Assembly (NCBI RefSeq): GCF_008065095.1
Contig: NZ_CP042911.1
Span: 900,001-932,000 of the forward strand
Direction of reading: 5' to 3'
DNA: 32,000 nucleotides
Source of the DNA: Gemmata obscuriglobus
Lineage (GTDB): Bacteria; Planctomycetota; Planctomycetia; Gemmatales; Gemmataceae
Positions 1-32,000 of this stretch are shown here, in pieces. The position numbers and the translations under genes were made by a program. Within the stretch, counting starts at the first letter, position 1. Each line of letters starts with the position of its first letter. The notes under the pieces are model-generated. The model had not been told where the DNA came from, did no database searches, and was given only the letters and a program-made list of their open reading frames with translations.

Positions 1-514
1 CGGCGGTCTTGCTGTAGATGGTGAGCCAGATCTCGAGCCACGCGTTCTCGTTGCTGTAGTGCCACCCGTGCGGGATCTTGCCCGCCAGCCCCTCGATGAA
101 CGCGGCCCGCGCGTCCGCGCGCCGGAACCCGTGCTCGCCCTGCATCTGGCACACGAGGTGGTACGTCGGCTTGCCCTTGGTTTTCGGGCGCAGCTTGTGG
201 TGCAGCTTGAAGAGGTGGTCCCAGTCCGGCTTGCGCGCGGTCCAGGTGCGGATCGTGTCGAGGTCCTCGGACTTGTAGGTCAGCGAGTCCGACCCCCAGG
301 CCATCAGGAACACGTCCTCGGTGGTGCGCAGCGACAGCACCTTGTCGGAGAGCGCGCCGACGCGGAACACCACCAGCCCGCGGGCCGTCTTCTTCACCTC
401 CCCGCCGATGTCGCGGGTGATCTCGTCGGCCGCGGTGGTCTCGATGCCGCCGTGCGTCATCGCGTACAGCGGCGGCAGGGGCTTGTCGTCGGTCGGTCGG
501 CCGGAGCGGGACAT
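1..514 (-). CDS. Putative RNA methyltransferase, THUMP-like N-terminal part only (runs off left edge of window)
   Basis: This ORF is not in the supplied track because it leaves the window. My own translation starts at the ATG on the complement of 512-514. It reads MSRSGRPTDDKPLPPLYAMTHGGIETTAADEITRDIGGEVKKTARGLVVFRVGALSDKVLSLRTTEDVFLMAWG...YHLVCQMQGEHGFRRADARAAFIEGLAGKIPHGWHYSNENAWLEIWLTIYSKTA, with no stop down to position 1. The pattern resembles the ferredoxin-like/THUMP N-termini of class I SAM-dependent RNA methyltransferases. The catalytic domain is outside the window. Confidence 0.45.
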   Translation of the reverse strand, partial: MSRSGRPTDDKPLPPLYAMTHGGIETTAADEITRDIGGEVKKTARGLVVFRVGALSDKVLSLRTTEDVFLMAWGSDSLTYKSEDLDTIRTWTARKPDWDHLFKLHHKLRPKTKGKPTYHLVCQMQGEHGFRRADARAAFIEGLAGKIPHGWHYSNENAWLEIWLTIYSKTA

Positions 515-568
515 CTCAGCACTCTCGCGCGGGAGCAAACAGACATGATAGCAGGTTCCCGCGCGACT

Positions 569-1222
569 CTACCGCCGGAAGTGCGCCCGCCCCTCCTCCG
601 AGCCGAGCATCAGCAGCCCCCACAGGCCCGCGACGGCGCCCGGGACGCAGCACAGGTGCGCGACGTTCAGCGTCGCGACCACGCACGCCAGTTGCGCGAG
701 CCGGTAGTTCCGCCGGAACACGATCGCAAGCCCGCCCGCGAGCACGGTCGCGCTGGCGGCGAGGGCGGTCGGCAGGATCCACCGGAAGTGCCCGAGCAAC
801 TGCTCGGTCGCCTCCGCCTCTCGCGCGGCCTTCTCCTCGGGCGTGCCGCCGGGGGCGGCCTCGAGCCCCATCTTGCGCACCGCTTCGGTCTGTTTCGCGG
901 CCCACTGCCGGCCCGCGGCGGGGTCGCCGAACACCAGGAACAGCAGGTAACCGTTCACCACCGCCCCGACGACGCCGCACACCAGCAGCCCGAACGCCGG
1001 GAGCATCAGCATGAGGTCCGGCCGGGGCGCCGGCGCCGGCCCCGGCGCCGGCCCCGGCCGCGACAGCAGCTCGGCCCCCGTGAGCGTCCCGTTCTCGCGG
1101 ATCGGCGCGCGGAACTGCGCCCGGCACTCGGGGCACTGCACCTGCGTGCCGAGCCAGTCCAGCGGCACCCGCACCAGGTGCTTGCACGCCGGGCACGCGA
1201 TCACTTCAGTTTCGGGGTTCAT
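569..1222 (-). CDS. Zinc-ribbon membrane protein of unknown function
   Basis: The track ORF is 569..1255, but its first codon is TTG. An in-frame ATG at 1220-1222 gives MNPETEVIACPACKHLVRVPLDWLGTQVQCPECRAQF, a CxxC...CxxC ribbon. This is followed by a GPAPGPAPAP linker and several hydrophobic helices (LMLMLPAFGLLVCGVVGAVV, ILPTALAASATVLAGGLAIVF, VPGAVAGLWGLLMLG). Confidence 0.6.
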   Translation of the reverse strand: MNPETEVIACPACKHLVRVPLDWLGTQVQCPECRAQFRAPIRENGTLTGAELLSRPGPAPGPAPAPRPDLMLMLPAFGLLVCGVVGAVVNGYLLFLVFGDPAAGRQWAAKQTEAVRKMGLEAAPGGTPEEKAAREAEATEQLLGHFRWILPTALAASATVLAGGLAIVFRRNYRLAQLACVVATLNVAHLCCVPGAVAGLWGLLMLGSEEGRAHFRR

Positions 1223-1359
1223 AGCGGGAGCGCACGACAGAGGGCAGGGGCTCAAGGGCAGAGATCAAACAACAGAGGGCGGAAGGGAAAGCAAGGGGGC
1301 GTCCCTCGCTTCTCCTCCCGCCCCCCGCCTTTTGATGGTTGCCCTCCGCGCTCCGGGGC

Positions 1360-1941
1360 TCAGCCCTCGCTGCCCATGATCGCGGTGGTCTTCACCGAGA
1401 TGGTGGACGGCATGAGCAGCAGCGTCGGGAGGATCGGGCGGTAGGTGCCGTCGATGGTGACCGCGATCTTCTCCGTGAACCCGGCGGAGTTCCACGGCAC
1501 CGCGTTCGCGTCCGCGTCGTTGAACGGGTCCGGGTACACGCCGGCGGTCTTGGTCTTCGGCCGGACCACCGGCGGGCTGAGGGCCAGCCCGGTCTGGTCC
1601 ACCGAGTACACCGCGATGCGGAAGCTCTCGATGTTCCGAACGTGGATCCCGCCCATGCGGTCCTGGGTGTACGACTCGATGTTCTGGACCGTCTGGGTGG
1701 CGCCGGTCGCGTCGGTGTACGTGTAGTCGGTGACGTTGAAGGTGCTCGGCTTGTCCACGTTGACGACCGCGTACCGCGCGCCCTCGCGGGCCGCGTTGTT
1801 GGTCACGTGCAGCACCATCAGGAACCGGCAGTACTCGAACATGCCGAACAGGAGCATCAGGAACACGCTCATCACGAGCGCCGCCTCGACCGCGGTGAGC
1901 CCGCGGCGGTGGTGGCGGCGGCGGAGTCGGGTTGCGAGCAT
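1360..1941 (-). CDS. TadE-like minor pseudopilin (Flp/Tad pilus family)
   Basis: ATG start. The N-terminus MLATRLRRRHHRRG/LTAVEAALVMSVFLMLLFGMFEY has a basic leader, a Gly, a Glu at +5 and a hydrophobic helix. That is the TadE N-terminal/prepilin-peptidase-type signature. It is followed by the NNAAREGARY motif common in TadE/TadG-like proteins. Confidence 0.8.
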   Translation of the reverse strand: MLATRLRRRHHRRGLTAVEAALVMSVFLMLLFGMFEYCRFLMVLHVTNNAAREGARYAVVNVDKPSTFNVTDYTYTDATGATQTVQNIESYTQDRMGGIHVRNIESFRIAVYSVDQTGLALSPPVVRPKTKTAGVYPDPFNDADANAVPWNSAGFTEKIAVTIDGTYRPILPTLLLMPSTISVKTTAIMGSEG

Positions 1942-2037
1942 AGGTGTCCGCGCCGGGGGTTGGAGTCGGTAGAGGGGGAGCCGCGGCGCGTTCGCGGGCG
2001 CGGCTCCTCAACGTGTGGTCTCGGCCTTCCGCCCAAG

Positions 2038-2616
2038 CTACCAGGTGGGCAGGGTGCCGTTCACCTGGAACCGGTCGTCGGTGAGCATCTGCCAGGTGAC
2101 CGTGAACGACACGGTGGAGGGGCTGATGAGGCCCTTATTGATCCACCGCACCTTGCTCCACGGGATGGTGATTTTGAGCGTGAAGATCATCCCCTTCTCG
2201 CCGTAGCACGGCTCCGGCGGGTAGCTGCCGAACGGGTAGTTGGTCCCGGTCGGGTCCGTCGAGAGGGGCACGTAGTCGGTCGTCCGGGGGGTCGAGAACG
2301 CGAACTCGACCGTCACGTCGCTCAGTTGCAGGTTCGTCAGCCCGGCCGCGTACAGGTACTGGTACACCGAGGCCTGAACGTTCACCGTGCCGGTGCTCAG
2401 CCGGATCTGCGTCGGCGCGCCCGAGCTGTTGATCGTGTACGCCTGGGCCGACAGCCGCGCGCCCTCGCGGGTGGCGTTGCTGACGAGCTGCTGCACCTGC
2501 ACCAGCCGGCCCAGCTCCCAGATCCCGAACATGAGCGGGATCACGAACAGCATGAACACGAACGCCAGCTCAATCGCCGCGACGCCGCGACGGGCCGGCC
2601 GCGGGGAGCGGCGCAT
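2038..2616 (-). CDS. TadE-like minor pseudopilin (second copy)
   Basis: ATG start. The N-terminus MRRSPRPARRG/VAAIELAFVFMLFVIPLMFGIWELGRL has Glu at +5 after the Gly and is followed by SNATREGARL. It is a paralogue of the adjacent gene and lies on the same strand. Confidence 0.8.
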   Translation of the reverse strand: MRRSPRPARRGVAAIELAFVFMLFVIPLMFGIWELGRLVQVQQLVSNATREGARLSAQAYTINSSGAPTQIRLSTGTVNVQASVYQYLYAAGLTNLQLSDVTVEFAFSTPRTTDYVPLSTDPTGTNYPFGSYPPEPCYGEKGMIFTLKITIPWSKVRWINKGLISPSTVSFTVTWQMLTDDRFQVNGTLPTW

Positions 2617-2775
2617 CGGATCACCCTGGTACGGGCGGAACGGGTCGGCGTGGGGCCGACGGGAACCGCTCTACAGTAGAACACGCCCCCGCCCGTGCAA
2701 CCCGCGGGCGCGGAATTATTGGCCCCGGCGAATCGTGTTCTATCCTGCATTAATCCCCAACCGCCCGGGCACCCG

Positions 2776-4143
2776 ATGCCACGCCCACAAACAGTCCATG
2801 AGCTGTTCGCGGCGCTCGCCCGCTCCCGCCTCGTCGAGCCGGCGCGGCTGGAGGCGTTCACGTCCCGGCACGCGTTCGCCGACGCCCCGGCCGCGCTCGC
2901 CCGCCTCGTCGCCGACGGGCTGCTCACGGCGTTTCAGGCCGGCGCGGTGGCGGGCGGGGACGAGGGGGCGCTGTGGCTGGGGAACTACCGCGTGCTCGAC
3001 CGGCTCGGGCGCGGCGGCATGGGGAACGTGTTTCTCGCCGAACATTCGGTGCTGGGCAAGCGGGTCGCGGTGAAGGTGCTGTCCGACGCGCTCCGCTCGG
3101 ACCCCGGGGCGCGCAAGCGGTTCATGCGCGAGGCCCGCGCCGCCGCCGCCCTGGCCCACCCGAACGTCGTGACGGTCCTCGACGCGGACATGGCCCACGA
3201 CCCGCCGTTCCTGGTGATGGAGCACGTCGACGGGCTCAGCCTGCAGGAGGCCGTCGCGCGGGGCGGCACGTTCGGAGCCGGCGAGGCGGCGGTGGTGGGC
3301 CTGCAGGTCGCCAAAGGGCTGGCCCGGGCCGCGGCGGTCGGGCTGGTTCACCGCGACATCAAGCCGGCCAACCTGCTCCTCGACCGCACCGGGGTGGTCA
3401 AGATCCTCGACCTCGGGATCGCGAAGTTCGCTCCGGACGGCACGCACCCGCCGACGGACTGGTCGGACGTGGTGCTGGGGACGCTGGACTACCTCGCCCC
3501 GGAGCAGGCGCTCGACAGCTCCGACGTCGACGCCCGCGCGGACCTCTACGCGCTCGGCGCCACCCTCTATTTCCTCCTGACGGGGCACCCGCCGTTCCCG
3601 GGCACCGACATCCAGTGGAAATGGCAGGTGAAGCAGACCGGCGACCCGCACCCGCTGCACCAGTTGCGCCCGGACCTGCCGCCCGAACTGGCGGCGGCGG
3701 TCCACAAGCTCCTGGCCCGCGACCGCCGCGCCCGGCTCCAGACGCCCGCCGAGGCCGTCGAGGTGTTCCGGTGGTGGGCGGCGCCGGGGAACGACTTCCC
3801 GCAGCGGCTGTTCCGGCTCGGGCCGCGCAGCACCGCGCACGACCACGGCCCGCCGACCGGCGGCGATCCGCTTCCCGACACGCTCCGCATCGTGAGGCCC
3901 GGCGGGCGCGACCGCACCAAGCCCGCGCTCCCGCTGCCCGCGCCGGAGCCGCCCCGCGGTCCCGATAACGGGGTTCCGGCTCACGGCCGCGTTGCTGAAG
4001 TCGTGGTGCCCGCCGCCGAGAAGCCGCGGCCCCGTCCCGATAACGGTGCTCCGGCCCCAGAACGACGGACGCACGCCGTTGTGCTAACGATTGCGCTGAT
4101 TGCCGCGCTCGTTGGCATGGCGGTGCTCGTCGCCAGCCGCTGA
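2776..4143 (+). CDS. Ser/Thr protein kinase, C-terminally membrane anchored
   Basis: Hanks kinase motifs are present: LGRGGMGNVFLA (Gly loop), VAVKVL (Lys), HRDIKPANLLL (catalytic loop), DLGIA (DFG-like) and LDYLAPEQ (APE). I prefer the ATG at 2776 (MPRPQTVHELF) over the track start at 2695, by analogy with the paralogue. The protein ends in a hydrophobic helix, AVVLTIALIAALVGMAVLVASR. Confidence 0.9.
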   Translation: MPRPQTVHELFAALARSRLVEPARLEAFTSRHAFADAPAALARLVADGLLTAFQAGAVAGGDEGALWLGNYRVLDRLGRGGMGNVFLAEHSVLGKRVAVKVLSDALRSDPGARKRFMREARAAAALAHPNVVTVLDADMAHDPPFLVMEHVDGLSLQEAVARGGTFGAGEAAVVGLQVAKGLARAAAVGLVHRDIKPANLLLDRTGVVKILDLGIAKFAPDGTHPPTDWSDVVLGTLDYLAPEQALDSSDVDARADLYALGATLYFLLTGHPPFPGTDIQWKWQVKQTGDPHPLHQLRPDLPPELAAAVHKLLARDRRARLQTPAEAVEVFRWWAAPGNDFPQRLFRLGPRSTAHDHGPPTGGDPLPDTLRIVRPGGRDRTKPALPLPAPEPPRGPDNGVPAHGRVAEVVVPAAEKPRPRPDNGAPAPERRTHAVVLTIALIAALVGMAVLVASR

Positions 4144-4203
4144 GCTGGTCGGCGGACCTGTGTTATGCTAGAAGCGCCCACCACTCTGGCCCTTCGGGTC
4201 CGT

Positions 4204-5649
4204 ATGCCCGCGCCGACCAGCGTCACCGAACTGCTCGACCGGCTCCGCAAAAGCGGCCTCGTGCCGGCGGACCGGCTGGAAGGGTTTCTCGCGAGCCAGA
4301 AGCCCGGTGACGCCCAATCCACCGCCGTGCTACTGGACCGACTGGTGGCCGCCGGCCTCCTCACGCGGTTCCACGCCGACAAACTGGCCGCGGGCAAGTA
4401 CAAGGGGTTTCACCTCGGCAGCTACTTGATTTTGGACCAGCTCGGCGCCGGCGGGATGGGCCAGGTGTACCTGGCCGAGCACGGGCACATGCGCCGCCTC
4501 GTCGCGCTCAAGGTGTTCCCGGTCCACGCCACCGACGACGTGGTCGCCCGCGAGCGGTTCTTCCGCGAGGCCCGCGCCGCCGGCACCCTCGACCACCCGA
4601 ACATCGTCCGCGTCTTCGACCTGTGCCAGGAGGGCAAGATCCTGTACCTGGTGATGGAGTACGTCGAGGGGCTCAGCCTCCAGTCGCTCGTCACCCAGAC
4701 GGGGCCGCTGGACGTGGCGACCGCGTGCCACTACGCCCGCCAGGTGGCGTTCGGGCTCCAGCACGCCCACGAACTCGGCTTCGTGCACCGCGACATCAAG
4801 CCGGGCAACCTGCTCCTCGATCGCACCGGGATGGTGAAGATCCTCGACCTCGGGCTGGTCCGGTCGGAGGCCGACAAGGCGTCGATGCTCACCAAGCAGC
4901 TCGACAACAAGAGCATCCTGGGCACCGCCGACTACGTCGCCCCGGAGCAGGCGGTGGACAGCTCGAAGGTGGACGCACGGGCCGACATCTACTCGCTGGG
5001 CGCGACGCTGTACTTCCTGCTCGCGGGGCGGCCGCTGTTCCCCGAGGGGCGGGTGGCCCAAAAGTTGGTGTGGCAGCAAGTCAAAGACCCGGTCCCGATC
5101 GGCCGGTTGCGGCCCGAGGTGCCGAAGGAACTGGCCGAGGTGGTTCACCGGATGCTCGAGAAGCGCGCGGTCGATCGGTTCCCGACCGCGTCCGGGGTGT
5201 TCGAGGCGCTGGCGCCGTTCGACCACGGGGAGGTGGCCCCGCCGGACCCGCGGTGGATGCCGGACCCGCCGCCGCGGATCGCGATGAGCCGGTCCGCGCC
5301 ACCGGTGGCCGTGGTGCGCGGCACTTCGGGCGCGCGGGCACAGATCCCCGGCCCCGCGCGTCGGCCCGGAGGCCCGGGATCGTCGGCCGCGCTGCCCGCG
5401 GAGCGGGAGCCGGTCCGGACCGACTCGACCAAGATCAAGGTTTCGGAACACAGTTCGGGCGCCCCCCGGGGCACTTACCCCGAGCCGGCCGCTTTCGCCA
5501 ACGACGGCGACACATCGCCGCGGCTCACGGACTCTCGCCTGCCGATCGCGCACCCGCCGGCAGCCGGCCCGACGGCGCTGCTGATTACCCTCTCCGTCGC
5601 ACTGGTGCTGGCGCTGCTCGGTATCGTGATCTTGCTGCTGCGAAAGTGA
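4204..5649 (+). CDS. Ser/Thr protein kinase, C-terminally membrane anchored (tandem paralogue)
   Basis: Kinase motifs are LGAGGMGQVYLA, VALKVF, HRDIKPGNLLL, DLGLV and ADYVAPEQ. The ATG at 4204 (MPAPTSVTELLDRL) is preferred over the track start at 4165. The protein ends in the TM helix ALLITLSVALVLALLGIVILLLRK. Confidence 0.9.
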   Translation: MPAPTSVTELLDRLRKSGLVPADRLEGFLASQKPGDAQSTAVLLDRLVAAGLLTRFHADKLAAGKYKGFHLGSYLILDQLGAGGMGQVYLAEHGHMRRLVALKVFPVHATDDVVARERFFREARAAGTLDHPNIVRVFDLCQEGKILYLVMEYVEGLSLQSLVTQTGPLDVATACHYARQVAFGLQHAHELGFVHRDIKPGNLLLDRTGMVKILDLGLVRSEADKASMLTKQLDNKSILGTADYVAPEQAVDSSKVDARADIYSLGATLYFLLAGRPLFPEGRVAQKLVWQQVKDPVPIGRLRPEVPKELAEVVHRMLEKRAVDRFPTASGVFEALAPFDHGEVAPPDPRWMPDPPPRIAMSRSAPPVAVVRGTSGARAQIPGPARRPGGPGSSAALPAEREPVRTDSTKIKVSEHSSGAPRGTYPEPAAFANDGDTSPRLTDSRLPIAHPPAAGPTALLITLSVALVLALLGIVILLLRK

Positions 5650-5708
5650 TGTGGTGCAGCGTGGCCGCCGCAGAGCTTTCAGAATGGTTGAACGCGCGCA
5701 CAAAATAA

Positions 5709-5736
5709 CGCGGGGCGGGCCGAAGCCCGCCCCGCG
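5709..5736 (-). terminator. Perfect 12-bp GC hairpin with a T-rich tail only on the minus strand
   Basis: The hairpin is cgcggggcgggc-cgaa-gcccgccccgcg. On the minus strand it is followed by ttattttg. On the plus strand no T tract follows it. Confidence 0.5.
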
Positions 5737-6177
5737 TACCAAGCATACTTACGGGTCCCGTCCATCCCTTCGGTAGCCTGGCAGCCTAAACCGCTCCCCC
5801 CTCGGAACGGTAAAAGCCCAACGTGAAGAAGCTCCCGAACCCGCACAAAAACTGAGGGCCGGGGCACCTCGTTGTTCGGCCGTTGTCGGCCGCACTTCGG
5901 GGCACACCAACTTCATAGACCATTGCCGCTTTCGGTGCAAACGGCTGAAGGTAAAAAATACAAAATGTCAGTACTGGACGGCGCTCGCGAGTGACAGAAC
6001 CGCTACCACTCGAACGCGACCTTCGCGCTCGGCCGGAACAATTGCTACGACGCGAACGCCGAGTGACCGCGATCGAGCATCGCAAGAGGTGAGGCCTCGG
6101 CTGCGAGGAGCGTCAAGAATTCAGTAACGGCTCAACACTGGCAGAGATGAACCGCACGTTGACACGGCGGAGCAGGT

Positions 6178-6217
6178 CTAAAAACAGCGACACCGCAGTT
6201 AGGTGACTGCGGTGTCG
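6178..6217 (-). terminator. Intrinsic terminator downstream of the DUF2203-like gene
   Basis: A perfect 12-bp stem pairs cgacaccgcagt (6188-6199) with actgcggtgtcg (6206-6217), with a 6-nt loop. On the minus strand it is followed by tgttttta. It lies about 27 nt after the stop at 6244. Confidence 0.65.
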
Positions 6218-6243
6218 GAGCACATCGTTATGCGGGCACGGGG

Positions 6244-6741
6244 TTACGGCTGGTTGCCGCGGTACCGGGTCGCGTTGACGGTATTGGACTTATCCCAGTC
6301 GGCCGGGATCGGGCGCCGGGACTCTTCGTCTGCGTAGTGCCAGTGGTTCAGCGCCTCTTCGTTCGCCAGCCACGAGAACGCTGCGGTGCGGCCGTTCACT
6401 TTTGTGGGGAAGTCCACTTCTCCCACCTCATCGTCCACAAGCGTAAGGCCGAGCGTGTTCAATTCGGCCACCGCCGTGGCCCAACTCTTCTCGGCGGCTG
6501 CGATTTCGTCGGCCACTTGGTAGCGGCGCTGGCGCTCTTGCCACACGAGGTCGCGGCGGTGCCGTTCCAGCCGCTCCTGCTCCGGCACCAACCGGCTCAG
6601 CGCCTGCCGGGCCGTCTGAACATCAGCCACGATGCTCCGCACCAGCGGCAGCATTTGGCGCGCGGTCGCGAGGTCCAGGGTGACCTCTTTCTTGCGAGGC
6701 TTGCCCGCCGAGTTGCTCGCGCGGTTGGGCGTGTTGCTCAT
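6244..6741 (-). CDS. DUF2203-like protein
   Basis: An internal ATG at 6739-6741 gives MSNTPNRASNSAGKPRKKEVTLDLATARQMLPLVRSIVADVQTARQAL.... The coiled-coil-like middle and the C-terminal NGRTAAFSWLANEEALNHWHY match my memory of the DUF2203 family. The upstream part of the track ORF (to 6945) looks non-coding. Confidence 0.55.
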   Translation of the reverse strand: MSNTPNRASNSAGKPRKKEVTLDLATARQMLPLVRSIVADVQTARQALSRLVPEQERLERHRRDLVWQERQRRYQVADEIAAAEKSWATAVAELNTLGLTLVDDEVGEVDFPTKVNGRTAAFSWLANEEALNHWHYADEESRRPIPADWDKSNTVNATRYRGNQP

Positions 6742-7190
6742 TTGGTGGCTCCCGGAGTGTGAGGGGCACGGCGGTCGCCCCTCTGTCACCATTCTAGGAG
6801 CGCCCGCAACGGCAGAATGTCGCACGGACGCGGAATTGTGACAGAAGGTTCGGGGCCGGCCCCGTGTACTGAATTCGATGATTCCGGCCACAGATTCGGT
6901 GCGGGAAGTTCCGCTTTTGTGCTGATACCGCGCGGCGTTTCGCAAAAGAAGGTCAGTCGCGAACTTAGTTGAGTCTGAACCGACCCGAGGCGGGGGCTTT
7001 CAGCGGTTGGGTAACGGGCGCCGCCGGCGCCGCGAATCGTCCCGCCCGATGACATACAACGGCCGCCCCGATCCTTGCCCACAGGGCCGGGAAAAGTCCC
7101 TCGCCCGGAGTCGGGGCACCAGAGTTGCTAACCGTGGCGGCACCGAACGCGTGAACCGCGTCCGGCACCTCGCCCGTCACGGAGACGTTC

Positions 7191-7652
7191 ATGCTGAAAA
7201 ATACCCTGCGCGCCGCGACCGCCGCTGCTCTCCTGTCCGCCGTACCGGTTTTCGCCGCGGACCCGCCCCGCGCCGTGTCGGCCCAACCGGCGGTGGGTGC
7301 GTCCAACTCGTTCCGCGCGAAGCAGGTGCTCGGGACCAAGATCCTGATCGCCGGCAACACCGCCATCGGGACCGTCGAGGACCTCGTGTTCGACGACGCC
7401 GGCAACCTCGAATACCTGGTCGTCTCGACGGACGCTAACAAGCTGGTGAGCGTCCCCTGGGACGCGGCCAAGTGGGACCTGGAGAAGAAGGTCGGGACGC
7501 TCAACCTCACGGTCGAGCAGTACAAGACGATCCCGACGTTCACCGCGACCACGTACCCCAGCTTCTACACCCCGGTGTATCGGACTCAAACGTACAAGTT
7601 CTACGGGCTCACGCCGCGCGAGCTGCGCCGGATCGAGCGCCGCATTCCGTAG
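7191..7652 (+). CDS. Secreted PRC-barrel domain protein
   Basis: A GGAG lies 6 nt upstream of the ATG. The signal peptide is MLKNTLRAATAAALLSAVPVFAADP. The segment VLGTKILIAGNTAIGTVEDLVFDDAGNLEYLVVSTDANKLVSVPWDAAKW fits the PRC-barrel pattern. Confidence 0.7.
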   Translation: MLKNTLRAATAAALLSAVPVFAADPPRAVSAQPAVGASNSFRAKQVLGTKILIAGNTAIGTVEDLVFDDAGNLEYLVVSTDANKLVSVPWDAAKWDLEKKVGTLNLTVEQYKTIPTFTATTYPSFYTPVYRTQTYKFYGLTPRELRRIERRIP

Positions 7653-7667
7653 CGGTTTCCCGTCACA

Positions 7668-7720
7668 ACCCGGCGGGCCGGTGCGCAGGTTCGAGAACCT
7701 GTGTGCCAGGCCCGCCGGGT
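7668..7720 (+). terminator. Long stem-loop after the PRC-barrel gene
   Basis: The outer perfect 12-bp stem pairs acccggcgggcc with ggcccgccgggt. It encloses an inner palindrome, caggttc-ga-gaacctg. The structure starts 16 nt after the stop codon. Confidence 0.5.
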
Positions 7721-7793
7721 CGTTTGAATGAGCTGCCCGGGCGACTGGTGTCGGACAAATGGGCGGTTTGGAATGATTAGGGCAAATAAAGCG

Positions 7794-7822
7794 TTGACGC
7801 CGGGTATTCACGCGGTTATCAC
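7794..7822 (+). promoter_or_regulatory. Candidate sigma70-like promoter for the DUF4394/FG-GAP gene
   Basis: TTGACG (7794-7799), a 17-nt spacer, then TATCAC (7817-7822), about 58 nt upstream of the ATG at 7880. This is a pattern match only. Confidence 0.25.
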
Positions 7823-7879
7823 AAGTTCCGTTCGTACCTTAACACTCTCCGACATCTTGATTCCTGGAGTACTGACCTG

Positions 7880-9748
7880 ATGCTCTCGCGCTTCCTCTCG
7901 CGTCTCCGCCGCGTCGCCCCGGTCACCCGCTCCTCCCCAACAGCCCCCCCCCGCGGTCTCAGGCTTGAGGCGCTTGAATCACGCGAAGTGCCGGCCACCG
8001 TGTACGCCCTCAGCGCCAACAACATCCTGCTCAAGTTCGACTCCGCGTCCCCGAACACGCTCGCCGCGACCACCACGGTGGCCGTGCCGGCGGGCGAAAC
8101 GCTCCAGGGCATCGACTTCCGCCCGCGCACCGGGCAGCTCATCGGGATCACGTTCCCGACGGCCAGCACCGGCGACAACCCGGCCAAAACGTACTCCATT
8201 AACCCGAACACCGGGGCTGTGACGCTGATCGGCACCAGCGCCACGGTCACGGGCGGGAACGACTCGACCGCCAACGACATTGACTTCAACCCGACCGTGG
8301 ACCGCATCCGGTTCGCGAGCGCCGCGCTCGGCAACGCCCGCATCAACCCGAACAACGGCGTGCTGGTCACGAACGACGTCGGCATCACGCCGAACACGAC
8401 CGAGATCATCGGCCTCGCGTACGACCGCAACACCGACCGCGCGAGCACGGCCTACCCGACCACGCTGTACGTGATCGACCGGGCGACCGGCACGCTGGGG
8501 CGGCTCGGCAGCGTGGACGGCGCTCCGAACAGCCCGACCGGCGGGGTGTACACGCAGATCGGCGCGCTGGGCGTCACGCTGAGCGCGACTCTTGAGGGCG
8601 GGTTCGACATCGTCGAGGCCACCGGGGCCGCTGGGACCGCTAACAACAACGGCCTGGGCACCGCTTACGCCGCCCTGGCCTCGACCGACGGGCAGACGCG
8701 GTTCTACTCGATCAACCTCACCACCGGCGCCGCCACCCTGATCGGGCTGGTCGGCACCAACGGGGCGGAGGTGTACGACCTCGCGGTGGTGCCCGAGGGC
8801 ACGGTGGTGGTGGGCTCGGGCCTCGGCGCCAACGGCGACGTGCGGCTGCTCGACCCGGCCACCGGCGCGCTGCGCACCGCGGCGCCGATCATCCCGTTCG
8901 ACGGGTTCAAGGGCGGGGTGCGTGTCGCCACCGGCGACGTGAACGGCGACGGCGTGCCGGACGCGATCGTCACCGCGATCGAGGCCGGTAACGGGCACAT
9001 CAAGGTGTTTAACGGCATCACCGGCCAGCAGTTGACCGGCGCGATCGGCAGCTTCTTCTCGTTCGCGGGGTTCGCGGGGTCGGTGAACGTGGGCGCCGGC
9101 GACGTGAACGGCGACGGGTTCGCCGACGTCCTCGTGGTGGCCAACGGGGCGAACGGCCACGTGAAGATCTTCAGCGGCCTGGACGGCACGCTGCTGAACA
9201 GCTTCCTCTCGTACCAGAGCTTCCTGGGCAACGTCACCATCTCCGCGGCCGACTTCGACAACGACGGCCTGGAAGAGGTCGTCACCGCGGCCGCGATCAA
9301 CGGCCACACCAAGGTGTTCAACGGCGAGACCGGGACCGCGTTCGTCTCGGCCAGCTTGCCGAGCTTCCAGAACAGCTTCCTCGCGTTCAGCCCGTACCTG
9401 GGCAACGTGTCGGTGGCCGTCGGCGACGTGAACGGCGACGGCACGCCGGACCTGGTGCTCGGCAGCGGCCCGGGGGTGCGGTTCAACATCCGCGTGGTGA
9501 ACGGCCGCGACGGCACGCTGATTAGCAGCTTCTTCGTGAACGACTTCGGCACCACGTTCACCGGCGGCGGCTACGTGGCCCTCTCGGACTTCAACCGCGA
9601 CGGCCGGTACGACATTCTCACTACCCCGGGCGTGGGCATCCAGGCGTCCGCCGTCGCGATCGACCCGCTGACGGGGACGAAGCTGGGCAGCTTCACCGCG
9701 TTCAGCAACTTCCTTGGCGGCGCCACCGTGGCCGCTTCCCGGTTCTGA
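7880..9748 (+). CDS. Exported DUF4394 domain + FG-GAP/VCBS repeat protein
   Basis: The N-terminal half has the motifs LQGIDFRPRTGQLIGIT, DIDFNPTVDRIRF and TTLYVIDRATGTLGRLG, which are typical of DUF4394. The C-terminal half has at least 5 FG-GAP-type Ca-binding repeats: GDVNGDGVPDAIV, GDVNGDGFADVLV, ADFDNDGLEEVV, GDVNGDGTPDLVL and SDFNRDGRYDIL. Confidence 0.8.
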   Translation: MLSRFLSRLRRVAPVTRSSPTAPPRGLRLEALESREVPATVYALSANNILLKFDSASPNTLAATTTVAVPAGETLQGIDFRPRTGQLIGITFPTASTGDNPAKTYSINPNTGAVTLIGTSATVTGGNDSTANDIDFNPTVDRIRFASAALGNARINPNNGVLVTNDVGITPNTTEIIGLAYDRNTDRASTAYPTTLYVIDRATGTLGRLGSVDGAPNSPTGGVYTQIGALGVTLSATLEGGFDIVEATGAAGTANNNGLGTAYAALASTDGQTRFYSINLTTGAATLIGLVGTNGAEVYDLAVVPEGTVVVGSGLGANGDVRLLDPATGALRTAAPIIPFDGFKGGVRVATGDVNGDGVPDAIVTAIEAGNGHIKVFNGITGQQLTGAIGSFFSFAGFAGSVNVGAGDVNGDGFADVLVVANGANGHVKIFSGLDGTLLNSFLSYQSFLGNVTISAADFDNDGLEEVVTAAAINGHTKVFNGETGTAFVSASLPSFQNSFLAFSPYLGNVSVAVGDVNGDGTPDLVLGSGPGVRFNIRVVNGRDGTLISSFFVNDFGTTFTGGGYVALSDFNRDGRYDILTTPGVGIQASAVAIDPLTGTKLGSFTAFSNFLGGATVAASRF

Positions 9749-9754
9749 TTCACA

Positions 9755-9827
9755 CCGCCGGAAGTGCAACGAGCCGCGGCCGCCGGGGACAGCCCCCGGC
9801 GGCCGCGGCTCGTTGCACTTCCGGCGG
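9755..9827. repeat. Perfect 34-bp-stem palindrome (5-nt loop) between convergent genes; probable bidirectional terminator or REP-like element
   Basis: ccgccggaagtgcaacgagccgcggccgccgggg-acagc-ccccggcggccgcggctcgttgcacttccggcgg. I checked base by base that the arms are exact reverse complements. Confidence 0.8.
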
Positions 9828-9861
9828 TCACCGGGGCTGCGGCGATTCCGCCGGCACGGCG

Positions 9862-11490
9862 TCACGGGCGCTTGCGCCCGCGGATCTGGTTCACCGCGGA
9901 CAGGGCACTGTTGCGGGCGCCGATGTCGTCGGTGGCCTGCGCGAACTGCTCCAGTTCGTTGACCGCGGTCGGGCCGCCCACCTTTAACAGGATGTCGATC
10001 GCGATGAGACGCACGGTCAGGTCGTCGGCGCGTTTCAGCAGCACGAGCCCGGCGGCTTCGGCGTGCGGGCCTCCGATTTCTTCCAGGGCCTGCTTCGCCT
10101 GGTTCGTTTGGCGGTTCGGGCGGCCGATCAGCGATTGCGCCGCCCGGGCCGTTTCGGCGTCCTTCCAGTGCGACAGCAGGCACAGGGCGCGGTACCGCTC
10201 CTCTTCGCTCTGCGACCGGATCGCGTCCAGACACACCTGCCGCGCCTTTGCGTTATTAGGGGTCGTATCCCAGGACACCAGCGCGGCCATCGCGCCGAGC
10301 CGCACCGTCCGGTCCTCGTGTTTGCACAAGCCTTCCAGTTCGACCGCGATTTCGGCCCGGTCGCGGGCGTCGACCGAGTGAATCGTGTCCGACTTTGCCA
10401 GCAGCCCGAGCGTGCGCACCAGCCCGCCGTAATCGCTCCGCTCGCGGTACGTCCGCAACTGGGCGAGCACGGGTTGCGTGGACGGGTCCAGGGGCGTCGG
10501 CCGCGGCTCGGCCTTCGGGGCCAGCGGCTGTGTCAGGTCCGCAACCGCCGGCACGATCAGGGAGAGCGCCACCAGTGCGGCCCCGGTGAGCACGAACCGG
10601 AGCGGCCGCAGCTTCGCGTACTTCTGCTGAAATAGGTAATATGGCGTGATGACCGGGACCGCGCACAGCCGGCCGCGCACGGCACTGCGCATGGCCGTCA
10701 GCCGAACGATCCAGGCATAGCCAAGGGTGATCTGCAGGGCACCGGCCCCCAGCACGACCCACCGGTTCGCCGGCCCGGTGAAAAGTGCGGCAAGGAAGAA
10801 CGCAACGCCCAGACCGGTCAGCAGCATCCACAACGCGGTGGACGGGCGCAGATCGCGACGCGGGGCCGCGCGGGGCTTCATTCGGGCGGTCAACGCGTTC
10901 GTGAGCGCCGCTGCAATATCCGCCTGGGTCTGAAGTTGAACCGGTTCGCTGTACCGGGGCGGCGGGGTATCGCCACCTGTTTGGGGCAACGGGGCTGTCG
11001 GCCGGACTCGTTGCAGCGGCGCAGGCGCCGATTCCCAAGTCGTTTGTGATGGGAGATTTAGCGTCGCAACCGGGGCGTGGCTGGGCTCTTCCTCAATGGC
11101 GGGAGCCTGTTCAAGGGGGGGAGAAACGCGTCCCATCGCGGCAATCGGTTCAGGCTCGCTGTGCGGATGACGCTCAGTTGCCGCGGCAACGGGCTCCATT
11201 TCCGGTTCGCGCACCGGTTCCGGCAACGGCACGTGCGAAGGAGCAGGTGCAGGTTCGGGAACCGTAAGTTGCGGCTCCTGAACGATTTCTCGTTCGGCGG
11301 CCGCGGACACAATCGGTTCCGCTGGCACGTCCAATGTGTGAAGTGGGTCTCCAGTTGCGGTCAACCAGAGGGCGGGATCGGCCGGAATCTGATGGGGCTT
11401 CAGGCACGCTTTGCACACGCTCGCCTGCCCGACACGTCGCTCGTGAACCGCAGTCAGGAGCGAGCAGTGCGGGCAGCGGTACCGAATCAT
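9862..11490 (-). CDS. Zinc-ribbon / multi-TM / HEAT-repeat protein
   Basis: The ATG at 11488-11490 gives MIRYRCPHCSLLTAVHERRVGQASVCKACLKPHQIP (CxxC...CxxC). The track start at 11634 is a TTG. The protein continues with a Pro-rich linker, TM helices (LWMLLTGLGVAFFLAALFTG, VVLGAGALQITLGYAWIV, FVLTGAALVALSLIVPAV) and C-terminal HEAT-like repeats (DRTVRLGAMAALV, ERYRALCLL, DLTVRLIAIDILLKVG). Confidence 0.65.
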   Translation of the reverse strand: MIRYRCPHCSLLTAVHERRVGQASVCKACLKPHQIPADPALWLTATGDPLHTLDVPAEPIVSAAAEREIVQEPQLTVPEPAPAPSHVPLPEPVREPEMEPVAAATERHPHSEPEPIAAMGRVSPPLEQAPAIEEEPSHAPVATLNLPSQTTWESAPAPLQRVRPTAPLPQTGGDTPPPRYSEPVQLQTQADIAAALTNALTARMKPRAAPRRDLRPSTALWMLLTGLGVAFFLAALFTGPANRWVVLGAGALQITLGYAWIVRLTAMRSAVRGRLCAVPVITPYYLFQQKYAKLRPLRFVLTGAALVALSLIVPAVADLTQPLAPKAEPRPTPLDPSTQPVLAQLRTYRERSDYGGLVRTLGLLAKSDTIHSVDARDRAEIAVELEGLCKHEDRTVRLGAMAALVSWDTTPNNAKARQVCLDAIRSQSEEERYRALCLLSHWKDAETARAAQSLIGRPNRQTNQAKQALEEIGGPHAEAAGLVLLKRADDLTVRLIAIDILLKVGGPTAVNELEQFAQATDDIGARNSALSAVNQIRGRKRP

Positions 11491-11630
11491 CGACAGCTCC
11501 GGAGCGGACGAACGCGCTACGCCTTCATTCAGATCGGTTGGACGAGCAGTTAAAACCAATTCTAGCTTACGCTCGGGGCTGAAGAGCCACAACCCGAACG
11601 TAACGAGCCGCCCAACCTGCCAAAATTCAC

Positions 11631-12188
11631 TCAATCACCGTGTTTCGCGCGGAGCCGGGGGGACAGGCGCAAGATGCACTGCACGCGCTCGAGTTGGTCG
11701 AGCCACTCCTGAACTACCGCCTTCTGGACCGGGTCGTCTCCTTTCACGAAGCCGGTTGCGCAGCCTTCGCCGGTGAGCTGGGCGACGAGCGCACGGTAGC
11801 GGGCCAGCGTGCGCTCGCCGTACCGGGCGACCTCGTGGCCGTCTTCTGAGAAGAAGACGGCGACCGGAACCCGGTTTCCGCCGTTAATTTGCAGCGCGGC
11901 CTGCGCGTCGGCGTGCTCGTCGCGGTCGATGTATCGAACGACGACGTTCGGATTGATTTCGGCGATCCGCTCGAAGATGGGGCACTGCGACGAGCAGTCG
12001 CCGCACCAAGCCCCGGCGAGAAGCAGGACGTTTGTGCGTCGCGTGAATGTGCGGACCAGTTCCTGCTGCGGCCCGGTAAGAACCGTTTGCGCGGCCGCGG
12101 CCTGCCAGCGCGCGCGGTGTGCGTCGGTGCCGTACTTCAGGAACTGCGCCAGCGGCAGCCCCGCCTCGAACTTGGTGAACAGGTTCAT
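11631..12188 (-). CDS. Thioredoxin-fold family protein (CxxC)
   Basis: The segment NVLLLAGAWCGDCSSQCPIFERIAEINPNVVVRYIDRDEH has a WCGDC redox motif in thioredoxin-like context. I prefer the ATG at 12186-12188 (MNLFTKF). The track start at 12218 is a GTG and remains possible. Confidence 0.7.
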   Translation of the reverse strand: MNLFTKFEAGLPLAQFLKYGTDAHRARWQAAAAQTVLTGPQQELVRTFTRRTNVLLLAGAWCGDCSSQCPIFERIAEINPNVVVRYIDRDEHADAQAALQINGGNRVPVAVFFSEDGHEVARYGERTLARYRALVAQLTGEGCATGFVKGDDPVQKAVVQEWLDQLERVQCILRLSPRLRAKHGD

Positions 12189-12316
12189 TGTGTGGCTTCT
12201 TACGGATTGTTCCGGCACGAACGGCGCTTTCGTCGGCGCCGGGACGAGATGCGCCGGCGTTCTGAACGCCGGCTCCCGCTAACGAATGATACCGAATCCG
12301 ATTGAAGGGTGACTGC

Positions 12317-12392
12317 ATTCTGTAGCCGGCCTCTGTGAGGCCGGTGCGACACCACCCATGTACACCGGCCTGACAGAGGCCGGCTACAGAAT
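12317..12392. repeat. REPIN-like doublet: two inverted 30-nt REP-like units, each a GTAG-headed hairpin
   Basis: Arm 1 (12317-12346) is attctGTAGccggcctctgtgaggccggtg. Arm 2 (12363-12392) is its reverse complement with one mismatch. The spacer is 16 nt. Each arm contains its own hairpin, ccggcctc-tgt-gaggccgg. Confidence 0.6.
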
Positions 12393-12440
12393 ACGGTGTG
12401 GATACCAATTAATACGACAGCGGCGCGCCGCCGCTCGGGG

Positions 12441-14525
12441 TCAGGCGTTCTTCCGCTTGGCGCGTCGCTTCGCCCCGGCCGGCTGACTGACGGGCACCGT
12501 CTTGTTGCCCAACACGCTCGGCGGTGCGGCGTCGCCGTGCTTCTTGCGCAGCTCGGTTTCGAGCCGCACGATCTGGTCGCGCAGCGCCTGCGCGCGTTCG
12601 AAGTCGAGCGTTTTGGCCGCCTCGAGCATCTCCTCGTACAGGCTCTGAACGTACTCGACCGTGACGTAGTCTTCCGCCGCAGCGCTGCTGCCGGTCGCGG
12701 CCGCCTGCGCCATCTGGTGCGCCTCGATCTCGTCCTCGATCTCGTTCTTGATCGCCGTCTTCACCGTTTGCGGCGTGATCCCGTGTTCGGCGTTGTACGC
12801 GAGCTGGATCTCGCGCCGCCGGTTCGTTTCGTTCATGGCCCGGCTCATCGAGTCGGTCACCACGTCGGCGTACAGGATCACCTCCGCGTTCACGTTCCGC
12901 GCGGCGCGGCCCATCGTCTGGATCAGCGACTTGTCGGACCGCAGGAAGCCCTCCTTGTCGGCGTCGAGGATGGCCACCAGCGACACCTCCGGCAGGTCGA
13001 GGCCCTCGCGGAGCAGGTTCACCCCCACCAGCACGTCGAACTGTCCCTCGCGCAGCTCCCGGAGCACCTGAATGCGTTCGATCGCGTCGAGTTCCGAGTG
13101 GAGCCACTTGCACCGCATCCCGGCGTCGCGGAAGTAGGTGGTGAGGTCTTCCGCCATGCGCTTGGTGAGCACCGTTACGAGCGCCCGTTCGCCCTTCGCG
13201 GCCCGGGTGCGCACCTCGGCCTCCAGGTCCTTGACTTGCCCGCGGGCGGGCTTCACGTGGATGACCGGGTCGACCAGCCCGGTCGGCCGGATCACCTGTT
13301 CGACCACCTCCCCGCCGACCTTCTCCAGTTCGTAGGGGCCGGGGGTCGCGGAGAGGCACAGGCACTGCGTCATCCGCTTCTCGAACTCGTCGAACTTGAG
13401 CGGCCGGTTGTCGAGCGCGCTCGGCAGCCGGAACCCGTGCGCGACCAGCGTTTCCTTGCGGCTGCGGTCCCCGAAGTACATCCCGCGGACCTGCGGCAGC
13501 GTGACGTGCGACTCGTCCACCACGAGCAGGAAGTCTTCAGGGAAGAAGTCGATGAGCGTGTACGGCGCCTCGCCGGGCGCGCGGCCGCTGAACCAGCGGG
13601 CGTAGTTCTCGATGCCGGAGCAGTACCCCACCTCGCGGAGCATGTCCAGGTCGTACCGGCAGCGGGCCTTGAGCCGCTCCATTTCCAGCAGCTTGCCCTC
13701 GGTCTTGAACTGCTCGAGCCGCTGGTTCAGTTCCTCTTCGATGCCCTTGATGGCCGCCTGGACGCGCTCCTCCGGGGTGACGAAGTGCTTCGCCGGGTAG
13801 ATGTAGAGGTCGTCCAGCGGCCGGATCGTTTCGCCGGACACCGGGTGGATCACCGACAGCGTCTCGACGTCGTCGCCGAACAGCTCGATCCGGTACGCGA
13901 ACTCCTCGGACGCCGGCCACACGTCGATGGTGTCGCCGCGGACCCGCACCGTCCCGCGCTCGAACGCCACGTCGTTCCGCTTGTACTGGATGTCGATCAG
14001 CCGCAGGAGCATGTTGTCCCGGTCGAGCGTCTCCCCCTTGCGGACGTAGACCATCATCCGCTTGTAGTCGGAGGGGGACCCGAGGCCGTAGATGCACGAC
14101 ACCGACGCGACGATGATGACGTCCTCGCGGCTCACGAGGGCGGACGTGGCGGCGAGCCGCAGCCGGTCGATGTTCTCGTTGATGCTGGAGTCTTTTTCGA
14201 TGTAGATGTCGCGCTGCGGGATGTACGCTTCGGGCTGGTAGTAGTCGTAATAGCTGACGAAGTAGTGGACCGCGTTGTTCTTGAAGAACCCTTTGAACTC
14301 CTTGTAGAGCTGGGCGGCGAGGGTCTTGTTGTGGGCCAGCACCAGCGTGGGCTTGTTCGCGCGGGCGATGACGTTGGACGCGGTGAACGTCTTCCCGGTG
14401 CCGGTGGCGCCGAGGAGCACCTGGACCTTTTTGCCGTTGGCGAACCCCTGGGTAAGCTGCTCGATGGCTTTGGGCTGGTCGCCGGCGGGCGCGTAATCGC
14501 TGGTGATCTGGAACCGGGCTGCCAT
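12441..14525 (-). CDS. uvrB: Excinuclease ABC subunit B
   Basis: A 694-aa ORF with an ATG start. It begins [24 protein letters not shown] and carries Walker [20 protein letters not shown] (DExH), the beta-hairpin region [10 protein letters not shown], helicase C motifs ([36 protein letters not shown]) and the C-terminal UVR domain ([11 protein letters not shown]). Confidence 0.97.
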
Positions 14526-14615
14526 CGGCGCGTCTCCCGTGGATCGGGCGGAAAAGAATTGGTAGCGTAACGCCGCGGGCGCGGGTTTGGAAAGGTCAGT
14601 AGGGATGTGATGTTT

Positions 14616-14642
14616 ATTGTAATTTTAGCCAATAGCATTCAA
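14616..14642 (-). promoter_or_regulatory. Candidate uvrB promoter
   Basis: On the minus strand: TTGAAT (complement of 14637-14642), a 15-nt spacer, then TACAAT (complement of 14616-14621). It sits in an AT-rich patch about 90 nt upstream of the uvrB ATG. This is a pattern match only and the spacer is short. Confidence 0.3.
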
Positions 14643-14657
14643 GGCAAGTTTGGGATT

Positions 14658-14847
14658 GTCACCTCTGGGAGCCCAGGGTTGTCACCCTGGGCAATGATCC
14701 CGCGCCCCGTTGGGGCGAGAGCCAAATAAATCAGATGTGGGCGATTGATTGCCGACTCGCACGCGAGGATGATTGATGCCATCTCTTCGCCCCAACGGGG
14801 CGCGGGATCATTGCCCAGGGTGACAACCCTGGGCTCCCAGAGGTGAC
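14658..14847. repeat. Perfect 61-bp inverted repeat (arms 14658-14718 and 14787-14847, 68-nt spacer)
   Basis: Left arm: gtcacctctgggagcccagggttgtcaccctgggcaatgatcccgcgccccgttggggcga. The right arm is its exact reverse complement, verified base by base. Confidence 0.9.
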
Positions 14848-14971
14848 AACCCTGGGCTCCCAGAGGCGACAACCCTGGGCTCCCAGAGGCGACAATCCTG
14901 GGTTCCCAGAGGCGACAATCCTGGGTTCCCGGAGGTGACAACCCTGGGCTCCCCGAGGTGACAAACCCCGG
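14814..14971 (+). repeat. Seven directly abutting 23-bp tandem units, each a small bulged hairpin (REP-like array)
   Basis: The TGACAA/CGACAA cores start at 14821, 14844, 14867, 14890, 14913, 14936 and 14959, an exact 23-nt period. The unit is roughly CCCAGAGG-TGACAA-CCCTGGG-CT. Later copies diverge (caatcctgggtt). The array ends 19 nt before the transposase ATG. Confidence 0.9.
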
Positions 14972-14989
14972 ATCATTGCGAGGCCGCCC

Positions 14990-15439
14990 ATGCCCCAATC
15001 GTTCGCGTGCCTGCACGTCCACATCGTGTTCAGCACCAAGTTCCGCGAACCGCTCATCACCCTCGACTTGGCCCCGCGACTTTACAGCTACCTCGGCGGC
15101 GCGGCCCGGATCGCCGAGGCACCGCTCATTGCGGTCGGCGGGATCGCCGATCACATTCACCTGCTCGTGTCGCTCGGCCGGTGCGGGTGCGTCGCGGATC
15201 TGGTCCGCGACCTGAAGGCGAACTCGTCCGCGTGGGTTCACGCGACGTTCCCCGCGGCGCGGTTCGCGTGGCAGGGCGGGTACGGGGCGTTCGCGGTCAG
15301 CAAGTCGAACGTCGAGGCGGTGCGGGCCTACATCGGACGCCAAGAGGAGCACCACCGCAAGCAGAACTACCAGGACGAGTTCCGCGAGTTCCTGACCCGG
15401 CACGAACAGGAATGGGACGAACGATATGTGTGGGATTGA
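14990..15439 (+). CDS. IS200/IS605-family Y1 (HUH) transposase-like protein, RAYT-type
   Basis: A 149-aa ORF beginning MPQSFACLHVHIVFSTKFREPLI. It has the HUH motif in ADHIHLLVSL and the catalytic Tyr context WQGGYGAFAVS. It is a single ORF with no TnpB partner and is flanked by hairpin repeats. Confidence 0.85.
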   Translation: MPQSFACLHVHIVFSTKFREPLITLDLAPRLYSYLGGAARIAEAPLIAVGGIADHIHLLVSLGRCGCVADLVRDLKANSSAWVHATFPAARFAWQGGYGAFAVSKSNVEAVRAYIGRQEEHHRKQNYQDEFREFLTRHEQEWDERYVWD

Positions 15440-16129
15440 GACAGCCGGGACAACTCTGGGGTAGCGTCCACCTCGCGAAATTGCTTTCCGGACGACATCT
15501 GGAACCACTGCCGCGATGCAAACGCCGCAGTGGTCCGCGTCGATACCCCCCCGCCACGTGACGCGCCGCCCGCGGTGCCATCTGCCGAATGGGGCAGCGC
15601 GTCGCGGCAACGGCGGTATCAACCTCCGTTGCATGAAGCGGCTTGATGTGGGGGCGCGACCGGTCGCAACCGCGCCCTTCGACAACCCGAATGCCCGATG
15701 ATTTTGGCGGAACTTGTGCGATGAGCGGCTCAATTCACCGGGGACGTAGCGGAGTATACGGCGTGTCACCGCCCGCAAGTAACGGGGGCACTGATGGGAC
15801 GCCGACGGGACATTCGCTGCCGGTGGGCGGGTCACGGACTGGCAATTCGCTGGTTGGTTGCTACCACGAATTCCACGCTTCAACGCTCGGAACGCGGCCC
15901 CCGCATCATTCAGGTGGGAAGATGCAAAGAGTTTTGGCGTTAAGCTTTGCATCCGCTGCCTCGCGAGCAGGGTGATATTTCCCGCGCTCGAATCCGGGCT
16001 TCGGCTCGGAACAGTGAGGGACAAAAGAGCGGGAATGACCGACTTGCGACGACGTGGGCCGGTGCCCGGTGGTGGCCGGCGCGCCTGTTGCGGTTCACCA
16101 ACTGGCCGCGCCGAACTTGAGGTCCGCTC

Positions 16130-17530
16130 ATGCCCGATGATGTGTTCACCCTGCGTTCGCCGATGCCCGTGTCGGCCGACGAACTGTACGCCTGGCACGC
16201 CCGCCCGCTCGCGTTCCGGCGGCTCGCGCCGCCCTGGGAGGATACCCAGGTCGTGAAGCAGGAGGGTGCGTTCGGTACGGAGGGATTCCGCGTCACTCTG
16301 CGCACCAACGTCGTTGGTCCGGTCAGCGGCACGTGGCTCGCCGAGTCCTACAACTTCCGCCCGGGACTCGGGTTCAGGGACCGTCAGCTCGAGGGGCCGT
16401 TCGCGGCCTTCAACCACAACCACGAGTTCATCCCGAATGGCCCGGACCACTCATTCCTCGAAGACCGCATCGAGTACCGCGTCCCCTTGGGGTGGCCCGG
16501 GCGGGTACTCGGGAGCGGCATCGTCAAGCGGCGGCTCGCGCAGGTGTTCGCCTACCGACATTTCATCACCGCCAGCGACCTCGCCCGGCACGCGAAGTTC
16601 GCCGACCGACCGCGCCTCACGGTCGCTGTTACCGGCTCGCGTGGGCTGGTCGGCTCGGAACTCGTGCCGCTGCTCACCACCGGCGGGCACCGGGTCGTTC
16701 GGCTGCTCACCGGCGACGCCCGCCCGCCCTACGACGACGGCACTACGTGGACAAGCTGGAAGCCCGACGCGCCGCTCGCCTCTTCTGCCCTTGAGGGCGT
16801 AGACGCACTGGTTCACCTCGCTGGTGACAACGTCGCTGAGGGGCGCTGGACGGCCGCCAAGAAACAAAAGATCGTCGACAGCCGCGACGGCCCGACCCGG
16901 GCGCTCGTGCAGTCGCTGGTGGCGCTCCCCGCCGAGCGCCGGCCGAAGGTGTTCGTGTGCGCGTCGGCGGTGGGATTCTACGGGGACCGCGGCGAGGAAG
17001 AGCTGACCGAGGAATCGGCGGCGGGCACCGGTTTCTTTCCCGAGGTGACGAAGAAGTGGGAGGAGGCGTGCGCGCCGGCGCGCGACGCCGGTATCCGCGT
17101 CGTCAACCTCCGCATCGGCGTGGTGCTCTCGCCGAAGGGCGGGGCGCTCGGGAAGCAGTTGTTGGCGTTCAAGGCCGGCGGCGGGGCCGTGCTCGGGAGC
17201 GGAAGGCAGTTCGTCCCGTGGATCACCGTGAACGACACGGCCGGCGCGATTTACCACACACTGATGAACGAGTCGGTGAGCGGCCCGGTGAACATCGTCG
17301 GACCGAACCCGGTGACCAACCGGGAGTTCACCAAAGCTCTGGGCCGCGTGCTGAACCGGCCGGCGTTCCTGTGGCTCCCCCGGTTCGCGCTTCGGGCGCT
17401 GTTCGGCGAGATCGCGGACGAGGCGCTGCTCGCGAGCATGAAGGCCCGCCCCGCGAAGCTCGCGATGACGGGATTCACCTTCAGCCATACCGAACTGGAA
17501 CCGGCGTTGCGGTTCTTGCTCGGACGGTAG
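16130..17530 (+). CDS. SRPBCC-like N-domain fused to a TIGR01777/YfcH-type NAD-dependent epimerase (DUF1731 C-terminus)
   Basis: The Rossmann motif VAVTGSRGLVGSELV lies at about residue 170. The segments HLAGDNVAEGRWTAAKKQKIVDSRDGPT, FVCASAVGFYGDRG and the C-terminal PAKLAMTGFTFSHTELEPALRFLL match the YfcH-like family as I remember it. The N-terminal ~150 aa (LYAWHARPLAFRRLAPPWE...) resembles the cyclase/dehydrase-like module often fused to it. Confidence 0.7.
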   Translation: MPDDVFTLRSPMPVSADELYAWHARPLAFRRLAPPWEDTQVVKQEGAFGTEGFRVTLRTNVVGPVSGTWLAESYNFRPGLGFRDRQLEGPFAAFNHNHEFIPNGPDHSFLEDRIEYRVPLGWPGRVLGSGIVKRRLAQVFAYRHFITASDLARHAKFADRPRLTVAVTGSRGLVGSELVPLLTTGGHRVVRLLTGDARPPYDDGTTWTSWKPDAPLASSALEGVDALVHLAGDNVAEGRWTAAKKQKIVDSRDGPTRALVQSLVALPAERRPKVFVCASAVGFYGDRGEEELTEESAAGTGFFPEVTKKWEEACAPARDAGIRVVNLRIGVVLSPKGGALGKQLLAFKAGGGAVLGSGRQFVPWITVNDTAGAIYHTLMNESVSGPVNIVGPNPVTNREFTKALGRVLNRPAFLWLPRFALRALFGEIADEALLASMKARPAKLAMTGFTFSHTELEPALRFLLGR

Positions 17531-17661
17531 TGCCGCGGTATCATGCGGTGTCGGTCGGGCCGGCTCAGGTTTAGCTCGCTGCGTTGCAGCAGGCCGATGT
17601 TGCGTCGGCCGAGCCTTTGTCATGCCACCCCGCGCGGGGAGCGCTGTTCCAGCGCCGCTAT

Positions 17662-17746
17662 CGGAAGTGCTCCTGAACGTTCAGGAGCAGGCTGGATCAT
17701 CCCCGCCAGCCGTGGTTCCGCTCCTGAACGTTCAGGAGCACTTCCG
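17662..17746. repeat. Two identical perfect 20-bp palindromes inside a larger 27-nt inverted repeat
   Basis: GCTCCTGAACGTTCAGGAGC occurs at 17669-17688 and 17720-17739, 51 bp centre to centre. The outer arms are cggaagt (17662-17668) and acttccg (17740-17746). Confidence 0.85.
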
Positions 17747-17870
17747 GCGGCGCCGTGAGCGCTCCACGACACAGGTCCAGAAGTAGACCACCGGCCCGAC
17801 CGACACTTTCCGCATCTCCGCTCGCCCGCACGTCTCGCATCTGAATCCTTCAACTACCCCGGAGCTTCTT

Positions 17871-18681
17871 ATGCCCACCCTGATTGTGGCGGGTTCGCCC
17901 CCGCGCGCTTCCGCCAACGGCCCGGTGCCATCTGCCGGATACGACCAACGAATCAGCGCCGCGGCGCTCGACGCCGGTTGGTCGGTAATCCGCTCGTCAC
18001 GCGATTGCGTGCCGACTAATGTGCCGGAACCGGTGGTGTACGTGACGACGGAACTCGCAGTGCTGGCCGCGCGAACGCTCGACATCGCTTTGCTGGAACC
18101 GCCGTTCGATCTGCTTACGCGGGTTCCGGGGCGGTTCCTCCGCCGAGCCGTTGGGTTCGCGACCTTTGCCGACCTAACGCGACTTCAGAAACGAACGTTC
18201 GTGAAACCAGCCGATCCGCTCGATAAATGGTTCGACGCCGGACTGTACGCGAACGCGCGCGACATCCGCACCTGTGGTGCGCTCATGTCCCGACGCCCCG
18301 GTTCTGCTCAGCGAGCCGGTCGAGTGGTCGGTGGAGTTGCGGTACTTTGTGCTGGAAGGGCGTGTGATCGCGGGCTCACCGTATCTCTCTTACGGGCGCC
18401 CCGCGTGGCGCCGCACGGACGCATCAGGTCCGCTGCCCACTGCGGGGCGACCGTTGGTCGAGCAACTTTGTGCGGACATGAAAGACCGGCTGCCGCCGGT
18501 GTTTGTGGCTGACGTGGGACTGATCGAGGACCGCGGTTGGGCGGTGGTGGAGTTCAACCCGGTGTGGTCGGCCGGGTTGCTGAATGCCGACCCGGGTGCC
18601 GTGCTTCCGGCACTTCAGCGGGCCAGCCGGCGCCGCACCGAACTGACCGACGACGACCGCCGCTGGGATTTGCCAAAGTGA
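17871..18681 (+). pseudogene. ATP-grasp (R2K/DUF4343-like) gene interrupted by a +1 frame change near 18270-18285
   Basis: Frame A (17871...) reads ...RTFVKPADPLDKWFDAGLYANARDIRT and then degenerates. Frame B (from about 18274) continues with CPDAPVLLSEPVEWSVELRYFVLEGRVIAGSPYL...VADVGLIEDRGWAVVEFNPVWSAGL. Joined, the two pieces read like one ATP-grasp protein. A GGAG lies 6 nt before the 17871 ATG. Confidence 0.5.
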
Positions 18682-18761
18682 CACCGAACCAGCCCGTTGC
18701 GTTCGTGCGGCCGCGGCCGCATAATTCACCGCTGTCACACCCCAGAAGGAACCTCTCTAAC

Positions 18762-20051
18762 ATGCGCCTCGCACTCACCCTCACACTCACCGCGGCCGGG
18801 CTGACCGCCGCGCTCACCCCGTCGGCCGCCGCGCCCAAGGCCGGCGAGCCAGTCATCACCTGGAAAAAGACCGTTCTCGACACCAAGTTCCGGTCCGAAG
18901 GCGTGGCCGTCGCGGACGTGAACAAGGACGGCAAGATCGACGTACTCAACGGCGAGTACTGGTACGAGGCGCCGGACTGGAAGGCCCACGAACTGCAACC
19001 GTTCATGGACCACAAGGACGGGTTGCGCAACTACAGCCGCGTGTTCGCGTGCTGGACCGAGGACCTCAACGGGGACGGCTACGCGGACCTCATCGTGATC
19101 GACTTTCCGGGCGCACCGTGCTACTGGATGGAGAACCCGAAGGGCAAAGCGGCTGGCGAAAACGGCAAGCCGCTGCACTGGAAGAAGCACATCATCTGGC
19201 ACTCCGCCTGTAACGAAACGCCGCTCTACACGGAACTGACTGAGCAGGGTAAGCGTGTCCTCATCATGGGCTCGCAGCCGAAGGGCAAAGAGACCGAAGG
19301 GCAGATGGCCTACTTCACCCCCAACCCGAAGGACCCGACGGCGCTGTGGGAACTGCACCCAATCAGTGAGCCCAGCGTCGCGCCGGAAATGAAGGACGGC
19401 AAGCCGGTTCCGAACACCGGGACGGAGATCCCGGGCACGCGGAAATTCAGCCACGGGCTGGGAGTCGGTGACATCAACGGGGACGGCCGCGCCGACGTGA
19501 TGTGCGTTAACGGGTGGTGGGAACAGCCCGAGAAGGCCGACGGAAAAACGGCCTGGAAGTTCCACCCCGCCAACTTGGGCGCCGCCGCGGCAGACATGTA
19601 CGCCTACGACATGGACGGCGACGGCAAAGCCGACGTCATCAGCTCTTCCGCCCACCAGTTCGGCATCTGGTATCACAAGCAGCGCGCCACGAGCAAAGAC
19701 GGCCACCCGACGTTCGAGAAGGTGGACCTGTTCCCGAAGCTGGTGAGCGAGACCCACGCAGCGCACTTCAAGGACATCGACGGCGACGGCCGCCCGGACC
19801 TCATCACCGGCAAGCGCTGGTGGAGCCACGGGCGGGCTGAACCGGGCTCCGACGGTCCGGCCGCGATCTACTGGTTCAAGAACACGAAGGGCGCCGACGG
19901 GATCGTCAAGTTCACCCCGATGACCATCGACGAAGATTCCGGCATCGGAACCCAGTTCGAGGTCGCGGACATCAACGGCGACGGGTTGCTCGACGTGATC
20001 TCGTCGAACAAGAAGGGCGTCCGAGTGATCATTCAAGAACGGAAGAGGTGA
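18762..20051 (+). CDS. Secreted FG-GAP/VCBS repeat protein
   Basis: The ATG at 18762 gives the signal peptide MRLALTLTLTAAGLTAALTPSAAAP. There are six repeats: ADVNKDGKIDVL, EDLNGDGYADLIV, GDINGDGRADVMC, YDMDGDGKADVIS, KDIDGDGRPDLIT and ADINGDGLLDVIS. The track start at 18537 is unlikely. Confidence 0.8.
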   Translation: MRLALTLTLTAAGLTAALTPSAAAPKAGEPVITWKKTVLDTKFRSEGVAVADVNKDGKIDVLNGEYWYEAPDWKAHELQPFMDHKDGLRNYSRVFACWTEDLNGDGYADLIVIDFPGAPCYWMENPKGKAAGENGKPLHWKKHIIWHSACNETPLYTELTEQGKRVLIMGSQPKGKETEGQMAYFTPNPKDPTALWELHPISEPSVAPEMKDGKPVPNTGTEIPGTRKFSHGLGVGDINGDGRADVMCVNGWWEQPEKADGKTAWKFHPANLGAAAADMYAYDMDGDGKADVISSSAHQFGIWYHKQRATSKDGHPTFEKVDLFPKLVSETHAAHFKDIDGDGRPDLITGKRWWSHGRAEPGSDGPAAIYWFKNTKGADGIVKFTPMTIDEDSGIGTQFEVADINGDGLLDVISSNKKGVRVIIQERKR

Positions 20052-20083
20052 TCTCGGGCCGACGTTTCCTAGCTCAACACTGT

Positions 20084-20122
20084 GCGGGCGTGAAGCAACG
20101 GAACCCGTTACCTCACGCCCGC
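20084..20122. terminator. Hairpin between convergent genes (10-bp perfect stem)
   Basis: gcgggcgtga (20084-20093) pairs with tcacgcccgc (20113-20122). It lies between the stop at 20051 (+) and the stop at 20149 (-). Confidence 0.5.
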
Positions 20123-20148
20123 CTCTGCCGTCCGATTCGCCCCGGCCG

Positions 20149-21276
20149 TTATGGCCGCGACGGAATCGGCAGAACGGTGGTGATCTGCGGCACGTCACCC
20201 GGCTTGGGAGCGTCGCCACTCGGCGCAAGCGGCATCGTGTTCGCCGTCGACGGTGCCCCTAACCCCTCCCGCCCCGGGATCGGGAGCGGGCCGTTCGGGA
20301 TCGGCATCATCGGTGCTTGCCCGTTCGGGATCGCGATCGGTGCCGCGCCCCCCAGGATCGGCATCATCGGCGCGGGAGCCGACTGGTTGCGGATCGGTAT
20401 CATCGGCCCCGTCCCGGCCCCGCTCCCGCCCAGCGGAATCGGTGGACCGGATTGCACTACTGTAGGGTTGCCGAACGCACGTGCGTCCGGAGGGAGCAGG
20501 GGCTCGCCTACCCGTTCCTTCGGCACCTTCTCCCACACCTGCGAGCCGAACGGCGCGCTAGTGTCGAACGTGATCGTCGATGCCGGCGAGAACAGCGTCG
20601 GACCGCTCTCCGGGTCGTACCGGGCCGAAATCTTCACCCGCGTGATGTCGGGTTTGTACGTCGGCCACGGCAGGAAGAGCTTGTAGCTCTGCCCGAACGT
20701 TTCGTCACGGGCCTGGAGGTTCCGCAACGTCGCCTTATCAAACTGCCACCGTTCCGGGGTCGCAGGCGACTGGCCCGGCGGTCGCGGACTGTCGTCCACG
20801 AGGTCCACCGTGAGCACCCCGTCGGCCTGCGCGAACTCCATCTTGGACCCGCTGTACAGGAACATATGCCCCACGACGCCGGGGTTCATCCGTCCGTTCT
20901 TCGTCGGGTCCGGAAGGTACGCGATCCGGTTCTGCCAGCCCACTGCGAAATCAGACGCGACGACCTTGCGCTCGAGCTTCGCGCCCAGCTTCGCAAGCGG
21001 GTTCGCTGGGGCAGCAGCCGGCGCCCCGCTCGTGACCGGCGCCGGCGTGGTGGCGGCCACGGGGGCCGTCGCCGACGCCTGCACCACCGGCCCGGGCGCT
21101 CCGCCCCCGCGCGCATCGTCCGTGCGGGTGGTCTCCTGCGGCGGCGGGAGCACCCCGGGCTTCATCACGTCCAACTTCTGGACCTCGGGCTTCTTCCCCT
21201 CCGTTGAGAGGCACCCGGTCCCGATCGCAAGCGCCCCGAGGGCGACTGCGGTCAGCGACGAATATCGTGCACCCAT
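20149..21276 (-). CDS. Lipoprotein of unknown function, translationally coupled to the secretin gene
   Basis: The ATG at 21274-21276 gives MGARYSSLTAVALGALAIGTGC, a lipobox-like LAIGTG/C. This start lies 25 nt inside the 3' end of the secretin ORF, whose stop is at 21252-21254. The C-terminus is Pro/Met/Ile-rich (PMIPI, PMMPI x2). The track ORF extension to 21990 is an off-frame read-through of the secretin gene. Confidence 0.7.
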   Translation of the reverse strand: MGARYSSLTAVALGALAIGTGCLSTEGKKPEVQKLDVMKPGVLPPPQETTRTDDARGGGAPGPVVQASATAPVAATTPAPVTSGAPAAAPANPLAKLGAKLERKVVASDFAVGWQNRIAYLPDPTKNGRMNPGVVGHMFLYSGSKMEFAQADGVLTVDLVDDSPRPPGQSPATPERWQFDKATLRNLQARDETFGQSYKLFLPWPTYKPDITRVKISARYDPESGPTLFSPASTITFDTSAPFGSQVWEKVPKERVGEPLLPPDARAFGNPTVVQSGPPIPLGGSGAGTGPMIPIRNQSAPAPMMPILGGAAPIAIPNGQAPMMPIPNGPLPIPGREGLGAPSTANTMPLAPSGDAPKPGDVPQITTVLPIPSRP

Positions 21277-24200
21277 GACTTCGTGCCCTCCGTGGCGTTG
21301 AGATACGGCTTCTGTTCGACCGGGGAGGCGTCCTTGCCTCGTCCCGGTTCCGGTTGGGTCGGCGCCGCGGCCGGCGGGGCGCTCATGGTGAAGCCGCGGT
21401 TCGGGGCACCCGGAACGGCGGGCGCCGGCGCGGCCGGAACCGGCTGTCCGGGCTGCTGCATCACGTACCCGGCGCCCTGCGGCGCGGCCGGGATTTGCGG
21501 GGCCGCCGGCACCGCCGGCGCGAAGCCGGGTTGCGGGAACGGCGGCGGCGCGAACACCGGCTGCGACGCACTCACCGGCATCACGCCCGAGGACGACGGC
21601 AGTGCCGCACCGGGAGTCCCCGGAAGGGGCACGTTCAGGCCGGGGGCCGGCATTGCCGCCGGTGCCGGCGTCAGCATCGGAGCGGGCTGGGCCGGGAGGA
21701 TCGCCGCCCCGCCGTTCGGCGGCATGACCGTGTTCTGCGGCACCATGCCCGGGGGCACGACCGTTCCGGGTTGCGGCTGCGGGGTTCCGGGCTGGAGCAC
21801 ACCCGTGGCCGCCCCGCCGTCGAGCGGGATCGGAGCGTTGAAGGTGCCGAAGTACGCCGGACCGGGCACGAAGTTGGGCTGGCCCTGCGGCCCGCCGGCC
21901 CCCGTCGGCACCGGGCGGGCGCCCGCCGCCGCCGGTCCCATCACCTCGCCGCCGTGCTTGTGGGTCGCCAGCACTTCCGGCAGGCACCACTTCAGCTTCG
22001 CCGACTCCTCCGCCAGGATGCGGGCGTTGTCGTACTCGCTGCGCACGATGTGCGGGGTCATGATGACCAGGATCTCGCGCCGCTGGACCTGGTGCGTCCG
22101 GTACCGGAACAGCGCCCCCAGGTACGGGATGTCCTTCGCGTACGGGATCCCGACCTCGCTCTTGGTCTCCTGTTTGCTGAGCAGCCCACCGAGCACGATC
22201 GTTTCGCCGTCGGACGCGAGCACGGTGGTCTGCACCGTTTGCGAGTTGAACACCGCCGCCTGGATGCCGCCCACGGCCACCGTGGAGGGCTGTACGCTGG
22301 ACACCGTCGGCTCCACCCGCATCAGCACCTTGCCGTCCGGGCTCACCCGCGGGGTAACCCGCAAGCTGATCCCGATGTCCTGGTACGTGATGCCCTGCTG
22401 GGCCAGGCCGTTGGTGATCGTGGTCGCGGTCGGCACCGGGTAGCTCTGGCCGATGTTCACGTACCCGGTCTGGCTGTCCGCCACCTGGATCTGCGGCCGG
22501 CTCAGCACGTCCACCCGGCCCTGCGCCTTGAGCGCCCGGACCAGGAGCGAGAACGTGTCGTTCGACGCCGAGAACACGAACCCGCCGACCCCTTGCGTGG
22601 GCGACGATCGCCCGACGCCCAGGTTCCCGAGCCCCTGGAACCCGACGATCCCGTTGCCCACGTTGTTACCGGCGGGCAGCGCGGTCGTGGTGTTGAAGTT
22701 CAGCGTCGTCCCGCGGTCGAAGAACACCGGGCTCTGGAGCCCCACCTCGACGCCCAGCTCTTCCGTGTTGTTGAGCTGCACCTCGGCGATGGTCACCTGG
22801 ATCACGACCTGCGGCGGCTGCGCGTCGATCTTGTCGATGATCCGCTTGATCTCGCCGAAGTACTCCGGCGTGGCGCTCACCAGCACGGTGTTGCTCACCG
22901 GCTCGGCGATCACCACCACGCTCCGCTGGAGCTGCTGGAACGCGCTGTTGAACTGCGCCCCGGTGTACACCTGTAGGGCCTGCGTGAAGAACTGCTGCAC
23001 CGAGTTGGCCACATCGGCCGCGGCCGCGTTCCGCAGCTTCACCACCTCGTGGTACCGGTTCTGCACCTGCGACCCCTCCAGCCGCGCGATGACTGCCCGG
23101 ATGGTGTCGAGGTCGTTGAGCGAGCCGGCCACGATGATGCTGTTGGTGCGGTCGTCCACCGACAGCCGCAGGTCGATCAGCGACGCCCCGGCCGACGGGT
23201 CCGAGCTGATCGTCAGCAGCGGCCGCGCCTGGGTGGTGTTCTGCCCGAGCCCCTGGTTCTGGATGCCGGTGGTGGCGGTCCGCCCCTGGCCGGTGAACAA
23301 TTGCGCGATCAGGTTCGCCGTCAGCGTCGCGTCGGCTCCCTGGGACAGCCGGAACACGTTCACGTAGGACCGCGCCGCGGCGACCGTGTCGAGGTTCTCG
23401 ATGAGCGTCTCGATGAGCTTCATCGTCTCGGTCGGGGCCGCGATGATCAGCGAGTTGATCCGGGCGTGCGAGACGATGTGGATGTCCTCGAGGAACCCCG
23501 TCTCGTACGTCTTCCCGTCCCGCGCCGAGTAGAACTTGATCGCGGTCGTCTTGGTGTGCAGCCCGCCGGCGCTGCCGGTCCCGATGGTCGGGATCAGCGC
23601 GTTGATCTGCTGCACCTGGGTGGCGCCGAACTGGCCGGTGGTCTGCCCGATCGCGCCCGGCGTGGCCCCCTGGGTGCCCAGGTTGAACTGGTTACCCTGG
23701 CCGAACTGGTTGGCGCCGCCGCCCTGGTTCGCGGTGATCCCGAACGCCGCCGCACCGCCCTGCAGTTGCGCCTGCGGGCCGGTGAACTGCTGCTGGGCCA
23801 GCGGGTTCAGCACGTTCGACGTCAGCGCCTGGCTCAGCACCTGCCCCAACTCGTCCGACAGCGCGTTCTTCAGCTTGAAGATGCGCATGTCGTTGACCGC
23901 TTTGGACGTCGAGATGTCCATGAGCGTGATCAGGTCTTCGACGTCCTTCAGGTCCCCCGGGGAGCCCTGGACGTACACCGTATTGCTGCTCGTATCAAAC
24001 GTGACCCGGAACTGGTTCTTCGTCTGCGGGTCGCCCGGGTATCGGGTGTTCCAGAAGTTCTGGATCTGGTACGCGACGAGCTGGGCCGACGCCCGCTTGA
24101 GCTGGAACGCCTTGAACGGCGCGCGGTTCGACTGGTCGAACAGCCGCTTCATCTCGTTCTTGGCGTCCTCGAACCGGGCCTCGGGCGCGACCAGTAGGAC

Positions 24201-27200
24201 CGCGTTGAGCCGCGGCAGGGCCAGCGCGGCCACGGCACCCGCGCTGGCTGCACCGGTGTTCTGCCCGAACCCGCCAAAGCCCACGTTGGTACTGCCGACC
24301 CGCGGCCCGGGCAGGTAGCCCCCGTTCTGCCCGAGTTGCACCCGGCCGAACAGCGCGTTGAACTGCTCGGCGACCGTGTTACAGTCGCCGTTCTCCAGCG
24401 TCACGATTTCCACCCGCGGCTGGGTGTTGCGGGCCGTGCGCTGCAGGATCTCGATCAGCTCCAGTACGATCTGGAGGTCTTTGGCGTCCGCGGTGCGGAG
24501 CACGAGCGCGTCGAGCCCCTGGATCGGGATCGCCGTGACGACGCCGCGCGGCGCGGGGCCGGTGTACACGCCGTCCCCGGAGCCCGGAGGCGCGGGAGGT
24601 GTCATCATGGGCGGGGCGCCCGGGATGACCGGCTGCTGCCCGCCGGCCATAACGATGGCGCCGAGCGGGCGGGGCGGAGCCGGGCGGTTGTACCCGAAGT
24701 CCGCCTCGTCGGTTTGCGGGTCGTAGATCGTGTGGACGGCCGAAGGGGCGTCCGTGCCCCGGTAGTCAAAATTTGCGGTCGGCCCTCCGTTGTTCAGGCT
24801 CGCGGTCCGGCCCCCTCGGGCTCCCCCGCCTCCGCCCCCACCTCCGCGGTTACCTCCCCCGCCGGCACCACCTCCGCCTCCGCGGTTACCTCCCCCGCCG
24901 AAGCCGCCGGTGCCACCCCCGCCGAAGCCGCCGGTGCCGCCACCGAATCCACCACCGCCGAACCCACCTGTGCCACCGCCGAAGCCCCCGCCACCGGGGA
25001 ACCCGCCGCCGGTGCCGCCCCCGCCGAAGCCACCGGTGCCACCACCACCGCCGACTCCGCCGCGGCCGCCCTGCTGCCGCGAGTCGATGCCCCGCATCGC
25101 GTTCACGGCCTGCTGCACCACGTTCGGGTCCACGCCCTTCAACTGCACCAGCTTCACCACTTCGGTGGTCGTGACGGTGGCGCTGTCGAGTTGCTCGACC
25201 AGTTCCCGCACGTCGCCGTAGAGCGTTTCCGCGCACAGCAGGATGATGCTGTTACTGCGGTCGTCCACGGAGATCGACAGCGCCGGCGGCTGCTGTTGTT
25301 GCTGCCCGCCACCGCCTTGAAGCGCCGCGGCGAACGGGTTGAACGCCGGCATCGCCCCGACCGCCGCGTTGCGGCCGGTGGTGCCCATCGCGCTGCGGTA
25401 CACGTCCCGCACCACCGTGGCCATCTCCGCCGCGTCCGCGTTCTTCAGCGGGATGATGAACGTCTTGAGCACCGCGGCCGAGTCGTTGACCCCCGCGTCG
25501 ATCGTGCCGCCGAGCAGTTTCTCGATGAGCACCAGATCGACGGGGCTGGCCTTCACCACCACCACCGAGTTGCTGCTCTTCTCGGCGACCACGCGGATGC
25601 GGTCCTTGGACGCCGGGCCGGTGTCACCGCCCCCGCCCAAACCGAGCAGTGCGAGCGGGTTGAGCCCCCCGAACCCGCCACGGCCGCCACCGGGACCGCC
25701 ACCGCCGCCGCGCTGCTGTTGCTGCTGCGGGCCGTTGAAAATCTCGGTCAGTTCGCGGGCGGCATCTTCCGCCGCCACGTACTTCAGGCGGATCACCCGG
25801 AACAGGTTCTCGTCCGGCTTCGCGCCCTCGGTGACGATGTACCGGGCCAGTTGCGACAGCACGTCGAGGGCCGCGGTGTCCTCGCTCTCGATCACCAGCC
25901 GGTTGCCGGCCACGGTGATGACGATCGGCTTGTCTTCCCGCTTGGCCGGGTCCACGACCTGCGCGGCGATCAGGAAGTCCCGCCCCGGGAGCGGCTCACG
26001 CGCCCCGAGGGGCGGCGGCTTGACCGGGGCCGGCAACTTCGGCGGGTCCGCCTTCGGGCGCAGCGGGCTGGAACCCGGGGCCGGGGCCGGGTTCGTCCGC
26101 GGAGCCGGGTTCAGCGGGTCCTGGATGATGACCCGCTTGCCCCGCCCTTCCATCACGCGGCTGAACATCTCCGCGACCGCGGCGGCGTTCGCGCTGCCGC
26201 CCAGGTTGATGGTGCGTGTGGTGCCGCCCAGGCTTGGTGCCACCCCACCCGGCCCGGGGATGCTTGTTTCGCCGAGGAGTTTGAGGGTTTTCTTGGCATC
26301 GGCAATTTGTGCCGGCGTGCCTTTGATCAGTATCCCGACGTTCGGCCCTGTCTTTTGCGCTTCGATCGTCGGCCCACCCGCGGCGGGGGTCGGACTCAAC
26401 TTCGTCAGTTGGGTCGCGGCATCGCCCGGATCGAGATCGTTCAGCGGGATGAAAGTCGTTTCCACGGCCTCGGCGCCGCCGACACCGCCTTCACCGCCGT
26501 TAATGATCTTGGCGATGTCGAGCAGATCCATCGGGGCTGCGAGAACCATGATCTGGTTCTGGGCCGGCAGAGGAATCGCCGTTACCCACGGGAACCGGGT
26601 CTGGATCGTCTTTGCCAGTTCCGCTGCGGACCCGGCCGGCACGCTGAACGATTTCAGCACCGGCTCAGCCGCGACCAGCGGCTTTTGGTCTGGATATAGC
26701 GGTTGGTCCTGTTCTTCGATCAGCTTCTTCGCGAGCCCGATCTTGTCTTGCGGCGCGGTTACCAGGATGGCGTTGCGACGCGTGTCGACAGCGACCTGAA
26801 CGGTTTTGACACGCCCCCCACCGGTAACCGGAGCCGATGGCGTTGCACCGCGGCCACGGTCGCCCCCGCGGTCACCACCACCCGGGCCGCCCCAACCGCC
26901 ACCACCCGGGCCGCCCCAACCGCCACCTCCCGGACCGCCCCAGCCGCCACCCGGGCCGCCCCAGCCGCCCTGACCTTGGGTGCCGGTGACGTCCACCTTG
27001 ACGTCCTGGTTGGTCATCAGTTTCGCCAGCACCTCGGCTAGCTCTTGCGGGCGGCGGTACTTGCAGACGTGAGTCAGGTTGTCTGCTCCGTCCTTCTCCT
27101 CGATATCGCGGAGCGTCTTCTGGATGCGGATGATGTTGCCGACCGTATCCTGCACCAGGTACGAGTTGGGCTGCGTCAGCGGGATCATGGTCCCGAACGG

Positions 27201-27779
27201 GGTGAGCAGCTTCTTCAACTCGTCGATCGAGTCGGTGACCACCATTCCCTTAACCGGCAGCACGATCTGCACGATCTCGGTGCGGCCCCGGCTCGGCAAT
27301 TCGTCCAGGGCGATGCGCGGCAGCAGCGTCGGATCGATTTTTTCGTCGGACGGCTGGATGAAGAACGTCATGTGCCGGCGGATGAGCAGAAACTTCTGCT
27401 GCATCATCGCCTCGTTGATGAGGTCGGTGACCTCGCCGATGGTGAACTTTTTGTCCTTGCCGGGCTTGATGGCGACGGTGCCGGTGGGCTTGACGGTCGT
27501 GATGAGCGTCAGTCCGGTTTCCTTGGCGTACCAGTCGAGGACCTCGTCCCAGCCGGCCTTCTCGAAGTGGATGCTGACCAACTTCTCGGCAGGCGCCGCC
27601 GGCGCGGTCGGCGCGACGGCCCCGGGCTTGCCGGGCGCGGGCATCGGCTGCGCGAGCACCATGTCCACGGGGCCAGCCAACCCGGCCGCGGCGGCGAGCA
27701 CGCCGGGGAGCCATTTGCGGAGCTTCAGGAGCTTCCAGACCGGAACCGCTCTCAGCCGGTTCCCGTGACGCGGAGCCAT
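21252..27779 (-). CDS. Giant secretin (GspD/PilQ superfamily), 2175 aa
   Basis: ATG start. The signal-like N-terminus is WLPGVLAAAAGLAGPVDMVLAQP. The canonical C-terminal secretin core (about 22040-22818) reads PPQVVIQVTIAEVQLNNTEELGVEVG...VDVLSRPQIQVADSQTGYVNIGQSYPV...ITYQDIGISLRVTPRVSPDGKVLMRVEPTVSSV...TTVLASDGETIVLGGLL...IPYLGALFRYRTHQVQRREILVIMTPHIVRS. It is preceded by about 12-13 Secretin_N-like repeats, identified by manual pattern reading only. Confidence 0.9.
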   Translation of the reverse strand: MAPRHGNRLRAVPVWKLLKLRKWLPGVLAAAAGLAGPVDMVLAQPMPAPGKPGAVAPTAPAAPAEKLVSIHFEKAGWDEVLDWYAKETGLTLITTVKPTGTVAIKPGKDKKFTIGEVTDLINEAMMQQKFLLIRRHMTFFIQPSDEKIDPTLLPRIALDELPSRGRTEIVQIVLPVKGMVVTDSIDELKKLLTPFGTMIPLTQPNSYLVQDTVGNIIRIQKTLRDIEEKDGADNLTHVCKYRRPQELAEVLAKLMTNQDVKVDVTGTQGQGGWGGPGGGWGGPGGGGWGGPGGGGWGGPGGGDRGGDRGRGATPSAPVTGGGRVKTVQVAVDTRRNAILVTAPQDKIGLAKKLIEEQDQPLYPDQKPLVAAEPVLKSFSVPAGSAAELAKTIQTRFPWVTAIPLPAQNQIMVLAAPMDLLDIAKIINGGEGGVGGAEAVETTFIPLNDLDPGDAATQLTKLSPTPAAGGPTIEAQKTGPNVGILIKGTPAQIADAKKTLKLLGETSIPGPGGVAPSLGGTTRTINLGGSANAAAVAEMFSRVMEGRGKRVIIQDPLNPAPRTNPAPAPGSSPLRPKADPPKLPAPVKPPPLGAREPLPGRDFLIAAQVVDPAKREDKPIVITVAGNRLVIESEDTAALDVLSQLARYIVTEGAKPDENLFRVIRLKYVAAEDAARELTEIFNGPQQQQQRGGGGGPGGGRGGFGGLNPLALLGLGGGGDTGPASKDRIRVVAEKSSNSVVVVKASPVDLVLIEKLLGGTIDAGVNDSAAVLKTFIIPLKNADAAEMATVVRDVYRSAMGTTGRNAAVGAMPAFNPFAAALQGGGGQQQQQPPALSISVDDRSNSIILLCAETLYGDVRELVEQLDSATVTTTEVVKLVQLKGVDPNVVQQAVNAMRGIDSRQQGGRGGVGGGGGTGGFGGGGTGGGFPGGGGFGGGTGGFGGGGFGGGTGGFGGGGTGGFGGGGNRGGGGGAGGGGNRGGGGGGGGARGGRTASLNNGGPTANFDYRGTDAPSAVHTIYDPQTDEADFGYNRPAPPRPLGAIVMAGGQQPVIPGAPPMMTPPAPPGSGDGVYTGPAPRGVVTAIPIQGLDALVLRTADAKDLQIVLELIEILQRTARNTQPRVEIVTLENGDCNTVAEQFNALFGRVQLGQNGGYLPGPRVGSTNVGFGGFGQNTGAASAGAVAALALPRLNAVLLVAPEARFEDAKNEMKRLFDQSNRAPFKAFQLKRASAQLVAYQIQNFWNTRYPGDPQTKNQFRVTFDTSSNTVYVQGSPGDLKDVEDLITLMDISTSKAVNDMRIFKLKNALSDELGQVLSQALTSNVLNPLAQQQFTGPQAQLQGGAAAFGITANQGGGANQFGQGNQFNLGTQGATPGAIGQTTGQFGATQVQQINALIPTIGTGSAGGLHTKTTAIKFYSARDGKTYETGFLEDIHIVSHARINSLIIAAPTETMKLIETLIENLDTVAAARSYVNVFRLSQGADATLTANLIAQLFTGQGRTATTGIQNQGLGQNTTQARPLLTISSDPSAGASLIDLRLSVDDRTNSIIVAGSLNDLDTIRAVIARLEGSQVQNRYHEVVKLRNAAAADVANSVQQFFTQALQVYTGAQFNSAFQQLQRSVVVIAEPVSNTVLVSATPEYFGEIKRIIDKIDAQPPQVVIQVTIAEVQLNNTEELGVEVGLQSPVFFDRGTTLNFNTTTALPAGNNVGNGIVGFQGLGNLGVGRSSPTQGVGGFVFSASNDTFSLLVRALKAQGRVDVLSRPQIQVADSQTGYVNIGQSYPVPTATTITNGLAQQGITYQDIGISLRVTPRVSPDGKVLMRVEPTVSSVQPSTVAVGGIQAAVFNSQTVQTTVLASDGETIVLGGLLSKQETKSEVGIPYAKDIPYLGALFRYRTHQVQRREILVIMTPHIVRSEYDNARILAEESAKLKWCLPEVLATHKHGGEVMGPAAAGARPVPTGAGGPQGQPNFVPGPAYFGTFNAPIPLDGGAATGVLQPGTPQPQPGTVVPPGMVPQNTVMPPNGGAAILPAQPAPMLTPAPAAMPAPGLNVPLPGTPGAALPSSSGVMPVSASQPVFAPPPFPQPGFAPAVPAAPQIPAAPQGAGYVMQQPGQPVPAAPAPAVPGAPNRGFTMSAPPAAAPTQPEPGRGKDASPVEQKPYLNATEGTKSWVHDIRR

Positions 27780-28004
27780 AAATTCCCCCCAGTAACGGCG
27801 ATCGTGTCCGTCGTTCCGTGTAGTGCAGGTCGCCCGTTCCCCAACAGGCGGCCCGCTGGACCGGCGGAGGTGTTCACGCGTGTGATTGCGGCTGAATATC
27901 GTGCTGCTCAGAAGCCATCAACGGAAAACCGCCGGGGAGCGCAAACTTTTAATCTGACCCCAGTTTATCCCAACTGCGCCGTTGCCGCGCTGTTAGATCG
28001 GGAT

Positions 28005-28090
28005 GAGAGAAAAGAAAAGGGGTGGGCGCCCCGCGGGGGCTGGCGCGAGCGGGTCGCTGCCGCCCGCGCCGCTCGGCGCCCCGGACCCCC
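28005..28090 (-). terminator. GC-rich compound hairpin followed (minus strand) by a T-rich run
   Basis: gggcgcc (28024-28030) pairs with ggcgccc (28075-28081), and flanking ggggt/acccc extend the stem. On the minus strand the structure is followed by ccttttcttttctctc (complement of 28005-28020). Confidence 0.35.
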
Positions 28091-28436
28091 TGCGCCGGGC
28101 ACACGCCGTTCGTGTTCGCTCCAAGAGCCAGTCCATCGAGTAAGCTCCCAATACGACACTTCTGAAACGGGTTGGACTCATCGCACGGTCACAGCGGGGG
28201 CAGATGCCCGGTCGAACGGTTCACCACCCGCTCGAATTCCACATCGCAAGCACCAGCTCTAAAAGGTCTTGCAGCTATTTCGCCCTGAATCACCTGGGCC
28301 AGTCGCACCGCCCAAAGTGCCGCGTTTGCGGTTTGAAACGTTGGATTCGTGGGCCGCAGCACGCCAGCGAATGGGTAGTCCGTAACCAGTCAACGGGTAG
28401 CGGCTGTCCAGTCCCTTCCCCTGTTGGCGGCAACCG

Positions 28437-28468
28437 ACCGGTGGTGTAACCCCCGTTACACCACCGGT
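28437..28468. repeat. Perfect 14-bp stem hairpin with a 4-nt loop in a non-coding region
   Basis: accggtggtgtaac-cccc-gttacaccaccggt. No T tract follows on either strand. Confidence 0.7.
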
Positions 28469-28765
28469 GCTGGCAGAGTGAACGGGGACGTAGTGCAGAA
28501 GCGATTCGATTCGGCTTTGCGAGTGTCGGAAAGCACACTTCCTATGCCTACCGGCGGGTCGGAGGTCCGCGCTCGGGCGTCGTCTCGCAGGCAAAGCACG
28601 CCCAAGTGTCTCATCACTCGCCATCCACACCGGCGGCGATCATTCTTTTTGCACCCCGGAGGGGTCGCCGGACGTAGCACAGGGCGGAATCCATGTGCCG
28701 CGGCATCTCCCCTAATGACCTGATGGCACGCACCGTTTCCGCGGAGGGGCGGCCCCAACGACCGG

Positions 28766-31700
28766 TTACGAGAGCAGCAGTTCCAGGTCCTCGCGCTTCA
28801 AATCGGTGACGCCCTTTCCATCGCCACCAAGGATCGCGTCGGCCAGTTCGCGCTTGCTCTGCTGCAACTCCAGCACCTTCTCCTCGACCGTCCCCCGCGC
28901 GATCAGCCGGTACGCGAACACCGGCTTCGTCTGCCCGATCCGGTAGCTGCGGTCGATCGCCTGGGCCTCCGCCGCCGGGTTCCACCACGGGTCCAGCAGG
29001 AACACGTACTCGGCCGCGGTCAGGTTCAGCCCCACCCCGCCCGCCTTCAGGCTCACCAGGAACAGCTTGCACGCCGGGTCCGTCTGGAACCGCTCCACGC
29101 GCTTGTCGCGGTCGCGGGTGCGGCCGTCGAGGTACTCGAATTGGATGCCCTCCGCGGTCAGCCGCTTGCGCACGATGTCGAGCAGCGACGTGAACTGCGA
29201 GAACACCAGCGCCTTCTGCCCGCTCTCGGCGAGTTCCTGGAGCTGCGGGAGGAGGTAGTCGAGCTTGGCGCTCGCGTCGCCGGTGCGCTTCTTGTCGATC
29301 AGCCCGGGGTGGCACGCGGCCTGGCGCAGCCGCATGAGTGCCGCGAGCACCTGGATCTGCGAGCGCTTCAGCCCGACCGAATCGACGTGCGCCAGCAGCG
29401 ACGCCCGGTAGTGGTCGCGCAGCTCGTCGTACACCTGCCGCTGGGACGGTTCCAGGTCGCAGTACACCGTCTGCTCGGTCTTCTGCGGCAGGTCCTTTGC
29501 GACCTGGGCCTTGGTGCGCCGCAGGATGTACGGCCGCAGCGCCCGCGCCAGGAACTCGCGCGTCTCGGCGTCCGGGTTGCGGATCGAGCCGGCGCCGGCG
29601 AGCGCCGCGCGGCCCAGCATCCCGGGGTTTAGGAAGTCGAACAGCGTCCACAGCTCGCCCAGGTGGTTCTCGACGGGCGTGCCGCTCAGCGCCAGCCGGT
29701 GGTCGGCCTGGATCACCCGCACCGCCTTCGCGGTCTCGGTCGCGGCGTTCTTGGCCGCCTGCGACTCGTCCAGCACGCACGTGTCGAACCGGACCTCCGC
29801 GAACGCCGCCGCGTCGTTGCGGAGGGTGCCGTAGGTGGTCAGCACGAGGTCGAAGTCTTTGAAGTTCGCGCAGGTCCGGTCGCGCGCGGTGCCGGTGTGG
29901 TCGAGCACCTTCAGCTTCGGGGCGAACCGCGCGGCCTCCCGCTTCCAGTTGAACACCAGCGACCGCGGGACCACGACGAGCGCCGGCCCGGACCGCTTGC
30001 CCGCGAGCAGCGCCAGCACCTGCACGGTTTTGCCCAGCCCCATGTCGTCGGCGAGGCACCCGCCGAACCCGAACTTGCGGAGGAACCGGAGCCAGCCCAG
30101 CCCCTCGCGCTGGTACTCGCGCAGCTCGCCCTTGAACACCTTCGGCGGCGCGGCCGGTTCGATCCCCTGGAACCGTCGCAGCTCGTCGCGGGCGCGGGCG
30201 AACTGCTTGTCGAACGTCACCTCGGGGCGGGCCGCCAGCAGCGCGTCGAGGACGCCGACCTGGGCGCGCGAGAACCGCACCGCGTCGCCCTCCACGGCGC
30301 CCATCTGCGCGAGCAGCCCGTACTTCTTGAGCCACTCCTCGGGCACCATCCCGAAGCTGCCGTCGTCGAGCAGCACGCTCGTCTGCCCCTTGGTGAGCGC
30401 TTCGAGCAGCCGGGGGAAGGGGACCGACCGGCCGTCGAAGTTGGCCGCCCCGCGCAGGTCGAACCAGTCGTTCTCGGTGCGCACCTCCATCCGGAAGTCG
30501 TCGGCCTTGCGGTACAGCTTCCCTTCCGCTTCTACGGCCCAGCCGGCGGTCACCAGTTCGCGGGTGAGCTTCGGCAGCAGGGTCGGTTTGAGTTCGAGCG
30601 GCGGCTCGCCGCCGCCCCAGCCGTAGGTGCCCTGCCGCACGCCGAGCCGGGTGAGTTCCTGCTCGGCGGCGCGCTCGACGGCCGCGTCCCGGAGCAGGAA
30701 CCGACGGCTCCCGGGCTTGAACGCGCCGCGCGTCGGCGGGCGCACCGGGACGATCACGCCGTCGTAATCGAACGACAGCTCGGCGTTGAGCACGGGGGCG
30801 CCGTAGTGCTGCTTCGCGGGCTTCACCACGAGCCGGGGCCGCGGCGCGACCGCCTCTTCCGTGACCCGCAACTCTTCGGGCAGGTCCAGGCGCGGCAGGG
30901 TGGGCATCTGGAACAGTTGCGCGACCAGATCGTCGGACTTCGCAACGGGAACGGTGATCGCCCCGGCGCGGCGCAGCGTCGGCACCCAGGGGAACGCGCC
31001 CGCGTCGCTGAACCGGCCGAACCGCCCGTTCCACACGACGACCCCGGGGACCAGGAGCGCGGGCTCCGTCAGCCCCATCACCTCCGCGCCGCGGCGCAGG
31101 CTCCCGCCGAGCACCCACTCCTTGTCGCCGTCGCGCGTCACCCCGGCGGCCAGCTCCCACGGCGGTCCCGGGTCGGCGGTCAGGTCTTCCAGAACGACGG
31201 GCGGCGCCGGGTCGCGGCGCAGCTTCACGCGGCCGGTCTGGGCGAGCAGCGGCAGCACCGCTTCGAGCAGCGGCCCGGCCACGCGGTACCGCCCGGAGCT
31301 GGACCCGTAACTGGTCCCGTAGGGAGAGCCGTAATAGCCGTAACTGTCGCCGCGCTCGGCCCCGCCGAGTAGGGCGAGCAACTGCCGGTCGGTCGGGTCG
31401 GTCAGGGCCTCGATTTGTGCGTTCGTGAGGTACTGGAACTTCGGCTTGCCCCACTCGCCGTTGCGCTTCCGCTCCTGCGTGCCGACCTCCAGGACGAGCT
31501 TGCGGGCCGCTTCACTGGCCGGCACGTCGATGATGAACACGAGCTGCTGTTCGGTGGTCCGGACGGTCGGCCGTGTGCCGGTCGCCGGCTGGATCTCGCG
31601 GCTCACGGCGGCGAGCAGGTCGGCCCAGTTCTCTTTTTTCTTCTTGGGTGCCGCGGGAGCCGGGAGGCGCAGCGGGTACGGGTCGGCGTAATCGTCCTCG

Positions 31701-32000
31701 TAGAACGCCTCCTCGTCGAGCACCAGGTGCAGTGTCCCCTTGGCCGCGGCACTGCGGGCGAACGGCCCGGCGTCGGCCGCGATGACCGTCGCCCAGATGT
31801 GCTTGCAAATGGCCCCGTGCTCGGCGGTGTACGGGCAGGAGCATGCGGCGAAAACGGTCTGCCCCTCGAGCAGCAGATCGACCTCGTAGTCGTCGGCCCC
31901 CTCGACCGTCGCCGCGACGGCGTTGTGCGTCGTGCGGTCGAGGGTCACCGCCCCGTTCCGGTAGTACTCCCGCCCGCGATCGCGGATGGTCTGGGGGACT
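28766..32000 (-). CDS. SWIM zinc-finger + SNF2-family helicase (N-terminus runs off right edge)
   Basis: The SWIM motif is FAACSCPYTAEHGAICKHIWA. SNF2 motifs are LADDMGLGKTVQ (I), CVLDESQAAKN (II), LSGTPVENHLGELW (III), and SLKAGGVGLNLTAAEYVFLLDPWWNPAAEAQAIDRSYRIGQTKPV (V-VI). The frame stays open upstream of the track GTG start at 31948 and reads ...IRDRGREYYRNGAV out to position 32000, so the true start is outside the window. Confidence 0.9.
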   Translation of the reverse strand, partial: VPQTIRDRGREYYRNGAVTLDRTTHNAVAATVEGADDYEVDLLLEGQTVFAACSCPYTAEHGAICKHIWATVIAADAGPFARSAAAKGTLHLVLDEEAFYEDDYADPYPLRLPAPAAPKKKKENWADLLAAVSREIQPATGTRPTVRTTEQQLVFIIDVPASEAARKLVLEVGTQERKRNGEWGKPKFQYLTNAQIEALTDPTDRQLLALLGGAERGDSYGYYGSPYGTSYGSSSGRYRVAGPLLEAVLPLLAQTGRVKLRRDPAPPVVLEDLTADPGPPWELAAGVTRDGDKEWVLGGSLRRGAEVMGLTEPALLVPGVVVWNGRFGRFSDAGAFPWVPTLRRAGAITVPVAKSDDLVAQLFQMPTLPRLDLPEELRVTEEAVAPRPRLVVKPAKQHYGAPVLNAELSFDYDGVIVPVRPPTRGAFKPGSRRFLLRDAAVERAAEQELTRLGVRQGTYGWGGGEPPLELKPTLLPKLTRELVTAGWAVEAEGKLYRKADDFRMEVRTENDWFDLRGAANFDGRSVPFPRLLEALTKGQTSVLLDDGSFGMVPEEWLKKYGLLAQMGAVEGDAVRFSRAQVGVLDALLAARPEVTFDKQFARARDELRRFQGIEPAAPPKVFKGELREYQREGLGWLRFLRKFGFGGCLADDMGLGKTVQVLALLAGKRSGPALVVVPRSLVFNWKREAARFAPKLKVLDHTGTARDRTCANFKDFDLVLTTYGTLRNDAAAFAEVRFDTCVLDESQAAKNAATETAKAVRVIQADHRLALSGTPVENHLGELWTLFDFLNPGMLGRAALAGAGSIRNPDAETREFLARALRPYILRRTKAQVAKDLPQKTEQTVYCDLEPSQRQVYDELRDHYRASLLAHVDSVGLKRSQIQVLAALMRLRQAACHPGLIDKKRTGDASAKLDYLLPQLQELAESGQKALVFSQFTSLLDIVRKRLTAEGIQFEYLDGRTRDRDKRVERFQTDPACKLFLVSLKAGGVGLNLTAAEYVFLLDPWWNPAAEAQAIDRSYRIGQTKPVFAYRLIARGTVEEKVLELQQSKRELADAILGGDGKGVTDLKREDLELLLS

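Follow-up and report, generated by a model that had tools for sequence, protein, structure and literature searches.

Secretins of classical type II secretion systems (T2SS) measure ~650 aa and have three N-domains after N0 and a short S-domain. They belong to machines encoded in gspE-F-G-H-I-J-K operons with L/M-like genes, and in many cases the secretin is coupled to a lipoprotein gene for a pilotin. Rings N0-N2 show frequent flexibility or disorder even in classical secretins (PMC5745081). In Thermus thermophilus PilQ (757 aa), the secretin of a type IV pilus and DNA-uptake machine, six rings (N0-N5) form part of a complex 350 Å long, and the extra rings have been interpreted as spanning an unusually wide periplasm (PMC5745081). 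An enlarged periplasm is also documented in planctomycetes (PMC5394234). No paper on a multi-repeat planctomycete T2SS secretin class was found in the literature. Here we describe a secretin gene and its neighbour in a 32,000-nt stretch of Gemmata obscuriglobus DNA (the window).

Results

A giant secretin with thirteen N-domain repeats

The gene begins with ATG, and its product shares 100% identity with Gemmata obscuriglobus WP_029601151.1, 'type II secretion system protein D'. The domain order is a signal peptide-like region, a T2SS-type N0, 13 KH-like domains of the Secretin_N type, the secretin core and a Pro-rich tail (Table 1), and the protein is about three times the usual secretin size, since its periplasmic ring-building domains number 13 where three are usual. 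On the full protein, Pfam identifies Secretin_N (PF03958, 237 bits summed over seven stretches, R13 being the best) and Secretin (PF00263, aa 1749-1913, 153.6 bits). The latter lies within aa 1655-1913 (22040-22818), which the first-pass annotation had described as an ordinary C-terminal secretin core; the giant secretin of 2175 aa that it reported is thus real, as judged from the ORF translation and both Pfam families.

Table 1. Positions of the secretin domains and of the coupled gene in the window.
Feature	Position	Strand	Residues (aa)	Basis or remark
Secretin gene	21252..27779	-	1-2175	2175 codons plus stop; ORF list and translation
Signal peptide-like region	27648..27779	-	1-44	read from translation
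N0 domain	27345..27584	-	66-145	AF2, Foldseek, phmmer
R1	27093..27284	-	166-229	without insert
R2	26706..27080	-	234-358	Secretin_N 40.3 bits with insert excised; AF2 fold
R3	26496..26663	-	373-428	Secretin_N 15.9 bits, E 0.015; AF2 fold
R4	26265..26468	-	438-505	Secretin_N 16.6 bits; AF2 fold
R5	25827..26222	-	520-651	most divergent repeat
R6	25506..25808	-	658-758	Secretin_N 43.5 bits; AF2 fold
R7	25182..25472	-	770-866	Secretin_N 47.4 bits; AF2 fold
R8	24441..25166	-	872-1113	Secretin_N 13.1 bits across full model length
R9	24135..24419	-	1121-1215	Secretin_N 19.6 bits, E 0.001
R10	23916..24116	-	1222-1288	Secretin_N 32.6 bits
R11	23388..23894	-	1296-1464	Secretin_N 38.3 bits
R12	23076..23369	-	1471-1568	Secretin_N 28.5 bits
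R13	22821..23057	-	1575-1653	Secretin_N 47.0 bits
Secretin core, outer-membrane channel domain	22005..22817	-	1655-1925	PF00263
C-terminal extension	21255..22004	-		helix-like segment then tail; translation
Lipoprotein gene	20149..21276	-	375 aa	downstream of secretin gene; ATG overlaps the secretin's last 8 codons

At the N-terminus, basic residues, a hydrophobic stretch (LPGVLAAAAGLAGPVDMVLA) and then QP form a pattern kept in the family consensus, suggesting a predicted signal peptide with a putative cleavage site. N0 has no Pfam match. In the AlphaFold2 (AF2) model it is a well-folded alpha/beta domain (pLDDT ~85-90), the top Foldseek matches of the N-terminus are crystal structures of N0-N1-N2 from XcpQ and GspD (E down to 1e-11), and phmmer matches it to XcpQ N0-N1 (E ~1e-3).

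Thirteen N-domain repeats plus N0 precede the secretin core. When low-complexity inserts are excised before scoring, seven of the repeats exceed the Pfam gathering score for Secretin_N of 28.2 (R2, R6, R7, R10, R11, R12 and R13), four are full-length sub-threshold matches of 13-20 bits (R3, R4, R8 and R9), and R1 and R5 have no match. Profile-profile comparison of family sub-alignments (hhalign) ties all 13 to other repeats at a probability of at least 90%, against 0-7% for controls (N0 and three pieces of the secretin core). For the repeats below the Pfam cut-off the values are 90-93% for R1 (to R4, R6 and R7), 83-97% for R3 (to nine other repeats), 90-97% for R4 (to ten), 94% and 86% for R5 (to R3 and R10), 86-90% for R8 (to R4, R6, R10 and R13) and 92-98% for R9 (to ten). 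The AF2 model, which covers aa 60-1140 and was built on an alignment of 38 sequences, shows beta-alpha-beta-beta-alpha for R1-R8, including R1, R5 (beta-alpha-beta, insert, beta-beta-alpha) and R8, whose two halves join as a single beta-alpha...beta-beta-alpha unit. Its monomer pTM of 0.34 leaves the inter-domain geometry uninformative; by its secondary structure the linkers between repeats span 3-19 aa, which would resemble the N1-N2-N3 spacing of stacked rings.

The first-pass annotation had read 12-13 such recurring units. Pfam, profile-profile comparison and, for R1-R8, AF2 fix the count at 13, with seven Secretin_N domains above the cut-off rather than two to four, and every string quoted there is found: FRVIRLKY...LIEKLLG in R6, VDDRSNSIILL in R7, DTSSNTVYVQG in R10, VDDRTNSIIVAG in R12 and DTRRNAILVTAP in R2. 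The repeats are mutually diverged rather than products of recent duplication. Divergence from Pfam Secretin_N is greatest in the distal R1, R3, R4, R5, R8 and R9, and R13 adjoins the core, the position of N3 in GspD.

Disordered inserts rich in Gly, Gln and Pro interrupt eight of the 13 repeats, in all cases in the alpha1-beta2 loop, and their position and approximate length are conserved among homologues. The R2 insert (65 aa, aa 258-322) is Gly/Trp-rich with GGWGGPGGG units and is disordered in AF2; those of R5 (59 aa) and R6 (43 aa) are Pro-rich and Gly/Gln-rich, respectively, and those of R7, R9 and R12 measure 36, 35 and 38 aa. The largest, in R8 (182 aa, 43% Gly), contains GGFGGGG units, seven FG dipeptides and a semi-conserved NFDYRG...YDP segment, and its length is kept across the family (median 185 aa). 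In R11, the Gln/Gly-rich insert (86 aa) is followed by an extra, highly conserved beta-hairpin-like segment (TKTTAIKFYSARDGKTYETGFLEDIHIV).

Conservation within the family peaks in the core, whose best PDB sequence matches are PulD (6hcg) and GspD (5wq7, 5zdh). Directly after it come a short conserved helix-like segment (ARILAEESAKLKWC, ~aa 1926-1949) and a Pro/Ala-rich low-complexity tail of ~225 aa ending in a conserved E..W..F/H motif. The tail varies in length across the family (median 156 aa, 25% Pro), and Pfam finds no match in the C-terminal extension.

Repeat number varies among planctomycetal lineages

A total of 86 homologues of 1.85-2.45 kaa, drawn from isolates and metagenomes, align collinearly with ~99% occupancy over every repeat; the gene is therefore not a chimera. 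Across Gemmataceae, the 13 domains keep their positions. Most of the best 150 representatives of the core at 50% identity measure 1.8-2.3 kaa, and one reaches 4025 aa. Outgroups have 0-3 repeats, Pirellulales/Planctomycetales 5-8, Gemmata/Fimbriiglobus 12-13 and Phycisphaerae-type MAG contigs, where proteins exceed 3600 aa, 24-39 or more. Gemmata is thus not the extreme, being exceeded by Phycisphaerae-type relatives with at least 33-39 repeats.

Orthologues close T2SS operons

No T2SS partner gene lies within the window, as the first-pass annotation had noted; the cognate machine, which it could not assign, is indicated by orthologues that close complete T2SS operons. In Tuwongella immobilis, two further Gemmataceae-type contigs and Phycisphaerae-type contigs, the orthologue ends a gspE-F-G-H-I-J-K-L-like-M-like operon as its last large gene. 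Directly upstream of it, as read in six loci (L002, from Tuwongella, to L007), lie T2SSE, T2SSF, T2SSG, N_methyl minor pseudopilins, T2SSJ, T2SSK and a PilM_2-type GspL-like gene, and the same upstream genes occur in several Pirellulales/Planctomycetaceae loci. A word-index search of limited sensitivity for the GspL-like protein returned no Gemmata-labelled match.

Sequence affinities point in the same direction. With the GspD model TIGR02517 the protein reaches 431 bits (cut-off 351), a whole-protein value inflated by the repeats because it is summed over six stretches, while the PilQ (TIGR02515), SctC and MshL models all remain below their cut-offs and Pfam detects no AMIN domain in the full protein. 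In a sequence search of the PDB, PulD/GspD (155-105 bits) rank above PilQ (~100), RcpA (80), pIV (65) and InvG (40). Comparative context, i.e., orthologue operons together with sequence and fold affinity, settles the predicted cognate machine as a T2SS.

A lipoprotein gene is coupled to the secretin gene

In the Gemmata locus, one gene alone stays linked to the secretin gene, a translationally coupled and conserved lipoprotein gene that the first-pass annotation had overlooked. Its product has a lipobox (LAIGTG|C), a beta-sandwich core (aa 105-240, pLDDT ~90 in AF2) and a Pro-rich tail. In Urbifossiella and Tuwongella, ORFs that overlap the stop of the secretin gene align with it, and the WxNR..PDPT and LFLPW..Y motifs are invariant. 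Of its 92 homologues, none with a Pfam domain, several share contigs with secretin homologues, and in 13 of the loci compared a tblastn match to the gene lies downstream of the secretin core. Foldseek returns generic Ig-like matches only and no known pilotin, and the protein is outside every known pilotin fold family. It is a candidate secretin accessory or pilotin-like factor that probably helps secretin targeting, assembly or anchoring, as pilotins do.

Discussion

These results suggest, with a probability of roughly 0.7, that the gene encodes the secretin (GspD) of a planctomycetal T2SS in which the N-domains are stacked as rings into a long periplasmic conduit. Like other secretins, it would assemble into a 12-15-mer, the C-terminal domain forming a gated outer-membrane pore and the N-domains stacking as successive rings. 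By homology with N1-N3 of GspD and N1-N5 of Thermus PilQ, all repeats may stack into one long tube, decorated by the disordered inserts and bringing N0 as far down as the platform at the inner membrane (GspC/L/M-like proteins). Extrapolation from the 35-nm six-ring Thermus PilQ complex would give a conduit of ~50-70 nm for 14 rings, and repeat number may adjust the machine's length to a planctomycetal periplasm of unusual width.

There is a smaller, though appreciable, chance that the array of this T2SS secretin is not one continuous tube and that ring formation is confined to the membrane-proximal repeats. The distal repeats and disordered inserts would then act as 12-15 tethers, both flexible and extensible, or as a loose cage, keeping N0 on the inner-membrane platform while periplasm width fluctuates; alternatively, the distal repeats may bind peptidoglycan or cargo. 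A rigid tube of set length is a poor fit to a planctomycetal periplasm that differs from cell to cell and is capable of great enlargement (PMC5394234), and the 36-39 or more repeats of Phycisphaerae-type proteins would make a single tube of >120 nm, straining a simple stacked model. The divergence of the distal repeats, the long inserts in eight repeats, the frequent disorder of N0-N2 in solved secretins and the flexibility between rings of the Thermus complex (PMC5745081) also favour tethers. However, the near-complete occupancy of every repeat among the 86 homologues argues for a specific structural place for each, and all six Thermus N-domains do form rings (PMC5745081).

It is far less probable that the protein is T2SS-like by homology only and serves as a surface-fibre conduit, e.g., for fibres emerging from large crateriform structures, or as the press-stud core with which these structures fasten the outer membrane to the cytoplasmic one. 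A multi-ring secretin of giant size is typical of the phylum and would reach across both membranes. Crateriform structures are phylum-specific outer-membrane complexes that touch the cytoplasmic membrane and carry fibres (PMC5394234), and their uptake mechanism and protein players are still called unknown (PMC5394234; 2025 review PMC12673574). A secretin-like protein of 145 kDa and an EscC-like one of 28.5 kDa were found in a membrane fraction of G. obscuriglobus that contains pores (PMC5287468 supplements), but these masses match no fragment of the ORF. The operons, moreover, encode homologues of the T2SS-specific GspJ and GspK and lack a retraction ATPase, and the PilQ and AMIN results above also speak against this reading. 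A width of 12 nm is greater than that of T2SS or type IV filaments. Crateriform fibres are reported to be 12 nm wide (PMC5394234), and crateriform structures are absent from described Phycisphaeraceae (PMC8882080), although the largest secretins lie on MAG contigs labelled Phycisphaerae, Phycisphaeraceae or Phycisphaera.

Finally, an artefactual ORF (an assembly chimera via its several Gly-rich, GC-rich low-complexity tracts, which are hard to assemble, a fused pseudogene or a mis-called start) is effectively refuted by the identical 2175-aa sequence under three separate GenBank protein accessions, the length and domain order shared by 86 homologues, a coding-type GC3 of 0.89 across the whole frame, the conserved inserts and the mutual divergence of the repeats.

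Comparison with known systems

The Gemmata secretin shares its core with GspD, PulD, XcpQ and EpsD (6hcg, 5wq7, 5zdh, 5wln), its best sequence matches. It also shares with the XcpQ and GspD crystal structures (4e9j, 3ezj) an N0 domain and, after it, N-domains that have the same fold, with classical T2SS the operon organization of its orthologues, and with many of them a coupled lipoprotein gene. In contrast with classical T2SS secretins, it has 2175 aa and 13 N-domains after N0, long disordered inserts in eight of these and a long Pro-rich tail where those have a short S-domain; its gene is unlinked from other T2SS genes in the window, and the predicted beta-sandwich of the coupled lipoprotein is unlike any solved pilotin.

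Among type IV pilus secretins, Myxococcus and Pseudomonas PilQ (3jc8, 6ve2), whose cores are homologous to that of Gemmata (~90-100 bits), are also N-terminally lengthened by repeated periplasmic domains, but in type IVa PilQ these are peptidoglycan-binding AMIN domains, none of which Pfam detects in the Gemmata protein. Crateriform structures, as a phylum-typical envelope complex linking the outer and cytoplasmic membranes (PMC5394234), could plausibly include a multi-ring secretin, yet their distribution differs from that of the largest secretins, as noted above. Thermus PilQ has likewise gained extra beta-alpha-beta-beta-alpha N-domain rings, with loop insertions as in Gemmata (PMC5745081). 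It belongs to a different machine, and its structure is experimental whereas ring stacking in Gemmata is predicted; N-domains after N0 number five in Thermus PilQ, 13 in the Gemmata secretin and at least 39 in Phycisphaerae-type relatives.

Results

A GspD-type secretin with thirteen N-domains

The secretin ORF starts with ATG and encodes 2175 aa (ORF list, translation), with a GC content at codon positions 1, 2 and 3 (0.68, 0.50 and 0.89) that is usual for real genes of this ~68% GC window. Its product matches the Gemmata obscuriglobus protein WP_029601151.1 at 100% identity, and three separate GenBank protein accessions hold the identical 2175-aa sequence. The family assignment is not new, the protein being already annotated in databases as 'Type II secretion system protein D precursor' or 'secretin N-terminal domain-containing protein'. 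Pfam gives a Secretin (PF00263) match of 153.6 bits (gathering threshold 27.5) at aa 1749-1913, complete over model positions 1-169, while Secretin_N (PF03958) reaches 237 bits summed over seven stretches of the whole protein. A putative Sec signal peptide, read from the translation, combines a basic n-region with a hydrophobic h-region and the motif VLA/QP, a pattern kept in the family. By reading the sequence, an N0-like domain and 13 candidate N-domains (R1-R13, from N0 to the core) were delimited.

The closest solved relatives are secretins of type II secretion systems (T2SS). The GspD equivalog of NCBIfam (TIGR02517) scores 431.3 bits against a cut-off of 351.35, a sum over six stretches that is inflated by the repeated N-domains, the best stretch pairing aa 1498-1921 with model positions 186-599. 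A T2SS-type N0 is present at the N-terminus, with XcpQ and GspD N0-N1-N2 as best Foldseek matches in the PDB (E 1e-11 to 1e-7) and XcpQ N0-N1 also matched in sequence (phmmer, E 1e-3). When the core together with R12-R13 was compared with the sequences of solved secretins in the PDB, PulD (155 bits) and GspD (127 and 126 bits) came out best, ahead of PilQ (~100), RcpA (80), pIV (65) and InvG (40 bits), with InvG and MxiD at the bottom of this ranking. Type IVa pilus PilQ was rejected (TIGR02515, 222.3 bits against a cut-off of 284.35; AMIN is absent from the Pfam matches), as was T3SS SctC (TIGR02516, 141.3 bits, below its cut-off of 238.45), and membership of MshL, HofQ and Amuc_1098 was ruled out by the model cut-offs.

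The protein contains N0 and 13 N-domains. With the inserts excised, seven repeats (R2, R6, R7, R10, R11, R12 and R13) score 28.5-47.4 bits in Pfam, above the Secretin_N gathering threshold of 28.2, four (R3, R4, R8 and R9) are sub-threshold at 13-20 bits (E 0.12 to 0.001) and cover most or all of the model, and R1 and R5 give no Secretin_N match. Used as a phmmer query against its own protein, R13 scarcely detects the other repeats; these are old and diverged, and profile methods are therefore needed. An alignment of 86 full-length homologues was cut into per-repeat sub-alignments and compared all against all with hhalign: for each of the 13 repeats, one or more of the others score 90% probability or higher, the majority of pairs score 95-99%, and R9 is tied to ten other repeats at 92-98%, against 0-7% for N0 and for three segments of the secretin core, taken as controls. 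An AlphaFold2 model of aa 60-1140 (N0 and R1-R8; 38-sequence alignment; mean pLDDT 65, 70-90 in folded parts, pTM 0.34) has N0 followed by eight beta-alpha-beta-beta-alpha units, including the Pfam-negative R1 and R5, with R8 as a single unit though split by 182 residues. After the N0-N1-N2 crystals, the PDB matches of this model in Foldseek are full-length T2SS, T3SS and T4P secretins. The first-pass annotation, whose cited sequence strings are all found in the translation, had proposed about a dozen stacked N-domain repeats, and this count holds at 13 by Pfam, hhalign and, for R1-R8, AlphaFold2; the outcome that would have spoken against it, only 2-4 Secretin_N matches, did not occur.

Low-complexity inserts break 8 of the 13 N-domains at one common site, after the first helix, always in the alpha1-beta2 loop. 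Units such as GGWGGPGGG, GGFGGGG and a Q/G/N-rich QFG are found in them, and every insert is disordered in the AlphaFold2 model of aa 60-1140. FG dipeptides number 17 in the entire protein, with family medians of 5 for the R8 insert and 0-1 for the rest. A reading of these Gly/Phe inserts as FG-nucleoporin-like is remote speculation only, FG being too sparse and too variable for a barrier.

The giant ORF is no artefact. An assembly chimera, which had been considered in the first-pass annotation, is contradicted by a homologue alignment that is collinear with an occupancy of ~0.99 over every repeat, by inserts kept across the family in position and roughly in length, and by the divergence of the repeats themselves (best identity between repeats of 35-51% in a 36-repeat relative).

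Coordinates of features in the window and in loci carrying secretin orthologues (L002, Tuwongella immobilis; L005-L007, further loci)
Feature	Sequence	Position (nt)	Strand	Residues or remark
Secretin ORF	window	21252-27779	-	2175 aa
Insert	window	26814-27008		aa 258-322
Insert	window	25605-25733		aa 683-725
Insert	window	24546-25091		aa 897-1078
Insert	window	23556-23813		aa 1323-1408
Lipoprotein gene	window	20149-21276	-	375 aa; ATG at 21276 overlaps last eight secretin codons
Unrelated neighbour gene	window	2695-4143	+	
Unrelated neighbour gene	window	4165-5649	+	
Unrelated neighbour gene	window	7880-9748	+	
Unrelated neighbour gene	window	18537-20051	+	
Unrelated neighbour gene	window	28766-31948	-	
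UvrB	window	12441-14525	-	
Gene directly upstream of secretin	L002	8575-9843		
Gene directly upstream of secretin	L005	8460-9695		
Gene directly upstream of secretin	L006	8290-9741		
Gene directly upstream of secretin	L007	8214-9512		

Linkage to T2SS genes in orthologues

Neighbour annotation of the 32-kb window gives no secretion partner gene, which agrees with the earlier remark that genes for a cognate machine are missing beside the secretin. Neighbouring genes encode an SNF2/SWIM helicase, FG-GAP proteins, a DUF4394 protein, UvrB, an epimerase, two Ser/Thr kinases and a HEAT-repeat protein; the five unrelated genes listed in the table comprise a pair of Ser/Thr protein kinases in tandem, a DUF4394 and FG-GAP protein, an FG-GAP/dockerin-like protein and a SWIM-SNF2 helicase. 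Positions 27780-28765, ~1 kb from the secretin start codon to the SNF2 helicase stop, contain neither a convincing gene nor a match to a sigma-70-like promoter, and a promoter and terminator scan of 19900-28800 found none exceeding shuffled expectation.

Orthologues, by contrast, are linked to a T2SS operon: gspE, gspF, gspG and the minor pseudopilins gspH-K lie beside the secretin in L002-L007 and not in the window. In T. immobilis, the 2118-aa orthologue is preceded by genes for T2SSE, T2SSF, T2SSG, two N_methyl minor pseudopilins, T2SSJ, T2SSK, a 531-aa GspL-like protein and a 422-aa protein; counterparts of the GspL-like protein match PilM_2 in three of the other contigs, one of them faintly. 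The same operon is found upstream of orthologues on two other Gemmataceae-type contigs, of a 1352-aa relative, of two 3.5-3.8-kaa relatives on Phycisphaerae-type contigs, and of the secretin in several Pirellulales/Planctomycetaceae loci. In Gemmata, Fimbriiglobus and Urbifossiella the secretin lies outside such an operon, and none of the 32 matches to the Tuwongella GspL-like query, in a search that depends on shared 5-mers, is Gemmata-labelled.

The gene directly upstream of the secretin in these operons encodes 410-480 aa without a Pfam match, its Phycisphaerae-type counterpart matching T2SSM only faintly, and the GspK homologues measure 518-594 aa. Both look longer than classical GspM/GspC/GspK and are perhaps co-adapted to the long secretin.

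A lipoprotein gene coupled to the secretin gene

The gene that overlaps the secretin stop encodes a lipoprotein with the lipobox LAIGTG/C and its invariant Cys, a conserved core with the invariant motifs W.NR..PDPT and LFLPW..Y, and a Pro-rich tail. In Urbifossiella and Tuwongella, too, an equivalent ORF overlaps the stop of the secretin gene, and in 13 of the examined loci tblastn places a homologue downstream of the core, homologues being apparently limited to Gemmataceae-type genomes. Neither the protein nor its 92 detectable homologues contain a Pfam domain. AlphaFold2 predicts a confident beta-sandwich for the core (aa ~105-240, pLDDT ~90), for which Foldseek against the PDB returned generic Ig-like beta-sandwiches alone (E 8e-4 or weaker) and no known pilotin. 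It is the gene coupling that points to a pilotin-like or anchoring factor, which may stand for a new family of pilotins or accessory proteins.

Phyletic distribution of repeat number

An alignment of the secretin core was scanned against one genome per species, ORFs were extended, and repeats were counted by a custom HMM. As this HMM, pooled from the 13 repeats (130 match states), has an untidy alignment and detects 12 of the 13 repeats of the window secretin, counts elsewhere are lower bounds.

Length and repeat number of homologous secretins by lineage (repeat counts are lower bounds)
Lineage or group	Length (aa)	Repeats	Remark
Gemmata / Fimbriiglobus	2022-2179	12-13	
Pirellulales / Planctomycetales / Thermoguttaceae	1078-1488	5-8	
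Ten Phycisphaerae-type loci	≥3611-3689	≥33-39	ORF open at 10-kb flank edge
Intermediates	1655-2550	13-26	
Outgroups (Sphingomonas, Desulfobacterales, Verrucomicrobia, Sumerlaeota)	404-867	0-3	
Shorter loci labelled Pirellulales, Planctomycetaceae or Planctomycetia	562-1022	2-6	outside main bands
Tepidisphaeraceae	867	3	outside main bands
Poriferisphaera	715	3	outside main bands

Repeat number is lineage-specific. Since lengths and repeat numbers grade across the phylum, the Gemmata secretin sits mid-range in a phylum-wide trend and is no oddity, and the majority of the best 150 core representatives at 50% identity are 1.8-2.3 kaa long. In addition to the ten open-ended Phycisphaerae-type loci (L033, L037, L049, L053, L054, L056, L061, L062, L063 and L071), secretins of this type with 3.5-4.0 kaa and at least 33-39 repeats include the proteins P0091, P0093, P0095 and P0347, and complete secretins of 3515, 3633, 3804 and 4025 aa are held in protein databases.

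Planctomycete-like secretins also occur on contigs labelled Anaerolineales (2550 aa, 26 repeats), Klebsiella and Sphingomonadales MAGs (L042, L051, L059); for the Anaerolineales and Klebsiella labels, binning errors seem likelier than true taxonomic spread. N-domain arrays seem to exist outside secretins too: among P0116 (2461 aa, ~20 repeats) and P0097-P0120 (1.2-1.4 kaa), some have many Secretin_N-type repeats with PF00263 not listed, and PF16231 or PF07813 is listed for some of P0097-P0120.

Discussion

By analogy with established secretin biology, the protein would multimerise, as an SDS-resistant 12-15-mer in the outer membrane, its C-terminal domain forming a gated outer-membrane pore and its N-domains forming rings beneath it. 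The best precedent for a multi-ring secretin is PilQ of Thermus thermophilus, and extrapolation from it would scale 14 rings to a conduit of roughly 50-70 nm. The planctomycete periplasm is enlarged and variable, that of G. obscuriglobus included (PMC5394234). That variability, the diverged state of the distal repeats, the abundance of disordered inserts and the implausibly long tube that 39 rings would make all give some weight to the main alternative, that only the proximal repeats form rings and the distal ones serve as flexible tethers.

Taken together, the data allow a tentative reading, to which we would assign a probability of about 30%, of a modular pipe with its length set by ring number, an insert lining and a lipoprotein assembly factor. 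The secretin may have been remade in Planctomycetota as a modular trans-periplasmic pipe of genetically determined length, for which Pirellulales/Planctomycetales would possibly have ~6-9 rings, Gemmatales 14 and Phycisphaerae 40 or more; the conserved Gly/Phe/Gln-rich disordered loops may provide a gel-like lining or sleeve, and the new beta-sandwich lipoprotein may act as a dedicated assembly factor. In the boldest form of this reading, the complexes may be the protein core of crateriform or pore-like structures seen by EM. Crateriform complexes are phylum-typical, touch both membranes and carry fibres, and the mechanism and players of uptake are called unknown; a link to the giant secretin is nevertheless of low probability, as described Phycisphaeraceae are without crateriform structures yet the largest secretins lie on Phycisphaerae-labelled MAG contigs, the orthologue operons are T2SS-like rather than pilus-like, and the secretin-like proteins of the Gemmata 'pore' fraction were not matched to the window ORF. 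Those reported from the 'pore-containing' fraction of G. obscuriglobus are ZP_02733574 (145,135 Da) and ZP_02734373 (28,539 Da) (PMC5287468, supplementary tables). Fragments of the ORF product running from a start codon to the C-terminus are all at least 600 Da off the larger mass, and those matching the 28.5-kDa entry are arbitrary internal windows; both entries are probably other secretin-like proteins.

Were the modular pipe real, its sealed conduits would measure between ~30 nm and far more than 100 nm and would be the longest known bacterial envelope channels. Full-text searches of the literature available without subscription turned up neither secretins with a dozen or more N-domains nor a lineage-graded repeat number nor the coupled lipoprotein. 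A conserved class with 13 N-domains, and at least 39 in sister lineages, would widen the possible periplasmic parts of T2SS/type IV machines and raises the questions of how a short pseudopilus 'piston' would drive cargo along a 50-150 nm vestibule, where cargo would enter, and what role the disordered Gly-rich loops play. Planctomycete cell biology, for which genetic tools are available, gains a concrete, genetically tractable protein for probing the coupling of outer and cytoplasmic membranes across an enlarged, variable periplasm, with repeat number as a simple, testable predictor of envelope geometry between lineages; clear interest may be expected from secretion-system and planctomycete cell biologists.

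With known pilotins (GspS/PulS, AspS, PilF/PilW, MxiM/YscW), the coupled lipoprotein shares a predicted outer-membrane lipoprotein gene adjoining the secretin, but neither fold nor sequence likeness. Textbook secretins consist of N0 and two to three N-domains ahead of the core. Whereas in classical T2SS GspD the stretch from N0 to the core holds three N-domains (N1-N3), the window secretin has 13, which makes it a variant of, rather than an ordinary, T2SS GspD.

Follow-up and report, generated by a model that had tools for sequence, protein, structure and literature searches.

A glycine-, phenylalanine- and arginine-rich tract in a giant secretin of Gemmata obscuriglobus is not a chance feature. 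From the AF2 models and the comparison of orthologues it is a translated and selectively maintained segment, predicted to be intrinsically disordered, which opens a 176-residue loop in the ring formed by the eighth N-domain unit (unit 8). We tentatively propose that copies of this tract may form a soft, self-sticking collar or plug in the periplasmic conduit, a role which we consider possible though still doubtful.

Results

The host protein

The window (the whole 32-kb stretch of DNA analysed here) contains on its minus strand an ORF encoding a 2175-aa protein that consists of N0, 13 beta-alpha-beta-beta-alpha N-domain units and a secretin domain (aa 1749-1913) and ends in a C-terminal tail rich in Pro and Ala.

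21252-27779, minus strand: gene of the GspD-type giant secretin (Pfam, TIGR02517, AF2 domain maps, Foldseek, PulD alignment)

The first-pass annotation had taken this protein for a secretin, and profile searches bear this out. Pfam gives Secretin plus seven Secretin_N (PF03958) matches, with PF00263 scoring 153.6 bits at aa 1749-1913 and its model covered end to end, and TIGR02517 (GspD) reaches 431.3 bits on the whole protein (curated equivalog cut-off 351.35); the PilQ, SctC and MshL models score under their cut-offs. PulD 264-594 aligns with the C-terminal secretin domain at E = 1e-38. The AF2 model of aa 60-1300 shows N0 and ten beta-alpha-beta-beta-alpha units, and the top Foldseek matches of the N domains are GspD/ExeD/EpsD. 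A fold search was needed for the recognition of these domains, because a PDB sequence search with aa 655-1300 returned low-complexity matches only (mS86 and designed GGGGS linkers). The host of the tract is a GspD-type secretin, an exported outer-membrane channel, in which Pfam finds no peptidoglycan-binding motif or family and Pfam and TIGR profile searches find no RNA- or DNA-binding domain.

There are no gsp or pil genes in the 32-kb window; ~36 kb away is a cluster that encodes two GspE/PilB-like ATPases and a PilT-like one, together with a PilC/GspF-like and a prepilin-like protein. The gene downstream of the secretin encodes a 375-aa protein in which no Pfam family was found; it is conserved, and in three other genomes it overlaps the secretin stop codon.

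Sequence and composition of the tract

Residues 902-990 read QQGGRGGVGGGGGTGGFGGGG...NRGGGGGGGGARGG, identical to the translation quoted in the first-pass annotation, and the Gly/Phe/Arg tract of about 85 residues described there is real. We place its bounds at G904-R991 (window 24807-25070, minus strand, 88 residues), the previously used interval 24812-25070 corresponding to G904-G990. The tract and the remainder of its loop and unit are arranged as follows.

25071-25160, minus strand: strand 1 and helix 1 of unit 8, aa 874-903, VVKLVQLKGVDPNVVQQAVNAMRGIDSRQQ (AF2, pLDDT 67-84)
24888-25070, minus strand: aromatic/Gly block of the tract, aa 904-964 (translation; AF2 pLDDT 32-41)
24807-24887, minus strand: Arg/Gly block of the tract, aa 965-991, NRGGGGGAGGGGNRGGGGGGGGARGGR (translation)
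24684-24773, minus strand: acidic short motif in the loop of the tract, aa 1003-1032, NFDYRGTDAPSAVHTIYDPQTDEADFGYNR (conservation)
24549-24683, minus strand: Pro-rich variable remainder of the loop, aa 1033-1077 (pLDDT <50)
24429-24548, minus strand: strands 2 and 3 and helix 2 of unit 8, closing the loop, aa 1078-1117 (AF2)

The 88 residues comprise 65 Gly (74%), 7 Phe, 5 Arg, 5 Thr, 2 Asn, 2 Ala, 1 Val and 1 Pro, without any Asp, Glu or Lys. The aromatic/Gly block (46/61 Gly) carries its seven Phe at 5-8-residue intervals in GGFGGGG(T) units, and this spacing is more even than in every one of 500 shuffles; the spacers of the tract are ~75% Gly. RGG-type repeats (GRGG, NRGG twice and ARGGR in aa 905-991) adjoin the Phe block. 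The likeness to FG and RGG tracts that had been noted earlier holds for composition, with seven FG dipeptides in 128 residues (at aa 918, 933, 940, 945, 952, 960 and 1028) and the same aromatic-then-Arg layout in 44/44 orthologues.

Such segments are rare in the genome. A scan of its 9.0 Mb gave just 12 coding-like ORF segments with at least 55% Gly over 40 residues, a number with which we reject a genome-wide filler motif. The tract ranks second among them in length and is the sole long one to combine Phe with Arg, and the giant secretin itself contributes two of the 12; the six other secretin ORFs of the genome contain no such tract.

Position and parts of the loop

AF2 predicts a disordered loop of 176 residues (aa 905-1080, pLDDT 32-49) between a helix (aa 885-904) and a strand (aa 1081-1086), with the tract as its opening part. 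It is inserted at the helix1-strand2 site of the N-domain fold, in agreement with the first-pass annotation, which had placed the tract between the first helix of an N-domain unit and the strand that follows. The model of unit 8 has a strand at aa 874-879 and helices at aa 885-895 and 900-904, with G897 invariant in 44 orthologues, and beyond the loop strands at aa 1081-1086 and 1091-1096 and a helix at aa 1099-1117 (pLDDT 83-87). Units 9-13 separate the tract from the secretin domain according to AF2, the PulD alignment and the sequence pattern; unit 8 of 13 is the sixth ring below the outer-membrane barrel and not the secretin-proximal N3.

The acidic motif that follows the tract has the consensus (N)FDYRG.DAPSA...YDP, in which F1004 and P1021 are invariant and P1012 and D1020 are kept in at least 90% of the sequences. 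It is net negative in 38/44 orthologues (median -4), it matches no Pfam family, and in the AF2 monomer it is unfolded and docked on no domain. The Pro-rich stretch, ~25% Pro and near-neutral across the 44 orthologues, ranges from 23 to 84 residues.

At least six or seven loops of the giant secretin contain low-complexity inserts, among them the following.

26808-26978, minus strand: GWGGPGGG repeats and DRGG units, aa 268-324, N-domain unit 2 (AF2)
25596-25733, minus strand: QQQQQRGGGGGPGGGRGGFGG...GLGGGG insert (QQQQQRGG...), aa 683-728, helix1-strand2 loop of unit 6 (AF2)
23565-23801, minus strand: Gln/Gly/Asn/Thr-rich loop with AFG, NQFG and GQFG motifs, aa 1327-1405 (sequence pattern only)

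The earlier statement that other Gly-rich inserts occupy the equivalent position is correct for aa 268-324 and aa 683-728, each in its own unit in the AF2 model; in unit 2 the disordered segment runs from a helix (aa 244-255) to a strand (aa 327-332), again in the helix1-strand2 loop. The GWGGPGGG tract differs in length among close relatives and the aa 683-728 insert has the same sequence in four Gemmata sequences. The loop at aa 1327-1405, with FG at 1346, 1359 and 1384, is assigned to a later N-domain unit by sequence pattern only.

Conservation, selection and authenticity

In an alignment of 44 orthologues (39-96% identity) the loop is found in all of them, always in the order aromatic/Gly block, Arg/Gly block, acidic motif and Pro-rich stretch, with a tract of 59-137 residues and a net tract charge of +4 to +7 (sd 0.8). 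The repeat types vary by genus (GGTGGF, GGQGGF, GFPGLGGGG, NPFGGGG and GNFGG). In a comparison with Gemmata algarum, 21 codons of the tract differ synonymously and one non-synonymously, with no indel, as against 240 synonymous and 155 non-synonymous changes over the whole gene (Fisher p = 2e-4), and across four Gemmata sequences of 93-100% identity no tract indel accompanies 20-21 synonymous changes. Judged from these codon comparisons the tract is under purifying selection and not visibly slippage-prone, contrary to the slippage and length variation that had been expected of it. Given the adjacent conserved acidic motif, some of this selection could act on tethering and not on the tract as such.

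That expectation came from near-identical DNA units, which do exist: the unit ccgccgaagccRccggtgcc occurs in three exact copies plus one with two mismatches (0.09 expected). The repeats are short, however, the longest exact one being 24 nt, and TRF finds periods of 18, 24 and 36 nt with 2-3 copies each. Among the Gly codons GGT+GGA make up 38% in the tract versus 15% in the rest of the gene (p = 2e-4). The identical protein is on record from four contigs of several sources, and the tract has equal length in an independent Logan assembly (P0122) and in two Gemmata algarum genomes. An assembly artefact by collapse or expansion, raised as a concern by the first-pass annotation, is rejected on the identical tract in independent assemblies.

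These data bear on whether the tract could be a functionless low-complexity expansion, produced by GGN-repeat slippage at a permissive loop in a genome of 68% G+C. Such an origin would be in keeping with the partly repetitive DNA, with the repeat turnover visible in the genus-specific repeat types and with the known tolerance of the helix1-strand2 site for variation. Nevertheless, we consider it very improbable and already disfavoured by selection (21:1 synonymous to non-synonymous changes and no indels between species at 93% identity), by conservation of presence, order and charge in 44/44 orthologues, by the diversified Gly codons, and by specificity, the other secretins of the genome having no such tract.

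The loop could also serve as a flexible leash, the Gly-rich and Pro-rich flanks letting the acidic motif reach a partner such as another ring, the 375-aa protein, an inner-membrane component or cargo. The acidic motif is the sole part of the loop conserved at the sequence level, its flanks are of variable length (59-137 and 23-84 residues), and the downstream gene with its overlap of the secretin stop codon would supply a candidate partner. On the other hand, even aromatics, an Arg block in fixed order and a near-constant positive charge would be superfluous for a pure leash, the 88 codons are near-perfectly conserved in amino acids despite 21 synonymous changes, and the motif docks on no domain of the monomer. 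We regard this function as unlikely, although clearly less so than a functionless expansion.

Discussion

Secretin gating has been ascribed to folded beta-hairpin gates, and the disordered N-domain loop of secretins has so far been treated as a minor, unresolved feature. The loop described here is that minor feature grown large, constant in composition and charge and clearly under purifying selection. The variable-loop site is known from InvG (217-267) and PulD (288-303); in f1 pIV the disordered N3 loop is directed to the pore centre (PMC8563730), and in Deinococcus radiodurans GspD N3 has a 59-residue unresolved gap (PMC10828601). Like these insertions, which are associated with the periplasmic channel constriction, the Gemmata loop is disordered and present in one copy per subunit round the ring. 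However, it belongs to the sixth N domain below the barrel, in the middle of the stack and not N3, it has 176 residues instead of ~15-60, it adds an 88-residue, 74%-Gly tract with ordered Phe and Arg blocks and an acidic motif, and similar inserts are repeated in several rings of the same protein.

From homology with N3 domains we infer that the loop may face the lumen, although unit 8 is mid-stack and not N3, and that the tract may be cohesive and act as a plug. The tract has a design like that of a sticker-and-spacer polymer, in which evenly spaced Phe and then Arg lie in a glycine matrix without acidic residues, followed by the acidic motif. Between 12 and 15 copies anchored round one ring would stick to each other through Phe-Phe, Arg-Phe and Arg-acidic motif contacts, giving a soft, dense and self-healing collar or plug at the level of unit 8, in effect an enlarged version of the N3 constriction formed by the equivalent loop in PulD, GspD and InvG. 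By volume, 15 tracts would take up ~70-100% of the lumen of one ring and 15 whole loops 160-250%; these figures favour a dense plug or collar over the sieve suggested previously, which now seems doubtful, and part of the loops at least must be elsewhere. Since 15 copies nearly fill the lumen, the passage of a pseudopilus, pilus or cargo would require the plug to be pushed aside; the probable way out is between rings, the route that the InvG loop takes. Further observations count against the plug: in InvG with the needle the equivalent loop is outside the lumen, the spacers are near-pure glycine, unlike those of nucleoporin FG domains, and the long Verrucomicrobial secretin-domain ORFs checked have no need of such loops.

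The first of these observations fits a different arrangement, in which the loops leave the lumen between rings and glue subunits or rings together, seal lateral gaps, or hold the stack to peptidoglycan or neighbouring envelope proteins. In the needle-bound state the loop of InvG passes outwards between N3 and N1, with a stabilising effect on the N domains, whole loops are too bulky for the lumen of their own ring, seven low-complexity loops in one protein are what a stack-wide structural role would lead one to expect, and a cationic block beside an acidic one would suit head-to-tail contacts between neighbours. Conversely, loop anchors point to the channel in three secretin classes and the secretin lacks any recognised peptidoglycan-binding motif or family. 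Moreover, the Verrucomicrobial secretin-domain ORFs checked (3,800-4,300 aa) are without such loops and have almost no low-complexity loops at all, so that long stacks do not need them; the tract as a requirement of any long N-domain stack is rejected, being absent from these giants and from a Gemmataceae paralogue. We consider a lateral, adhesive role rather unlikely, yet less so than the leash.

The proposed plug shares with FG nucleoporins (GLFG, FG) the many FG dipeptides, an essentially uncharged aromatic block, disorder and ring-anchored copies, and the sister loop at aa 1327-1405 has Gln/Asn/Thr-rich spacers and QFG motifs. There is no homology, Pfam at E <= 0.01 giving Secretin_N and Secretin only and no Nucleoporin_FG. 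The tract has near-pure Gly spacers instead of polar Ser/Thr/Asn/Gln and an Arg-rich block afterwards, its setting is periplasmic, it has no known transport receptor or carrier, and its packing would be far denser. A compositional parallel is a Gly-rich tick protein of 77 residues, in which Arg and aromatics recur periodically and which phase-separates and gels via cation-pi and pi-pi contacts (PMC11794139). The tract resembles this tick cement protein (GRP77) and the RGG/GAR boxes found in glycine-rich RNA-binding proteins like mS86 in size, composition and periodic aromatics and Arg in Gly, and its top PDB sequence match is mS86, through the Gly/Arg/aromatic tail GGFARRGGYGGGRGG. In the Gemmata tract, however, Arg and aromatics stand in two separate blocks and are not interleaved, and the segment, unlike a free chain, is a closed loop fixed by its two ends to an oligomeric ring; clustered RGG and aromatics are present as in an RGG/GAR box, but the host is not nucleic-acid-binding.

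Stacked N-domain rings that extend the periplasmic channel are also found in multi-ring secretins (Thermus thermophilus PilQ, and PulD/GspD with N0-N3). These have 4-6 periplasmic domains, compared with 14 in the Gemmata protein, where at least six or seven domains carry low-complexity loops. The giant secretin has the length needed to cross the enlarged periplasm of planctomycetes, and it is a candidate for the protein behind the crateriform complexes, which lack an explanation. Should the loops be cohesive and channel-facing, a disordered polymer phase would here close a bacterial channel, as is known to date from nuclear pores, and this would offer one concrete way of keeping a 40-nm conduit sealed; inter-ring glue or a motif leash, too, would be new functions for secretin N-domain loops.

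A much bolder extension, which we judge quite improbable, is that Gemmataceae possess a ~3-MDa, 14-tier secretin conduit lined with tiers of cohesive aromatic/Gly/Arg and Gln/Asn-FG loops, an independently evolved counterpart of the nuclear-pore barrier, and that this same complex would form the molecular core of the 'crateriform' structures, by which the outer membrane is fastened to the cytoplasmic one, and perhaps also that of the plugged 'pore-like' complexes in Gemmata membrane preparations. Literature searches combining secretins with Planctomycetes, crateriform structures, Gemmata and glycine-rich or disordered loops returned no description of the protein or of such loops, and the secretin is unmentioned in the Tuwongella immobilis proteome paper and in a 2025 review. 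The FG-containing beta-barrel protein in the paper on Gemmata 'pore-like structures' is a different protein from the giant secretin.

A Gly/Phe/Arg tract in a mid-stack domain of a giant secretin

The window has a G+C content of 68%, and its longest gene carries the tract:

21252-27779, minus strand, giant secretin gene, product of 2175 aa

Pfam recognises a full-length Secretin domain at aa 1749-1913 together with seven Secretin_N stretches. The protein scores 431 bits against TIGR02517, the GspD equivalog of NCBIfam (cut-off 351), and the PilQ, SctC and MshL models remain below their own cut-offs. The Gemmata obscuriglobus genome is a single 9.0-Mb contig, the closest named relatives being Gemmata algarum JC673 and Gemmata sp. 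JC717.

We modelled aa 655-1300 with AlphaFold2, using 44 aligned orthologues as input (mean pLDDT 64, with 80-93 in the folded parts). The model contains five successive beta-alpha-[loop]-beta-beta-alpha units, and Foldseek matches it best to the N domains of ExeD, EpsD, GspD, XcpQ and PulD. A second model, of aa 60-660, shows N0 and five additional units. Ahead of the secretin domain three more can be recognised from the sequence, and the final one aligns with PulD N3. The protein thus comprises N0 and 13 N-domain units; the tract belongs to unit 8, six rings down from the barrel.

The tract itself (aa 904-991, window 24807-25070, minus strand) consists of 65 Gly, 7 Phe, 5 Arg, 5 Thr, 2 Asn, 2 Ala, 1 Val and 1 Pro, with no acidic residue, matching the translation quoted in the first-pass annotation. 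The placement proposed there, after the first helix and before the next strand as for the other inserts, is confirmed by the models: in this unit a strand (aa 874-879) and a helix (aa 885-895 plus 900-904) precede a loop at aa 905-1080 with pLDDT 32-49, followed by strands at aa 1081-1086 and 1091-1096 and a helix at aa 1099-1117. The loop was divided into five parts.

Parts of the tract-bearing loop, N- to C-terminal
aa 904-964, minus strand, aromatic/Gly block, neutral, with Phe every 5-8 residues
aa 965-991, minus strand, Arg/Gly block
short linker between the Arg/Gly block and the acidic motif
aa 1003-1032 (window 24684-24773), minus strand, conserved acidic motif NFDYRGTDAPSAVHTIYDPQTDEAD...
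aa 1033-1077, minus strand, variable Pro-rich stretch

The acidic motif follows the pattern (N)FDYRG.DAPSA...YDP..D within the disordered loop (window 24684-24773, minus strand). Since it is conserved, matches no Pfam family and is unfolded in the monomer model, it is likely a docking motif for a partner.

Other units carry inserts of their own.

Sister inserts in other rings
aa 268-324 (window 26808-26978), minus strand, GWGGPGGG tract in the helix1-strand2 loop of its own unit (AlphaFold2)
aa 561-611, minus strand, Pro-rich insert in the helix1-strand2 loop of its own unit (AlphaFold2)
aa 683-728, minus strand, QQQQQRGG... insert in the helix1-strand2 loop of its own unit (AlphaFold2)
aa 1327-1405 (window 23565-23801), minus strand, uncharged Gln/Asn/Thr/Gly-rich loop of a later N-domain unit (sequence pattern), with AFG, NQFG and GQFG motifs

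The loop at aa 1327-1405 is nearer to the spacers of GLFG nucleoporins than the Gly tract is.

Rarity and reality of the tract

Among the coding-like ORFs of the whole genome, only 12 segments reach at least 55% Gly over 40 residues. The tract ranks second in length, and no other long segment combines Phe with Arg; two of the 12 sit in this secretin, and the genome's six other secretin-domain ORFs contain no comparable segment. Outside the window, a GGFGGG/GGIGGG low-complexity segment occurs in a 1,704-aa alpha-2-macroglobulin-family protein (G000:C1:8392758-8392934, minus strand; domains A2M, bait-region, TED and MG10), between the bait-region and A2M domains, and an exported CotH-family protein (G000:C1:4599121-4599258, plus strand) has several GGFGG/GGFPGG segments.

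The identical 2175-aa protein is on record from four contigs, and the tract has the same length in an independent Logan assembly (P0122) and in two G. algarum genomes. In Gemmata sp. IIL30 (scaffold HG799465.1, L011, about 10,800-11,300) a run of N lies exactly at the orthologous Gly/Phe tract and is followed by a W/R-rich out-of-frame translation, which indicates that short-read assemblies do break there.

Conservation and selection

A protein search returned 328 relatives of 1,200-3,800 aa. The best 120 of these 328, nearly all of 1,940-2,430 aa, come from Gemmata, Urbifossiella, Fimbriiglobus, Tuwongella and Gemmataceae metagenome bins, and Limnoglobus and Frigoriglobus came in addition from a genome scan. 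In the alignment of 44 orthologues (39-96% identity) an insert of 62-140 residues is present between the invariant G897 and F1004 in every sequence. Its repeat unit varies by lineage (GGTGGFGGG, GGQGGFGGG, GFPGLGGGG, NPFGGGG, GNFGG, SPFGGGG, GGFQPGGGG), the most distant orthologues having Tyr or Met-rich versions of it, and the design stays constant: mean Gly 62%, 3-12 aromatics, 2-8 Arg, almost no acidic residues, the aromatics N-terminal to the Arg in 44/44, and a net charge of +4 to +7 at any length (mean 5.5, sd 0.8). The roughly 32 residues that follow are acidic in 38 of the 44 (median -4), F1004 and P1021 being invariant. Beside so constant a composition of the tract, a reading of the loop as a leash that lets the acidic motif reach a partner is unlikely.

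When the codons are aligned with those of G. algarum JC717 and JC673, whose proteins are about 93% identical, the 88 tract codons show 21 and 20 synonymous differences, respectively, one non-synonymous (V910F) and no indel, against 240 synonymous and 155 non-synonymous differences in the whole gene (Fisher p = 2e-4). Thus, purifying selection acts on the amino acids of the tract, whose length has been stable over the divergence from G. algarum; the slippage and length variation anticipated from its repetitive DNA are not borne out. The Gly codons are unusually mixed (GGC 30, GGT 16, GGG 10, GGA 9, versus 93, 17, 64 and 10 elsewhere in the gene; p = 2e-4), which reduces DNA repetitiveness, and the longest exact DNA repeat is 24 nt. 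On a longer time scale the repeat units are replaced in concert, with Thr spacers here and Gln spacers in Gemmata sp. G18, the length remaining nearly equal despite this turnover (106 vs 107 residues). Next to this record, a functionless expansion is very improbable. The GWGGPGGG tract shows whole-unit length differences between near-identical sequences: a Logan assembly, 100% identical elsewhere, has one 8-residue unit fewer, and the G. algarum strains differ again, reflecting either real polymorphism or short-read collapse.

One Gemmataceae metagenome bin (SMAG_U9811) holds two giant secretin ORFs, presumably paralogues (L012 and L037), and the aromatic/Gly/Arg loop is in one of them. The loop-poor second ORF (L012) shares 32% identity with it; its Pro/Gln/Gly-rich loops lie elsewhere, and the tract-flanking anchor motifs were not found in it. 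Contigs of Verrucomicrobiota/Limisphaerales (L062, L065, L066, L069-L071, L075-L077, L082) encode ORFs of 3,766-4,311 aa, roughly double the length of the Gemmata protein, with a secretin domain at the end; in the eight examined, low-complexity loops are almost absent. The loop-poor Verrucomicrobial giants and L012 argue against the loops being a plain requirement for a long stack.

Known secretin loops and a possible plug

In secretin N3 domains the helix1-strand2 loop is a known variable site, and the tract occupies the same loop in a mid-stack unit. For InvG, a constriction in the periplasm was the role initially suggested for this loop; later it was observed, with the lumen filled by the needle, threading out between N3 and N1 (PMC6155069). 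PulD 288-303 is the equivalent loop in our alignment; that of f1 pIV N3 is disordered and directed into the pore centre (PMC8563730), and Deinococcus radiodurans GspD has an unresolved N3 segment of 59 residues and an N3-related constriction (PMC10828601). With these precedents both the site and its disorder were already known. In the literature we found no description of such length, of the ordered Phe/Arg/acidic design or of its strict conservation, nor of a mid-stack location and recurrence in several rings. The loop is the variable loop of a secretin N domain, here greatly enlarged, ordered in composition and under selection.

A tick Gly-rich protein of 77 residues phase-separates and gels through cation-pi and pi-pi contacts, driven by evenly spaced aromatics and Arg in a Gly matrix (PMC11794139). 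By analogy with this composition, we tentatively propose that 12-15 tract chains anchored round one ring would form a soft cohesive plug or collar. Taking a lumen diameter of 67-77 Å from published secretins and assuming a ring height of 30-35 Å, we estimate that 15 tracts amount to 68-104% of the ring lumen volume, 15 whole loops to 163-252%, and all listed loops combined to about 37% of the 13-ring lumen. Therefore the loops, if luminal, would make a dense plug extending over neighbouring tiers and not a dilute sieve. The observation in the first-pass annotation is confirmed, and its interpretation is partly supported. On passage of a filament or cargo, luminal loops would have to be expelled, by threading between rings as the InvG precedent suggests. 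A rival reading, somewhat less likely, puts the loops on the exterior or between rings as a glue; the threaded InvG loop speaks for it and the pore-directed loop of pIV against it.

Genomic neighbourhood and candidate machine

The 32-kb window contains no genes for type II secretion or pili. The nearest such machinery (G000:C1:873297-885289, 15-27 kb upstream of the window start and about 36 kb from the orphan secretin) comprises three ATPases, two of them GspE/PilB-like and one PilT-like, along with a PilC/GspF-like protein and a prepilin-like protein whose N-terminus is of the prepilin type. Next to the secretin lies one further gene:

20149-21276, minus strand, 375-aa gene overlapping the secretin stop codon

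It is kept in the same position in three genomes, those of two G. algarum strains and Gemmata sp. G18; its product, which matches no Pfam family, is a candidate partner or pilotin.

Planctomycete crateriform structures are unidentified outer-membrane complexes joined to the cytoplasmic membrane and bearing fibres (PMC5394234), still without an explanation in PMC12673574. The 14-tier secretin is a reasonable, as yet hypothetical, candidate for their core.
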